Below, one piece after another: positions 1 through 64,000 of a stretch of DNA of 64,000 nucleotides. The stretch lies in the NCBI GenBank assembly GCA_965218695.1, contig OZ244651.1, forward strand, positions 2,208,001 to 2,272,000. The letters are read 5' to 3'. This DNA comes from Nitrosopumilus sp. (lineage in GTDB: Archaea; Thermoproteota; Nitrososphaeria; Nitrososphaerales; Nitrosopumilaceae). The first letter of the stretch is position 1, and each line of letters opens with the position of its first letter. The notes under the pieces are model-generated. The model saw nothing but the letters and a program-made list of their open reading frames with translations, searched no databases and was not told the DNA's origin. Position numbers and translations under genes: made by a program.

Positions 1-643
1 ACAGCACGTTGCCCTCGATACCAGCAATTCTCCTGACTGCCTCCTCTACGAACCCCTCCATGGTCCACTCCTGCCCTGCCCTGCACACATCAAGTACAAA
101 ATTACTAATAATTCCGGTTCCCTTCTCGGTGTGCGCCACCTCTGGATGGAACTGGATCCCATATACGGGCCTCTCCTCTGAGACGATTGCAGCAGCCTTT
201 ACGTTGTCTGTATGTCCTATAACCCTGAATCCCGGAGGGACTGCCTCTGCCTCGTCGCCATGGCTCATCCACGCCTTTACAGAATCCCCTATTCCTCCCA
301 AAAGATCGCCTGCGTCATCTATCCTGAGTTGTGCCGAACCGTACTCCTTGTTTGCCCGCTTTACCCTTCCGCCATGCCTGTCCACAATCAGCTGGTGCCC
401 GTAACAGATTCCAAGTATGGGAAGTCCCATCTCAAAGATCCCGTCGTCTGGAATGGGGGCATCCTGCTCGTATACACTTGACGGACCGCCTGACAGAATG
501 ATTCCCTTGGGGTTGTGTTTTTTCAGCTCCTCGCAGGTAATGTCATAGGGAACCAGCTCTGCATACACTGAGAGATCCCTTATCCTTCTGCAGATTAGGT
601 GGCTGTACTGTGATCCAAAATCTAGCACCGTGATCCTGTCCAT
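1..643 (-). CDS. guaA: GMP synthase (glutamine-hydrolysing), N-terminal part, runs off window
   Basis: Reverse translation from ATG at 643 gives MDRITVLDFGSQYSHLICRRIR..ILSGGPSSV..LGICYG..GIQFHPEVAH (class I GATase motifs). Not in the ORF track. Confidence 0.93.
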   Translation of the reverse strand, partial: MDRITVLDFGSQYSHLICRRIRDLSVYAELVPYDITCEELKKHNPKGIILSGGPSSVYEQDAPIPDDGIFEMGLPILGICYGHQLIVDRHGGRVKRANKEYGSAQLRIDDAGDLLGGIGDSVKAWMSHGDEAEAVPPGFRVIGHTDNVKAAAIVSEERPVYGIQFHPEVAHTEKGTGIISNFVLDVCRAGQEWTMEGFVEEAVRRIAGIEGNVL

Positions 644-647
644 ACCA

Positions 648-1304
648 TCACTTGCCGGTCTTTTCAAGCATTCTTGTAAGCGACCATTCTGCCGCATTGA
701 TAAGATCCCCTGTCCTGTCGTCTCCGCCATAATTCCTGATTACTATCTCCCGGATGCCGGTCTTGTCGCTGTCCACCGTACACTCTATGACCGACTCTGG
801 TAAAATATCCCCCCTTTTGGCCATGGCCTCGTCCTTTCTCCTTATGTCCCCGATGATCCTGTCCATGAAGAATGAACGGAACGGCGGCGTATCCTCCCTT
901 ACCCTGATGTGATCCTCAAGCGTAATGGAGAGCCGATCCTGTGTGATGCGCGCCCTTGCGATAAGATCCCCACCATTTCCCCTCTTGATTGGAATCGAGT
1001 CGTCGTCCTGCACCGAGTCCTCAGGAATGTCCTCAGGGGCATCCTCAGGAATGTCCTCAGGGGCATCCTCAGGAATGTCCTCAGGGGCATCCTCAGGAAT
1101 GTCCTCAGGGGCATCCTTTGGAGCACCATCTGTCCTTGGGGCCATCTGGGACGCCCTTGTGAAACTGGATTCCTTCAGAACCGTATCCAAAATGCGGAGG
1201 TTCTTCTCCAGGGAATCGATGGCCTCTTGGTGGTCGCTTATCTTTCTGGTCAGTTTCTCCTTGAGTGTTACAATGTCCCTTATCTGCTCCTCTGAGAACA
1301 TCAT
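648..1304 (-). CDS. Hypothetical coiled-coil protein with PEDI/PEDA repeat linker
   Basis: ORF 648..1364; likely start MMFSEEQ at 1304; co-oriented with guaA. Confidence 0.75.
   Translation of the reverse strand: MMFSEEQIRDIVTLKEKLTRKISDHQEAIDSLEKNLRILDTVLKESSFTRASQMAPRTDGAPKDAPEDIPEDAPEDIPEDAPEDIPEDAPEDIPEDSVQDDDSIPIKRGNGGDLIARARITQDRLSITLEDHIRVREDTPPFRSFFMDRIIGDIRRKDEAMAKRGDILPESVIECTVDSDKTGIREIVIRNYGGDDRTGDLINAAEWSLTRMLEKTGK
1018..1117. repeat. 24-bp coding tandem repeat (TCCTCAGGAATGTCCTCAGGGGCA) x~4
   Basis: Seen directly; encodes (APEDIPED)n. Confidence 0.95.
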
Positions 1305-1360
1305 GATTAGATGATCGTCAGGTTGGGTATTAAATGCATTCCAGCCAATACTGGCACGCA

Positions 1361-2113
1361 TCACTTTGCAGAACTGCCCACCATCCGCCCCAGCGTTTCA
1401 TAGGATATCCTTTCAAATCCCCGAATCTGCCTTGACGTGGTGTACAGTTCGGATTCCGTGTGTACTGCAAGCCATTCCAGAAGCTCCTGACCCTTTCTGA
1501 GCTTTGCAAGCTTTGTCTGGTTGTCCTGCATTGGTGTGCCAGAATGCCTCCCGATCCTGTCTCCAAAATCCATCCCAAACAGGACTATTCTGTCTGCACC
1601 ATAGTGGCTTGCAAGAAAGACTGCCCTGTCCCCGTCGGTAAACCCTCCAAAGTTTTGAATCCTGCCTGACTGTCCTGACTGGGCCGTCCCGATGCAGTTT
1701 TTGAACCTTCCTGCAATGTGCAGCCTGTCCCGGTTGTCCCCGTGGGCATGCACGACAAATATGGTCTGCGTATCTGCCATCCCATCAAAAAGGTCCAGAT
1801 CCCCGTCCAGATCGGTAACTATGACATCCGGCACGATTCGGTTCCTCATGAGCAGTCCTGCCGAGCTGTCAGCTGCAATTATTACCGTCCCTTCCCCGTA
1901 TCTCCTGAGATGCCTTACTGCAGACGGCAGCGAGGGTCCGGCACCTATCACAAAGATTGTACTGCCGCGTATCATCCTGGCGATTCTTGCCTCCGCGTCA
2001 GATTCCCTTATGATGGTTCCAAGAAGGGCAGCCGATCCCTCGTCCCTGTACCTGTCATACCCGAACTCCTTTAGGATCCGGGCATACTGGTGCTCCCAGT
2101 CCGGAATGGTCAT
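1361..2113 (-). CDS. mptE: 6-hydroxymethyl-7,8-dihydropterin pyrophosphokinase (DUF115/MptE)
   Basis: GAGPSL, IVTDLDG, VHAHGDN, NFGGFTDGDR motifs; divergent from folP. Confidence 0.88.
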   Translation of the reverse strand: MTIPDWEHQYARILKEFGYDRYRDEGSAALLGTIIRESDAEARIARMIRGSTIFVIGAGPSLPSAVRHLRRYGEGTVIIAADSSAGLLMRNRIVPDVIVTDLDGDLDLFDGMADTQTIFVVHAHGDNRDRLHIAGRFKNCIGTAQSGQSGRIQNFGGFTDGDRAVFLASHYGADRIVLFGMDFGDRIGRHSGTPMQDNQTKLAKLRKGQELLEWLAVHTESELYTTSRQIRGFERISYETLGRMVGSSAK

Positions 2114-2141
2114 ATGACTAAAATTGTCCGGACACCCATAA

Positions 2142-3032
2142 ATGATTATGACTGTGATTGGAGGCGTGCGGGTGGGCAGGCCCCACAGGGTACGCATAAT
2201 GGGAATTCTCAATACCAGTCCCGAGTCGTTCTACAGCGGGTCGGTCCGCACCGGCAATACTGCAATACGCGATGCTGCAAGGCAGATGGAGGATGACGGG
2301 GCCGACTTTATCGACGTGGGGGGAATGTCCACTGCGCCATACCTTCAGACCATGATATCCGAGGAGACAGAACGGGACAGAATTCTCAACGCGGTGCGCA
2401 TAATCCAGGACGCGTCAAACCTGCCCATATCAGTTGACACCTGCAGGGCCTCGGTGGCCCGGGCCGCCATGGAGTGCGGGGTCCGGATAATTAATGACAT
2501 CACAGGACTAAAGTACGACCCGGAGATGAGAAATGTGGCATCCAGGTATGCGCCGTCTCTAATCCTGTGCGCGTACAGTTCCCGGCCTGTAAAGGGGAAT
2601 CACGTGGATGTTACATCCGGACTACTACAGGAGAGTCTGGATATAGCAAAACTTGCATCCGTCCCGGCAAACAAAATAGTACTGGATCCGTCGATAGGAT
2701 TCTTCAGAAGGGATGGAAACGGCGGCCCATTCCATACAAGGATTAGGGGCAGCTGGGTATCCCGGGATCTTGAAGTGATCCGGAATCTGAGTCATATATC
2801 CCCGGACATTCCAATCATGGTATCCGTATCCAACAAGTCGTTTCTAGGATACCTGCTGAAAGAGAATGATCCCTCCCGAAGGCTGGCAGGCTCGATTGCA
2901 GCCGAGACTGTATCTGTCATGTCAGGTGCCAGCGTCATCCGCACCCACAACGTAAGAGCTGCTAGGGATGCGGCAACCGTTGCCGCTGCGCTGATGCGCA
3001 GCGACCGTCGCAAGGATCCCGGCAATTGTTAG
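2142..3032 (+). CDS. folP: Dihydropteroate synthase
   Basis: IMGILNTSPESF, DVGGMST, ISVDT, DPSIGF, SNKSF, IRTHNV motifs. Confidence 0.93.
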   Translation: MIMTVIGGVRVGRPHRVRIMGILNTSPESFYSGSVRTGNTAIRDAARQMEDDGADFIDVGGMSTAPYLQTMISEETERDRILNAVRIIQDASNLPISVDTCRASVARAAMECGVRIINDITGLKYDPEMRNVASRYAPSLILCAYSSRPVKGNHVDVTSGLLQESLDIAKLASVPANKIVLDPSIGFFRRDGNGGPFHTRIRGSWVSRDLEVIRNLSHISPDIPIMVSVSNKSFLGYLLKENDPSRRLAGSIAAETVSVMSGASVIRTHNVRAARDAATVAAALMRSDRRKDPGNC

Positions 3033-3195
3033 AGATTGGCACCTCTCGGATATGGCTATCACACACGGTCTGCGACACCAGAAATTTTACATCTTTCAAA
3101 GCATCCTTGCATGCCGATGCAAACTGCCAAAGCCCCGCCGGCCCCCTCAAAACAAAGGCTTATAATCAATATGGACACTTCCTAACAAGGTTTCA

Positions 3196-4626
3196 TTGGA
3201 ATTCAAAGAGGGGTTGACATTTGACGATGTTCTCCTTGTTCCCAAATACTCCAACATTACAAGCAGGAGCCAGACTGATCTGACCACCCGGCTGTCCCGC
3301 AACATCTCAATCAACATTCCGTTTGTAAGTGCAAACATGGATACTGTCACAGAGTCCTCCATGGCAGTGGCCATGGCCCGGGCAGGCGGAATCGGCATCA
3401 TACACAGGTTCCTGACGATAAAGGAGCAGGCAGACGAGATCCTCAAGGTAAAGCGGTCAGGCAGCGTCATAATAGAGAACCCGTACCTGATATCCCAAGA
3501 CAGATCCGTTCAGGATGCGATGAACTACGCAACAGAAAAAGACGTATCCGGATTGCTGGTGGTGGACTCTGAGTCCAGGCTGGTCGGAATAATAACTGAC
3601 AGGGATCTGCTGTTTGCCGATCCGCAGAACACCGTCATGGAGTGCATGACCAAGGACGTCATCTCTGCAAGGCCCGGGGTGACCCTTGATGTCGCAAAGG
3701 AGATGCTGCACAGGCACAGGATCGAAAAGCTTCCCATTATTGACGACTCTGGCAAGGTCATGGGGTTGATTACAAGCAAGGACATTACAAACATTGCAGA
3801 CTTTCCAAATGCCTCCAAGGACGGCAAGGGCCGTCCGCTGGTGGGTGCAGCAGTGGGTGTTAGGGGGGACTTTTTGGAAAGAAGCGAATCCCTGCTGGAT
3901 GCGGGTGCAGACGTGCTTGTAGTGGACATAGCGCACGGCCACAGCGAAAACGCACTTAATGCAATCCGCAGCATCAAAAAGGCGTTCCCGGACGGGGAGC
4001 TGATTGCAGGAAATGTCGCAACCGCCAATGGCGCCAGAGATCTTATCCGGGCTGGTGTCGATGCCGTAAAGGTGGGGGTTGGTTCAGGCTCCATATGCAT
4101 AACCCGCGTGATTACGGGATCCGGCGTGCCACAGCTTACTGCGGTGATGAACTGCGCACAGGTGGGACGGGACGAGGACATTCCGATAATCTCAGACGGG
4201 GGCACAAGAAACTCCGGTGATGCCACCAAGGCACTGGCATCCGGCGCATCATCAGTCATGGTGGGAAGCATGCTGGGAGGAACAGACGAGTCGCCGGGTA
4301 CCGTCCTGACAAAGAACGGGAAACGCTTCAAGGTGTACCGCGGGATGGCCTCGCTTGCAGCATCCCTGGGACGCAAGTCAAAGGAGACCGGCCAGACATT
4401 CATCGACGACGAGATCAACGACTATGTGGCAGAGGGCGTCGAGGCGATGGTCCCGTACAAGGGAACAGTAGTCGACATACTCAAGCAGCTTACAGGCGGG
4501 GTACGCTCCGGCCTGAGCTACTGTGGGGCGCAAACCATACTCCAGATGCAGACCAATGCCGAGTTCATCAAGATGTCACGTGCCGGATTTGCAGAAAGCC
4601 AGCCGCACGATGTCTCGCTGATGTGA
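3196..4626 (+). CDS. guaB: IMP dehydrogenase with CBS pair (TTG start)
   Basis: LTFDDVLLVP, SANMDTVT, GVGSGSICIT, YRGMAS. Confidence 0.97.
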   Translation: MEFKEGLTFDDVLLVPKYSNITSRSQTDLTTRLSRNISINIPFVSANMDTVTESSMAVAMARAGGIGIIHRFLTIKEQADEILKVKRSGSVIIENPYLISQDRSVQDAMNYATEKDVSGLLVVDSESRLVGIITDRDLLFADPQNTVMECMTKDVISARPGVTLDVAKEMLHRHRIEKLPIIDDSGKVMGLITSKDITNIADFPNASKDGKGRPLVGAAVGVRGDFLERSESLLDAGADVLVVDIAHGHSENALNAIRSIKKAFPDGELIAGNVATANGARDLIRAGVDAVKVGVGSGSICITRVITGSGVPQLTAVMNCAQVGRDEDIPIISDGGTRNSGDATKALASGASSVMVGSMLGGTDESPGTVLTKNGKRFKVYRGMASLAASLGRKSKETGQTFIDDEINDYVAEGVEAMVPYKGTVVDILKQLTGGVRSGLSYCGAQTILQMQTNAEFIKMSRAGFAESQPHDVSLM

Positions 4627-4888
4627 GATACTGCAGGCCAGGATTGTGCATGCAGATCTGATTCTATACTACTTGTCACATCCGGCATGAGTGCTCTGAC
4701 GCATGAACGGATTTGGGGCAGACATAATATGGATCCCTAATTTTAAAAAAACGCAACCCATACTGACCATCTGCATTGTTTCCCTGCAGGCATTGAATAT
4801 ATCATGTAAATTAATGTCTGGATGGATGGATGGAGTGTACGGCGCCATTTTTTATAATATTTTTATACATCCGATACCATATACCGTC

Positions 4889-5140
4889 ATGCCACAGGTC
4901 AGTACTAGTGACGACATAGAACGAGAATCAAGGCGGGTCATAGGTGCATTGTACGGTGATGTCAGCGACTTTCGGGTCAACGCAACGTTTCAGATTCCGG
5001 AGAAGGGCCCTAGGGAGGCATGGGACGTGCAGGTAAACTTTATGCTCAACTCCCTAAAGTATACCGTCGATCTTGAGATGCAGGAGAAGGACGGCCAGGT
5101 AACCAATGCCAGGCTAATCGACACCATGACGCCTCTCTAA
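4889..5140 (+). CDS. Small hypothetical protein
   Basis: Likely start MPQVSTSD at 4889 after AT-rich promoter-like stretch. Confidence 0.7.
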   Translation: MPQVSTSDDIERESRRVIGALYGDVSDFRVNATFQIPEKGPREAWDVQVNFMLNSLKYTVDLEMQEKDGQVTNARLIDTMTPL

Positions 5141-5159
5141 TTTTTAAAATCTTTCAAGC

Positions 5160-5684
5160 CTATACTGTCAGAATCTTTTTTGCTTCCCTGATCCTTCCAA
5201 GCAGGCTGTTAATGTAGGTGTCTGCAAACCGCTCAAATGTTACATATTCGTTGGCTCTTTCCAGACTCTTCTGTTTTTTGTACTCTGCTTGTAGCCATTC
5301 AAAATCGGACTCCTTGAGGTTGATGGTGCAATTCTGGGAGTCAAACTTTGACTCTATCACGTTGGCGATGAAATAGCTGACAAACTTTGTAAAACACTTT
5401 ACCCGATACTTCTCATAATACTCCTCTCCAAGCTCCGTATGGTTTGCCTCCAGCCACTGCTGTATATCCAACCTGATGGTCATGGTGTTGTATCGTCCTG
5501 AAAGATCAAGCCTGATCCTGTGCGACTCCACGGAGTAGTAGTCGCGCTTTACCTCATTCATCATGATGATCAGCGTGCTTGGAAGAAACATCCCCGGATA
5601 GTTCTTGTCTGTTACATCCTGCAGTTTTGCAATGATCGCAGGCTTCAGACCCACGGTAGCATAGCCTTTTCCGGGCATACACAA
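5160..5684 (-). CDS. Hypothetical protein
   Basis: 174-aa ORF with protein-like composition. Confidence 0.7.
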   Translation of the reverse strand: MCMPGKGYATVGLKPAIIAKLQDVTDKNYPGMFLPSTLIIMMNEVKRDYYSVESHRIRLDLSGRYNTMTIRLDIQQWLEANHTELGEEYYEKYRVKCFTKFVSYFIANVIESKFDSQNCTINLKESDFEWLQAEYKKQKSLERANEYVTFERFADTYINSLLGRIREAKKILTV

Positions 5685-5813
5685 TAGACTGATCTGATGC
5701 TTATATCATTTTCAGATTTTTGTACGTGTCTGTCCTTTCAGCACCATATCGCATCCGGTATTTGCTCCCCGGACATCATACGTGTATGATTCTGCATCGC
5801 AGACTAATCCGTA

Positions 5814-5975
5814 CTATTTCTTGAACTCCTTTACCAGTCGGATTGCCACCCACGCTGTTCCCATTATCATGGTTCCGACACCAAGACCGCTATAGAACGG
5901 ATCTTCTCCACCGGTCTGGCTCAGGCCGATTCCCAGTATAATCAAAATAACTGCAAACGCATACTGCTTGTCCAC
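5814..5975 (-). CDS. Small two-TM membrane protein (53 aa, GTG start)
   Basis: Manual translation MDKQYAFAVILIILGIGLSQTGGEDPFYSGLGVGTMIMGTAWVAIRLVKEFKK; below ORF-track cutoff. Confidence 0.65.
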   Translation of the reverse strand: MDKQYAFAVILIILGIGLSQTGGEDPFYSGLGVGTMIMGTAWVAIRLVKEFKK

Positions 5976-6132
5976 ATCTCTCTTAGGGTTGATGAACTAA
6001 TAAGATTTTGAAGGTGATGTCATATGCATGTAGGCTCCGGAATCGGATTTTTGACCATCGGTGTTCTGTTATCTGTCCGCAGGATCAGTTCCCAGATTTG
6101 ATCCGTTTGTGCCATCAGAAACATCCAAAAAC

Positions 6133-7773
6133 GTATCTGTGTAGTTTTTTGATCAAATGTTGAACTCCATATCTACAATCAGAAAATCCGCGTCTGTCTA
6201 ATTTTTTAAAACTATTTTTGATCACTTGATCGAGTTTTTCTCTCCGTCCTAATTTTTAGATCATTGTTGCCCACGGTTTGCATATGTCTGATGATAATTC
6301 CGAGTCAAAGATTGCAGAACTGGAGGAAAAAGTGGGTGTGATGGCAGAGCAGATGGCCGAAAAAGACCGGCAGATGGCCGAAAAAGACCGGCAGATGGCC
6401 AAACTCGCTGATCTTTACGCTGCCGCCCTCAAACAGATCCAGGATCTCACGGCAGAGTTGCAGGAGGCAAAGGGCATCATATCGGCTGCCGTTGCAAGGA
6501 GCATCGGCGCAAAACCGGACAAAAAGACCGGCAGTACCCGGCGCCGCGCAAAGGGCAAGGGCAAGGCCAAGGGCAAGCCAAGTGACCACAAACGCACGGG
6601 CCTTGCGCGTCCTGAAAGAATAGACGCAGAGGAGACGGCAGATCCCCACACGTGCGACAACTGCGGCAGCTCCGACCTCTCCGAGTGCGTATCCACGTAC
6701 ACAAAGGTGGTAAGGGAGGCTGCCAAGACGGAACTAAAGCACATCAAGGTGACAGTAAAGAGAAGGCGTTGCAGGAACTGCAAGAGGACCGTGTCCGGCA
6801 GGACCCCGCTGGCACTGCCAAACTCCAGGTACGGGATCAACTTTATGATAATGATGGTCATCCTCAGGCTGCACGGCATGTCAGACCTCAGAATATGCAA
6901 TATTGTCATGATGATGTACTCGGCAAGAATCACGGAATCTGCGATAAACCGCATGGTGTGCAGGATGGCCCGGGAGCTCGGGCCGCTGTACGAGAAGATC
7001 AAGGAGGAGGTAAGAAACTCGCCTGCGATAAACGGGGACGAGACAATCTGGCGCGTCGACGGCACGAACTACTGGCTGTGGGTGGCTGTAGCCAGGTACG
7101 CCGTAATCTACGAGGTGCACCGCCACAGGAACTCGAAGGTTCCAAAAAAGATGCTCGGCAAGGACTACCCGGGATGCGTCACGTCTGACTCGTGGGCCGC
7201 GTGGAACGTCATCGGATCCGAACACCAAAAGTGCCACCTTCATTACGCCCGGGACATCAAGGACACCCTGAAATACAAGAATCCCGGCTACGACTACAAG
7301 CGTCACGCAAGGACGCTGCGCGCGATACTGTGGGACTCGCACATCGACGGCGCCGTTCCGGGAGGGGCAGACGCGCTTGCCGCAAAGAAGAGGCTGGATC
7401 GTCGTATTGCGTCACTTATCGGCAGGCTCGAAAAGGACCGCGACTGCAAGCACTGCAACAGGATGCGCAAGAGGCTGGTGCGGGAAAAAGGCCACCTGTT
7501 TGCGTTTCTGGAGACAGACGGCGTCGAATACCACAACAACCGGGCAGAGCGGGCCATCAGGCCGTGCGTCATCCTGCGCAAGAACAGCAACGGGAGCAGG
7601 TCAAAGAAGGGTGCAGATGCCATTGCCACGCTGATGAGCATCAAGCAGACATGCAAGGCAAGGGGAGATGATCTTGGCACGATCCTGCGCGAGGGCCTGG
7701 CTCCACGTCAAAAAACTGCATAGACGCGCGTAGGCATGGAGTTCAACATTTGATCAAAAAACTATGCAGTTAC
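6133..7773 (+). mobile_element. IS66-family element, single-ORF (ISBst12-like), copy 1
   Basis: ~40-bp imperfect TIRs GTA(T/A)CTG..TAGTTTTTTGATCAAATGTTGAACTCCAT; 8-bp TSD CCAAAAAC (6125-6132, 7774-7781). Confidence 0.95.
6278..7723 (+). CDS. IS66 transposase (TnpC-like)
   Basis: Coiled coil, CxxC..CxxC zinc ribbon, GDET, TSD, QKCHLH, NNRAERAIR. Confidence 0.95.
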   Translation: MHMSDDNSESKIAELEEKVGVMAEQMAEKDRQMAEKDRQMAKLADLYAAALKQIQDLTAELQEAKGIISAAVARSIGAKPDKKTGSTRRRAKGKGKAKGKPSDHKRTGLARPERIDAEETADPHTCDNCGSSDLSECVSTYTKVVREAAKTELKHIKVTVKRRRCRNCKRTVSGRTPLALPNSRYGINFMIMMVILRLHGMSDLRICNIVMMMYSARITESAINRMVCRMARELGPLYEKIKEEVRNSPAINGDETIWRVDGTNYWLWVAVARYAVIYEVHRHRNSKVPKKMLGKDYPGCVTSDSWAAWNVIGSEHQKCHLHYARDIKDTLKYKNPGYDYKRHARTLRAILWDSHIDGAVPGGADALAAKKRLDRRIASLIGRLEKDRDCKHCNRMRKRLVREKGHLFAFLETDGVEYHNNRAERAIRPCVILRKNSNGSRSKKGADAIATLMSIKQTCKARGDDLGTILREGLAPRQKTA

Positions 7774-7897
7774 CCAAAAACCCAAAAATTACATAGTTTT
7801 TCCAATAAAATGTACTATACGCATTATTTTTACACACTAAAACGTATTATACCTGAAAATTTCAATATTTATATAATTTCCTGCGCATCTATAATCG

Positions 7898-9484
7898 ATG
7901 GTAGAGATTGATGGGTTTGGTATTGCAATTATCGGATTCATCGTTCTCACGCTTGTAGTGGGCATCCTTGCAGGCAGGCTGGTAAAAAAGAGCGGCAAGA
8001 GGCTGATAGTTGCAGGCAAGAGCCTGCCACTGGTCATGGTCGGAACAATGCTTGCAGCACAGGCAGTGGACGGAAACGCGTCACTGGGAAACATCGCACT
8101 GGTCTTCAGTTTCGGCTTCTGGGCCGGGGCAGTAGTTCCGATAGGCCTGGGCACGTGCCTGTTGGTGGTTGCCGCATTCTATGCCAAACCGCTAAACAAG
8201 ATGTCGATGATTACCCTCCCTGACTTTTACTACCGACGATTCGGAAATGGGGCCGAGGGGATGTCCGGCGTGCTCATGATTCTTAGTTTTATAATTCTCG
8301 TGGCAGGCAATCTGGCTGCCTGTGGGTTCATCCTAGAGGTCGTATTTGGAATAGACTACTTCTGGGGTGTACTGCTCGCATCCCTGGCCGTCGTGGCATA
8401 TACGATAGCCGGGGGACTGTTTGCCTCTGCATATACGAACCTCTTCCAGGTGTATCTTGCAATAGGTTCGTTCTGGGCTGCATTCCTGTTCTTTGGAGGC
8501 GGCTTTGCATCGGTACCGTGGGACGTCATATACAACAACGCCCCGCCGGAGTTTCTGGATCTCTCAGGACTGTATGATGTTGCCAACGGGGCTCTGATCA
8601 ACTGGGGTGCCATATTTGCACTCGGGCTTGGAGACATCATCGCACTTGACTTCATGGAGAGGGTGTTCTCTGCCAAGAACCCAAAGACTGCAAGGAAGGG
8701 TGCCCTCATGGGAGGCGCACTGACACTCTTTACGGTTATTCCTACAAGCATGCTGGGAATCGTGGCATTCTACTATCTTCCAGGAGACACAATACCTGAA
8801 TTGGCCATGCCGATACTTGCCACGCAGTTTATGCCGTTTGCAATAGGAGCTGCCATACTGATGGGAGTGATCGGGGCATCCATGTCCACTGCGAGCGGAG
8901 GGCTGCTGGCCATATCAAGCGTGGTCTCGCGGAACATACTGCAGAGGATAATCCGGCGCAGGTGGCTGGGAAAGCCGGCCTGGAGTGACAACAAGCTGCT
9001 TGTAGCCACGCGGATTGTCATTATCCCCATGATGATCGCCGGTGCCGCACTGGCATACTTTGTGCCTGCCCCCGGATTCTTCCTTATACTGGCATTTGAC
9101 ATCGTCTTTGCCGGGGCCCTTGCGCCTCTCACATTCGGACTCTTCTGGAAGAAGGCAAACATGCCTGCAGCCGTTGCCTCCCTGCTTGGAGGTTCACTCC
9201 TGCGATTGTCGTTCTTCTTCATAGTGCCAGGAGAGTTATACGGATTAGGCTCAATGATACCGCCTGCATTCTCGTTTGTACTGTTTATAGTAGTCGCACT
9301 TGCAACCCAGGACAAGTATCCCGGAAAGGCAAGGCACGACATACGGGACTATGTTCCGCCAGAGGAGGATATCATTGCCGGCGAGGATCTCAAGCACTTT
9401 CAGGAGAGCGACGAGTCGCTGTCCGGCGTGCAGAACACAGACACGTCAGGGCCGGACTCCGGCATGGCGCACAAGAATGCCTGA
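7898..9484 (+). CDS. Sodium:solute symporter (SSS family)
   Basis: ~13 hydrophobic segments; TLPDFYYRRFG, YTIAGGLFAS, GASMST motifs. Confidence 0.9.
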   Translation: MVEIDGFGIAIIGFIVLTLVVGILAGRLVKKSGKRLIVAGKSLPLVMVGTMLAAQAVDGNASLGNIALVFSFGFWAGAVVPIGLGTCLLVVAAFYAKPLNKMSMITLPDFYYRRFGNGAEGMSGVLMILSFIILVAGNLAACGFILEVVFGIDYFWGVLLASLAVVAYTIAGGLFASAYTNLFQVYLAIGSFWAAFLFFGGGFASVPWDVIYNNAPPEFLDLSGLYDVANGALINWGAIFALGLGDIIALDFMERVFSAKNPKTARKGALMGGALTLFTVIPTSMLGIVAFYYLPGDTIPELAMPILATQFMPFAIGAAILMGVIGASMSTASGGLLAISSVVSRNILQRIIRRRWLGKPAWSDNKLLVATRIVIIPMMIAGAALAYFVPAPGFFLILAFDIVFAGALAPLTFGLFWKKANMPAAVASLLGGSLLRLSFFFIVPGELYGLGSMIPPAFSFVLFIVVALATQDKYPGKARHDIRDYVPPEEDIIAGEDLKHFQESDESLSGVQNTDTSGPDSGMAHKNA

Positions 9485-9530
9485 GTCCCTCCCACGTATG
9501 TTTTAATATTTTATGGATAATGGGAAATAG

Positions 9531-11222
9531 ATGAAATATCCTGACTTGCTGCCTGCGGACCTTGCACGCGTGGGAACCGCAGAATCAAGAAAACTCAACC
9601 TCATAGTGGGCCAGCTGGTAACTGATGCCGTAAAGACGTCCCTAGGGCCCCGTGGGATGGAGAAGATCTTCACTGACATAATCGGCGAGGACACCATAAC
9701 CAAGCACGGAGGCGCGTTTCTGCGAAAAGTCGACGTCGAGCATCCTGTGGCCAAGGCGATCGTGGAAGGCGTCAACACGGTGGATACGCACGTGGGGGAC
9801 GGAACAGTCTCTGCTGCAATCCTGATAGGCTCCCTGCTCAAAAAGGCCGACGGGATGCTCAGTATGGGGCTGCAGCCTGCCACAATCATCAGGGGGTATG
9901 AGCGGGGACTGGATCTTGCACTGGAGACGCTTGACGGGGTAAAGGTGGCCAGGGATGCCTCGGACAGACATGTCCTGGAGCAGCTTGCAGCCTCGTGCCT
10001 TGGCGGAAAGGCCATAACCAGCCTGGTCTCTGATGCACAGGGGCTCCGGCAGATGATAGTTGATGCATGCTGCCATGTGGCCGATCTTCAGAACGGCTCC
10101 ATTGATGTTGATGACATCAAGATAGAAGAAAAGCTTGGAAACGCAAACGACATACAGCTGATCCGGGGAACCGTGCTTGACAAGACCATTGACAATGCGG
10201 CAATGCCACGGTGCGTTACCGATGCCAGGATACTGCTCCTCAACGAGCCGCTTGAGACTATGCGTACCAAGACTGATGATGCCATAGAGATAGACTCCCC
10301 GGAGCAGATGTCGCGCTTTCTTGAACAGGAGGTCATCGACGTGCGCAATATGGTACAGAAGATTATTGATTGCGGAGCCGGCGTGGTCGTGTCCCGAAAG
10401 GGGATAAATGACATTGCACAAGAGTGCCTTGCACAGGCCGGAATAATCTCGATAAGAAGGGCCAAGTATAATGATCTCTGGTGGCTTGAAAAGGCCACGG
10501 GAGCCTCTGTCTGCAAGAGTCTTGATACAGTGTCCTCCTCGGAATTGGGATATGCGCAGAAGGTGCATGAGAGGATGGTCGGCGACGAGAGGATGGTATT
10601 TGTAGAGGGCTGCAGGAATCCGCGCTCAGTGACCATCCTGCTGCGCTCAAACTCCAAGAGGTATCTTGACGAGTTCCACCGCAGCGCCCTCAATGCGCTG
10701 TTCGTACTGAGGGACTTTATCCAGACCCCGTACGTGGTGCCCGGATGCGGCTCCATCGAGGCGGTGCTGGCAGACAGAATCAAGGAGAGATCAGTCAGCA
10801 TAGGGGACAGGAGCCAGATTGCAGTTGCAATGTTTGCAGAAGCCCTGGAGGAGATCCCGTTGACCCTGGCAAGAAACGTCGGCATGGATCCGCTTGACAC
10901 ACTGACTGCCATCAGATCCCACTATGGGAATTCCCACGGCAGGTCCGGATGGTACGGCATAGACTCGGAGAGAAGGTCAGTCTCTGAGGTGTTTGGCACG
11001 GGGGTGATAGAGCCCCTTGTAGTCAAACAGCAGGTGCTAAAGACTGCAGCAGAGGTGTCTGTGATGATCCTCAACGTTGATGACATATTCATGAAAGACG
11101 AGATTGACAACACGCACTGCCACATAGACGGAACTGTCCACGCGCACCATGACGGCGGGAAGGCGCACAACCACTTTGAGCAGGAGGGGCTGGAGCAGAG
11201 GCAAATGCACCATTACTACTAG
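9531..11222 (+). CDS. Divergent group II chaperonin (thermosome paralog) with His-rich C-terminal tail
   Basis: TSLGPRG, GDGT, VIEPL..K motifs; tail THCHIDGTVHAHHDGGKAHNH..MHHYY. Confidence 0.9.
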   Translation: MKYPDLLPADLARVGTAESRKLNLIVGQLVTDAVKTSLGPRGMEKIFTDIIGEDTITKHGGAFLRKVDVEHPVAKAIVEGVNTVDTHVGDGTVSAAILIGSLLKKADGMLSMGLQPATIIRGYERGLDLALETLDGVKVARDASDRHVLEQLAASCLGGKAITSLVSDAQGLRQMIVDACCHVADLQNGSIDVDDIKIEEKLGNANDIQLIRGTVLDKTIDNAAMPRCVTDARILLLNEPLETMRTKTDDAIEIDSPEQMSRFLEQEVIDVRNMVQKIIDCGAGVVVSRKGINDIAQECLAQAGIISIRRAKYNDLWWLEKATGASVCKSLDTVSSSELGYAQKVHERMVGDERMVFVEGCRNPRSVTILLRSNSKRYLDEFHRSALNALFVLRDFIQTPYVVPGCGSIEAVLADRIKERSVSIGDRSQIAVAMFAEALEEIPLTLARNVGMDPLDTLTAIRSHYGNSHGRSGWYGIDSERRSVSEVFGTGVIEPLVVKQQVLKTAAEVSVMILNVDDIFMKDEIDNTHCHIDGTVHAHHDGGKAHNHFEQEGLEQRQMHHYY

Positions 11223-11253
11223 TACCGTTACATGTACGCCACGTCACACCAGG

Positions 11254-11988
11254 CTAGAGGATGCTGCCTGTAGTGAGTATGCCGTAGATTATGTGCGCCC
11301 CTATTGCAAGGCTGAATGCACCTGCCAGATACCTGGCAATCCTCTGTACGGACCCTGCCCTTGAGGTAAGGGCAAGCGGCAGGCCGATCAGATTGCTTAT
11401 CAGGGTCATGCCGATTATGGAACCGAGTCCGAATATGAGAATGAAGCTGATCACCATTCCTGCGCTGTCCAGCGTGACTGCAGTCAGGACGACCAGGCTG
11501 CCGCTGCCTGCAAGTCCGTGGATCAGCCCTATGATGTACGACTTGTGGCCGTGTCTGTGATCCGTGTGACTGTGCTCATGAACATGGAATGTTCCGTCAT
11601 CGTGTCTGTGGGGGTGCCTGTGCCTGAGGCTGAAGAGCCTCCTCCTGTCCAGTATTGTGACTGTCCCCAGTACGATAAGCATAACCCCCACTGCCGCCTC
11701 AAGGCCGGTAAAGACGTTATCCTGAATCTGTATTGCAAGGACGTACACCAACAGTCCCATTATGATCAGAGTCGTCGTGTGTCCTGCGCCCCACAGTATC
11801 CCGATTACCGATGACCGGGCTATCCCTTTTCGGACGACATCCCTGATCCGCCCGCCCGCCTTGGTCCCGGATGCCCTGGTGGCCACTGCTGCAACATGAT
11901 CCGATTCGAATGCGTGCTCCAGTCCTATGGCAAGGCCCAGTCCCAGTGCAAGCAGGGGACTAAAATCAAGCAGGTTCTCCAGTGTCAT
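11254..11988 (-). CDS. Nickel/cobalt transporter (NiCoT/UreH-like)
   Basis: HAFESDH, WGAGH, His-rich loop HRHPHRH..HVHEHSH, GLIHGLAGSG. Confidence 0.88.
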   Translation of the reverse strand: MTLENLLDFSPLLALGLGLAIGLEHAFESDHVAAVATRASGTKAGGRIRDVVRKGIARSSVIGILWGAGHTTTLIIMGLLVYVLAIQIQDNVFTGLEAAVGVMLIVLGTVTILDRRRLFSLRHRHPHRHDDGTFHVHEHSHTDHRHGHKSYIIGLIHGLAGSGSLVVLTAVTLDSAGMVISFILIFGLGSIIGMTLISNLIGLPLALTSRAGSVQRIARYLAGAFSLAIGAHIIYGILTTGSIL

Positions 11989-12088
11989 GGCACATCAGAA
12001 CCTGCATACCTTGTGCCAGTATTACCCATGCCGGCAATTCCCATGCCTGTGCACACCGGTACTGCCCTGACCCGAAAACCCGGACACA

Positions 12089-12460
12089 CTATGATCCCCT
12101 CAGGACATACCTGCTGATTCTTATCGGGGAGTCCAGATTCAGCACCGTCTCTGAATTACCGGATGTCATACGGAATACGAGCCTTCTCATGCTCTCCGGA
12201 ACCCCAATCATGACATTGTCAGGTGAGATGAGATCGCGTACCTGCTCCCTTGCGTCATCTGTACTCACTCCTGCTGCGATCTGCCTCATGACGTATGCTG
12301 CCATTGCCATTACTGCCTCGTTTATGTTGATGCGTATGCCTCCCTGAATCTTCCTGTCGATGGCCTTTGCCGACTCTAGCACCACATCCTGGCCATACCC
12401 TGAAAAGATGATCATTGGCTGCGTGTCCGGGTCGCCTTGAACCTCTGCGCTGAACCTCAT
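12089..12460 (-). CDS. Urease gamma-subunit-like protein (orphan)
   Basis: GIRININEAV..LISPDNVMIGVPES..SPI resembles UreA GLKLNxxEA..DDVMEGVPEM..PI; ATGA overlap with upstream ureohydrolase. Confidence 0.7.
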   Translation of the reverse strand: MRFSAEVQGDPDTQPMIIFSGYGQDVVLESAKAIDRKIQGGIRININEAVMAMAAYVMRQIAAGVSTDDAREQVRDLISPDNVMIGVPESMRRLVFRMTSGNSETVLNLDSPIRISRYVLRGS

Positions 12461-13575
12461 TGCCTGTCCGGAATCTCTGCACGCGGGCCGTCACTGAAGT
12501 GGTATGTGTTGCCCGTTCCCCTGTAGCTGTTGGGCCTCACGGGACTTCCGTCCTCCAGCCCCCTCTTTGTCAGGGAGAGACCTGCAAGCAGCTCGACTAT
12601 GAGCCTCTGGCCAAGTCCGGATGTTATTCCCCCGTTGTACGAACTGTTGTCGCTGACATCATACGCAGGTGCGACTTCCACCAGATCCATGGCGAACCTG
12701 TCCGGATCAAAGGACTTTGAGAGGAGCCTTACCATCCTCATTCCTTCCCTGGATGTGAGGCCGTTGGGTTCGGGCTCGCCGGTACCAGGGGCATATGCCG
12801 GATCAAACGAGTCAATGTCCCAGCTAAGGTACACTGCATCGGTCCCGTCGTTGGCCCTGTCTGCAATCTCCTTTGCTATCATGTCGATTCCAAGCTCTTC
12901 TACATCCAGCATGGTAAACCACTGGAAGTCCTGGTCAGACATCCACTTGTACAGGTCCGGTCCCGGCCAGTATCCGCGTGGACCCACCAAGGTGTAGTTC
13001 TTTCCCTTCATGCAGCCCATCTCCATTATCCGCCGGATGTGCGCGCCATGATCGTACTTGTAGCCTGTGAGTCCCTGTGGCGCGCAGTCTGCGTGGGTAT
13101 CAAAATGAATCATGCCTATGTTTTTGTATTTTTTTGCAAACGCCCTGACATTGGCATATGTAATCGAGTGATCGCCTCCAAGCATTACCGGTATGCCCTC
13201 CTCGTCAAGCACCTCCTTGACCTTCTTTGTCATGCGCTTGTGCGACTCTATGACATCTCCGGGGGAGACATGGACGTCTCCGTAGTCTACCGTCCTGAAC
13301 GTTCCAAACGGATCCGCCCCTGTCTCAATGTTGAATCTCTCGTACGGGGGGGACGGAATCGTTGATGCGGCGCGGAGTGCCCTCGGGCCGTACCTTGCCC
13401 CCGGACGGATCGTGGTCCCAAAATCAAACGGTTCGCCAATCACGGCAACGTCAGGCTTTGCCTGCTTTAGCTCCTCGTGCGTTCTTATCCATGGCAGGTG
13501 CAAAAACGTATTGATGCCTACGAACGGCGCAACATCGGCACCCCTGTAATCATCACCATAAAACTCCATGCCCAT
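12457..13575 (-). CDS. Ureohydrolase (agmatinase/guanidinase superfamily)
   Basis: RPGARYGP, GGDHS, FDTHAD, WDIDSFDP, PGTGEPE; all binuclear metal ligands present; start 13575 or 13569. Confidence 0.92.
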   Translation of the reverse strand: MGMEFYGDDYRGADVAPFVGINTFLHLPWIRTHEELKQAKPDVAVIGEPFDFGTTIRPGARYGPRALRAASTIPSPPYERFNIETGADPFGTFRTVDYGDVHVSPGDVIESHKRMTKKVKEVLDEEGIPVMLGGDHSITYANVRAFAKKYKNIGMIHFDTHADCAPQGLTGYKYDHGAHIRRIMEMGCMKGKNYTLVGPRGYWPGPDLYKWMSDQDFQWFTMLDVEELGIDMIAKEIADRANDGTDAVYLSWDIDSFDPAYAPGTGEPEPNGLTSREGMRMVRLLSKSFDPDRFAMDLVEVAPAYDVSDNSSYNGGITSGLGQRLIVELLAGLSLTKRGLEDGSPVRPNSYRGTGNTYHFSDGPRAEIPDRQ

Positions 13576-13723
13576 GACACCCAATCTGTAAATTTGATAA
13601 TTAAAGATTCTAGGTAAACTACGCATGTTATATCATTGCCGGTTCATGTGGCATGATGGGATAAATTTCGGAATATGTAATGTACGATTTAACTATAAAA
13701 ATAATATTTGTCAAAATACCATT

Positions 13724-14966
13724 GATGATAGGTGCATCCAAGAGTTCGACTGACTACATGAACGAGGGTCTGACTGCAGTATACTATAACGAGTTCAAAA
13801 AGGCCGTATCAAAGTTTGACCGGGCAGTCTCAATTGATCCGGAAAACATCGTGGCGCAGCTTCACAGGGGCATCACGCTTGGCAAGATTGGTCGCCACAA
13901 GGATGCCGTGGCATGCTTTGATGCAGTCCTTGATGCTGATCCCAAGAATCTTGATGCGCTGTACAACCGCGGCCTGTGCTTGGAAAAGATGAAGCAATAC
14001 GAGGAGGCCGTAGACTGCCTTGCCGAATCCCTCAGAGTCGATCCCGGGTTCCTGGACTCCCTGACTGAGACCGGTGTGTGCCTTGGCAGGATGGGAAGAA
14101 ACAAGGAGGCCCTGGAGATGATTGAGCGTGCGCTGGACATCGATCCGAAATACTCTGCTGCGTTATACAACAAGAGCCTGATCCTGGGACGGTTGGGCAG
14201 AAAGGCTGAGGCAATGTCATTCCTGCAGGACGCAATCGAGGAGGATTCCAGACAGTCTGATGCAGTATATCAGGAGGGACAAAAGCTTGCCCAGGAAGGA
14301 AAGCACAAGGAGGCAATACGGCTGTACACCCACGCCCTGGAGATTGACGGCAAGAATACTGAGGCTCTGGTTGCAAAGGGATGGACCCTTGACTTTGCAG
14401 GATTCTCAAACAAGGACGTATTCGTATTCTATGACAAGGCACTGGAGATAGACCCGCATTGTACAGATGCCTGGCTGCACAAGGGACTGGTGCTGGACAG
14501 GACGGGCCTGTACAAAAAGGCAGTAAAGTGCTTTGATCGCATCCTGGAGTATGATTCGCAAAATGTCAGGGCGCTTTACAGCAAGGGCATATCGCTCTTC
14601 TCGCTCAAACGCTTTGGGGCCGCGCGGTTCTACTGCGAGTGCGCCCTGGAGGCCGACCCCAAGAACATCCAAGCCCTATGCAGCATGGTGTGGCTTTTGG
14701 AGCATGCAAAAAAATACAACGAGGCGCTGGCCTACTGCGAGCAGGCGCTGAAGATCAATCCAAACTATGTCTACGCCGTAAGCTACAAGGGAAAGCTGCT
14801 CATGCGGCTCAAGCGGTATGCCGAGTCCCTGGAGTGGTACGACAAGACGCTGGCCCTTGCGCCTGACAACCAGACTGCAATATACCACAGGAACATGGTT
14901 ATTGATGCAATCGAAAAGGCCAAGAAGGATGATTCTGCATCCAGAAGGTTCTTCCCAAGATTATAA
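13724..14966 (+). CDS. Tetratricopeptide-repeat protein (~11 TPRs)
   Basis: Repeated 34-aa units ending in A..FD.AL.IDP; start uncertain. Confidence 0.9.
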
Positions 14967-15609
14967 ACTTCTGCACGGTGCGGATACGCGTCAAGTCCGG
15001 ATGACGCAAATGAAATTTTAAATTATAATCCTTGCCGTTGACTTTGAAATTGGATGTCTGATGCTGCCGCGTCAACCATTCATGCAAACAATAGTCAGGC
15101 TACCCGCACGACAGCAATGCAGAAGCTGATTTATTTTCATATCGGCATGATCAAAAATTTGGACTTAATTATACCAACCATTTCTATGGCATTTTATGTC
15201 TTGGATGGCTCATCCACAAGGGCTCAATATTCCACAGACTGCATAAGGGAAGCTGCTAGGTGTTTTGGCTGGAAGGTCTTTCTGGTGGCACAACAAGGAT
15301 TTACACTGCTTGATCCTCAAGCTTGCCACCTTCCAACACGCATCCGGGATTTACAACCACAAGAATCCCTTTGCTTTTATTGACATTTCTGCATTGGAAA
15401 CCAAAACAGCCGACACTGAAATTTTTCAAGGCTTTAATTCATCAAGCCTTCCAATTCCTGATACTGTCACATGGCCCAAAACGATTACCACGTACATCCA
15501 AACCCGGAATATTCCTGCCGGTTGCACGCGCCGTGTGCGGCAATCCGTCATGCCAGACCGGAGATCCGTCTCCGCTAATCTTTTAAACTGTATTCTGACC
15601 AGTTGAATC

Positions 15610-16077
15610 ATGATCTCCAAGAGAACCGTCATTGGAATGATAGCCGGGTGCATAATAATTGGAATCGGAGCAGCCTCCCTTGCAGTGCACATAGGACCCA
15701 TCACAGTCAACGAGTCCTACGGACTAGTAGTGGGAGATTCGACGCTCTACACGATTCCGGCACCGGCAGGCACTGTACAGACCATGCAGATTACCGGCGA
15801 GTCCTTTGATCTCAAACTGGAGATTCCAGGAGACGACCGGCCTGTATCCCGCACCTCCTACAAGGACGGGGTGGATTTGAACTGGACCCACATATCTGAA
15901 GGCCCAAGCATACTCCAGATTCAGAACACGGGGGGGACGGATCTTGAGATTAGAGGCGTATTGGTTAGAAGCTCGGATCCAATCTGGTTCACATACGATC
16001 TCATGGTGATGATATCAGGCGTGGTCATAATCGGGTTCAGCATGGGCTTTACCATGCGAAAGCCCAAGGGATTCTAG
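15610..16077 (+). CDS. Membrane-anchored hypothetical protein
   Basis: N- and C-terminal TM helices. Confidence 0.8.
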   Translation: MISKRTVIGMIAGCIIIGIGAASLAVHIGPITVNESYGLVVGDSTLYTIPAPAGTVQTMQITGESFDLKLEIPGDDRPVSRTSYKDGVDLNWTHISEGPSILQIQNTGGTDLEIRGVLVRSSDPIWFTYDLMVMISGVVIIGFSMGFTMRKPKGF

Positions 16078-16889
16078 CCTGTATGTGCAGACGGATACGA
16101 ACCCAGCACCTTCATGAACAGCGTCTGCGACCTTATCTTCTCAAGCATGCCGGCCACGCGCGGATCTGATGCGTGCCCGTCAAAGTCAACGTAAAAGTTG
16201 TACTCCCAGGTACTTGTCTGGGTGGGCCTTGACTCTATCTTTGTCAGGTTAATGTTGTTGTCGTGGAATTTTTCAATTATTCGAAACAGTGAACCAGGCT
16301 CGTGTTTTATGGAAAATATCAGCGAGGTCTTGTCCTTCCCGGTGGCCTGCCGTCTCCCCTTTGAGAGTATCAGAAACCTTGTATAGTTATTGGGATTGTC
16401 TGCGATGCCGACTGCCACCACCGGCACACCGTGTATCTCCGATGCCCTCCTGCTGGCAATGCATGCACAATCACTCCTGCCCATCTTCTTGATTATTTTT
16501 ACGCTTCCTGCTGTATCATGTGTTGAAATTGGCTTGATGTGGTTCCTCTCAATGAACCCCTTGCACTGTCCGAGGGCCTGCGGATGGGAGTATACGGTGT
16601 CTATCTCTTCAAGGCTGCCGGTGCCGATCAGGCAGTGCTCTATCCTGTGGTAGATCTCCCCGGTTGCATTCAGCGGAGTGGAGTACAGCAGATCGTAACT
16701 TCTGCCGACGCTTCCCTCTATGGAGTTCTCTATGGGAAGAACCGTATATTCTGTTCTTCCCTCTGCCGTGCTCGTGAGGGCCTCGTCAAACGTTTCACAC
16801 GGCACTGCCGTTGTCTCCGGGCCAAGAAACTGCACGGCTGCATCCTCGCTGTACGCGCCACGCTCTCCCGGGAATGATACCTCCGTCAT
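16074..16889 (-). CDS. pheA: Prephenate dehydratase
   Basis: GERGAYSE, PIENSIEGSV, SHPQALGQC, NYTRF, LTKIESRP + ACT domain; start MTEVSF. Confidence 0.95.
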   Translation of the reverse strand: MTEVSFPGERGAYSEDAAVQFLGPETTAVPCETFDEALTSTAEGRTEYTVLPIENSIEGSVGRSYDLLYSTPLNATGEIYHRIEHCLIGTGSLEEIDTVYSHPQALGQCKGFIERNHIKPISTHDTAGSVKIIKKMGRSDCACIASRRASEIHGVPVVAVGIADNPNNYTRFLILSKGRRQATGKDKTSLIFSIKHEPGSLFRIIEKFHDNNINLTKIESRPTQTSTWEYNFYVDFDGHASDPRVAGMLEKIRSQTLFMKVLGSYPSAHTG

Positions 16890-17443
16890 CTGTTTTCTCT
16901 TAGGTTTACAAACTCGCCGTTGCCAAAGTTTGAGGAGAGCTTTCTCTCGTCGATCCACGAGCACTCCCTGCACTTTATGGCGTCCCGCATGGGCATCACC
17001 TCGCGCCCGCACTTTCTGCACTTGGTAAACAACACTCCAAGATGGGACTCGTCGATCGTGGCGTGGATGGTGCCGTTGAGATGGCTGAGAATTCTCAGCG
17101 TTACTATGTCGCCTGCCAGCGCTATGTTCCTCCTTCTGATGTTTCTAGTTGAGCATACGCATTCCACCTTGGACGTGGTGGGTTTGCCGTTGATATAGTC
17201 TATGGAGATTGCAATCATTGATGACATTACTGCAGCCACAGTCCCCACGATGACATCGCCCGGATTGGGCACGGAGAGGAGTTTTGGGTGGCTTATGCTG
17301 GCAACGCGCGCTGCCTTGTCAATGTGTGTTCGGCCCACTGTTGCTGCCCGGACCATGCTTCCGTCATCAAACGTGTTCCTGCCTGCCTCGTACTCTTCGA
17401 TGGATGATATGGCATCCCCTGGAAATATTACATTTTCAGACAT
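16886..17443 (-). CDS. csl4: Exosome RNA-binding protein Csl4
   Basis: PGD..EEY..G, S1 domain, C-terminal CxxC..CxxC..ERK. Confidence 0.9.
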   Translation of the reverse strand: MSENVIFPGDAISSIEEYEAGRNTFDDGSMVRAATVGRTHIDKAARVASISHPKLLSVPNPGDVIVGTVAAVMSSMIAISIDYINGKPTTSKVECVCSTRNIRRRNIALAGDIVTLRILSHLNGTIHATIDESHLGVLFTKCRKCGREVMPMRDAIKCRECSWIDERKLSSNFGNGEFVNLRENR

Positions 17444-17572
17444 GCATGGGGTCTGTCTGCTGTGATTATAATTGTTTGTGGAATCGTCAGCTAAGCGAAA
17501 AGTGCCTCATCTGAGATCAGGTATACCAAAAGTGAAAAGTTGATGCGATTGTCACATATTTTACCGCATCTA

Positions 17573-18581
17573 GAGTTATACCAATTTCACGTCCCACAGT
17601 CAATGAAGATCAAGACGATGTTGAAAAGATACACCGCTGAGACAGACTGCGATACCAAGGACCGCATGATGCTGATCATCAGAGTCAAACGTGATGGAAT
17701 AACCATGAGGGATTCTGCAAAATCCCTGGGAAAGTCAGCCTCGTGGGGCTACAAGTGGCATGAGCGCTACCTGGAAGTCGGATTTGACAGGCTGGGAAAC
17801 ATGCCGCGCTCCGGCAGGCCGACCAAGGCGAGCAAGGCAGACATGAAGAAGATCAGAAAGGCCGCATGCAGTAAACCGGTCTGGACGGGCAGGGAGATGC
17901 AGCAATACATCCAACAGAAGACCGGAGTAAAGTACGAACTCGGATATGTGCGCCAGATACTGCGCGGGTGGGGCTATTCCCAAAAGGTTCCCGTAGGAAA
18001 ACATGCAAGAAGGGCACCTGACGAGGAGATCAGGAAATTCCAAAAAGAGATGCCAGAGATTATAAAAAAAGAACAGTGAAGGAACAGTCGTAGCGATACA
18101 GGACGAGTCCATAGTAATCTCCGATGCGCGGCCGCGAAGACGCGGCTACACCAGGAAGGGAATACGGGCGTTTTTCACGTACACCGGCTCACACTCCAAG
18201 ACGATAATCCATGGACTAATCACCACGGACGGCAGGGGCATGTTCCGGCAGTACGATGCGTTTACCAAGGACACCTTTGAGGACTTTCTAAGGCAGGCGA
18301 TGTACAGGTTCAAGAAGATCTGCCTGATCATGGACAAGGCCTCCCAGCACAGGGCATCAAACATACGCAAACTGCTTGATGGCACAGACGGCCTGGAGAT
18401 AATCTTCCTGCCAACTGCAACCCCGGACCTGAGCGCCATAGAGACGTACTGGAGGGATCTCAAACGGGCAGTGCTTGACGTGCCGTACACCAGCCTGAGC
18501 ATGCTCCGCGAGGCGATCACCCGGTACACGAGGTACAAAAAACCGAATCTGGTAGTCGAGAATTTTCTGTACAGGGCCATC
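17573..18581 (+). mobile_element. IS630-family element; transposase split by a frameshift at ~18064-18070
   Basis: HTH ORF ends at 18079; DDE part (QDES..DKAS..E) in +1 frame to 18584; TA/CTAG on both sides; TIRs poorly matched. Confidence 0.85.
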
Positions 18582-18738
18582 TAGAACGACATCAAACCGC
18601 ACCGGATCCACGCCGCCTAGCGTGTGCCATGCACGGCGCACCAGAGCATGCAATGTCTAATGTTCGGGGCGTCTTTTCTCGTCATTTGGGAATTCAACGC
18701 ACCTCGTAATTTCCAGAGACGGCTGTTGCATCAAAAAT

Positions 18739-19908
18739 TTATGAGCGATTTTGATATGAATTTTTCATTGCTGGTATAGGCGGTTTGGACTGGCGTATGA
18801 GGAGTGATTCCAACTGCACCTTGAACGTGAGCATGGTCATGACACTCTGCCTTTCGGTACCGTCAGAAAGCATTGCCCTGACGATTATCCATTCATTGTA
18901 CAATGTTAGGGAATAGTAAAAACACAACATCCGCGATTCCATGTCCGAAATCCGCGTCTTGGCCCTGCACTCCTCGATTTTACCGTACCCGGTCTCTATT
19001 CCCCATCTTTTGGCATAAGCCTCCGTCTTGATTGTGGGGTGGTTTGTTGCAAACCCGATGTATTTCTCTTCCGGGACATCAGGGTCTTTGGCGTTTTTTC
19101 TTTCAGTTATTATCATGGAATATTCGACGGAGCCCTGGTTGTTCTCAATCACGTTTGTTGAGATCCTTTCCCTCTTTCCTTGTGCAAAATCCTGCAGGGC
19201 TTCCACCACGTTGGGCGTGTTCCTGCACGGCATCAGGTACCTTACGCCGTTTGCCCGCAGCCTGCTTATCGTGTCGACTGAGAAGAATTCCCGGTCAAGC
19301 AGCGCCAGGCGGATCCTGATGCCCATCCCTGCCATGGTCTTGAGGACTGCATCCACGTAATCAGGCACGAATTCGAGCCTTTTGAGGTATGATGCTGCAA
19401 GGACCATGCGCATCTTGTCGTTTACGCACTGGACTGTCATGTAACGCTCAAAATACGTGGTTCCGTTTTTGTATTTGGAACGGGTCAGCTCCCCTCCGGG
19501 TGCCCGGTCATAACGCGGTATGAGGTGCATGTCGATTGCGATGTCCAGTCCTTCTTTTGGGAATTTGCCCAGTTTTTTGAATGTGTCAAGTTGCACTGCC
19601 ACCATTTCTTCGAATGCGCGCTGAACCGTGCCCTGCTCCATCCCCTTGATTGCCGATGCATGCCACCTGTCGGAGGGAGCGTCGCAGTGCGTGCGCTTTA
19701 CCGCGTTTGCGCACCCGCCTACGGACGAATCCATGGTGGCTCCCCTCAGCATGCCGTGATTTAGATCGTCTGTTCCAAATACCGCATTGTACCTGTTTGA
19801 CGTGTTGGCGCAGGCAAGCATGTTTTTCATGCCGCTTGCGACATCTTGATATATTCTTGGATTGTTCAGTAGATCGCGGCCCTGCTTGGTTTTTTGTCTA
19901 GACAACAA
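18739..19908 (-). CDS. ISH3-family transposase
   Basis: AIDMH, LLDREF, YAKRWGIETGY (YREK-like). Confidence 0.9.
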   Translation of the reverse strand: MLSRQKTKQGRDLLNNPRIYQDVASGMKNMLACANTSNRYNAVFGTDDLNHGMLRGATMDSSVGGCANAVKRTHCDAPSDRWHASAIKGMEQGTVQRAFEEMVAVQLDTFKKLGKFPKEGLDIAIDMHLIPRYDRAPGGELTRSKYKNGTTYFERYMTVQCVNDKMRMVLAASYLKRLEFVPDYVDAVLKTMAGMGIRIRLALLDREFFSVDTISRLRANGVRYLMPCRNTPNVVEALQDFAQGKRERISTNVIENNQGSVEYSMIITERKNAKDPDVPEEKYIGFATNHPTIKTEAYAKRWGIETGYGKIEECRAKTRISDMESRMLCFYYSLTLYNEWIIVRAMLSDGTERQSVMTMLTFKVQLESLLIRQSKPPIPAMKNSYQNRS

Positions 19909-20026
19909 AAACCATAGGGCCGTACCCTTATTGATCTGCTTGCATTCTTGTCAGATTTTGCCTAGATCAAAGCACATTTCGCTTAGCTGAATCGTCTGTG
20001 ACCTGTTAACAAAAACAAGCTTGTTG

Positions 20027-22177
20027 GTAAGAGGTCGCCTTTGCGAAGCGATTCCGTGCCTGATCTGCCCCGATTAATTACCAACTGAGCTACGTTTTCG
20101 GCCGTAAATGCCCATTTAATTGGCATTATTTCAGGTTTTTTCCGGGAGGGTCAGACTGAGCTACGTTTTGGCCGATCCGGTGATCGGGTTTGCGAAGTGG
20201 CCTTTTTTGAAGCGGCCGGGCGGTGAATTGTGCCGGGATCAGGCGAGGTTATGCCAGGCTGCCGGCGCGACGGGTCTGCATGGAACAGTCAGGGAGTGGA
20301 TTTTGCAGGATTTATGCAGTTGCTGCTGCTCCTGTCGGAATTTTTTCGACAAGACCGTGCATATAGTCAACCAAAAAGTCATGCGGGTTGACTCCGCGCC
20401 TCCTGCACGTCTCGCGGACGGTGGCCAGGACGGCGTGGTTGTATGCGCCGGCAAGGCTCTTGCTGCCGCCTGAGACCTTCCGGGATGCGACGCTGGGCCG
20501 CAGGGGGCGCTCGGCATCGTTGTTATGGCACTTTGTGTTGAGGCGGATGAATGGGAACAGGTGGGTGATCTCGCGCCGCAGCCGCTTGACAAACCGCTTG
20601 CAGTGGGCGTCTGTATACTCGCCGGAGATCAGGCGCCTCACCCTGGCCAATAGGTTGCGCACCTTGAGGTTTCGCGTGGCCTCGTCGTCGTCCGGGTCGA
20701 GTCCCTTCTCCGGGAACCAGGAATCGGTGATTATCCCCTTCAGGGCCTTGGCGAACTTTTTGAATTCGGGCCCGGGGTTCTTCATGGTCAGGGTGCGGAG
20801 GATCTCGCGGAGGTAGTGGTAGTGGCACTTTTGGTGGGTCCTGCCGATGCGGTTCCACGCAGCGTGTGAATCAGAGGTGACGTGGCCGCCGTACCCTCCA
20901 AGCAGGGTCTCCAGCACGTCTCCTCCCCGGCTCTTGTCCACGTAAAAGACAGTCGAGTTGTCACCGACTAGTATCCACAGCCAGTACAGTATCCCGGCTA
21001 CCCTCCAGCTGGTCTCGTCGCCAAAGACATGCCCTGAGAAGAATATATCCTCGAGCATCTCCTCGTAGAGCGGGTGGAGGGATCCCGTAACGGCATCCAC
21101 GTGGCTGATGACTGTCGACTTGGCAAGGCCTGCGTGGTAGATTATGTTGATCAGCTTGCGGATGGGTTCGTAGGGAATGTTGTACATCCTCATCGTCGTC
21201 TCAAGGCACGTCAGGCTGGCGCCGAACCGCCCCCCTGGGACGACCCCTGGGATCTCGGGGGCAAACTGCCTGCCGCATTCCCCGCAGTACCTGCGGACGA
21301 CGGTATACTGGATGCCGGTCAGCTTCCCGTCGATGATCTCCTCGACTACCCGGATGGTCACCTCGGTGGGCTCCTTCGAGAGGGCATGGCCGTGCGGGCA
21401 GGCGGGCATGTCGACTAGCTTTTTTTCGGATATCGGGGGAGGATCACGGCCGGTGCGCAGGCAGACGACCTTCCTGAACGGGTCCGGCGCAGGCCCTGGT
21501 GATTCCCGGAGCCGCTTCTGGGAGCGGCGGCTTTTGATGCCCAGATTCTCGGCTGCCAGCGCCGAGTTGGCCGCGCGCGCCTCCCTTAACTGAGAGGCAT
21601 GCTCTGATGCCTGCCGTTCCAGGCGGGCTATCCTGTCCATGACTGCCTGCGAGACGTCGCATCCCTGCAGGAGGGCGGCATTCTCTGCCCTCAGTTTCTC
21701 TATCTCGGAGTCCTTTTGCACATTCTCTTCTTCCAGCAGTTTGATCCTGGCATCCATCTCCGTCAGCATCGCATGTTCCCCTGAGAAGGCCTCTGCCTCC
21801 TCCTTCAGCTGCTCGATGTCTTTTCTCAGCGCCATGCTCTCCTCGTCCTTGGATTTGAGCATGTCCAAGACGGATTCGAAGAGGGACTTGGTGTCGGTTA
21901 CGGAGTTCCAGTCAATCTTTTCCAAGTCGATTACAGGCACCACGCCATAACACGGGAAGGCATGATCCATAAAGCTTTTGGGCACGCAGCGCCTGCCGGA
22001 AAATGCGGCGCAAAAGATCCAACCGGAAGAGCCTTGATCCGAAAACCGCTCTGCCTGCCTGAGGACCGTGTTGATAACGTGCAATTAATCGGGTATTTAT
22101 GGTCAAAAACGTAGCTCAGTTGGTAATTAATCGGAACAGATCAGGCACGGAATTGCTTCGCAAAGGCGACCTCTTAC
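20027..22177 (-). mobile_element. IS66-family element with ~100-bp TIRs and no TSD
   Basis: GTAAGAGGTCGCCTTTGCGAAGC.. at 20027 and its inverse ending at 22177; flanks do not match. Confidence 0.9.
20312..21970 (-). CDS. IS66 transposase with long N-terminal coiled coil (start uncertain)
   Basis: GDETSW, TSD, QKCHYH, NNDAERPLR. Confidence 0.9.
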   Translation of the reverse strand: MDHAFPCYGVVPVIDLEKIDWNSVTDTKSLFESVLDMLKSKDEESMALRKDIEQLKEEAEAFSGEHAMLTEMDARIKLLEEENVQKDSEIEKLRAENAALLQGCDVSQAVMDRIARLERQASEHASQLREARAANSALAAENLGIKSRRSQKRLRESPGPAPDPFRKVVCLRTGRDPPPISEKKLVDMPACPHGHALSKEPTEVTIRVVEEIIDGKLTGIQYTVVRRYCGECGRQFAPEIPGVVPGGRFGASLTCLETTMRMYNIPYEPIRKLINIIYHAGLAKSTVISHVDAVTGSLHPLYEEMLEDIFFSGHVFGDETSWRVAGILYWLWILVGDNSTVFYVDKSRGGDVLETLLGGYGGHVTSDSHAAWNRIGRTHQKCHYHYLREILRTLTMKNPGPEFKKFAKALKGIITDSWFPEKGLDPDDDEATRNLKVRNLLARVRRLISGEYTDAHCKRFVKRLRREITHLFPFIRLNTKCHNNDAERPLRPSVASRKVSGGSKSLAGAYNHAVLATVRETCRRRGVNPHDFLVDYMHGLVEKIPTGAAATA

Positions 22178-22605
22178 CATTTTGGTCATCATGTCCACTC
22201 AGAATCAAAGCGTAACGATCAGGCGGAACCTGTCTTCCGCTAGAATCAGTCTGGTCCCACACAATCTCAACGAACCCGTTTTGCTCGATTGTCTGAGGCT
22301 CCGTAAGCGTAATGGCGACATCCCCGGTATTGGTATTTTTTATCCTTACAGAGTCGACTGCGATGTCAGCGTCGCCGATATTGGATATTCTGAAGGGTAT
22401 CTGCTCGTCTGACAGATACTCTGTTCTCGGATATTCCGAATCATCAATCCAGATCCGATCGTTTTGGTGTGGTTTTACATGTTCAATTACGTTTACGGTG
22501 ACTGATCGTGACTCATCCACCGCAGATAAAACTCCGGTTCCGGAATTTATGGAAATGCGCGAAATAAAGCTGCAGTCATCCATTATGTCAAATTCAAGCG
22601 TGCTA

Positions 22606-23707
22606 TAGTGAAAAGCAAAAATTCGTTCCAAGTTCAGCACCTCAGACCGAAAACTATGTAGATCATCTGGTCGCCTAACGCGGCATGAGCAAAGTAACAC
22701 GGGAAGAACTCGAAGCAGCATACAAAAAAGAAAAAGACCTCAGGGTGGGAGTCAGAATGCTTGCAGTGCACATGGTATATTTTCGCAAAGTGAGCATAGA
22801 GGATGCAGCCGTCAATCTTTTGCGATGCCCTCGATGGGTGCGCAACTGGCTGGAACGCTTCGAGAAGGGAGGCCTTGAAGGCCTCCTGGATCTTCCCAGA
22901 TCCGGCAGGCCGCCCAAGATTTCGCCGGAAACAATGGACGGCATACTGGACAAGGTAGACAGGTTCAAGACCACTCCTGCCGAACTGCAACAGGTCATAC
23001 ACAAGGAAACGGGAACAAGGATGCACAGGACGAATGTCAGGAAAATCATGCAAAAATACGGCCTGTCTCCCAAGGGGTCGCAAAGGATCCACATTAACAG
23101 GGCCACCAAAACGGCCGTAAAAAGTTGGCAATATCGCCTCAAAAAGAGAATTTCACGCCTAGAAAAGGACGGTTTTGTCCTGGCCGTGCAAGACGAGGCG
23201 TTCTTCATACACGACGTAAAATCGGGTCGCAAGTATTGGTCGCCTGTGGGGGTGCCAATAACCGTACCATATACTGGAAGCCACAAAAGAATTGCCGTGT
23301 ACGGTTCAATCACGACGGACGGCAGGCAGTTCTTCAGGACTGCCAGCGGGTTTAATGCGCCCACATTTGTTGCCTATCTCAAGGCCATGCAGAGGCATTT
23401 TGGGAAGGTGGCCGTCATGGTGGACAGGGCGTCCCCGCACCGCGCAAAAGCCGTCCGGACGCTGCTGCGCAAGAACAAGAACATCAGGATCATATACCTG
23501 CCAAAAGGCTCACCGCATCTCAACGCCGTGGAAGAATGCTGGCACCAGGGAAAACGGAACCTGCTTGTCTCAGAATACTACAAAACCTTCTTGGACATGC
23601 ACAGGGCCATCTCCCAGTATTATCGAACTGCGAGATTCAATCTGGATTTGATCAAATTCTTTAACAGAAAAGCCGAATTATTTTGCAAGAACTTTTGATC
23701 GCCACTA
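22606..23707 (+). mobile_element. IS630-family element
   Basis: Ends TAGTG..CACTA; TA duplication in a CTAG target. Confidence 0.93.
22685..23698 (+). CDS. IS630 transposase (intact)
   Basis: PRSGRP, QDEA, DRASPH, SPHLNAVE. Confidence 0.95.
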   Translation: MSKVTREELEAAYKKEKDLRVGVRMLAVHMVYFRKVSIEDAAVNLLRCPRWVRNWLERFEKGGLEGLLDLPRSGRPPKISPETMDGILDKVDRFKTTPAELQQVIHKETGTRMHRTNVRKIMQKYGLSPKGSQRIHINRATKTAVKSWQYRLKKRISRLEKDGFVLAVQDEAFFIHDVKSGRKYWSPVGVPITVPYTGSHKRIAVYGSITTDGRQFFRTASGFNAPTFVAYLKAMQRHFGKVAVMVDRASPHRAKAVRTLLRKNKNIRIIYLPKGSPHLNAVEECWHQGKRNLLVSEYYKTFLDMHRAISQYYRTARFNLDLIKFFNRKAELFCKNF

Positions 23708-25378
23708 TAGTATCAATTACGGTTACTGAGCCACCCCCGTTTGGAACATACAGTTTGCCACGTACGTGATCAAAATCCATATCGAATCCTGGGCGATGCA
23801 GATTTATTGTGTCCGTCTGGTAATCTATTCCATCAATTATCAGCAGTGTTCCGGCAAAACGGCTTAGGAGGTAGACTTCATTGTCATTCTCGTTGATCTG
23901 GATCTTGTCTGCCCAATTGTCAACGGGTATTTCCGCCTCAGCAGAGTTTGTGTGCCCGTCTACCACATACAATGCGCCATTTAATACGTAGATTTTGTTG
24001 GTCGCCGAATTTACCTCAATGTCTTGGGTTCCAGAGTATCCATACTCGCCCAAATGAAGCTTCGTAATGACATCCTCCGTATCAAGATCAATCACGTACA
24101 GGTTATCTTCACCTGTCAGGGCATACAAAGTATTGGTCTTCGGATTTACAGCAGTTGATCTGACATATTCGCCCTCGCCTGATTTGTCGTAATATTCTAT
24201 TGTTGAAATAATCGAATGGCTTTCCCCATCCAGCACCAGGATCCTGCCATGATCCTTTCCACTTACTCGTCCATTGTCAGCCATATAGATCAGGTTTGTT
24301 TCAGGATTTATGGCAATATCCGATATTCTTACGCTGGATCTTGGGCCGTATAGAGCCAGATTCTCTTTTGTTTCGCCAGAATTTCCATATATGGTTGGGA
24401 CTATTGTCGTGTAATGCTCATAGACGTAAACAAGATCGGTGGCGGGATTTGTGATTATTTTCCAGTCGTTATGAGATTCCTCCACCATAAAATCATTTTT
24501 TACGTTTCTTATTATCGAGTTTGATTCAACATCAAACATGGCTATACGGTCATACCGGCCATCCAAATCTTTGCCACACGCGTCTCTTTGTACAACATTG
24601 TTTGGTTTATCAGAAACATACGAATAGCTTTCAGTCAGCGTCACGAATATTTTTCCATCTATGAATGCGCCACTTGTAGCAATAATCTGCCAAATACCGG
24701 GCTCTGTTGGCTTGATTGTTACCGTTGTCTGGGGAGGAAATCCAACATCCCTAACAACAGAAAAGAAACGATAATCATCGGAAATTTGTCCACGCATTCC
24801 ATAATAGGGTCTGCCGTCAGAAAAATCATCATCAACAATTTCAAAGCCCTTTGGCAAAATGATTGTAAATTCTGTTGACCATGTTTTTTCATCAGAAGCC
24901 TGTGTCCAATTTTCATCATAATTATCAGGTGTGGGAGAGATGATAAGATCAAACTCCTGGCCCAGTACCGGAAGCTCAGATATCTCTATTTGCGTAAATC
25001 CCGGAGGAGGAGAAGGCGACGTAGCAAAGGCGTCATGGGATGCAATTGAGATCATGATGATTACAAAAATGACCAGAAAAATTTTAAATTAATTCAAAAA
25101 TGAAATCTCTCCAGTACCAACAGCGTATTTTGGGATCGAGTGGTTATAAGTACACGGTTGGGGCGGTTCTCAGGAGACGGCATATTAGATGATCAGATTG
25201 ATAGTCCCATAATAGAAGCCATGCGTAATCCCTCCATTTCGTTGGGTTAAACCAGAAAAACCCAGAAAATATTAAAAATTCTGATTTAATTCTCGCCATG
25301 TTAGCCATGTGGGGATCCTGTCCTGCCAGAAATACAAAATAACGTGCGCAACCTTGCAGCACCACGATGTGCACGGAA

Positions 25379-26692
25379 TTAATTGTTTGAAACGGCGCTG
25401 CCGGGGACGTTTGCCTCTTCCCAGTTTATTACCGGCCCCAGCGTGCTACCTGAAGGAGGTCCTTTCTTCATCTGGTTCCACAGGAGGTCCAGGTTTACGA
25501 GTCCGGTTATTATGTTAAATTCCCTGTTAAAGTCGCCAATCTTTCCCTTGTATGGCGCGGTAAGCCGGCCGTACCGCTTCAGCCTGCCGATGGAGTGCTC
25601 CACCTTTACCCTGGCCGAGTTGACGGCGTGGTTGTGCTCCTTTTCCTCCTTTGTAAAGCGCTTGTGGTTCTTGGTCTTCTTGTGCGGCTGCAGGGTGTTT
25701 GTGCCGGGCAGATCCTTTGCGATTCCCTTGTAGCCGCGGTCAGTAAGGGTGTGGATCCTGTCCTCTTCGGGGGTGTCCTCGTCGCACATGCGGTCCCACC
25801 ATTTTCCAAACGGCAGCGGGCTCTCCCTGAGCAGCGTGATGTCGTGGACGGATCCCACGGTGCTGCCGGATATGGCGACTATCACCCCGTTTTCATTTAT
25901 GCAGACTGTGGTGTTGAGCGTGAATTTCTTCTTCTTGCCCGAATACATCATGCTCCTCATCTGTTTTTCGTCCGGCCTCTGTATGGGGCAGTGCGTGCCG
26001 TCGATCATCATGATGCCCCCGTCAGGCCCGGAAATTATTTTTTTGAGATCCTCTTTTGTCTCCGTGCCTGCTATCTCCTTTGATATGTTGGCAGCAGTGG
26101 GCAGCGCCGCCTCGAGTACCGCGTCCATGACGTCGATGTACCTGGACACGGTCGCCTGGTCTATTCCAAAGAATGCCGCAAGCGCGCCCTGCGTGGGGTT
26201 GCCCTTTTTGTACATCAGTGACATGAGTAGCGCGTGCCTTGGGTACAGCTTGCAGCGGTTCCCGGGATCCGACGCCCTCGTCTCGTCGTTCCTGAAGAGC
26301 GGGGATTTGCCGCTTTGTCTTATCCATGCCTCGGCCCTGTCAAGTATGTACTGGAATTGCCCCCTGCCCTTCAGCGTCGCGTCATGAAGCTTCTTCCCGA
26401 CGCCGATGACGTCGTCAAACACCTCCACGCGGTGCAGCAGGGCGGGCTCCCCTGCGGCTCCGGACTCGGAGCCGTCCCGCGTGCTCCACAGGCTTTGCTC
26501 GTGCTTGGCGGCTGCCTCCAAGCGCTTGATGTCAGCGTCCTGGCGCTTGATGTCAGCGTCCTGGCGCTTGATGTCAGCGTCCTGGCGCTTGATCATGTAT
26601 CTGAGAGCCTTGTTCTCTTTTTGCAGGTCACTTGTTTCCTGATTCGACAACAGTATGAACCGGCATATTCTGGTTTTAATTGGATGGATCAT
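25379..26692 (-). CDS. IS5-family (ISL2/DDE_Tnp_4-like) transposase; element ends unclear (~25.1-26.8 kb)
   Basis: FGIDQATVSR HTH, IDGTH, YSGKKK, HD, DRGY, RVKVEHSIGRLK; 21-bp repeat QDADIKR x3. Confidence 0.88.
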   Translation of the reverse strand: MIHPIKTRICRFILLSNQETSDLQKENKALRYMIKRQDADIKRQDADIKRQDADIKRLEAAAKHEQSLWSTRDGSESGAAGEPALLHRVEVFDDVIGVGKKLHDATLKGRGQFQYILDRAEAWIRQSGKSPLFRNDETRASDPGNRCKLYPRHALLMSLMYKKGNPTQGALAAFFGIDQATVSRYIDVMDAVLEAALPTAANISKEIAGTETKEDLKKIISGPDGGIMMIDGTHCPIQRPDEKQMRSMMYSGKKKKFTLNTTVCINENGVIVAISGSTVGSVHDITLLRESPLPFGKWWDRMCDEDTPEEDRIHTLTDRGYKGIAKDLPGTNTLQPHKKTKNHKRFTKEEKEHNHAVNSARVKVEHSIGRLKRYGRLTAPYKGKIGDFNREFNIITGLVNLDLLWNQMKKGPPSGSTLGPVINWEEANVPGSAVSNN

Positions 26693-27069
26693 AAATTTTT
26701 GACAGCAGGGCTAACATGTCAGCGCGGAGTTTGAAAAAGTTCCGGATTACGCATATTTTCTAATGCATTCCCCAACCAGGATCAGTTGTAACGCCATACG
26801 CTGGGATCAATACGGCAAAAAGGCTGCGGGTTTGGCCGGAACACACATGAGGACAAATGACCGATACTGATTCAAAATACCGCACGATGCCACCCGGCTC
26901 TTCAAAGCCACACCAGAACATGCTTCCGAGACATCGTGAGGAAATTTTGCATCAATCCCGTACTGAATTAATGTCATTTTGTACAAAAATCGCATCTGGA
27001 ACCCGTATGAGAATGGCGTTTTCAACACAAGATCAGTGCATAAACTAAACACTCAGCTGCCAGCTGCAT

Positions 27070-27324
27070 TTGCAGAAGAATCCGGTTGCCTTAAAAGCCT
27101 TAACTAAAGACACTAAACTAGATTTGGTCCACTCAGAGCACAACAGATCAAAGAAGAGCGGTGGGTTTGCCCTGATAATCCTAGGCGCGTTGCTGTTGTT
27201 TCTTGCGCCCAACATCTATCCCCAAATGCCCCAGTTTGGCACCGCCGCCTTGATTGGGGGAATGGTAGTAGGGGGAATCGGGTTCTATCTGAAATTTGTA
27301 AGGGGACGTTCAAGGAACAGATAA
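27070..27324 (+). CDS. Small two-TM membrane protein (start may be ~27124)
   Basis: Two hydrophobic helices with basic flanks. Confidence 0.7.
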   Translation: MQKNPVALKALTKDTKLDLVHSEHNRSKKSGGFALIILGALLLFLAPNIYPQMPQFGTAALIGGMVVGGIGFYLKFVRGRSRNR

Positions 27325-27345
27325 GGAAAGATTCATCAATTAGAA

Positions 27346-28683
27346 GTGACACAAAAGAGCGTGAGATTCTTTCCCAGAAAGGACAGCGCAGTCTCCAAGG
27401 ATAGTGACGAGTACATTGTAAAAGAAGAGCTTGAGGCACGCTCAGAGGCACTGCAGGCCGAGGTAGACAAGAGTCAAAGTGAACTGGACAGGATTCAAGA
27501 GGAACGCGAGGAGAGGCGTGCTGAACTGCAGGACATCACTCAAAAGGTTCAGGTAGTAAAGGAAGAGTATAACACGTCAGTCGGCACCCTGATGTCAATC
27601 AAGAAGGACCTGAATCAAAGCAGGATGGATCTTGATTCCATACACAGGGAACACAAGGAGGTCTCAACTAGGATCAGGAATTCTGAGGTCAGTGTGGAGA
27701 TTGGCATGAGTCTTTCCAAGGCAAGAGATTTGCTCCTCAATACAAGGAATGAGATTAGGAAGGCAACGCAGGAGCGCGAGAGGGTAAAGGAGCAGATGGA
27801 GCAGGAGAAGACTGTCCTGTCAGGAATCAAGGAGGAGACCAGGAAGGCAGCAGAGTGCGATGATGCAGGGGAGCAGAAGATTCTATCAGGAATCAAGGAG
27901 GAGACCAGGAAGGCAACGCAGGAGCGCGAGAGGATAAAGGAGCAGATGGAGCAGGAGAAGACTGTCCTGGCAGGAATCAAGGAGGAGACCAGGAAGGCAG
28001 CAGAGCGCGATGATGCAGGGGAGCAGAAGATTCTATCAGGAATCAAGGAGGAGACCAGGAAGGCAACGCAGGAGCGCGAGAGGGTAAAGGAGCAGATGGA
28101 GCAGGAGAAGACTGTCCTGTCAGGAATCAAGGAGGAGACCAGGAAGGCAGCAGAGCGCGATGATGCAGGGGAGCAGAAGATTCTATCAGGAATCAAGGAG
28201 GAGACCAGGAAGGCAACGCAGGAGCGCGAGAGGGTAAAGGAGCAGATGGAGCAGGAACGCAAAGCCCTGTCCACCGTAAAAAGGGAGCAGATGAAGGCAA
28301 AGGAGGAGCTGGAGGAGACCAACGCCATGCTGTATAACGCAAAGGAGGACATGGGTAAAAAGACAAAAGTCCAAGAGACAGGTCCCCTTACCATCAAGGA
28401 AAAGGAGTTTATTCATGGGAACAGTACTGATCAGAGAGGTTCTGCAGGGATAATTGAGGCGGCAAGTGCAGTAGTCAGCTCCCTGAAATCAAAACTCAAG
28501 GCAACACAGGACAAGATTGATTCGGTCCAGGCTCTTTTGGAGGAAGAAAGGGAGAAGCATAAAAAGACCAAGCAGAAACTGGAGTCATTCAGGAAGGGCG
28601 CAGTCAAGTCAGAACAGAAGTCAGAACAGAAGTCAGAACAGAAGTCAGAACAGAAGTCAGAACACGGCAAGGATGCATCCTAG
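27346..28683 (+). CDS. Long coiled-coil protein with 40-aa and SEQK repeats
   Basis: E/K/Q/R-rich heptads. Confidence 0.85.
   Translation: MTQKSVRFFPRKDSAVSKDSDEYIVKEELEARSEALQAEVDKSQSELDRIQEEREERRAELQDITQKVQVVKEEYNTSVGTLMSIKKDLNQSRMDLDSIHREHKEVSTRIRNSEVSVEIGMSLSKARDLLLNTRNEIRKATQERERVKEQMEQEKTVLSGIKEETRKAAECDDAGEQKILSGIKEETRKATQERERIKEQMEQEKTVLAGIKEETRKAAERDDAGEQKILSGIKEETRKATQERERVKEQMEQEKTVLSGIKEETRKAAERDDAGEQKILSGIKEETRKATQERERVKEQMEQERKALSTVKREQMKAKEELEETNAMLYNAKEDMGKKTKVQETGPLTIKEKEFIHGNSTDQRGSAGIIEAASAVVSSLKSKLKATQDKIDSVQALLEEEREKHKKTKQKLESFRKGAVKSEQKSEQKSEQKSEQKSEHGKDAS
27757..28257. repeat. 120-bp coding tandem repeat x~4
   Basis: Near-identical units (RKATQERERVKEQMEQEKTVLSGIKEETRKAAERDDAGEQKILSGIKEET-type). 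Confidence 0.93.
28606..28663. repeat. 12-bp tandem repeat AAGTCAGAACAG x~5
   Basis: Seen directly; encodes (KSEQ)n. Confidence 0.95.
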
Positions 28684-28689
28684 GAACGG

Positions 28690-29139
28690 TCACAGTTCCT
28701 TAAAATGCTTGATCCATTTTGATTTGATCTCCTGTTCTGAGAGGCCCATATGGTACAATGGGGAGAGAACCTGGGAGACCTGTGATACGTCCACCATGAT
28801 AATTGACCTAATCGGGCTTGTCACGCCACGATCCCGGTACCGGCTTATGACTGCCTTGCTGAGTGCATCGTCATCATCAAGGATTCTGGCCTGTCCCTGA
28901 AACAGGTAGCCTCTGCGTAAGATCGGATCAATTACGTTAATCTCAACATTGGGATTGCTCTGCAGGTTTTTGACTGTGTCAGGCGAGCAGATGTCTGCAA
29001 AGGCCAGAGTCTTTGAGTCCCAGTAGATTATCGTGCCCTTGGGGGAGACGTTGGGTCTCTGGTCGGGACTCACAGTTGCAACATATCCAAGATTCTGCAG
29101 ATCCAAAAAAGCGCTTATCTCACTAGTAATCATTGCCAT
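28690..29139 (-). CDS. Pyridoxamine 5'-phosphate oxidase-like flavin-binding protein
   Basis: YVATVS..PNVSPKG, TVKNLQSNPNV. Confidence 0.85.
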   Translation of the reverse strand: MAMITSEISAFLDLQNLGYVATVSPDQRPNVSPKGTIIYWDSKTLAFADICSPDTVKNLQSNPNVEINVIDPILRRGYLFQGQARILDDDDALSKAVISRYRDRGVTSPIRSIIMVDVSQVSQVLSPLYHMGLSEQEIKSKWIKHFKEL

Positions 29140-29156
29140 TCATGCACACCACATCA

Positions 29157-29255
29157 CTACCGCATGAGCTCTGTTAGGAACTGGGAGAGAAAGAAGAATC
29201 CGATTCCGCCTCCGATTATCGCAATCCAGGCTGCAATCTGTTTGGGTTTGGACAT
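29157..29255 (-). CDS. 32-aa single-TM micro-protein
   Basis: MSKPKQIAAWIAIIGGGIGFFFLSQFLTELMR; manual translation. Confidence 0.55.
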   Translation of the reverse strand: MSKPKQIAAWIAIIGGGIGFFFLSQFLTELMR

Positions 29256-29304
29256 TTGTGTGTGATGTTGCAGGCTCACTATTGAATCTAATTGAGAGGA
29301 ACAG

Positions 29305-29396
29305 GTACATACTCAGGTCCCCCTCAAACTCAGGCGTGAATATACGTAAAACAGTACATGTTTACGCCTAGACAATACCGGGACCTGAGTATGTAC
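29305..29396. mobile_element. 92-bp MITE, copy 1
   Basis: 17-bp TIR GTACATACTCAGGTCCC; 8-bp TSD AGGAACAG; near-identical copy at 52058. Confidence 0.95.
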
Positions 29397-29584
29397 AGGA
29401 ACAGCCAGGTTGGCAGTGTTTTGTATTGCAGTATGGCTTGTGACGCCGGATGGTAGGGAGTATCAAGTGTTTGTCGCAGGACGGATGCCCCAGTCAACAC
29501 GGGCTTGGTTTTCCATGGCGAGTTGCGGCAGGATGACGACGGTTCCATATTGGAGAGCCATGCATTCAGACAGTTATAATTAGG

Positions 29585-29740
29585 ATGATTGTGCTCTTGG
29601 CATCATTGGTAGGCATCCGGAGTGTTGGAAGGTTTTTTCTCTTTATAGCAGGAGGCATAGTGGCCATAGTGGTAGGCGCCTTTATGATCAGAGGCACCAT
29701 GCACATGTGGGACAAGCCAAAAGACGATGATAATGACTAA
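29585..29740 (+). CDS. 51-aa membrane micro-protein
   Basis: MIVLLASLVGIRSVGRFFLFIAGGIVAIVVGAFMIRGTMHMWDKPKDDDND; manual translation. Confidence 0.5.
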   Translation: MIVLLASLVGIRSVGRFFLFIAGGIVAIVVGAFMIRGTMHMWDKPKDDDND

Positions 29741-29769
29741 AAGGCATGTATGGTAAACCAGTATCGTAA

Positions 29770-30087
29770 TTGCTTGATGATTCATCCATAAGAAGATCGC
29801 TGGACATATACGTCAAGAGACGGATTCAGGAAATTCCAAGTGAGATCAGGCAGACATTTCCAGCCGTAAAGAAGATCTGGAAATGCAGAAGCGATCTGGA
29901 TTTTATCTACGGGTACTATGTGGGAAAGATTGAGGAAGGCTCGCTCCACTATCTGCTCAAGGCAACGCGCGCATCCGTCGGGGGCTACGTGGATACCTTT
30001 GAAATCAGGGGCGTCATAGAGACGCACAAAAAGGAGCTGCAGGATGCGATAAGGAACGCGTTAAATCAAACTAGAAATACCACGTGA
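29770..30087 (+). CDS. Hypothetical protein
   Basis: 105-aa ORF, TTG start. Confidence 0.7.
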   Translation: MLDDSSIRRSLDIYVKRRIQEIPSEIRQTFPAVKKIWKCRSDLDFIYGYYVGKIEEGSLHYLLKATRASVGGYVDTFEIRGVIETHKKELQDAIRNALNQTRNTT

Positions 30088-30100
30088 TGCCAGCATTTGT

Positions 30101-30274
30101 ATGGTAGGCCCGCAGGATGGAGGTTTTGGATTTGACCAGTCCAAAAAATACACAAGCGTAGACAATATTGATGAGATCTGTGTCCAATGTCAGGCAGGAC
30201 AGCATAAAAAATGCCTGAAGAAGGCAAAGCAGCAGAGTGTCTGCGAGTGCGAGCACTGCATGATTTTTGGTTAG
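30101..30274 (+). CDS. 57-aa Cys-rich putative zinc-binding protein
   Basis: ..ICVQCQAGQHKKC..VCECEHCMIFG; manual translation. Confidence 0.65.
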   Translation: MVGPQDGGFGFDQSKKYTSVDNIDEICVQCQAGQHKKCLKKAKQQSVCECEHCMIFG

Positions 30275-30555
30275 CAGTGTGCCAGGGATGTCATTGATTC
30301 TCAGACACTTGCCTGGGAACAGAATCACATGCAGGTATACACAGCCAAAATCCGTTGCATTTTTCCGTATTTTTTTTGGTGCTCGGCAGATCTTTTCTGA
30401 TTTGGCTCCCGTCTGATTCTTTTCAGGATTATGGCAACGTGCAGAGCCACACATGGGGGCACCATCCCGGCAAATGTCAGTGCGATGAACCTTGGGGGGT
30501 GATTTCAACACATGACGCCGAGAATTTTAATACCATTCAATGATATTGATGCATA

Positions 30556-30666
30556 ATGTCAAACGAGTACAAGTTTGAGTGTGAATTCTGTGGAAAGGAT
30601 TTTGGTGCGGAGGTTGTGGAGCTGGCGCTGCATATTGGCAGGATGCACGACAGGCCAAGAGACTAG
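30556..30666 (+). CDS. 36-aa C2H2 zinc-finger micro-protein
   Basis: MSNEYKFECEFCGKDFGAEVVELALHIGRMHDRPRD; F-x-CxxC..F..L..H...H pattern. Confidence 0.7.
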   Translation: MSNEYKFECEFCGKDFGAEVVELALHIGRMHDRPRD

Positions 30667-31774
30667 AGTCACGTTCAGAAATAATTTCGCCTCCCGAAAG
30701 GCAACTCGACCGAAAAGCTTTTTGATCGCAGGATTCCCGGGCCATCACGGACGAGAATGACAGGAAGATACGGGAGCTCACGGAGGCCATGAGGGCAGAG
30801 AAGGACGCCAGGATCCGCAACAGGATCATGGCAGTACGCGGGGCGCTCGCAGGATACGCCACAAGGGACGCGGCGTACTTTGCAGACGTGGACCGGCGCA
30901 CGGTGCAGCTGTGGGCGGCGCGGTTCGACGAGGACGGCATGGATGGCCTCCGGGACGCTCCCGGAAGGGGCAGGCCCCCACGCGTAAAGTACGAGCGGAT
31001 CAAAAAGCTTGCAGACAGGCTCAGCGGCAAGAACATGCTAACCCCGAGGAAGCTGCGGAACTGGATACGCGGGAAACTATTTGCAAGGTACAGCTTGTGC
31101 AGCGTGCGCAGGATAATGCGATCCCTTGGGTTCTCGTCCAAGAGGTCTACCACGGAGTATGCCTCGGCAGCCGGCGGCGGCGACGAGGTAAGGCAGTGGC
31201 AGGCTGACGCTGCAGGCACGATATCCGGCGCAAAACAGCGTGGATCTACAATCGTGGCGCAGGACGAGTCCATATTCATCAGGATTGGAACGAATGGAAG
31301 GAAACCGTGGTCGCGCGTCGGGGATCCCGTGGCCGTCGGCAGGAGCGGCAGGAGGGACAAGACGATCGTGTACGGCGCGCTTGCCGGGGACGGAACCAGG
31401 CTTATGCGGCAGTACGAAAAATTCGACGGCCCGACGTTCGTGAAATACCTCAAGGAGGTGCGCCGTAAATGGGGCAAGGTCCTGCTCATAACGGACAATG
31501 CGAGCCAGCACAAGCACGGGAAGGTGCGGGAATATTTGGAGGGGCACGACGAAGTGAGGATCCTGTACCTGCCTACCGCGACGCCAAAGCTCAGCGCCGT
31601 CGAATCTGTATGGAGGGATGCAAAATACAGGCTGGTGACCTCCGAACACTACGAGACGCTGGAGGACCTGACGCACGCGGTGTCAGAATATTTCAGGACG
31701 TGCTCGATCAAGCTCGACATCTACAGATTCCTGTACCGCTGCATATGAGGCGAAATTTTCACTGATCGTCACTC
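30666..31774 (+). mobile_element. IS630-family element (transposase 30789..31748)
   Basis: TIR GAGT(C/G)ACG(T/A)TCAG..AATTTCGC; TA duplication in CTAG; QDES, DNASQH, E motifs. Confidence 0.93.
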
Positions 31775-32121
31775 TAGGCCTCGGACTAGGCCGCAAGGCA
31801 TGACGGATGTTCCATGGGGAGTCCCCCAAGGCAGGCCGTAGTAGGGCATTCATAAAACCTGCAGATCAGGCGTCTGCCGGCTTTCAGATGATGCAGGCAT
31901 GAACTCCTTGTTCGGGTTTTTCGTGCGTCAAAATGTATACAGGAACAGTCTGCCCCAAATCAGGATTGGCCGGCTGGGCACGTCATAGTACCCGAAGGCA
32001 CGCAACGTCGGTTGGTCCGTGACTGTTTTTCCTGGGATATATGATAATATATATTACTTTCTGGGTTTTAGAATTTTAAGACGATATTAAAAAATATATA
32101 CTACCATATTACTAGAAGCCC

Positions 32122-32406
32122 ATGCATATGAAATACGAGATGGGTCAAATGAGGCAAGAGATTGCCAATCTGCGTGCCGCATGCGGGAAGGGCGATGCAG
32201 CCAGCACGTTCGGAGACCGATGCATGACGACCACCGGATCACCACACGGAGAATTCCGGATCATGGCAGGTACCCAACGTAATCCACTATTCATGACCCA
32301 CACACACGACAGGCATATCACAGTATACCGATGCCAGGAGACAGGCACAGACTCGTGCAGCCTGTGGGGAGTCGTTGGCTTCAGGTGTGAGGAGATCGAT
32401 GACTAG
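32122..32406 (+). CDS. Hypothetical protein
   Basis: ORF after AT-rich TATA-like stretch; abuts next ORF. Confidence 0.5.
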   Translation: MHMKYEMGQMRQEIANLRAACGKGDAASTFGDRCMTTTGSPHGEFRIMAGTQRNPLFMTHTHDRHITVYRCQETGTDSCSLWGVVGFRCEEIDD

Positions 32407-32687
32407 TGCCCTATTTTCTGGTGTCGATTAATGACGAGAAGGAGACAGAGTATGTCTGTCTGGAGGCAGAGACCCCGCTCAAGGCAGTCAGGGCAGTCGA
32501 GATAGACGACAAAAAGTATGCAGGAAAGACCCATGTGGAAGTAAGATGCTGGCTTATGAACCACATAATGGAAAATTCCTCTGCCATCCATAGGATGATA
32601 AAACAACCCGAAAAATATTACAAAAGCCTCGCCGTCGCACACATGATATTCCCAGGCGTATGGACATCTGCAGAGGATGATGACTGA
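32406..32687 (+). CDS. Hypothetical protein
   Basis: 93-aa ORF, GTG start overlapping the upstream stop, SD-like GAGGAG. Confidence 0.6.
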   Translation: MPYFLVSINDEKETEYVCLEAETPLKAVRAVEIDDKKYAGKTHVEVRCWLMNHIMENSSAIHRMIKQPEKYYKSLAVAHMIFPGVWTSAEDDD

Positions 32688-32868
32688 TACTGCCTCCTGG
32701 GACGCCGTTTCCGGCTTGGACAGGGCGCGCAGCCTGCCAGGTCCATGGCACAGACAAGCAGACAGACGCCGATGCGGCAAAATCCGCACACGCCAAGCAC
32801 GACAATTTAACCAAATTCCCACACGCCCGAATAGGGCATTGACTGCAAAGGAATCGAGGACAGAGAAG

Positions 32869-33381
32869 CTATGCGCCGGGATTCGGCGTTGCAGCTAGCG
32901 TGCCGAGGATTTTGTCAATCTCGTAAAGTGCTATCTTGTCCCGCCCGATCAGGTCAAATTTCTGCAGGATTGCTTCAAACTTTGTCTCCTCGTGGGTCTG
33001 TTCAGCCACAAACCATTCAAGAAATGTACGCGTGGAATAATCCCCTTCCCTTTGTGCAATGGCAACCATGTTGTGAATCGCCTTGGTGACTGCCCGCTCG
33101 TTTTCCAGGGAAATTTTCATGACGGATTCTAGGGATTCAAAGGAGCTGGCCGGTGCGTCAATGGAGAGGGGCGCGGCACAGGCCCCCATCTCATTCAGGT
33201 AGCGAATTATTTTAATCATGTGGGCTCGTTCCTCGTCGGACTGGGCATAAAAGTATGCAGCAGCGCCCCCATATCCGGTAGTCTCAGACCATGATGCCAT
33301 TGCAAGATAGACGTTCGATGCAGCAGACTCGAGTCGGACCTGATTGTCCAGTGCCTGTTTCAATTCGTCAGATATTCTCAT
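32869..33381 (-). CDS. ftnA: Ferritin (non-haem)
   Basis: YLAMASW, EERAH, LENE, FLEWFVAEQTHEE. Confidence 0.9.
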   Translation of the reverse strand: MRISDELKQALDNQVRLESAASNVYLAMASWSETTGYGGAAAYFYAQSDEERAHMIKIIRYLNEMGACAAPLSIDAPASSFESLESVMKISLENERAVTKAIHNMVAIAQREGDYSTRTFLEWFVAEQTHEETKFEAILQKFDLIGRDKIALYEIDKILGTLAATPNPGA

Positions 33382-33447
33382 GATGAATGGCGTGAAGCAC
33401 TCAATTAAAAACCATTCCCAGAACAACGGGTGTGTCCTAGAGGCATA

Positions 33448-34726
33448 GTAGTGGCCAAAGCAATCCGATCACCCTCTGCCAATAATTCCGAAAACTACCG
33501 AGCCTCATGAAATAATTTGTCCATCCGTGCTGTGACTGGCAGGCCTGAATGTCTCCGGGCATACATTCAGATCACAGGCATGCTCATATCCGCTCATGAT
33601 GACTGTTGTCAAGAAAAAGCAAGGCGCTGCCGACCCCGGCAGTCGCACAAGGACAGTTCCCGCAGCCGGACCGGCATCAGGGCAAAAGAGGCTCAAGACG
33701 GGATCCATGTTCATGCCGAACGTGAGCGAAAAGAGGCTGGTGCGGATGTGTGCAAAAGAAAAGAACAAACTGGCCAAGCTCAGGCTGCTTGCGTGCATCA
33801 TGAGAAAGCAGAGCCATAGCATCAGGGAGATCTGCAGGAAGCTTGTCATGCCGTATTCCACCGTGCGCGACTGGCTGGTGCGGATGCAGGAGCGGGGATT
33901 GAGGGCCAGGTTCAACAGGGTGCGGCATGGCAGGAAAAGCAGGCTGCCCAAATCATTCCTCAGGACGGTTCGGTCGTGGCTCAAGAACAGGCCAAAAAAG
34001 TACGGGTTCGAGTCAGGCTCCTGGCAGCTCAACTTGGTGTTGGAGATGATCCGGCGGAGGTTTGGAACGGACTGCTGCTGCAAGGAACGCACGCTGCGAA
34101 GGATGCTCAAAAGGATCGGGTTCTCCTACCGAAAGGCAAGGCCGGTTCCGCCCAAGTCAGCCTCCAAAAGCGAACAAGAAGAGTTCAAGGCGGCAGCCGG
34201 CAGGAGGGCAAAGGAACTGGTCACTGAGGGGTACGACGTGTTCGTCGAAGACGAGGCCGCAGACGGCATGTCGCAGGAACCGGGCTACGGGTGGAGGCCC
34301 AAGGGAGGACGCGACGAGATCCAGACCGGGTTCTCAAAAAAGGGTGTAAGCCTGCTTGGCATCATGGGCACGGATACCCTCTACGTCCGCATGGCAGATT
34401 CTGCAAACTCCGAGACGTTCAAGGGGTTCCTCGGGGACGTGCGCAAGAAGCACCCGAAATTCTACATGGTCCTGGACAACGCGTCGTACCACAAGTCGCA
34501 CACGGTCCGGGAATACGTGGCCGGCACAGGCGGGGACGTGGAGATGGAATTTCTCCCGCCCCGCACGCCGCAGCTTAACCAAATTGAAAACGTCTGGAGG
34601 GACCTCAAGAAGCGCCTTGCCGGCAGGTACTTCAAATCCACAGAGGAACTAAAGGCGGCGATAACGGCAATCCTTGAAAAAGAGATGGGCAATCGACTCG
34701 TTGGTTATCTGGTAAATTAGCCACAT
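33448..34726 (+). mobile_element. IS630-family element (transposase 33596..34720); ends approximate
   Basis: EDEA, DNASYH, PQLNQIE; weak GTGGC-type TIRs next to TA. Confidence 0.85.
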
Positions 34727-34943
34727 TAGCGTGAAAATTCATTCTTGCGTGTGAAATAATACGGATCCTTGTTTGCATGTGGCCTGATTTCTGTGCAGGC
34801 CGTGGCTTCAACCACGTCAGGTTTGACAAGATGCATGATTATGTGGTTAATTTAGACAAAGGTGAGCGGATTGTTCTGGCCTATACTAGGCATATACCCC
34901 CGGATGACAAAAGATATGGATCGGCGGATCACGGCATCGCCTA

Positions 34944-35906
34944 ATGACTACAAAGAAACGCGACCAACGACAGTACGATTTGGTTCAGCAGTACCTGTCG
35001 GGCCTCATGCTGAATACCGTGCTGGGAATAATCAAGAATCTTGGGGATCCGTACGCCGTCAGGCCCGGCCTGGGCGGCATGACGGCATACCCGCCTGGCG
35101 CCATGGCAGCTGTCTGCATCATGCTTGAGGCACAGCGCACGACCTACCGTAAGATGGTCGGCATCCTCCGAAACAATAGCGCCATGGCAGCCAAGATGGG
35201 CCTAGAGAAAATTCCCTCCAAGAGCACGATAGCACGCGCCTACGGCCTGATCCCGGAATGGTACCTGGCAGAGGCACACCGGATTGCCATCAGGGAGGTG
35301 GAGGCAGGCTCCCTGGCAGCAGACGGTACCGGATACTCGTACCTGCGGTTTGTCAGGTGGTTTGACGTCAGGACCGACAGTTTTCGTACCAGAAAGGGAT
35401 GGGTCAAACTGCACGCAATCGTGGACATACGCACCAGGGTGATAATCGACTGCATGGCAACTGACAGCGCAGTGGCAGACATAAACGGGCTGTACGCGAT
35501 GCTCGGCAGGTTAGGCCGGGGCACCGGCGACTTTTGCCTGGATTCTGCATACCTGGCAAGGCTAATGTGCAACATGATATCTGCGATGGGAATGGTACCC
35601 CGCATCAAGCCAAAATCCAACACCATACGCAACGCCAGGGGAAGCCAGTCGTGGCGCGAGATGGTAAGCCTGTACATGGATGAACGGGACAGGTTTGACT
35701 CGGAATACCACCAGCGCAGCATCATCGAGGCAGTCTTTGCCGCCCTCAAGAAGATGTACGGGGACAGCACCAGGTGCCGAAAACACGAGAACCGGACAAG
35801 GGAGACTGCGATCCGTGTCATGTGCTACAACATCGAGCTCGTGGCCAGATTGCAGGCAAAAGACGGCAGGCTCACACAGGATCAAATCGCGACACTTGCA
35901 GCGTAA
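34944..35906 (+). CDS. IS5-like (DDE_Tnp_1) transposase
   Basis: ADGTG, VKLH, LDSAY, YHQRSIIEAVF..K. Confidence 0.9.
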   Translation: MTTKKRDQRQYDLVQQYLSGLMLNTVLGIIKNLGDPYAVRPGLGGMTAYPPGAMAAVCIMLEAQRTTYRKMVGILRNNSAMAAKMGLEKIPSKSTIARAYGLIPEWYLAEAHRIAIREVEAGSLAADGTGYSYLRFVRWFDVRTDSFRTRKGWVKLHAIVDIRTRVIIDCMATDSAVADINGLYAMLGRLGRGTGDFCLDSAYLARLMCNMISAMGMVPRIKPKSNTIRNARGSQSWREMVSLYMDERDRFDSEYHQRSIIEAVFAALKKMYGDSTRCRKHENRTRETAIRVMCYNIELVARLQAKDGRLTQDQIATLAA

Positions 35907-35990
35907 CCGGCGCGTCTTGACACGCGCCTCCTAGCGGAGCCTCCGCACAGTGTCTTGGATTTGGGGGATTTTATGGGTTGTGGAGGATCG

Positions 35991-36197
35991 ATGGTGCGGC
36001 ACTGTTGGCGTCGACGGGTTCTGGCACCAATCGTGTCTTTGGCATTCTGGTACATGGGATGGCATTTTTTATTACTAGGACACACCCCAGAACAACCGGA
36101 CACGTGTTTCGGCCCAGCACAAGGATTCATTGTGCAAAAATTTGAACCGGTTAGAATCAACGGTAGTGTGAAAGAAGTCATGCATGGTGGCCATTGA
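35991..36197 (+). CDS. Possible small membrane protein
   Basis: One hydrophobic segment; GGAGG upstream. Confidence 0.35.
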   Translation: MVRHCWRRRVLAPIVSLAFWYMGWHFLLLGHTPEQPDTCFGPAQGFIVQKFEPVRINGSVKEVMHGGH

Positions 36198-36350
36198 AGG
36201 CCGGTATTTCACTATTGGAAATAGCCCAAAACGGATCATCACGCTTGTGCTTTATCTCGTCTTCTTGTCACTCATGCCTCATCCCTTGACACATTCCAAA
36301 AGCGTGCAATGCCGAGCGTTGCCATTCTAGCGGAGATTATCCCACACACA

Positions 36351-37373
36351 TTATGCAATTTTTTTAGAGTTCACAAAGACGCCCTTGCGGGATGTGACCC
36401 TGCCTATCTCATGGCTTGAGATCCCGTGTTCCTTGAAGATCGACATGATGCCTGCGGCCTGATCTCCGGGCGCAATCACGCAAAACCCCACGCCCATGTT
36501 AAACGTCCTGTACATCTCCTCTGGCTCCACCCCCTGCTCCTCTATGAGCCTCATGATGGGAGGCATCTCCGGCAGGGAGTCTATCTCATAGCCTGTGTCC
36601 TTGAGGCGCAGCAGCTTGGTAAACGAGCCACCCGTTATGTGTGCCAGTCCGTCCACTTGGCACTTTTGAACGATCTCAAGAACGGACTTGGTGTATATTG
36701 CAGTGGGCTCCAAAAGCGCATCCCCTATGGTTCCAACCCCCTTGATGCTGTCTGTTATGGAGTACTTTGGAAAGAGTGCCTTTCTTGCAAGCGAGTAGCC
36801 GTTTGAATGAATTCCCGTGCTGCCTGCCCCTATGATCACATCGCCTGGCGCTATCCTGTCTCCCAGTATCATCTGGTCCTTCTCAACCAGCCCCACCACC
36901 ATTCCGGCCAGATCGAATGCAAAACCGTCACCATTAATCACATCAGGCATTATCGCAGTCTCCCCGCCGACAATCGGCACTGCTGATCTCTCTGCCCCCT
37001 TGACCAGCCCCTCCATAATCTCCCGGATAATGCGTTGGTCGTTTCTGTTTGCTGCGATATAGTCCACAAAGGATATCGGCGTCGCGCCGATGCATATCAC
37101 GTCGTTGACATTCATTGCGATGCAGTCAATGCCTATTGTATCATACCTGTCCATCATGCCTGCGATCATCACCTTGGTTCCAACGCCGTCAGTATGCGTG
37201 GCCAAAAGGGTGCCGCCTGCAATCTCCACAACCCCGGCATAGTGTCCAAAGCCGTGGGCGATCCTTACCTTACTTTGAAGATTGTGCGTTGATGCAATCA
37301 TCCGGCCAATCTCGGTCTGACTCTGCTTGATCTGGGAGATGTCCACGCCTGCATTCTTGTATGTCAGCGGCAT
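36351..37373 (-). CDS. purM: Phosphoribosylformylglycinamidine cyclo-ligase
   Basis: YKNAGVD, TDGVGTK, GGETA, HSNGYSL, HITGG, TFNMGVG. Confidence 0.97.
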   Translation of the reverse strand: MPLTYKNAGVDISQIKQSQTEIGRMIASTHNLQSKVRIAHGFGHYAGVVEIAGGTLLATHTDGVGTKVMIAGMMDRYDTIGIDCIAMNVNDVICIGATPISFVDYIAANRNDQRIIREIMEGLVKGAERSAVPIVGGETAIMPDVINGDGFAFDLAGMVVGLVEKDQMILGDRIAPGDVIIGAGSTGIHSNGYSLARKALFPKYSITDSIKGVGTIGDALLEPTAIYTKSVLEIVQKCQVDGLAHITGGSFTKLLRLKDTGYEIDSLPEMPPIMRLIEEQGVEPEEMYRTFNMGVGFCVIAPGDQAAGIMSIFKEHGISSHEIGRVTSRKGVFVNSKKIA

Positions 37374-37712
37374 GATGAGGTGCCTGTCTTCTTTGAATAA
37401 AAGAATTTGCGTGGACTCAGTTAACGCAGAAGTAGCAACAATTTAGTGCATGATTGGATAGAATGCCTATTCCAATACCCATGTTGAAAGCCTCAAACAT
37501 GCCAATGTCTTGTCCTGCCTGCATGATCTAGATGCATGGCGTGGGCATGGCGGTACCGGGTGTCGGTGGCCGTGCCCATGGGCAAAAGACAAACATTCAG
37601 TGGCACGCTGGATACGTTTGAAGGCAAAACGCAGTACTGCGTCCGGTTCTTCGGAATGGCTACGCACCGTCCGTCCGTCCGTCCATTCCTGCAAGAGACG
37701 GCCCTGCGGAAT

Positions 37713-38975
37713 CTACTTCAGGGGTGGCAGGGTGCCTTGGATGCGGCGGCCGGCCGCGCATCCGGCAGCGTGGCAGATGCAGCACGGATCCGGCGGCTTG
37801 TGCCTGGCAAGATCCCGGGGAATGGTCATCAGCAAAAGGATTGCCTTCATGTCAATCTGCCTCATTGTCAAATACACCCCGCTGCCGCCTGACATGCCCG
37901 GATTGCGTGTCAGCTCGGCATTTGCCAGAACCCACACGTTGTACAGGATCATCGAGTAGAGAAAACAGAACAGCCGTGCGGTACTGGAGGTACTGCGCGT
38001 CCTTACCCTTTGGCTCTCCACCATCCTGTATCCCGTTTCTATGACCCACCTCTTGGAGTACAGGTCTGGCTTGATTCCGGGCACGCTTGTGGCAAACGCG
38101 ATGTATTCCTCCTCGGGCTTTTTGCCGCCTGATTTCCTGCTTTTTCTTTTGCGTTTTGTTATTATCATGGTGTATTCCTCGTAGTCGTTCTTGGTCTTTG
38201 CTATGCGGAACCTGGACACTGCCATGCGCTCCCCGCGATCAAACTGCGCGATGGCCCGGATCACGTTGGTCGTGTTGACGCATGGCATGAGAAAGTCCAC
38301 GCCCGTCTCATGCAGTGTCCGGATGACGTCGGTGGAAAAGAATTCGCGGTCAAGCATGGCAACCCCGATTCTGACCCTGTTGTCCCTGCACGTTTTGATG
38401 ATCCGCCGTACAAAATCAGAGGCGTCTTCAAGGGCGGGCATGTGAATCACGCCAAGCGCAAGGTTCATCCTCCTGTTGACGCACTGCGCCGTGACGTAGC
38501 GCTCAAAACTGCCCGTCTTGCCCTTGCTCTTTGAGCGCACTACGTCTTCGTTGTGGTTGGAGTCCCAGCGGGGTATCAGGTGCATGTCTATGGCCACGTC
38601 CATCTTCCTGCCTGCAAGCATGCCCAGCTCCTGCAACCTGTCCAGCTGGACGCCTATCTTTTCGTTAAACGCCTTGATCAGCTGATCCCTCTTGATCCTG
38701 GATATCGTGTCCCGGATCCACTCGCCGCTGACGGCCCGGCGGTGGGATTTTTTCAGCCCCGACAGGAAGGTCGTGGCATTGCGCATGGCAGACGCGTATC
38801 CAAAGGCCGAGACGCCAAGCAGCGCAGCTGCCACCATGACCCTGTGAAAATCGGCCGGCCCGTACGTGGTGTTGTGCCTTTTGGGGGGCGGAATTCCGGG
38901 ATCAAACGTCTCCGATACCCCGTCCATGACCGGCCCGCCCATCATGGCCGGATTGTTTTTCAGGGAACGCCGCAT
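37713..38975 (-). CDS. ISH3-family transposase, 5' region interrupted by nested IS
   Basis: AIDMH, LDREF, YSKRWVIETGY; paralog of 18739..19908. Confidence 0.88.
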   Translation of the reverse strand: MRRSLKNNPAMMGGPVMDGVSETFDPGIPPPKRHNTTYGPADFHRVMVAAALLGVSAFGYASAMRNATTFLSGLKKSHRRAVSGEWIRDTISRIKRDQLIKAFNEKIGVQLDRLQELGMLAGRKMDVAIDMHLIPRWDSNHNEDVVRSKSKGKTGSFERYVTAQCVNRRMNLALGVIHMPALEDASDFVRRIIKTCRDNRVRIGVAMLDREFFSTDVIRTLHETGVDFLMPCVNTTNVIRAIAQFDRGERMAVSRFRIAKTKNDYEEYTMIITKRKRKSRKSGGKKPEEEYIAFATSVPGIKPDLYSKRWVIETGYRMVESQRVRTRSTSSTARLFCFLYSMILYNVWVLANAELTRNPGMSGGSGVYLTMRQIDMKAILLLMTIPRDLARHKPPDPCCICHAAGCAAGRRIQGTLPPLK

Positions 38976-38977
38976 GC

Positions 38978-40216
38978 GGGGCGTTGTCCACCTTTTGATA
39001 ATCCTGCTCTATTTCACACTATTTTTGGTTCATTTTGGCATCCCAAACCTGGACTCTGAAGGGGTTTCTGGTGTCGGCAGGCTTGCGGTTGGTCGTTTTT
39101 GAGCCGTTTTCATCTAGTGGTGCATGGCATCCGCTGGAACCGGAAACCGGCATTCTGCCCCTACCGGGACCCCTATGCTATCAGGTTGTAGCAGATGCTT
39201 CGCAGGATTATCTGGAGTCTCTGCATGGGAAACGTCTTTGCGGCCACGACGGAACCGAACCTCTCCTTCATGGATGAGAACACGGACTCGACAAGACTGC
39301 GCTGGTGGTACACCTTCTCGAACCCTTCCCGATCCCGCCTGAACCAGCGGAGCATCTCTGCCCTGGGATTGAAGCCCTTTGCGGTGTGGTTCTTGCGGGG
39401 CCAGATCACCGGTTTTCTGCCGCTGTCGTAGATCATCTTGCAGTTTGCGTGCGCGTCATACGCCGAATCCAGCATGACGTGCCCGTCGCCGTCTGGCGTG
39501 CGGGCAAACATCTTCCGGAATATCGGCGAGTCGTGGGCAAGTCCGGGCGTCACCATGCATGCGGCGATCCTTCCGTGCGGGGCTACCAGTATGTGCAGCT
39601 TGACGAACTGACGCCTGGGTATGATGCCCTTCTTGGCATCCTCCCAGTCGGCGTAGATGTTGATGGAAAATCCGCTTGCGTCCCCAAGGAGCGGACCGTG
39701 AGCGTCACTCCCTGCCTGTCCCAGGATCACTTCCATCAGAATCTTCTGCTTTTCTGCCAGCCTCTTGGCTGCCGCATGCAGGCACGATTTGGACGGAACG
39801 GCTTTTAAGCCGCAGACGTGCAGTGAACCTGGGTTTGCCTCGAGGTACGAGACGTGTTCCCGGTACGAGTTGCCGCGAAACTCCTTGTCCATGAGGCAGA
39901 TCAAGTAGGAGATCATGCGCCGGTCCTTGTCGGACTTGGGCTTGCAGATCTCGTACAGGATGGTGGTAAGGGCAAGGATTCCGATTGACACTCGTTTCCC
40001 CTCCCCACTCCTTCGCATCTCGTATTTTTTGCTGTAGCCTTTCGGGCGCACCCATTTCTTCTTGTCTTCCTTGTCTCTGTTCTTTGCTTTCCTCTTTTTT
40101 CTATTGGAATTCATTAATTGTGGGCAGGATCGGTGATCCAAAACTTTTCGGATGTCTGACGCTAATGATCTTTAAGCGTAACGCTGCTTTTTTGAGGAAG
40201 ATGTGGACAACGCCCC
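38978..40216 (-). mobile_element. IS5-like element (transposase 39173..40141)
   Basis: 14-bp TIR GGGGCGTTGTCCAC; flanking GCATGC duplicated; GDASG, VKLH, LDSAY, YHQRSLVESVF. Confidence 0.92.
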
Positions 40217-40694
40217 GCATGCGGTTCTGCGGGCCGGGCATGGCAGTCACTTCGGGTTTCGCCGCCTGCCTGATGCAGCGCCGTTTCCGGCAGCAGCCGT
40301 GCAAACCTTAAATCCCAATTCCGTGAATCCGATATGGTGTGTGAGCCCGTTCATGGTGGTTCATTGACGGGTACTCTCACTCCATTCTTTTAAGCTGCAA
40401 TGACATGTAATTTGCACCTGCCGGCAGCTATTTTTGGCAACGCCTGCAGATTCAGTGCGGATGCGCACGAGATGGCGCGGGCGTGTCCTGCATGTCAGGC
40501 AGGATCTTTTACTTCTGTGTTAACTGGGACTGGCTCTCCTGAGTCTGGATGGTTTTAGTTGACTGTGATGGAAGAGTGGCAAATGCCGTTAGAACTGGAG
40601 TTACTGTTCTGGATTTTAGGCATATTGCCCATCACAGTCACTAGTACCAAGATGCTAATCTAATATATTTAATGCGGGGGAATACACGCATGGT

Positions 40695-41111
40695 ATGGCC
40701 ACAATTGACGTCGAAGTGGAGATCAACGCCACGCCCGATGCAGTATGGGAGATAGTCTCGGATGTGGACTCTGAGCCAAGATTTTGGAAGGGAACAAAGG
40801 AGATCAGAAACATATCCAAGGAGGGAGACAAGATTCACAGGGAGATTACGATCGCATTCAGGGATCAAAAATGCCTGCAGGACGTTCAGATGTACCCCAA
40901 GGAGAGGATCGAGGCAAGATTTGTCAAGGGCATCATCGACGGGGACAAGACGATACTGCTGGTGCCAAGAGGCGACAACACCATACTCCGCACCACATGG
41001 AACATAAGGCTGACAGGCATGATGGGGATATTTACAGGCATGATTAAAAGCCACATCAAGAGCGGAACCGAGCAGGCCATGCACAGCATCAAGGCTGAAA
41101 TCGAGAGATGA
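40695..41111 (+). CDS. SRPBCC/polyketide cyclase family protein
   Basis: VEINATPDAVWEIVSD..PRFW. Confidence 0.85.
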   Translation: MATIDVEVEINATPDAVWEIVSDVDSEPRFWKGTKEIRNISKEGDKIHREITIAFRDQKCLQDVQMYPKERIEARFVKGIIDGDKTILLVPRGDNTILRTTWNIRLTGMMGIFTGMIKSHIKSGTEQAMHSIKAEIER

Positions 41112-41114
41112 TTC

Positions 41115-42329
41115 ATGGATCCGGTAGCTGACATCCTCAACTATCTGCTGGCCGCGATTCTTGTTGGGGTATGCGGGGCATGGGTGTTTCTCATCAAATC
41201 AATGACGAACTCATTCAGGCTGACCCCGTACCTTGACAGGTTTACAGACACCTCAAAGTCACGCCCCCGGGTATCTGTAATAATTCCTGCAAGAAACGAG
41301 GAGGGATTTGTCGGAAGATGCCTGGAGTCCCTTGCCATCCAGGATTATGAGGATTACGAGATAATTGTAATCGACGACTCGTCTGAGGATGGCACATGGG
41401 ACATAATCTCAGAGTTTGCCCAGAGATACCCCAATGTGGTCCCGGTCTCTGCAAGGCCCAAGCCAGAGGGGTGGATGGGAAAGAACTGGGCATGCATGGA
41501 AGGATACAGGAAGGCCACAGGGGATCTTTTGCTGTTTACGGACGCAGATACAAGACACTCCAAAAAGGTGATATCGATGGCAGCAGCCCACCTAATCTCG
41601 TCTGACCTGGATGCCCTGTCGGTAATTCCAAGGATGCTGACGCTGGATGTCTGGACTAGGATCACGCTTCCGATGATCTCGACGTTTCTGCATACCCGGT
41701 TTTCTGCATTGAACGTGAACAATCCGGCAAAGAAGACAGGCTACTTTTTTGGAAGCTTTTTCATACTTTGGAGGAAGACCTACGAGGGCATAGGGACGCA
41801 CGAGGGGGTAAGGCAGGAGATAATCGAGGACGGCGCCCTTGGCAGGAAGGCAAAGGAGATGGGACACAAAATAAGGATGGTGAGGGGGGAGCACCTGATA
41901 GAGGCAATCTGGGCCAGGGACAGGGGCACGCTGTGGAACGCCCTGAAGAGACTGATGGTTCCCCTGTATCTCCAGGACGGACGGATGGCAGTGGGGATAT
42001 TTGTCGCAGTCACATTTTTGCTGTTTGTGCCGTTTCCAGTATTCGCCGCGTCAGTAGCGTCCATGCAGGATGCCACGTCAGCAGGCGTGCTGTGTGCGGC
42101 GGCAGGAGCCGCATCCCTGCTGATCCACATCGGGGCGCTGATTGAGACAAGGGTCGGACTCGGACTGAGATCCGTCTATGCGCTGGCTGCGCCTCTGGGG
42201 GGACTGGTAGTCACGCTGGGTTTCCTAAGCGGCCTGCTTCAGGCAAACAGTTCGTCTTCCGTGACATGGAGGGGAAGAAGCTACTCCAAGACGGATCACA
42301 GCCAGGCACAGTCAGGAGTACGCATCTAA
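41115..42329 (+). CDS. Glycosyltransferase family 2, membrane-bound
   Basis: IPARNEE, DDSSED, GWMGK, FTDAD, IED, WRGR. Confidence 0.92.
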   Translation: MDPVADILNYLLAAILVGVCGAWVFLIKSMTNSFRLTPYLDRFTDTSKSRPRVSVIIPARNEEGFVGRCLESLAIQDYEDYEIIVIDDSSEDGTWDIISEFAQRYPNVVPVSARPKPEGWMGKNWACMEGYRKATGDLLLFTDADTRHSKKVISMAAAHLISSDLDALSVIPRMLTLDVWTRITLPMISTFLHTRFSALNVNNPAKKTGYFFGSFFILWRKTYEGIGTHEGVRQEIIEDGALGRKAKEMGHKIRMVRGEHLIEAIWARDRGTLWNALKRLMVPLYLQDGRMAVGIFVAVTFLLFVPFPVFAASVASMQDATSAGVLCAAAGAASLLIHIGALIETRVGLGLRSVYALAAPLGGLVVTLGFLSGLLQANSSSSVTWRGRSYSKTDHSQAQSGVRI

Positions 42330-42484
42330 AAATTAAGGCAGGAGTCCTGCCCGCACCCACATGCGCAGGTAAACGTGTGTCCGTGCATGGCATATCGGAT
42401 TCGGCGTGTTGTTTTGACCAGAGAGCCTGCCAGAAGAATCCAACAACATAAGCCTTTTAGATAGAAAACCGATCCAAAGACCAC

Positions 42485-43750
42485 ATGGGCGTCTCAAGCC
42501 AGCTGACCGTCGTCATAGTTGGTGCAATAATAGCAGCTGCAATCGTGGCAGTACCATTCATTACACCTGTAAAACAGGACACCGGGATTATCTCCGATCC
42601 CGGATTGGTAGTCGTTCCGGCAGAACCCGCAGAGGCGACAGGCCAGCAGACGCTGGAGGCAGTGTCTGCCCTGTCAGAGAAGGTGTCTGCCCTGTCAGAG
42701 AAGGTGTCTGCCCTGTCGGGGCAGGGTGGATCTACGGAAGGCATTCCCTTAGGGACTGCATCGAATGCTCCAACGGAGGCCTCCCTAATGGAGATATTTG
42801 AGAGAGCAGAGCCTGGAGTGGTCAGGGTCAACGTAGAGAGGGTGATCATGGATAATGAAGGGCAGACGGTGGGATCAGGATTCGTCTTTGACACGGAGGG
42901 GCACGTCATCACCAATGCACACGTAGTCCAGGACGCACAAAAGGTGGTAGTCACATTTCTTGACGGAAGATCATACAAGGCAGAGATCATAGGGGCAGAC
43001 GAGTCTGCTGACGTTGCAGTAATCAGGGTGGATGCAGACGCATTGCTTTTGCATCCGCTGATGCTTGGCAACTCATCCAATCTCCGCGTGGGGGAGTCAG
43101 TGGCGGCCATAGGAAATCCGTTTGGCCTGTCAGGATCAATGACGGCAGGGATAATCAGCCAGCTAGGAAGGCTCCTTCCGTCAAACACGGGATACTCCAT
43201 ACCGGACGTAATCCAGACAGACACTGCAATCAATCCTGGGAACTCCGGCGGTCCGCTTTTGAACATGATGGGGGAGACTGTGGGGATCAACACTGCAATC
43301 CAGTCGGCCACAGGGGAATTTACAGGTGTGGGATTTGCAATTCCTTCACAGACCATCAAAAAGATAATACCCATACTGATCGAGACCGGGGAGTACAGGC
43401 ACCCGTGGGTTGGAATCTCAGGAACCGACATCTATCCGGATTTGGCCGACGTTTTAGGACTGGAAGAGTCCATAGGATTCCTGATCGTGACTGTCGTGGA
43501 GGACAGCCCTGCATTCAATGGGGGGCTCAGGGGTTCAGACGAGACCATCCAGGCTGACGGGACAGACTATCAGGTAGGCGGGGATGTCATATTATCGGTG
43601 GACGGAACAGACGTCAGAAAGATCGATGACATCCTGATACACCTTCAGAGGGTAAAGACGGTAGGAGACGAGATGGTTTTGGGAATTCTAAGGGACGGCC
43701 AGACCATTGATGTTACAATCGTGCTGCAGGCAAGGCCTGGCCCGAACTAG
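42485..43750 (+). CDS. HtrA/DegP-like serine protease with PDZ domain
   Basis: ITNAHVV, DVAV, INPGNSGGPL; 21-bp repeat (VSALSEK) at 42662-42717. Confidence 0.95.
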   Translation: MGVSSQLTVVIVGAIIAAAIVAVPFITPVKQDTGIISDPGLVVVPAEPAEATGQQTLEAVSALSEKVSALSEKVSALSGQGGSTEGIPLGTASNAPTEASLMEIFERAEPGVVRVNVERVIMDNEGQTVGSGFVFDTEGHVITNAHVVQDAQKVVVTFLDGRSYKAEIIGADESADVAVIRVDADALLLHPLMLGNSSNLRVGESVAAIGNPFGLSGSMTAGIISQLGRLLPSNTGYSIPDVIQTDTAINPGNSGGPLLNMMGETVGINTAIQSATGEFTGVGFAIPSQTIKKIIPILIETGEYRHPWVGISGTDIYPDLADVLGLEESIGFLIVTVVEDSPAFNGGLRGSDETIQADGTDYQVGGDVILSVDGTDVRKIDDILIHLQRVKTVGDEMVLGILRDGQTIDVTIVLQARPGPN

Positions 43751-43844
43751 ATACGTTTCATGATGGCCCACATGCATCGCCGGCACTGGCAGAGGGGTCT
43801 GAATCGACACAAGCATAAATACAGCCAACCCGGAATCCATTCTA

Positions 43845-45014
43845 TTGAACAAGCTTGTATTAAACTCGGAGAGTTTAAACGGCATATTGGATAACAGGGC
43901 AGTCACGCGTCAGGAACTAGTCGAAATTTATCAAGATGCCACAAGGAATCCTGGCGAGCTGTTCTCAACGGCACAGACCCTGCGAAGGAGGTTCAAGGGG
44001 GACGCAGTCACGTTCTCAAAAAAGGCGTTCCTCAACATAGTCAACCTGTGCAGGGACACATGCACGTACTGCACATACAAGGCAGAACCCGGGGAGGAGA
44101 AGGCATCGATGATGTCATGGCAGCAGACTACAGACATGCTGCATCTTGCAAAAAGATACAGGTGCGTAGAGGCGCTTTTTGTTACCGGCGAGAGCCCGGA
44201 ACACAGATACGCCGAGGCGCGGGAGTGGCTGGCAGACAACGGGTTTGGAACCACGGCAGAGTACCTGATTCACGCGTCAGAGGCCGCACTGGAGATCGGC
44301 TTGTTCCCACACACAAACGCAGGAAACCTGAGCATGGAGGACATGAGGGAGTTGAAAAAGACGAACGTCTCCATGGGCCTGATGCTTGAGAACGTAAGCG
44401 AGAGGCTGACTGAGAGGGGAATGCCCCATCACATGGCGGCAAGCAAGAGGCCGGAGGCCAGAATGCAGACGCTCGTGGATGCGGGAAGGCTTCAAATCCC
44501 CATGACTACGGGAATACTGATTGGCATAGGAGAGACTGCAGAGGAGACCATCGATTCCCTTCTTGCAATAAGGGACATTCATCACAGGCATGGAAACATA
44601 CAGGAGATAATTCTGCAGAACTTTCAGCCAAAACCAGATACCGGGATGCACGGCTGTCCGCCTGCCGGCCACGACCACTTTAAGATAATTGTGGCCCTTG
44701 CAAGAGTCATCATGCCTGAGATGAACATCCAGATTCCGCCCAACCTCTCCCCCGAATCATACCAAGAGTTCCTCACAGTCGGGATAAACGACTGGGGCGG
44801 GATATCCCCAATTACGCCGGATCATGTCAATCCGGAGTTTGCATGGCCCGAGATCGGCACGGTGGAGAAGAGATCGGCAGACGCAGGATTCAGGCTCGGC
44901 TGCAGGTTTCCGGTGTATCCGGAGTTCCTTGGAATGATCGGCGGCAGGCTCAGGGAGAAGATCTCAGCAATCGAAGACGGGAAGGGACTTGTAAGGGAGG
45001 AGTACTGGAGATGA
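43845..45014 (+). CDS. cofG: FO synthase subunit 1
   Basis: CRDTCTYC radical SAM motif, QIPPNL, DWGGISP. Confidence 0.93.
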   Translation: MNKLVLNSESLNGILDNRAVTRQELVEIYQDATRNPGELFSTAQTLRRRFKGDAVTFSKKAFLNIVNLCRDTCTYCTYKAEPGEEKASMMSWQQTTDMLHLAKRYRCVEALFVTGESPEHRYAEAREWLADNGFGTTAEYLIHASEAALEIGLFPHTNAGNLSMEDMRELKKTNVSMGLMLENVSERLTERGMPHHMAASKRPEARMQTLVDAGRLQIPMTTGILIGIGETAEETIDSLLAIRDIHHRHGNIQEIILQNFQPKPDTGMHGCPPAGHDHFKIIVALARVIMPEMNIQIPPNLSPESYQEFLTVGINDWGGISPITPDHVNPEFAWPEIGTVEKRSADAGFRLGCRFPVYPEFLGMIGGRLREKISAIEDGKGLVREEYWR

Positions 45015-46273
45015 CGGTTACAGAGGCACTTCTCAGGAATGCAGACCCGGTCATCGCAGGCATTTTGGACAGGGCACTTTCTGACAGGGAGGTATCTGCC
45101 AGAGACGGACTGGCGCTGTACGGCGCTACGGGCACGGACTTTCATCTTGTAGGGATGGCAGCCGACGAGATCAGGAGGAAGAGGATCGGGGATGTTGTGA
45201 CGTACGTGGTAAACAGGAACATCAACTTTACAAACGTCTGCATAAAGCAGTGCGGCTTTTGCGCATTCAGCAGGGACTTTAGGGAGGAGGAGGGCTACCT
45301 TCTTCCAGTCGAGGAGATCGTCCGGAGGGCAAAGGAGGCCCACAGCCTGGGGGCAACCGAGGTCTGCATCCAGGCAGGACTGCCGCCGGACATGCCAGGC
45401 GACATGTACGAGAACATCTGCAGGGAGATCAAGAGGGAGATTCCGGATATCCACATACACGGATTCTCACCAGAGGAGATCCTTTACGGCGCACAGAGAC
45501 TGCAGGTACCGGTGAGGGAGTTTCTCAAAAGGATGAAGGATGCGGGGATCGGCACCCTGCCCGGGACATCAGCTGAGATCCTCAACCAGGAGCTGAGGGA
45601 CAAGATATCCCCGGGAAGGATAAGCGTGAGGGACTGGGAGCACGTGATCAAGGAGGCGCACAGAATCGGGATAAACACCACGTCCACGATGATGTTCGGG
45701 CACCTGGAGACCCTCAAGGACAGGATAGAGCACATCGTGAGGCTGAGGGATATCCAAAAGGAGACGGGAGGGTTCACGGAGTTTGTGCCGCTGGACTTTG
45801 TCCATAACGAGGCGCCCATGTACACCCGCCACATCCACGAGGGAATCAAGCCGGGCGGCAGCGGCAACGACGTGCTCCTCACACACGCCATTGCGAGAAT
45901 CATGCTCAACAACTCCATCAACAACATACAGATGTCATGGGTAAAGGAGGGGCAGAAACTCTCCCAGCTGCTGCTCATGTGGGGCGCAAACGACTTTGGC
46001 GGAACGCTGATCAACGAGAGCATATCCACGTCTGCAGGCGCAGACCACGGGCAGCTGCTAAGGCCCATGGAGATCAGAAGGATGGCAAGGGAGATAGGAA
46101 GGGTTCCGGCCGAGAGGGACACCGTGTATAACATCCTGAAAAGGTTTGACGGGGAGGACGAGGGCATGGAGGAGAAGGGACTGGATGCAGTCACAGACAC
46201 GTCCCGCTTTGGATCATACGCGGAGCTGATAAAGATCAACAGGTTCAACTACAAGAATCCAAGAAAGAGTTGA
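45011..46273 (+). CDS. cofH: FO synthase subunit 2
   Basis: NRNINFTNVCIKQCGFC, PGTSAEIL, SWVK, GANDFGGTL; start MTVTE overlaps cofG stop. Confidence 0.93.
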   Translation: MTVTEALLRNADPVIAGILDRALSDREVSARDGLALYGATGTDFHLVGMAADEIRRKRIGDVVTYVVNRNINFTNVCIKQCGFCAFSRDFREEEGYLLPVEEIVRRAKEAHSLGATEVCIQAGLPPDMPGDMYENICREIKREIPDIHIHGFSPEEILYGAQRLQVPVREFLKRMKDAGIGTLPGTSAEILNQELRDKISPGRISVRDWEHVIKEAHRIGINTTSTMMFGHLETLKDRIEHIVRLRDIQKETGGFTEFVPLDFVHNEAPMYTRHIHEGIKPGGSGNDVLLTHAIARIMLNNSINNIQMSWVKEGQKLSQLLLMWGANDFGGTLINESISTSAGADHGQLLRPMEIRRMAREIGRVPAERDTVYNILKRFDGEDEGMEEKGLDAVTDTSRFGSYAELIKINRFNYKNPRKS

Positions 46274-47625
46274 CCTCCCTAGAGGATGCGCTGACCCATT
46301 CGAGGAACGCAGGAATCGACGAGTGCGAGATAGTCCGCGCGACAAGAAGGGTCACCACAGTACGAATAACCGATTCGGCAATAGCAGAAGTCAAGCAGGG
46401 CCTGGATGACAGGTACGGAATCAGGCTGATTCACCAGAAGAGGATTGCCTCTATTCAGACGGCCAGCAGCGATGATCTGCGGGGATCCGTTGACGATGCG
46501 CTGAATTCGTCAAAGAGCCTCAGGCCCAGGGAGTTCTGGGGCGGGCTGCCGCACGCAGCACGTCCCGTGCAGCTCGAGGGTACGTTTGATGAGAGACTCA
46601 GGGACGTCTCGGGGGCAACGGCTGCAGACATTGCACAGGACATGATAAACTCGGCTGCAGACGACAGGGTTGACACCGTTACAGGATCGCTTAACATAGT
46701 CTCGGAGCGTTTTGAGATAGAAAATTCCAACGGACTGCACCACGCAGACGATGCAACGTACATTGCAGGAATCATCAATGCAGACTCTGAACACGGAGTC
46801 GTGCCGGTATCCGGCATCGGCCACTCCAGTGCAAGAACCCTGTCGGGCTTTTCGGCAGGACGTGCAGGACAGGACGCAAGGGAGATGTGCATCGGGTCAA
46901 TAAACCCGCAGAAGATAGAGCCTGCAAGATACTCGGTAATACTTGAGCCGTATTCGGTGGGAGAGCTGCTCTCGTTTGTCGTCGCGCCAAACTTCAACCT
47001 CAAGACGTTTGCAGAAAAGAGGAGCTGCTTTGCAGGCAGGATTGGGGAGAGGATTGCAGCAGAGGAACTGAGCATGGCCGACGACCCACACATGCCAGAG
47101 GGGATAGGGACAAGATCCATAGACGACGAGGGCGTGGGCACCCAAAAGAGGCTGCTCATAGACAGGGGCGTCATGAGGGGCACCTTTTCAAACATGCTTG
47201 ACGGCTACAGGGAGGGGACAGAGTCGTCTGGAAACGCCACAAGGCATGGCATCCCGATGGGCCGAAGCTGTGATCCAGTTCCGGACTCTGCTGCACACAA
47301 CCTGACAATAGAACCCGGCAGAATGTCCCAAGACGAGATGATAAGGGATACCAGAAGAGGGCTGCTGGTCGGGAGGCTCTGGTATACGTATCCGGTAAAT
47401 CCCATCAGGGGCGACTTTTCATGTACGGCAAGAAGCGGGATAAGGATAATCAAGGACGGCACAGTTGTTCCAGGAGTGCCAGTCAGGATAATACACAACC
47501 TACATGCCATGCTTGGCAGCATCTCGGGGATTGGAAGCGACCAGAGAAGCGTCATTCAATGGGCATCGCGCCCGGCAGCCGCACCGTCAGTCAGGATAGA
47601 CGGCGTCCCGGTAGAGGCCATATGA
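46270..47625 (+). CDS. TldD/PmbA family protein
   Basis: DDEG, SSGNA, NPIRGDFS. Confidence 0.9.
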   Translation: MTSLEDALTHSRNAGIDECEIVRATRRVTTVRITDSAIAEVKQGLDDRYGIRLIHQKRIASIQTASSDDLRGSVDDALNSSKSLRPREFWGGLPHAARPVQLEGTFDERLRDVSGATAADIAQDMINSAADDRVDTVTGSLNIVSERFEIENSNGLHHADDATYIAGIINADSEHGVVPVSGIGHSSARTLSGFSAGRAGQDAREMCIGSINPQKIEPARYSVILEPYSVGELLSFVVAPNFNLKTFAEKRSCFAGRIGERIAAEELSMADDPHMPEGIGTRSIDDEGVGTQKRLLIDRGVMRGTFSNMLDGYREGTESSGNATRHGIPMGRSCDPVPDSAAHNLTIEPGRMSQDEMIRDTRRGLLVGRLWYTYPVNPIRGDFSCTARSGIRIIKDGTVVPGVPVRIIHNLHAMLGSISGIGSDQRSVIQWASRPAAAPSVRIDGVPVEAI

Positions 47626-47934
47626 GGAGTCACCACCCCTCTTTGAAGAATGCCAGGGCCAAGTATGCAGCAGCAGCAGGCAGCAGCATAACCGCCCCCA
47701 GCCTGTCTTATTCCCGTACCGTGTGACTTGACATGCATTGAAACAATCACTCTCTCCCCCCAAAAGAGAGTCCCATCGGCAGAATGCATGCCCAGGCAGA
47801 TCCCGGATCCTGACACGTGGCCGGCTCCGGTTCTGTGAAGTTGTAGGTACATAGGCATGAATATGGATCTTCTCCAGATTGATGCTCGGGAGGGCACTGT
47901 TCAGAATTGTGGATCAATGTTAAATCATGCCAAG

Positions 47935-48054
47935 CCAGATCATCTATGGTAACCCGTCCCCGGACCTATCCTTGCCTTGCGTCCGGCTTGCCACTTTGTG
48001 TATGCCTTTTGCCCTCTTAAGCATTATCTGCGGACAGAATCCTGCCAGATCCGC
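47935..48054. repeat. Single-arm homolog of the 58383-58655 inverted repeat
   Basis: CATCTATG..TAACCC..TTGCGTCC..CTTAAGC..CAGAATCCTGCCAGATCCGC shared with 58390-58503. Confidence 0.85.
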
Positions 48055-48217
48055 AGAAGATACGGCTGTTTGCCCCGCGACGTGACATGCATAATCCCTT
48101 CCGGGGGGTCTGGGGGGCGTCCCCCCAGCATTCATGTAAAAACATCCCGTCATTCCCATAATTTGTGCACAGCATCCGCTATATCCGGCAGGTCTGCTGA
48201 CGTCACCGGTTCTGCGT

Positions 48218-49291
48218 CTACACCCTCATCAGCTTCTTCATCTTGGTGCGGTACAGCGTCTTGTTCCTGTCCACGTACAGGGTGCCGTCCGACAGCATAT
48301 GCCATATGATCGTCAGCATCTTGTTTGCGACGTGCGTCATGGCAATGTACGGCTTGTGCCTCTTGATCAGGCGGGCATAGTACCCCTTCATCCTCACGTC
48401 GTGGTGCGCTGCGACCATCGCGCACTGGATCATCACCCAGTTGACCTTCCGGTTCGAATCCTTCTTCATCCTGCCGTGGTACAACGTGTCGCCGGACTGG
48501 TGGAGCGTGGGACACATCCCGGCCCAAGACACGAGCTTCTTTGGGCTGTCAAACCTTTCGATGCCGTCGATCTCCGCTGACACGAGTGCAACCGAGAACA
48601 CGCTCATCCCCGTCATGCTCAGTATTTTGGAGCTGTAGCTGCCGCTGACGTAGCGCCTGATCTCGCCTTCGGTCTTTTTTATCTCGCCGTTGTAGTGCCT
48701 TATCCTGGATATGCAGCGGTCAAGGACGAACCTGTCGTGGACGCTTCCCATGTCCGCCCCCACGAGGTATTCCAGTACCTTCTCGCTCCAGACGTCTTGT
48801 CCACCGTCCTTGGGGCTGATGTCGTACTTGTCAGTCAGCGTGTGCCCGAAGTTGATCTCGCTTGTCCTGTCCTGCACCAGACGGATCTGGTATCTGATGA
48901 CCTGCTTTATCCCACGGGATTCCGTGGATCCTATGTGGCATGCGGGAACCAAATCGGCCCTGAGCAGGTGGGCAAGCGTCCTTGCGTCGACGGTGTCGTT
49001 CTTTATGCTGGCCCACGCGATTGCCTTGATCTTGAACGGGTTGGCAAGGTCGATGGGGATTCCCGCCTGCTCAAACGCGTCTGCCGTCTTTATCCAGTGG
49101 TTTCCGGTAGACTCGCAGACCGCCCTGCACTGCCCGTATTCGGTCCTGGCACTTGCCGCAAACTCGGAGGCGCCTGCCACGGTGTTGGCGTACGAGGATT
49201 CCTCGAGAATGTTTCCCTTTGAATCCATTATGCACGTGACGCACTTCCTCTTTCCAATGTCTATTCCGATACTCTTTTCTATTTTTCTCAC
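48218..49291 (-). CDS. IS110 DEDD recombinase (intact)
   Basis: GIDIGK, CESTG, KNDTVDA, AGMCP..HQSG. Confidence 0.95.
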   Translation of the reverse strand: MRKIEKSIGIDIGKRKCVTCIMDSKGNILEESSYANTVAGASEFAASARTEYGQCRAVCESTGNHWIKTADAFEQAGIPIDLANPFKIKAIAWASIKNDTVDARTLAHLLRADLVPACHIGSTESRGIKQVIRYQIRLVQDRTSEINFGHTLTDKYDISPKDGGQDVWSEKVLEYLVGADMGSVHDRFVLDRCISRIRHYNGEIKKTEGEIRRYVSGSYSSKILSMTGMSVFSVALVSAEIDGIERFDSPKKLVSWAGMCPTLHQSGDTLYHGRMKKDSNRKVNWVMIQCAMVAAHHDVRMKGYYARLIKRHKPYIAMTHVANKMLTIIWHMLSDGTLYVDRNKTLYRTKMKKLMRV

Positions 49292-49299
49292 CTCCCTTT

Positions 49300-49449
49300 T
49301 GCTTGTGGCAGGCCGGAAGCTGCAAACATCTATCAGGGCTCGGAACCCAGTAACACAGCAGCTCGGATGGCCCCATTCACTAAACAGGCCTTGATGGCCA
49401 TGATCTGATAGGGGTCGGCCCGCTACGTATGGTGGGCGTGTGGGGTTAT
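49300..49449 (-). ncRNA. Candidate IS110 bridge RNA region
   Basis: ~150-nt non-coding segment upstream of the recombinase with potential stems (GCCC/GGGC, CTATCAG/CTGATAG, GGCC pairs); position as in characterised IS110 bridge RNAs. Confidence 0.55.
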
Positions 49450-49485
49450 CATGCGTTCACCAAAAATGAACAGTACCTACTGGAA

Positions 49486-51249
49486 GTAATTGTTTCGCTT
49501 TTTGAAGTAACCGGATGGCCTAGCGGACATCCATGGTACCGGGAATGAATCTAATAATTTCGTACTCGGGATGACAAAGTTAGACCATCGCGATCCAAGT
49601 ACGAGTGGGTGCCAGTCCCTTCGATCTTTGGAAATGAAGGAACCAGCACGCCGAACATGCTTGGAGGCGGAGGAATTTAAGGCAATGCACGAACACTCCT
49701 TGCCGCAAATCCCGCTGGATGCCGGGGCGTGCATGGAACCAGGGTGCAGGTGCTGCCTGCACTGGGCAAAAATGTTCGGCGACGTGCTAGGCCCAACCCG
49801 CAAGATCCTGGAGGCAGCCTGCGAAATTGCAGGCGAGTCGGGCGCAGACTGGAAGGAGGCCGGGCGCCTGCAGGCGCTCGTCTCGTCCCTCACAGAGGAC
49901 AACAAGAGGTACGCCAAGACAAACAGGGATCTCAACGCCAAGGCAAACGGGATCAGCGTCCCCGCGCCCAAGAAGAAGGCCGGTCAGGGAAAGAAGGCCG
50001 CCGGCAGGCCCAAGGGGCAGAAACCCACCGTCAACTGCAGGCCAAAGCGCGTGGACCGCGTCGAGGAGATCGACTGCAAGGAGTGCCCCGACTGCGGCGG
50101 CGGGCTCTCTGGGAGGGTGACTGCCGAGTACGATCGCATCGTGACTGTCATGCGCGTCCTGTTGGAGAACGTCAGGTACGTCATCAAGCGGCGCTGGTGC
50201 CGCGTGTGCAAAAGACAGGTCTCCGGGAGGGTTCCCGGCGCGGCAAAACACGCGCGCCGTTCATCAAACTTTGACGCGGTCATGACGTCCCTGAACATGA
50301 ATGGCATGTCGCATGCCAGGACCGCAGAATTTGGCGGCGACGCGTTGGGGCACGTAACCTCGCGCTCGTCTGCCTACCGCGGCAAGATCAGGCAGGCCGG
50401 GCGCATGGCGCCGGAACGCGATTCGGTAAGGGAGCGCGTGCTGGAGGCGCCACACCTGAACGTAGACGAGTTTCACTGGCCGCTGGGCGGCAAGCGCGGC
50501 TACGGGATAGTGGCTCTGGCAAAAAATCACTGCCTCGTGGAGGTGGCCGACTCGCGGGACATCAAGACGCTCCGCCAGACGCTCCCGGGCTACCGGGGAA
50601 CCATAACGCAGGACTCGTATCCCGGGTGGCTCCACGTGGGATCGTGCCGCCAGATGTGCGTGTGGCACCAGGAACGCCTGGTGCAAAAGGACGTCCTGAC
50701 CAACCCCGGGGGTGACGTTCCGGCGTTTCTGGACAGGCTGTCGGCAATCCACATGAAGATTTACCGCGCCTCCAGGATCAAGGACCGGCACCCAAGGATC
50801 GTCGCTGCCCGCTGCATAGACGCGGAGCTGCGCGAGCTGATGAACGAACCGTTTGCAGGCGACGGGGACGGCACCATCGCCCGGCACAAGAAGAGGTACC
50901 CGCGGGAGGGATATTTCATGACCACCTGCCTGCACGTGGACGGCATCGAGCCTGACAACAACGCAGTCGAGAGGGCCAACCGGAGGTTCGTGGCCGTAAG
51001 GAGCGACGGGGGCGGGAACCGCTCCAGGAAGGGCATGGATGCCAACTCGATCCTGTTCACGCTGCTGGCAACTGACAGGATCAACAAGGACAGCTTCTTT
51101 GATCACCTGGTCCGCTCGTCTTCCGGGGACGGATGAGGCGCCGTCCGACGGCACGTGCAGTGCGTCACGGGGAAAAAGAGTCCACGGTAAGGGGAAGGCT
51201 GCACCCGCTCCGCTGCCAAGCAGCCCACTTCAAAAAGCGAAACTATTAC
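49486..51249 (+). mobile_element. IS66-family element (transposase 49571..51136)
   Basis: TIR GTAAT(T/A)GTTTCGCTTTTTGAAGT; 8-bp TSD TACTGGAA; VDE, TQD, DNNAVERANR. Confidence 0.95.
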
Positions 51250-51305
51250 TACTGGAACAAGAAAAGGGTGCGTTAGGACTTTTCCTGCTTGTCGACCCGT
51301 GTTTT

Positions 51306-51623
51306 CTATATGGAATTCCATGACATTATGATGGGAGGACCGAAACAGGCCGGACCTATGGAAACCGCCTGCCCGCCCGTGAGGCCAATGCCGATGACTA
51401 CCATGGGCATCACGTACCACCACTTGAACCTCTTTGCCTTCCATACGCCGACTGTCGCCATCGTGGCGAATATCGCCGTCGCGGCCGGCCCTAGGCACCA
51501 CACTACCCCTGGAAAGTTCAGCCACATAACAATCATGGCCAGTTGGTACGCGGCCCCGATTATGCCCGCGCCGGCAAACCACGCGTATGCATTTCTGGTA
51601 AAAAAAAGGAGGGTGGGATGCAT
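51306..51623 (-). CDS. Small multi-TM membrane protein (cargo)
   Basis: Three hydrophobic helices; bracketed by 23-bp inverted motifs. Confidence 0.65.
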   Translation of the reverse strand: MHPTLLFFTRNAYAWFAGAGIIGAAYQLAMIVMWLNFPGVVWCLGPAATAIFATMATVGVWKAKRFKWWYVMPMVVIGIGLTGGQAVSIGPACFGPPIIMSWNSI

Positions 51624-51643
51624 CAGTCTACTGTGTAAAAGAA

Positions 51644-51690
51644 GGCACTGGTAAATTTAGGTGATTAGATCACCCTAATTTACCAGAGTC
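51644..51690. repeat. Back-to-back pair of the 23-bp motif forming a hairpin
   Basis: CTGGTAAATTTAGGTGAT-TAG-ATCACCCTAATTTACCAG (16/18 paired). Confidence 0.9.
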
Positions 51691-51704
51691 ACTGACCCCC
51701 CCCC

Positions 51705-51902
51705 CTAGGCTTTCAAGAGATCGCGGATCAGATTGGCAGAATCTGCCTTCTTTTGTTGTTTCAGGTGGGCCTTGTTGCTACTGTGTATCACCCAAGCTAT
51801 CAGACAACTGGCTACGAGTCCTATGGCAGATCCGATTATTGTACCCAATTCTATCAATTCTAACAATGAAAGCCCGAATATTGGACTTATGTCCGTTATC
51901 AA
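51705..51902 (-). pseudogene. Short, probably truncated membrane-anchored cargo ORF
   Basis: One TM helix plus charged helix; stops at a G10 tract next to a motif copy. Confidence 0.45.
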
Positions 51903-52057
51903 TGAGAAGTATCCATGCTTGGCACTTATGTGAAGTATTTTTTCGTCACCGAACTCAATTCAGAGAAGACTCATTTCCAGCTCCCGTAAACCCGACAGAA
52001 CCAATCTGGAGAAGATCTATATTCATGCCTATGTACCGATAACTTCACAGAACCCCG

Positions 52058-52149
52058 GTACATACTCAGGTTCCCCTCAAACTCAGGCGTGAATATACGT
52101 AAAACAGTACATGTTTACGCCTAGACAATACCGGGACCTGAGTATGTAC
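52058..52149. mobile_element. 92-bp MITE, copy 2
   Basis: One difference from 29305-29396; TSD GAACCCCG. Confidence 0.95.
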
Positions 52150-52199
52150 GAACCCCGGCTCCGCAGGTTTATAATGCAGTGTACCGTACTATACGGTAC

Positions 52200-52544
52200 A
52201 TGCAATCAAGACTCACGTGTATGACCCCGGAAGTGGCGGATCAGTTTGGAGACTTTATCATAAAGAGGGCCGAGCAGACACAGGACGTGGTAAGGGCAAG
52301 AACGAGGGATTTTAGCATGCTGTCCCTGCTGAAACTGCTGTATCAGCTCAGGGGCAGTCCCATGTCGTTTGTAGAGCTGTATACAAGGTCGGAGATCAGA
52401 ATGAAGAGATCATTCCTGAATTACCTGCACCTGTGTGTGGACTATAACTTTGTCAAGAGGGAGGCAGTCGGATGCCGGGTAAGATACTCCATCACGTGCA
52501 GGGGGAGGACCATGCTGGATCTCTTCACGCAGAAAGATAATTAG
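52200..52544 (+). CDS. Winged-helix DNA-binding protein
   Basis: ..SFLNYLHLC..YSITCRGR wHTH pattern; start uncertain. Confidence 0.7.
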   Translation: MQSRLTCMTPEVADQFGDFIIKRAEQTQDVVRARTRDFSMLSLLKLLYQLRGSPMSFVELYTRSEIRMKRSFLNYLHLCVDYNFVKREAVGCRVRYSITCRGRTMLDLFTQKDN

Positions 52545-52566
52545 GCAGATCAGGCAGTACAAGATC

Positions 52567-53292
52567 ATGCAGAATGAATTTCCCGAGGCGGAGGTCTTTG
52601 AGACAAGAGACGTGGAGATGAACAGTCCGGTAATATTTGCAGGATTCGTAGGGGCCGGCCTCGTAGGCCCGGTAGCAATAGACCACATAATCAAGGAGCT
52701 GGAGATGGACGAGGTGGGAGTGATAAGATCAAAGTATCTCCCCCCGTCCACTGTCTTTATGAGGGGAAGGCTTCGCCATCCGTTCAGATTCTACGCAAAC
52801 AAGAACGGAACAATCTGTGCAATAATCTGCGAGGTGACCCTGAGGATGGACGGACTGTACTCGATGATATCGACCATTCTGGACTGGGCTGCATTGAAAG
52901 GCTCAAGGGAGATTGTGATTTTGGACGGGGTTGCAAGTGAGGCGCATGACAACAAGGCGTACTGCGCAGCAGAGGATGACTTGATCAGGACAATGGCAGA
53001 CAAGGACATCAACATGATACCGCAGGGGTTCATTACGGGTATGCCGGGAGGCATACTCAACGAATGCCTAGTAAGAGAGATCCAGGGCATAGCCCTGCTG
53101 GCAAAGGCAAACGACATGGAGCCTGATTCGGCGGCGGCGGCAACGCTCGTTGAGGCGCTTGGTAGGTTCTACGAGATTGACATAGATGCCACCGGACTGC
53201 GTGAGGAGAGCGAGAGGATTCAGTCAGAGTTCACCGAGCTCTCTGACAAGTATGTAAAGCATAGAAGAGAGATAACCGGGATGTACATGTGA
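52567..53292 (+). CDS. Proteasome assembly chaperone (PAC2 family)
   Basis: GFVGAGLVG, PFRFY, GFITG..G, GMYM C-terminus. Confidence 0.88.
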   Translation: MQNEFPEAEVFETRDVEMNSPVIFAGFVGAGLVGPVAIDHIIKELEMDEVGVIRSKYLPPSTVFMRGRLRHPFRFYANKNGTICAIICEVTLRMDGLYSMISTILDWAALKGSREIVILDGVASEAHDNKAYCAAEDDLIRTMADKDINMIPQGFITGMPGGILNECLVREIQGIALLAKANDMEPDSAAAATLVEALGRFYEIDIDATGLREESERIQSEFTELSDKYVKHRREITGMYM

Positions 53293-53361
53293 GGGTATGG
53301 CTTCACAGACGGGAGACGCCGGTTCGAAATTCATTTTAAGCCGGGGATACACGCGTATGTC

Positions 53362-53691
53362 ATGCCAGATGTCACGTATGATGATTTTGCCAAACTCGAC
53401 ATCCGGGTAGCAAGAATCGTTGCAGCCCAGCCCATACCTGGAAAATCAAGGATTCTCAAGGGACGGATTGATCTGGGAGACGGGGATCAGCGTGATGTGA
53501 TTATAGGGGGCGCACAGTATTTTCAGCCCGACGAGATTGTAGGGATGACGGCAGTGGCGGTTGTAAATCTGGAACCAAAGAGGCTGGCCGGAGTCGAGTC
53601 AAGCGCAATGCTGCTAGCCGCAGACGTAAACGACAAGCCGTTCTGGCTTACCGTATCCGGGGATGCTCCTCCTGGAAGCCCCGTAAAGTAA
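53362..53691 (+). CDS. tRNA-binding OB-fold protein (CsaA/MetRS C-terminal-like)
   Basis: DDFAKLDIRV, VNLEPKRLAGVESSAMLL. Confidence 0.9.
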   Translation: MPDVTYDDFAKLDIRVARIVAAQPIPGKSRILKGRIDLGDGDQRDVIIGGAQYFQPDEIVGMTAVAVVNLEPKRLAGVESSAMLLAADVNDKPFWLTVSGDAPPGSPVK

Positions 53692-53807
53692 GTCGGTCGG
53701 TCGGCCGGCCGGCTGCCAACGGCAGATCATGCACGCCCCCGACGAATACGGCACAGGCAGTACCCAGGCATGGGCGGTGATCTTAAATGAAAAAGTTGGA
53801 TCTATGA

Positions 53808-54368
53808 CTAGTCATAAATCATTAGATTCTTCTCTTCTAGCATCGAATGAAGGTTGTTCACTGACCGGTAAACGTCGGGCTCTTTTTTGGCACCCGTACA
53901 GACAAGCTTTCCTGAGGAAAATAGCAAAATGACTGTCTTGGGGTCTAGCATTCTATGAATGAGTCCTGGAAACTGTTCTGGCTCGTACATGCTTCGCGGC
54001 AGCGTCCTTGCGGCCTGTTCAAGATGAATCCTTCCACCTAGGTTGATCGATGCTACGATGTTCTGAATCTCTACTACTGCGTCCTTCTTTACCTTGATTC
54101 CGCCCTTGCGGAGCTTTTGAACCACCGTCTTGACTGCCTTTCTTGCCATCTCCTCTGATTTGGAGCCTGTACATACCATCTTTCCCGAGGTGAAGATCAG
54201 TGTCGCAGTCTTGGGTACCTTGAGTCTGAAGACCAGTCCGGGAAACTGATCCGGATGGTACTCTACGTCCGGAAACGTCCTTGTGATCTCGTTGAGATCC
54301 ATCTTTTGATCCACAGATGCCGAGGCTACAACATTTTCCACACTTACAATAGGTTTCGTTTGTGGCAT
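53808..54368 (-). CDS. tbp: TATA-box-binding protein
   Basis: Duplicated NVVAS/NIVAS..QFPGL..SGK.VCTG repeats. Confidence 0.98.
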   Translation of the reverse strand: MPQTKPIVSVENVVASASVDQKMDLNEITRTFPDVEYHPDQFPGLVFRLKVPKTATLIFTSGKMVCTGSKSEEMARKAVKTVVQKLRKGGIKVKKDAVVEIQNIVASINLGGRIHLEQAARTLPRSMYEPEQFPGLIHRMLDPKTVILLFSSGKLVCTGAKKEPDVYRSVNNLHSMLEEKNLMIYD

Positions 54369-54460
54369 ATTCCGCTTTTTGGTATTTGAACTATAATAAA
54401 AAAGTGCTTTTCTCGTCCGGTATTAGACATGCTTTTTAAGGAAAGTGTGCTCGCAGGGCG

Positions 54461-55816
54461 ATGACCCGGGAAAAGAGGCCCAAGAGGCACGACAAGATGC
54501 TGGAATTGGAGTCCGTGGTGCGCTGGCGGGGGCAGCTCAACGAGAGCGGCATCAGCAGCGGCATAAAAATCAACACCTACACGCGCGCCGTCTACCTGTC
54601 CAAGCTGTACCATTTCAACGAGTGGCTGGTCAAGCGCGAGTTCACCGTGCGCGTGCCGGTCGTAAAAAGCAAAAGGACGGTCCGCGAAAGCAGGCGGATG
54701 CCGTTTGCCAACGTGGAGGTGCTGCTCCACTTCGGCGAGGACGACAACGCCAAGAAGGTAAAGAGGATCGTTCAGGACTACCTGGCGGTGCTGCGCGACA
54801 GGGGGCTGTCCAACTCCACCATGGCCGGAGCGTGCTCGGCCATCAAGTCGTACTTTGACACGAACGACGTGGTAGTCAACGTCAAGCCACATTCGCTCAA
54901 GAGAAACGGATCAGTGGCTGTCGACGAGACCAAGCTGACGCTGCCGGAATTCTACAAGATGATGACCGTCGGCAAGATGAACCACCTGACGCGCGCCGTC
55001 CTCATGGTAAAGTTCCAGGCGGGGCTGGACAGGAGCACGCTCGCCGACAGGTTCAACTTCCACGCGTACGCGCAGATCGCGAAGTTCTGCGGGACCAAGA
55101 ACCACCGCGAATGGAGCCTCGACAAGTGCCCGATCCCGATCAGGCTCGTGCGGGTAAAGACCGGCGTCCAGTTCACCACCTTCATAGACCGCGACGCGCT
55201 GGCGGCGCTCAAGGACTACCTGGCGTGGAGGGAGGAAAATCACCCGTCGCACGATCCCGACGGCCCGATCTTCATCACCACGAAGGGCGAGCCGGTGTCC
55301 GTCGAGTGGGTGTCGCACACGTTCGCGAAGGGGGCCAAGTACTCCATGACGCAAAAGCGCCTGGGCCCACGCAAGGTCAAGCTGACGTCGCACTCCGTGC
55401 GCCACCTGCTCAAGACGACCCTCATCACCTGCGGGTGCGACCGATACGTGGCAGACTACGCCATCGGGCACGCGCCCGACACCTATGAAAGGCCGGATCT
55501 GTGTCCGGACAAGCTGAGGCGCGAGTACGCCAAGGCGTCGCACGCGATCAACATAATCTCCAAGGCCGCATCGAAGATAAACGACATGAGACCCGCAAAC
55601 GCCATGGAAAAGGATCTGGAGGCAAGCAAGGCCAAGGTAGAGGAGTTGGAAAAGAAGGTCAACGAACTGAAGGCCGAGATTGCCAAGAAGAACGCCAGAA
55701 GCGCAGACGCCGTATCCAAGCTCGACATGGTGGTAAGGGCGATCATCGACGCGTCAGGCGATCCCGACGGGGACTTCCGCCAGAACCTCAAGGACAGGCT
55801 CGGCGGACTGCCTTAG
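54461..55816 (+). CDS. Tyrosine recombinase/integrase with C-terminal coiled coil
   Basis: SAM-like N-domain (LSNST..AIKSYF), AGLDR, RVKTG, HSVR, AIGH, downstream Tyr. Confidence 0.85.
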   Translation: MTREKRPKRHDKMLELESVVRWRGQLNESGISSGIKINTYTRAVYLSKLYHFNEWLVKREFTVRVPVVKSKRTVRESRRMPFANVEVLLHFGEDDNAKKVKRIVQDYLAVLRDRGLSNSTMAGACSAIKSYFDTNDVVVNVKPHSLKRNGSVAVDETKLTLPEFYKMMTVGKMNHLTRAVLMVKFQAGLDRSTLADRFNFHAYAQIAKFCGTKNHREWSLDKCPIPIRLVRVKTGVQFTTFIDRDALAALKDYLAWREENHPSHDPDGPIFITTKGEPVSVEWVSHTFAKGAKYSMTQKRLGPRKVKLTSHSVRHLLKTTLITCGCDRYVADYAIGHAPDTYERPDLCPDKLRREYAKASHAINIISKAASKINDMRPANAMEKDLEASKAKVEELEKKVNELKAEIAKKNARSADAVSKLDMVVRAIIDASGDPDGDFRQNLKDRLGGLP

Positions 55817-55985
55817 CGTGCCTTGACTCCAACGCGACTCTCAATCTGCAAGAGACGGGATAATTGCGGGTTGTTCCGTGCGGACGCGATGCTTGCCCTC
55901 AGTAACCAACAGATTAGGCAACGCATGAAACAGAAACGGCAGGCACAGTCAAAAATACTGGTTCAAATGCGGCAACCATAAAGTC

Positions 55986-56340
55986 CTACTCGTCATCCTT
56001 TTCAATACCCCTTTTCCTGTCGTAACGGCGGATGATTACTGGCAAGATTGCGCCTGCCATGAAAAGCGGACTGGCAGTGACTAAGAACGTGAGAAAGAAT
56101 ACGTGCCTTTCCGTTTTTATCTCGCACGGCCACGTGATTCCGTCCACCGAACATGGCGGAATCTGCATTTGCCATTGGGGGCAAGGTTGCATGATTCCGT
56201 TCACCTCATACCAGCAATTGTCAGAATTGTGCCTGACGGCAGGCTCCAGAGGGAGTGCCAGCGCAAGATATGCGATCACGGCCACCGGGAGCAAGAAGAA
56301 AAACCCCCATGACAAGAATAATCTTGTGCCCGGTTTTCAT
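55986..56340 (-). pseudogene. Small Cys-containing membrane protein with 1-nt frameshift in a G-run
   Basis: ATG 56340 (MKTGHKIILVMG) joins FFFLLPVAV.. only if one G is removed at ~56304-56308. Confidence 0.6.
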
Positions 56341-56603
56341 TTTTTGATCCTCCACAATGCCAAGACGCCCATGCAGGCAAACGACACACCCAGCATGAGG
56401 AACCCAGCCGGTTCTTCTGGCACGACGTCAAAAAGATTTGTGGACGCCGACGTTCCAAAGAAGTTGAGCCCACTAATGTGTGATGACTCGTTGTTGCAAT
56501 CTGGCAGCATTTCGCATGTGAGCCAAACAACGTGTGGCACCTGAGGCCAAACTGCAAAGAAGGCCAGAGTCGTGATTGCCGGGGCTTTGTACCGATTTCT
56601 CAT
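56337..56603 (-). CDS. Small membrane protein
   Basis: Two hydrophobic segments; ATGA overlap with next gene. Confidence 0.6.
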   Translation of the reverse strand: MRNRYKAPAITTLAFFAVWPQVPHVVWLTCEMLPDCNNESSHISGLNFFGTSASTNLFDVVPEEPAGFLMLGVSFACMGVLALWRIKK

Positions 56604-56625
56604 CTTCTGAATTTCGGCTTCGTTT

Positions 56626-58224
56626 GTAACTGTGTAGTTTTTTGATCAAATGCTGAATTCCATGTCTCCAAGAAACTATGTATTTTTTTGACATAGGACC
56701 AGACCCTCGCGCAGGACCGTGCCAAGATCATCTCCCCTTGCCTTGCATGTCTGCTTGATGCTCATCAGCGTGGCAATGGCGTCTGCGCCCTTCTTTGACC
56801 TGCTCCCGTTGCTGTTCTTGCGCAGGATGACGCACGGCCTGATGGCCCGCTCTGCCCGGTTGTTGTGGTATTCGACATCGTCTGTCTCCAGAAACGCAAA
56901 CAGGTGATCCCTTTCCCGCACCAGCCTCTTGCGCATCCTGTTGCAGTGCTTGCAGTCGCGGTTCTTCTCGAGCCTGCCTATCATGGACGCGATGCGACGA
57001 TCCAGCCTCTTCTTTGCGGCAAGCGCGTCTGCCCCTCCCGGAACGGCGCCGTCGACGTGCGAGTCCCGCAGTATCGCGCGCAGCGTCCTTGCGTGCCGAC
57101 GGTAGTCCTGGCCGGGATTCTTGTATCTCAGGGTGGCCTTGACGTCCCGGACGTAATGCAGGTGGCACTTTTGGTGCATGGCTCCTATGACGTTCCACGC
57201 TCCCCACGAGTCAGACGTCACGCATCCCGGGTAGTCCTTGCCGAGCATCTTTTTTGGAACCTTCGAGTTCCTGCGGCGGTGCACCTCGTAGATTACGGCG
57301 TACCTTGTTACCACCGCCCACAGCCAGTAGTTCGTGCCGTCGACGCGCCAGACGGACTCGTCCCCGTTTATCGCAGGCGAGTTTCTTACCTCCTCCTTGA
57401 TCTTCTCGTACAGCGGCCCGAGCTCCCGGGCCATCCTGCACACCATACGGTTTATCGCAGATTCCGTGATTCTTGCCGAGTACATCATCATGACAATATT
57501 GCATATTCTGAGGTCTGACATGCCGTGCAGCCTGAGGATGACCATCATTATCATAAAGTTGATCCCGTACCTGGAGTTTGGCAGTGCCAGCGGAGTCCTG
57601 CCGGACACGGTCTTCTTGCAGTTCCTGCAACGTCTTCTCTTTACTGTCACCTTGATGTGCTTTAGTTCCGTCTTGGCAGCCTCCCTTACCACCTTTGTGT
57701 ACGTGGATACGCACTCGGAGAGGTCGGAGCTGCCGCAGTTGTCGCACGTGTGGGGATCTGCCGTCTCCTCTGCGTCTATTCTTTCAGGACGCGCAAGGCC
57801 CGTGCGCCTGTGGACGCTTGGCTTGCCCTTGGCCTTTGTGCGGCGTCTGGCACTGCCCGTCTTTTTGTCAGGTTTTGCGCCGATGCTCCTTGCAACGGCA
57901 GCCGATATGGTGCCCCTTGCTTCCTGCAACTCTGCCGTGAGGTCCTGGATCTGCCTGAGGGCGGCAGCGTAAAGATCAGTGAGTTTGGCTATCTGCTGGT
58001 CCTTTTTGGCCAGCTGCCCTGCCATCATCTCCACTTTTTCCTCCAGTTCTGCAATCCTTGACTCGGAATTATCATCAGACATAATGCAAACCGTGGGAAC
58101 TGATGATCTAAAAATTGGAATGGAGAGAAAAACTCGATCAAGTGATTAAAAATAGTTTCAAAAAAACTACACAGACGTTTGTAGGCATGGAATTCAACAT
58201 TTGATCAAAAAACTACACAGTTAC
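56626..58224 (-). mobile_element. IS66-family element, copy 2 (transposase 56676..58082)
   Basis: TIR GTAACTGTGTAGTTTTTTGATCAAATG; 8-bp TSD CTTCGTTT; close paralog of 6133-7773. Confidence 0.95.
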
Positions 58225-58254
58225 CTTCGTTTAATTATAATGGTTCCGAGTGTC

Positions 58255-58301
58255 GGTTCTGTAACGTTATCGTGTGCTGTGTATGGATCTTCTCCGGGTT
58301 G
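58255..58301 (+). repeat. Diverged copy of the 47829-type transposon end
   Basis: GGTTCTGT..GTT..TATGGATCTTCTCC..TTG. Confidence 0.7.
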
Positions 58302-58382
58302 GATCGCGGTTGAGGCTACACATTCACGGGGGCTCTTCAAACAAGACGGTCTGACGCATATCGATTGGATGAATTTTGTCTA

Positions 58383-58655
58383 AGATCCACATCTATGTTA
58401 ACCCCTCCCCGGGCTTGTCCAAGTTTTGCGTCCAGCTTGTCATATTGAGTATGTTTTTTTCCTTCTTAAGCGTTACCTGCATGCAGAATCCTGCCAGATC
58501 CGCGGGACAACAAGATCCAAACCTTGCCGTTTTCTGCAAATTTGACTGAATTCTTCTTGCAGGTAACGCTTAAGAAGACAAAGGGCATACCCAAAGTGAC
58601 AAGCTGGACGCAAAACACGGATGAGTCCGGGGAGGGGTTACATATATGTGGATCT
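58383..58655. repeat. 273-bp structure with ~100-bp imperfect inverted arms
   Basis: AGATCCACAT..CTTAAGCGTTACCTGCA / TGCAGGTAACGCTTAAG..ATGTGGATCT; no TSD seen. Confidence 0.9.
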
Positions 58656-58776
58656 GGAATGCCCTGTGGAGCATTTCTGGTGATCCTACTGATTGGTTTG
58701 CTGAAATCTTCGCCTTAGTCTGGCTTTCTTTGTAATTCTCTGTCGTGATTAAAGAAAAAGATTAGTTGTCTACGTC

Positions 58777-59340
58777 TTATCCGCCTCTTCCCAGATGTTC
58801 TGTTATCTTTTCTAGGTCCAGAGCCTCGTCATCCCATTGTTCATGGTATTTACCATTTTCACGTAGAACAAATGTAGATTGAATTCCTTGTGAATCATAG
58901 TATGTTCCATGTACTAAATCATCTACGGGATTATCCAGATAAACCAAGACTTGAGCATCTCTCTCGAATGTTGGAACCGGTTCAAATTTGGTTGTGACTT
59001 GATTGTGCGTTCCACCTACAGTCCTTACTGTGATAAGAGCACCTTCTAGCCCATCATCGCCCAAAAGAACATCGGTTACACGAAGATCAGTCAGTGTAAA
59101 GACCTTGGGGAAGACCAATTCACCTACACTAAAGTAGGTAAGATATGTCCTTGAATCATCTACGATGCCTTTAACGGCGATATCGGCTTTTTCTGCCATT
59201 TTTTCTGCTGTGCCTTCGACCATAAACCCATGTGTTTTACTTTCATGAGGTATGTATCCCATCACTGCGACAGTAAAAACCAACATGACCGTTAGAGAAA
59301 CTCCAATGGCTGGAATGGACACCAATTTTTTACGGCTCAT
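58777..59340 (-). CDS. Membrane-anchored/secreted hypothetical protein (cargo)
   Basis: Start MSRKK; N-terminal TM; lower GC than backbone. Confidence 0.8.
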   Translation of the reverse strand: MSRKKLVSIPAIGVSLTVMLVFTVAVMGYIPHESKTHGFMVEGTAEKMAEKADIAVKGIVDDSRTYLTYFSVGELVFPKVFTLTDLRVTDVLLGDDGLEGALITVRTVGGTHNQVTTKFEPVPTFERDAQVLVYLDNPVDDLVHGTYYDSQGIQSTFVLRENGKYHEQWDDEALDLEKITEHLGRGG

Positions 59341-59364
59341 TTTCAGTATTTTCCTTGAATTTCT

Positions 59365-60462
59365 GATCACCTAAATTTGCCAGTGCCATGTAACATTATC
59401 AGGTGCCAAGCATGGAATATGAATTTTCTCTGAAATGGTGTGGTGGATGGAGAAAGGCATTTTATGGGAACTGGTAATGCGGTCCACCCCGTTGGAAGTA
59501 TGAGCAGCTCTCTGTCTTCAACTTGGCAATTCTTCGTGCACGCCTCTGCATAATATTCCATCGATGAGTATGCTCTTGGTGTGGTAGAAGACTGATGTTG
59601 GATCCGTCGGAATGTGTTTCCCGTCAGGTGGATCTTCTGGCTACTGCTCCCATGCTCTTGCCTGTGCCTCTTCGAGGTACCTGTCGCAGTCATCACCGTC
59701 TTCTATCAGGATACAATCGCCGTACTCGCCGACGACTAGCCAGTAGTATAGGTCTGCTTCGCGCATCTCATACGGGGGACGTCCAAGCAGTGTTTGGGTC
59801 TCCACAATCTCCAGTATCTCCGGTGCCAGCACACTCATGCTGCCAAACATGTCCTCCAGGCTTTCACTGACCGCGCCTACTGGGTATTCTGCCTCCAGGT
59901 ATGCGTGAAGTTTTTGCAGCGGCTCCAGATCAGGCTGCTGGTACGTTCCGGCCAGCTTGCTTTCATGTATTACGAGTGCTGCCACCTTTTCCGGATTTAC
60001 TACCGCGTCTGTCAGTACAACAAAGTTGGTTGTACGTATACCCAAGTTGATGGATTCCTCCATGTGTGGGTTGCCTTTGCTTGCCTCCAGCCTTTCGTTC
60101 CAGCGGGTATAATTCCACCTGATCTCTTCTATTCCGTCAAAGTGTTCAACTAACGCAGGGGACATTTCGTACGGTATGCGGTAGCCGTCAAAGATCTTCC
60201 CGTTTGAGATGGATTCATGCCTCAACTCGGCTATTGACCGCTCTTCCTGTGTTTCCTCGCTCGGGGCATCTGCCAGCCCGTCATCATTTCCTACAAAGGA
60301 CAGTCCGGCCTGCACTACCAGAAGCAATGCCACAACTGCAAGCATTCCAGCTAGGATTAATTTTTTGCCAGTCATTGCCTTTTTGTTCATTGTTGATGTG
60401 GGAAAGTTTGGTTTAATAGGCTTTGATTAAAGATCTGTGGGCTCTGGTAAGTTTTGGTGATC
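59365..60462. mobile_element. Putative gene cassette bounded by 23-bp inverted motifs
   Basis: GATCACCTAAATTTGCCAGTGCC (59365-59387) and inverse GATCACCAAAACTTACCAGAGCC (60440-60462). Confidence 0.6.
59641..60390 (-). CDS. Secreted acidic hypothetical protein (cargo)
   Basis: Signal/TM N-terminus; 249 aa. Confidence 0.75.
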   Translation of the reverse strand: MNKKAMTGKKLILAGMLAVVALLLVVQAGLSFVGNDDGLADAPSEETQEERSIAELRHESISNGKIFDGYRIPYEMSPALVEHFDGIEEIRWNYTRWNERLEASKGNPHMEESINLGIRTTNFVVLTDAVVNPEKVAALVIHESKLAGTYQQPDLEPLQKLHAYLEAEYPVGAVSESLEDMFGSMSVLAPEILEIVETQTLLGRPPYEMREADLYYWLVVGEYGDCILIEDGDDCDRYLEEAQARAWEQ

Positions 60463-60723
60463 TGTCGTTCACTGTTCAAAAGTGTGTTTTGGGATATTCT
60501 CAGGATTCGGTTCCGCCGCATTTCATCAGGGCGTTCGAAAGTGTCATGCCCCCAATAATGTGGTTCAAAAGTGAACTGAGTCACATTCACACCTTGGTGG
60601 TAGATTTTCGTGATCTCAGTACGATCTTTTGAGTAACAAATGAGAGATCACTAGAATTTGCCAGAGCCATCGGCACCATACGCACATACAGGTCGGGGGC
60701 TTATATCGATAAGTATACAACCT

Positions 60724-61793
60724 TTACAGTTGTAAAGTCGTGCGTACCGCGTTGTTCCACGCCATCTTGTGGACGTACTTGATCCTGTAGTCGTCTTCCA
60801 CGAGTCCGGCGTACAGTTTAACGAATCCGTCCATGTCGTCCAAAAGCGACAAGGCCCATTTGATGCCGTCCAAGACGCTAGATACAATCACTTGGCAGCC
60901 GTGTTCCATCCCGATCCGTTCCGCTTCCAGCACTGCCGCTCCCATGTCGCCGACCGGCGTAGCGGCCAGCAGTCTGTATTTGTTGGCAGATGGGGCTTTG
61001 GAACCGCCTCTTACGCGCCGCACGATCACTGGGGTGATCGACTTTCCAGGCCGGATCTCGACTAACTCGTAGACGAATCCGGTATCTGGATCGAACTCCT
61101 TCACGTGCCCGAACGCGCTAGCTCCCGTACCGCGCACAACCGTCTCGGTTACCGACGCGCCGCCCCACGCGCCGTTTCCAGCAGCTTCCCTGTAGGCAGC
61201 ATGAACTGCCAGCGTAGGAAGTCTTATCCTTGCCTGGTCGCCGCACTTGAAGTGCTTTTCAAGTATCCTTTCCACATCATTTGCAGTCAGGCCTACGGGC
61301 CTGTCGAGTTTTGCCTTCCCTATCTCGCGCAAGTCAACCAAGACCTTGAGCGCGTAAACCAGAAGGTCTCTCGGATTGGCCTTGCCGTCCTCCACGTGGC
61401 CCAGCATGGACAAGAACGCCTCCCTGACTCCCCCGCCACCGATGTCGCCGGGATATTCAAATCCATACGGCGCCTTCCAGTCAAACGAATGATCAGACCA
61501 CCCCGATCTCCGATCCGCAGAGAAGCCGTTGGACTCCAGAAACGGCGTGACAGTCCCGGCATCCAGATTGCGCCCGGAATAGCCGCCCGGAATGTCTGAG
61601 CGGTGCAGCCGCACGTCCTGTCCGGGATCGGTGCATTTCTTGAGCAACGACGTGATCATGACCGTGACTGCCGCCCCGTTGCCTGACGACGCCACCGTTT
61701 CCACCATTTCCTTGGCCAGCTTGTACGGTGCGTGCCCGCCACCGGAGGCAGCTATATTCAGGCATTCTCGGAGAATATGACGTGCATTCATCA
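60724..61793 (-). CDS. Type II restriction-endonuclease-like protein, apparently degenerate
   Basis: YSGRNLD..VTPFL..SGW..PY..YPGDI pattern recalled from REase-like proteins; likely start MMNARH. Confidence 0.55.
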
Positions 61794-61799
61794 TTTTTG

Positions 61800-61988
61800 C
61801 AGGGAAGAAATGGCATATAAGCGCGGCACTCAGCGTCAGGAGGTAGCGGCTGGCGGCAATCCTCCGGGAACTGACGTTCTCTGCGGACTGGACATAAATC
61901 TTGTATTGCTCAAGAATGTCTGCGGTAAAGGAGCCATCATATGTTTTCTTGGTCTTGCGAACCAGATCCTCGTCCTGTCGGTCAGTCA
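61800..61988 (-). pseudogene. N-terminal fragment of a RipA-like membrane protein
   Basis: ILEQYKIYVQSAENVSSRR..YLLTLSAAL; family assignment from memory. Confidence 0.5.
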
Positions 61989-62180
61989 CGCACATAGTGG
62001 GCGGATGGTCGGGTGGCTTGCCTGCATCGTGTAGTCGCTCTTGCACCAACCACATCTGCGCCCGTCTTTCCAGATGTTTACTTCAAACCATTCCATTGCT
62101 GTCTCGTCATCGGGAAACTTTTCAAACAGTTCTGTCAGGGTTATCCCCTTGCCGATGCGGTCTTGGGGCGGTCTGGGCAC
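61986..62180 (-). pseudogene. IS1595-family transposase N-terminal zinc-ribbon remnant
   Basis: LTELFEKFPDDETAMEWFEVNIWKDGRRCGWC; no DDE domain; GGTTCT-type end at 62313-62318. Confidence 0.8.
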
Positions 62181-62192
62181 GTACCCGTTCTG

Positions 62193-62285
62193 GTAACTGC
62201 TTAGGTTCACGCCTAGGCTCGTCTTGCAATTGGTCAAGTTTACGCCTGCTAATCCTGAAATTCACGTACGAACCTAAGCAGTTAC
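62193..62285. mobile_element. 93-bp MITE (second type)
   Basis: 16-bp TIR GTAACTGCTTAGGTTC; flanking direct repeat CCCGTTCTG. Confidence 0.92.
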
Positions 62286-62335
62286 CCCGTTCTGCGACGA
62301 ATGATTTAATTTAGAACCGCGACAGGTAGCATCTA

Positions 62336-63457
62336 GTGAATTTTACAGACATCGGTCTTGACCAAATCTTCTCAACAGGCGACGACACCAACCCCCTGCT
62401 GATGCTGGTCTGGATCCTGCCGATAATCCTCTTTGTGTTCTACGGACAACGGATCCAGCTGTATGTGACCTCGGGGGAGATCAACAAGGCCATCAAGAAG
62501 CTTGACGGGTTCAGGACAGAGGCCAGAACCGAACTAATCAACTATGTGAATCAGAACCTAGAGCCAAAAGACGATCCGGTAAGGAAGATTAACCGCTTTC
62601 TGGACTATTTCACGATCATGCCAGTAGACATGGATCCTGCAGGCATAGTGGAAAAGGTCAGGCACACAGTCAGATCCAGGGAGGACTACACCAGGGAGCA
62701 TGCACGGTCACTCTCGCCTGGAGTCGGTGATCTGGAACTGAGCAAGGTTCAGACCCTAATCGAGATTGCATCCTCGCTGCAGATGATTCACAAGATCATC
62801 AACCACATGTTCCTGACTGCAAAGAGACAAAACAACTATCCGCTGATCCTGCCCCTGCAGATGATTCTCCCATTCATAATGGAGCATGCAGTGGCGATGA
62901 AGGAGGCAATCCCCGCATTCAAGTCAGGACAGCCCATAGGCGACGGGATAGGGCCCATGGTGGTTGGAAGAATGATGTTGGAGAGCAAAAAGGAGGCAGC
63001 GGCGTTTCAGACGGTTCTGGCAAGGACCGAGTTTGAGGGCAGGACGGTGCTTCTCCTGAAGGCAAAGGGGCCTGACTCCACTGTGGGACGGCCTGCAGAC
63101 GCGCTGGAGGGCATCATCTCCAAGGACAGGATGGACATGATAATAATGGTCGATGCGGCACTAAAGATGGAAGGTGAGGAGTCTGCGTCCGTGGCGCACG
63201 GGTTTGGCGCGGCAATAGGAGGAATCGGGACGGAGAGGTTTCAGATCGAGGCGGTTGCAACCGACAACGGCATCCCGGTACTCTCGATTGTGGTAAAGCA
63301 GTCGGTCCGGGAGGCCATAACCCTCATGACCAGGAACATATCCAATCAGGCAGACAACGTGCGATCCCAGGTGTATGAGATGATTCTTGAAAATACCCGG
63401 CCGGGCCAGTCAGTACTGGTGATTGGCGTGGGCAACACGGCAGGAGTTCTGCAATGA
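62336..63457 (+). CDS. DUF1512 family protein
   Basis: PIGDGIGP, GPDSTVG, VDAALKMEGE, GVGNT. Confidence 0.85.
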   Translation: MNFTDIGLDQIFSTGDDTNPLLMLVWILPIILFVFYGQRIQLYVTSGEINKAIKKLDGFRTEARTELINYVNQNLEPKDDPVRKINRFLDYFTIMPVDMDPAGIVEKVRHTVRSREDYTREHARSLSPGVGDLELSKVQTLIEIASSLQMIHKIINHMFLTAKRQNNYPLILPLQMILPFIMEHAVAMKEAIPAFKSGQPIGDGIGPMVVGRMMLESKKEAAAFQTVLARTEFEGRTVLLLKAKGPDSTVGRPADALEGIISKDRMDMIIMVDAALKMEGEESASVAHGFGAAIGGIGTERFQIEAVATDNGIPVLSIVVKQSVREAITLMTRNISNQADNVRSQVYEMILENTRPGQSVLVIGVGNTAGVLQ

Positions 63458-63636
63458 TTCACATGGAGAGGAAACTCACCAGAGAGTACACCGTTGAAAA
63501 GTGCACAAAGTGCGGCTCCTTGGAACAGAGAAAGTTTTCTGCAGGTGACATTCTGTTCAACGTATCTGGCAAATGCGCCTCATGCGACGGCGCGATGCGC
63601 ATCGAGAAGATCTTTGGCGAGACGCTATTCTACTAG
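63454..63636 (+). CDS. Small zinc-ribbon protein
   Basis: CxxC..CxxC; ATGA overlap with DUF1512 gene. Confidence 0.8.
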   Translation: MIHMERKLTREYTVEKCTKCGSLEQRKFSAGDILFNVSGKCASCDGAMRIEKIFGETLFY

Positions 63637-63646
63637 ACTGTCATTA

Positions 63647-64000
63647 TTATGCCTCGGTGGTGATGGTCACGCCGTTCTCGTTTGGAATAAACGTGTGTTC
63701 TGCCTGGGCCACCCTCTGCTCGTGTATCTCTACAAGGACTGGATATGCCTTGACTGCCTTCTTTTTAACCAGAAACTCCAGCAGTCTTCTTGCCTCGGCC
63801 CCCTCAAACTCTTCTGTCAGCCACCTAAGCGCAAAGGGCAGCATGTTAAAGCTCTCCCAGATAAAGTCAAGCATCCTATCTGCCTCCTTGTCCTTTGTCC
63901 TTTTACGGGAGTTCAAGGCAAAGATGTTCTTTGTCTTTCCGTTCCTGACGAATCCTCCCCCGTTCTTGGTTGTGACAAACGGCTCGCACGCATAGGCTGC
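63647..64000 (-). CDS. map: Methionine aminopeptidase type II, C-terminal part
   Basis: ACEPFVT, LPFALRW, YPVLVE, VAQAEHT. Confidence 0.92.
   Translation of the reverse strand, partial: AAYACEPFVTTKNGGGFVRNGKTKNIFALNSRKRTKDKEADRMLDFIWESFNMLPFALRWLTEEFEGAEARRLLEFLVKKKAVKAYPVLVEIHEQRVAQAEHTFIPNENGVTITTEA

What the first reader, a model, noticed from the sequence alone, without database searches (positions are those of the whole stretch)
49455..60668. 23-bp inverted motif brackets individual cargo genes: candidate archaeal gene-cassette system
Seen: consensus GATCACCWRAATTTRCCAGWGCC occurs at 49455(+, 18/23), 51644-51666(-, 22/23), 51668(+, 20/23), 59365(+, 23/23), 60440-60462(-, 22/23), 60593-60615(-, 16/23), 60646(+, 22/23), and weakly at 58663-58685(-). 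All copies lie between or at the edges of cargo genes; I saw none in the housekeeping backbone. Inward-facing pairs enclose single genes: 49455..51666 is ~440 bp once IS66 is removed and holds the 105-aa membrane gene, and 59365..60462 holds the 249-aa secreted gene. Neighbouring units meet back-to-back (GTGAT-TA-GATCAC at 51661-51673). All enclosed genes face the same way and are membrane, secreted or defence-like. Inference: mobile single-gene cassettes stacked into arrays, analogous to integron attC or pdif modules but with a different site. The alternative is a family of mini-transposons that insert next to one another.
Basis: partly seen in the sequence, partly recalled or inferred. Interest (0 to 1): 0.9.

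Follow-up and report, generated by a model that had tools for sequence, protein, structure and literature searches.

The report
Transposon ends bracketing archaeal accessory genes
The 23-base motif is the inverted end-repeat of a family of small gene-less jumping elements in a few sponge-type ammonia-oxidising archaea; pairs of them can carry accessory genes along, an ordinary kind of mobile DNA rather than a new cassette system.

Summary
The motif is real and far from chance: 5 window hits at up to 3 mismatches, 0 in 100 shuffles. It is not a recombination site of a cassette array. It is the 23-bp terminal inverted repeat (tip GGCTCTGG, inner end GGTGATC) of a non-coding element of about 202 bp, with 47-121 bp mini forms. 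I count 64 ends in this genome. The repeat occurs in 12 of 301 family genomes and is abundant in four.

The window holds one full copy (60440-60668), a 47-bp end-to-end palindrome (51644-51690), a solo end (59365-59387) and a mini element split by an IS110 (47892-47914 and 49455-49477). All lie in two strain-variable insertions.

Four such composites of 1.3-3.5 kb carry perfect 8-bp target duplications and two more match 7 of 8 (92 pairs examined). None of 55 single or mini elements has one. One 2.8-kb repeat-bounded module is 99.1% identical between two genera whose backbone is 68-80% identical.

End sequence, 8-bp duplication and a shared subterminal box point to IS6-type transposases, but no transposase gene carries these exact ends. 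Earlier notes of this scan already called these ends IS6-like. Verdict: new member of a known kind.

The parts
60440..60668 (.). Full copy (229 bp) of the non-coding repeat element. Left end repeat 60440-60462, conserved core with three GTTCAAAAGTG boxes, internal copy 60593-60615, 30-bp spacer, right end repeat 60646-60668.
   Evidence: sequence; 23 BLAST matches in G000 and 23 in G002, 73-83% identity; no Rfam match on it.
51644..51690 (.). 47-bp palindrome: a left and a right end repeat joined at their inner ends with one base between. This is the minimal, core-less form of the element.
   Evidence: I6. The same form is seen solo at G000 C1:528119 and 1565077. In G002 it forms both ends of a composite with a target duplication (L038).
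59365..59387 (+). Solo end repeat, tip at 59387. Its inner edge abuts the 197-aa gene module.
   Evidence: 0 mismatches; homology to G002 and G018 stops at 59366.
47892..47914 (.). Left half (18 of 23, my count) of a roughly 72-bp mini element whose right half is 49455-49477. The IS110 at 47941-49453 splits the two.
   Evidence: sequence; an X8 contig joins 47917 to 49457 with 22 letters between. Searches give the IS110 limits.
49455..49477 (+). Right half of the split mini element, tip at 49477. The IS66 inserted directly behind the tip.
   Evidence: It is 21 of 23 identical to G002 variant GGCACTGTTCATTTTTGGTGATC.
58663..58685 (-). Doubtful degenerate copy.
   Evidence: My count on the sequence: 12 of 23 to the main consensus, 16 of 23 to the internal variant CCTGCTGTTAAATTCAGGTGATC listed.
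49486..51246 (+). IS66-family insertion sequence (521-aa transposase at 49571-51136), flanked by the 8-bp duplication TACTGGAA.
   Evidence: PF03050; I2 arms; flanks.
47829..52054 (.). 4.2-kb element without its own transposase, bounded by 58-bp inverted repeats (47829-47886 and 51997-52054; GGTTCTGTG tip plus the GGATCTTCTCCAGATT box). It holds the IS110, the IS66, the 105-aa gene and the palindrome.
   Evidence: I1, 91% complementary; an X8 contig skips 47679 to 52164. (box).
51306..51623 (-). 105-aa ORF lying between the mini element and the palindrome. No Pfam family.
58751..59366 (-). 197-aa gene module (ORF 58777-59370; the ATG used here is at 59343).
   Evidence: 95.3% to G002 and 86.9% to G018, in other genomic contexts; in G002 and G018 a Peptidase_M10 gene lies directly upstream instead of the end repeat.
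59641..60390 (-). 249-aa ORF with an N-terminal hydrophobic stretch, lying between the tips of two separate elements. No Pfam family.
   Evidence: no close homologue in 60 genus genomes; an X8 contig covers 59362-60439 at about 94%.
54461..55816 (+). Divergent tyrosine recombinase at the left edge of the 7.9-kb island 54413-62285. Context only; not shown to act on the motif.
   Evidence: PF00589, 8.5e-8; far below all NCBIfam cut-offs; island limits.

Best explanation
The 23-bp motif is the terminal inverted repeat of a family of non-autonomous DDE-type transposable elements. It is also repeated inside those elements.

Forms of the element:
- A basic form of about 202 bp: end repeat, a 130-bp conserved core, an internal copy of the repeat, then the other end repeat abutting it.
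- Shorter forms, namely 47-bp end-to-end palindromes and mini elements of 57-121 bp.
- Composite forms in which two such ends, GG tips outward, enclose one to a few passenger genes.

Proposed mechanism. A transposase supplied in trans binds the ends and the subterminal boxes and joins the GG tips to a staggered 8-bp cut. Most likely it is one of the roughly 380-aa IS6-type enzymes with an N-terminal zinc finger that these genomes hold; the multi-copy 1696-bp element I call IS_A is the best candidate. Any left-tip and right-tip pair can move what lies between, as in IS26 pseudo-compound transposons. Later recombination and nested insertions leave solo ends and scrambled flanks.

In the window, the genes 'enclosed' by inward-facing motifs lie outside the elements, between neighbouring insertions in two accessory islands.

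Shown: repeat family, ends, intergenic position, target duplications around composites, cross-genus identity, strain variation.
Inferred: which transposase acts, the replicative or cointegrate route, and any promoter effect.
For: Repeat family and its ends.
- 15 full-length copies in G000 end exactly at GGC...GCC.
- 15 distinct copies from three genomes align over the whole length.
- C3:7647-7848 and C9:6559-6760 are 99.5% identical yet have unrelated flanks.
- Homology inward from an end never exceeds 285 bp.

Position. 0 of 50 copies lie in ORFs of 250 aa or more, which cover 66% of the genome; 7 of 50 lie in ORFs of 150 aa or more, which cover 80.5%.

Target duplications. Of 92 left-tip/right-tip pairs, 4 have perfect 8-bp duplications and 2 match 7 of 8. 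In the recount of 90 pairs these were 5 of 35 composites, 0 of 30 single and 0 of 25 mini elements; an offset control gave 0 of 90.

Horizontal movement. G082 L056:3113-5894 equals G002 L041:3536-6317 at 99.1% over 2783 bp. Homology ends at the element tip, and in G002 the module is flanked by two direct copies. The backbone of the same two genomes is 68.5-79.6% identical.

Link to the IS6 family.
- PMC7986276 (passages) gives a GG tip, cTGTt and caaa motifs and 8-bp repeats as family traits. Variants here read GGCTCTGTTCAAAT.
- The 16-bp box GGATCTTCTCCAGATT has 40 hits at up to 2 mismatches: 17 in IS_A-type ends, 13 in element cores, 2 in the window's 58-bp repeats and 8 elsewhere.
- The best NCBIfam match of the IS_A transposase is IS6 (7.4e-24).
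- That protein is 99-100% identical in three full copies in G002.

Strain variation. Contigs skip 47679-52164 and replace 54412-62286.
Against: - No transposase-bearing element with these exact ends was found. I looked in G000, in the fetched parts of G002, G018 and G082, and in the one metagenome hit.
- IS_A's tip (GGTTCTCCTGCATC) differs from the motif. Its NCBIfam score of 84.6 is below the IS6 cut-off of 125.
- The main motif variant has GGT where the IS6 signature has GTT.
- Single 200-bp copies never show target duplications (0 of 55), which is unusual for ordinary miniature elements and is not explained here.
- An 8-bp duplication also occurs in other IS families (recalled, not tested).
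- The solo end at 59365 abuts conserved gene DNA with its inner edge, not its tip. Transposition alone does not produce such a junction.
- In three of the composites with duplications the two ends are inverted copies, whereas IS6 pseudo-compound transposons are described as direct repeats.
Confidence: 0.75

Rival explanations
1. Site-specific cassette system. The 23-mers, or the 47-bp palindromes, are sites for a tyrosine or serine recombinase such as the 54461 protein. That enzyme would excise and insert single-gene circles, as at integron attC or pdif sites.
For: - Palindromic 23-1-23 sites stand between accessory genes.
- A tyrosine recombinase heads the island. Its paralogues are numerous in motif-rich genomes: 5 matches in G000, 7 in G002, 8 in G018.
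- Two junctions of passenger DNA lie exactly at the palindrome centre: window 59365 and G018 L034:1584.
- Single and mini elements lack target duplications (0 of 55).
Against: - Perfect 8-bp duplications flank four tip-outward composites.
- Copies end at the GG tips, not inside the motif.
- G082 has 12 copies but 0 matches to the recombinase.
- The recombinase scores 36.9 bits against a cut-off of 220 for the XerA / integron-integrase model.
- A 1-base centre is too short for the 6-8-bp overlap of tyrosine recombinases (established knowledge, not tested).
- No array-wide orientation rule holds outside the window.
Confidence: 0.07
2. Same kind of element, but belonging to a DDE family other than IS6 (for example an IS5/IS903-like or ISH-type group). 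It would then be moved by a transposase not yet linked to it.
For: - No IS6-type element carries the exact ends.
- IS5-type (PF01609 with PF13737) and PF13359 transposase genes repeatedly sit inside or beside the composites.
- IS903-type ends as I recall them also begin GGCTTTGTTGAA (recalled, not from any call).
Against: - Those IS5-type and PF13359 elements have their own, different ends and their own duplications, so they are nested insertions.
- The 16-bp subterminal box is shared only with IS_A-type ends, among its 16 exact occurrences.
- G000 has no IS1595-type DDE.
Confidence: 0.15
3. Regulatory element. The motif is an operator or supplies a TATA-like box (AAATTTA) for the gene next to it, and its spread reflects selection for that role.
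For: - In the window the motif ends 20 and 22 bp before the start codons of the 105-aa and 197-aa genes.
- In G000 the 197-aa gene has lost the upstream gene with which it is contiguous in G002.
- A 77-bp mini element sits about 70 bp before a serpin gene in G018.
Against: - By my reading of the list, about 18 of 50 ends in G000 have an ORF start within 200 bp of the tip side, and no preferred spacing appears.
- The whole 202 bp is conserved, not only the motif.
- The duplications and the cross-genus identity show mobility.
Confidence: 0.05

Closest known systems
IS6/IS26-family pseudo-compound transposons and translocatable units (PMC7986276, passages read)
   Same: - Ends with a GG tip and cTGTt and caaa-like motifs.
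- 8-bp target duplications that flank the whole composite rather than its individual end copies.
- A module flanked by two direct, near-identical copies (G002 L041).
- Copies clustered next to one another.
- IS6-type transposases present in the same genomes.
   Different: - The ends here are gene-less elements of 47-240 bp, not complete 0.8-kb insertion sequences.
- Three composites have inverted rather than direct ends.
- The candidate transposases are about 380 aa with a zinc-finger N-terminus and have different tips.
- Cointegrate formation is not shown.
Miniature inverted-repeat elements (MITEs) of prokaryotes, including the two IS6-family MITEs of 227 and 336 bp listed in ISfinder (PMC7986276), and MITE-flanked composite units in bacteria (recalled)
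   Same: Short, non-coding, terminal inverted repeats, tens of copies, intergenic position, patchy distribution among relatives, and able to bracket and move passenger genes.
   Different: - The end repeat is reiterated inside the element, so one end carries a 47-bp palindrome.
- Single copies lack target duplications (0 of 55).
- No autonomous partner with the same ends was found.
- The hosts are sponge-type ammonia-oxidising archaea.
Integron attC cassettes, including archaeal integrons (bioRxiv 10.1101/2022.02.06.479319; search listing only), and pdif modules (recalled)
   Same: Palindromic sites stand between single accessory genes, and a tyrosine recombinase lies nearby.
   Different: - Target duplications are present.
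- Two inverted ends bound each unit, instead of one attC.
- There is no integron-type integrase, attI or common promoter.
- The site layout is 23-1-23, not 11-6-11.
- The sites belong to a 200-bp repeat.

Membership tests
MITE (non-autonomous DDE transposon) | Short, without a gene, bounded by terminal inverted repeats | tested here: met
   202-245-bp copies with 23-bp inverted ends. Only chance ORFs cross them.
MITE (non-autonomous DDE transposon) | Many dispersed copies, some near-identical at different sites | tested here: met
   64 ends in G000. 23 BLAST matches each in G000 and G002. A 99.5% identical pair has different flanks.
MITE (non-autonomous DDE transposon) | Target-site duplication at each insertion | tested here: inconclusive
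   Present around composites: 4 perfect and 2 matching 7 of 8, among 92 pairs. Absent around 0 of 55 single or mini copies.
MITE (non-autonomous DDE transposon) | An autonomous element with the same ends | tested here: not met
   None in G000, in the fetched loci of G002, G018 and G082, or in the one metagenome hit. The whole genomes of the relatives were not read.
IS6/IS26 family (as a derivative) | End repeats of 15-20 bp with a GG tip and cTGTt and caaa motifs (PMC7986276) | tested here: inconclusive
   Variants such as GGCTCTGTTCAAAT and GGCACTGTTCATTT fit. The commonest form, GGCTCTGGTAAATT, has GGT in place of GTT.
IS6/IS26 family (as a derivative) | 8-bp target duplication | tested here: met
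   CCAATCTG, AGTCCGGC, CCCAAGGA and TTCTTTGC. IS_A itself has GTAAGCAG.
IS6/IS26 family (as a derivative) | An IS6-type DDE transposase acts on these ends | not testable with these tools
   - PF13610 hits are present in G000 (16 matches), G002 and G018.
- IS_A's best NCBIfam match is IS6, but below the cut-off.
- The shared 16-bp box links IS_A ends to the element core.
- Binding and catalysis were not tested.
IS6/IS26 family (as a derivative) | Pseudo-compound transposons with directly repeated end copies | tested here: inconclusive
   Direct copies flank the 2.8-kb module in G002, but without a duplication. The three oriented composites that do have duplications carry inverted ends.
Integron | Integron-type integrase with attI and a cassette promoter next to the array | tested here: not met
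   The 54461 protein scores 36.9 bits against a cut-off of 220 for NF040815. G082 has the motif without any homologue of it.
Integron | One attC per cassette, moved by site-specific recombination without target duplication | tested here: not met
   Units carry two inverted ends and 8-bp duplications. I had no attC model available, so the motif was compared with attC by inspection only.
pdif / Xer modules | 28-bp sites made of two 11-bp arms and a 6-bp spacer, in alternating orientation | tested here: not met
   By inspection, the arms are 23 bp and abut with a 1-base centre. The Xer-site layout itself is recalled.

The most novel reading that the evidence does not exclude
The 23-bp ends may define an IS26-like gene-shuttling system built from miniature elements rather than complete insertion sequences. 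Any left-tip and right-tip pair, down to the 47-bp palindrome, would act as a portable docking and mobilisation module. Such modules would carry host-interaction and defence genes (serpins, TPR and secreted proteins, a HEPN/nucleotidyltransferase pair) between co-resident archaeal symbionts of different genera, building cassette-like islands. The lack of duplications around single copies, and the passenger junctions at the palindrome centre, would then reflect a targeted, conservative insertion route next to existing copies.
Probability: 0.2. Interest if true: 0.65.

Novelty: new member of a known kind. Interest (0 to 1): 0.38.

Why it matters
It replaces an attractive but unsupported claim, an archaeal cassette system with a new recombination site, with a documented one. 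A family of miniature transposon ends, in pairs, moves accessory genes in sponge-type ammonia-oxidising archaea. One module is 99% identical between genera whose shared genes are only 68-80% identical.

That gives a concrete vehicle for gene exchange among these symbionts. It also provides a marker for accessory islands in their genomes. I found no on-topic description in print: one search for 'miniature inverted' together with 'Thaumarchaeota' returned a single paper, on an unrelated bacterial family. Two broader searches listed nothing on the subject.

The mechanism class itself is textbook.

Tried and rejected
Searches for an autonomous partner, all negative:
- Inward homology from every end in G000.
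- Ends of all PF13610-bearing elements.
- Relaxed end pairs 600-3000 bp apart. These yielded only composites and a separate 1.33-kb element carrying a TnpB-like ORF.
- IS6-type relatives in G018, G248 and G082.
- IS5-type and PF13359 transposase genes inside composites. They have their own ends and are nested insertions.
- IS1595-type DDE: none in G000.
- The metagenome scan gave one hit, and the genome-contig scan gave ten loci in three records. Neither showed a transposase between such ends.

Other checks that led nowhere:
- Long-distance duplications. No other identical 8-mer, direct or inverted, among the 64 end flanks of G000.
- Rfam. Nothing falls on the element. The only hit in 47000-64000 is a sub-threshold microRNA model on the 273-bp palindrome at 58431-58610.
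- Promoter idea. No preferred distance between the motif and the next start codon.
- Sequencing runs. No RNA holder is listed, so nothing can be said about expression. All four runs laid were assembled contigs, so circles, starts and rare junctions could not be seen.
- Island att repeats. Inspecting the two borders showed no direct repeat.
- One search was wasted: I submitted only the first 60 residues of a transposase.
- The alignment of IS_A ends to the element start scored above shuffles mainly because of the 16-bp box. I draw nothing further from it.
- Supplementary files of the papers were not consulted.

Full report
**Observation**

It matched none in 100 dinucleotide-preserving shuffles. 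The coordinates, the back-to-back junction at 51661-51673 and the 443-bp size of 49455-51666 without the IS66 all hold. The weaker copy at 60593-60615 is a conserved internal copy found in every full element.

The weaker copy at 49455-49477 is 21 of 23 identical to a variant present four times in a related genome. A contig of run X8 joins 47917 to 49457 with 22 letters between, which is the mini element without the IS110 that splits it here. The copy at 58663-58685 remains doubtful.

**What the motif belongs to**

The window lies in a 2.63-Mb, 9-contig genome with 52.8% G+C. Records holding the same motif are titled Nitrosopumilus sp. and Cenarchaeum sp. assemblies.

With a slightly widened consensus the genome holds 64 copies within four mismatches. 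They are not free-standing sites. A '-' copy on the left and a '+' copy on the right bound a non-coding repeat of about 202 bp, with variants of 229-245 bp. On the plus strand this repeat reads GGCTCTGGTAAATTTTGGTGATC, then core, then GATCACC...CAGAGCC.

The core carries three GTTCAAAAGTG boxes and a GGATCTTCTCCAGATTCA box. It also carries an internal copy of the end repeat, which abuts the far end repeat to form a 47-bp palindrome. Fifteen distinct full-length copies from three genomes align over their whole length.

Homology inward from an end never exceeds 285 bp, so there is no long repeated interior. Two copies are 99.5% identical yet have unrelated flanks. Copies avoid long ORFs: 0 of 50 lie in ORFs of 250 aa or more, which cover 66% of the genome.

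A BLAST search with the window copy (60440-60668) gave 23 matches in this genome, 23 in G002 and 1 in G018. It gave none in the other 38 relatives searched. The end repeat itself occurs in 12 of 301 family genomes. It is abundant only in G000 (41 copies), G002 (48), G082 (12, a different genus) and G018 (8). Rfam has nothing on it.

**Which units move**

I compared the 8 bases outside every left tip with the 8 bases outside every right tip lying 40-4000 bp away. The comparison covered G000 and the fetched loci of relatives (92 pairs). Four pairs match perfectly:
- G000 C1:39290-40581, duplication CCAATCTG.
- G002 L038:2136-5605, duplication AGTCCGGC.
- G002 L039:2033-5446, duplication CCCAAGGA.
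- G018 L034:13-3112, duplication TTCTTTGC.

Two more pairs match 7 of 8. With equal base frequencies, 92 pairs would give about 0.001 perfect matches by chance (my arithmetic).

A recount by size class covered 90 pairs. Duplications flanked 5 of 35 composites, 0 of 30 single elements and 0 of 25 mini elements. An offset control gave 0 of 90.

The composites carry one to a few passenger genes:
- a 195-aa membrane ORF;
- a HEPN plus nucleotidyltransferase pair;
- an ABC ATPase;
- a 320-aa ORF with an N-terminal signal-like stretch.

Some also hold later insertions of unrelated IS elements that have their own ends. In all of them the GG tips point outward.

**Horizontal movement**

A 2783-bp segment is 99.1% identical between G082 and G002. 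It holds a UbiA-like gene, an unknown ORF and a UbiE/COQ5-type methyltransferase gene. The backbone loci of the same two genomes are 68.5% and 79.6% identical.

The homology ends exactly at an element tip. In G002 the segment is flanked by two direct, near-identical element copies. G000 holds an 87-88% copy of the segment with an end repeat beside it.

**The window in context**

Relatives G018 and G248 have the tRNA-binding gene, TBP and DUF1512 genes adjacent to one another. G002 has 1.5 kb of other DNA between TBP and DUF1512. This genome has 7.9 kb there (54413-62285), beginning with a tyrosine recombinase. A contig of run X5 reproduces the G002 form.

A contig of run X8 skips 47679-52164. 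That stretch is a 4.2-kb element with 58-bp inverted ends and no transposase of its own. Every motif copy in the window lies in one of these two insertions. Between them lie ordinary genes: PAC2, tRNA-binding, TBP.

The 249-aa gene lies outside the elements, between the tip of the solo end at 59387 and the tip of the full copy at 60440. The 105-aa gene likewise lies between the tip at 49477 and the tip at 51644.

**Family**

The review of the IS6 family (PMC7986276, passages read) gives as family traits a GG tip, cTGTt and caaa motifs in the end repeats, and 8-bp duplications. It also describes pseudo-compound transposons with flanking copies, and only two known miniature derivatives.

Variants of the motif fit (GGCTCTGTTCAAAT...). 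The commonest form departs by one base.

The genome holds IS6-type (PF13610) transposases of about 375 aa with N-terminal zinc-finger and helix-turn-helix parts. One of these elements, IS_A, has the following properties:
- It is 1696 bp long, present in six copies, and flanked by an 8-bp duplication.
- Its best NCBIfam match is IS6, below the curated cut-off.
- Its protein is 99-100% identical in three full copies in G002.
- It accounts for G002's only PF13610 hits above the family cut-off.

The 16-bp box of the element core occurs 40 times within two mismatches. Of these, 17 are in IS_A-type ends, 13 in element cores, 2 in the window's 58-bp ends and 8 elsewhere.

This ties the family to IS_A-type elements. 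However, no transposase gene stands between the exact 23-bp ends anywhere I looked, so the partner remains inferred.

**Rivals**

The integron or pdif reading fails on four counts: the duplications, the polarity, the recombinase (36.9 bits against a cut-off of 220), and G082, which has the motif but no homologue of that recombinase.

A regulatory reading is not general. It could still hold locally: the motif's AAATTT box lies about 32 bases before the start codons of the 105-aa and 197-aa genes.

**Unexplained points**
- Single and mini copies never have duplications.
- The solo end at 59365 meets the 197-aa gene module with its inner edge. The module is 95.3% identical to G002. In G002 and G018 a matrixin-type gene lies there instead.
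- A similar inner-edge junction is seen in G018.

**Verdict**

This is a real, well-defined family of miniature transposon ends and of composites built from them. It is new for this group of archaea as far as my three searches show, but of a known kind.

Noticed in passing
window 58383-58655 (Rfam hit 58431-58610): A 273-bp near-palindrome with arms of about 100 bp gives a sub-threshold match to a plant microRNA precursor model (51.5 bits against 100). A diverged single arm lies at about 47935-48070 inside the IS110-type element.
   Followed up: partly
window 58255-58300: A GGTTCTGTAACG tip is followed about 36 bases later by the GGATCTTCTCC box with 2 mismatches. This is a third, degenerate long-end module of the same type as 47829-47886.
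   Followed up: partly
window 47941-49453 and five other G000 copies: The copies of this IS110-family element are about 80% alike and end in ...GGGTTATCATG. All are followed by TATTCAAC-like bases, which suggests a preferred target. In the window the element sits inside a mini element.
   Followed up: partly
G000 C1:765674-767011, 825049-826376, 917932-919267: 1.33-kb elements with 24-bp inverted ends (GGMWCTGTAAAGTTACRGTGACCC, 16 of 23 like the motif). For the first two I saw perfect 8-bp duplications. They carry only a TnpB-like ORF of about 355 aa. I judged the ORF by eye from its sequence and did not scan it against Pfam.
   Followed up: partly
G000 C1:35520-37215 and G002 (L071): The IS_A transposase is 99-100% identical between two genomes whose shared genes are 93-95% identical, which suggests recent exchange or activity.
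   Followed up: partly
G018 loci L031-L033: A 77-bp mini element with identical end repeats stands about 70 bp upstream of a serpin gene in L032. Copies of the same mini element stand in L031 and L033.
   Followed up: partly
window 58751-59366 versus G002 L037:5292-6396: The 197-aa gene follows a Peptidase_M10 gene by 4 bases in G002. In this genome the upstream gene is gone and the cut lies 22 bases before the start codon, at the inner edge of the end repeat.
   Followed up: yes
window 62186-62290: A roughly 95-bp element with GTAACTGCTTAGGTT-type inverted ends is flanked by CCGTTCT on both sides. It lies at the right border of the island, just before the DUF1512 gene.
   Followed up: no
G000 contigs C3, C4, C6, C8, C9: The small contigs are crowded with element copies and IS elements: 30 of the genome's 64 ends lie in these five contigs, whose lengths sum to about 125 kb. 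Their place in the chromosome is unknown.
   Followed up: no
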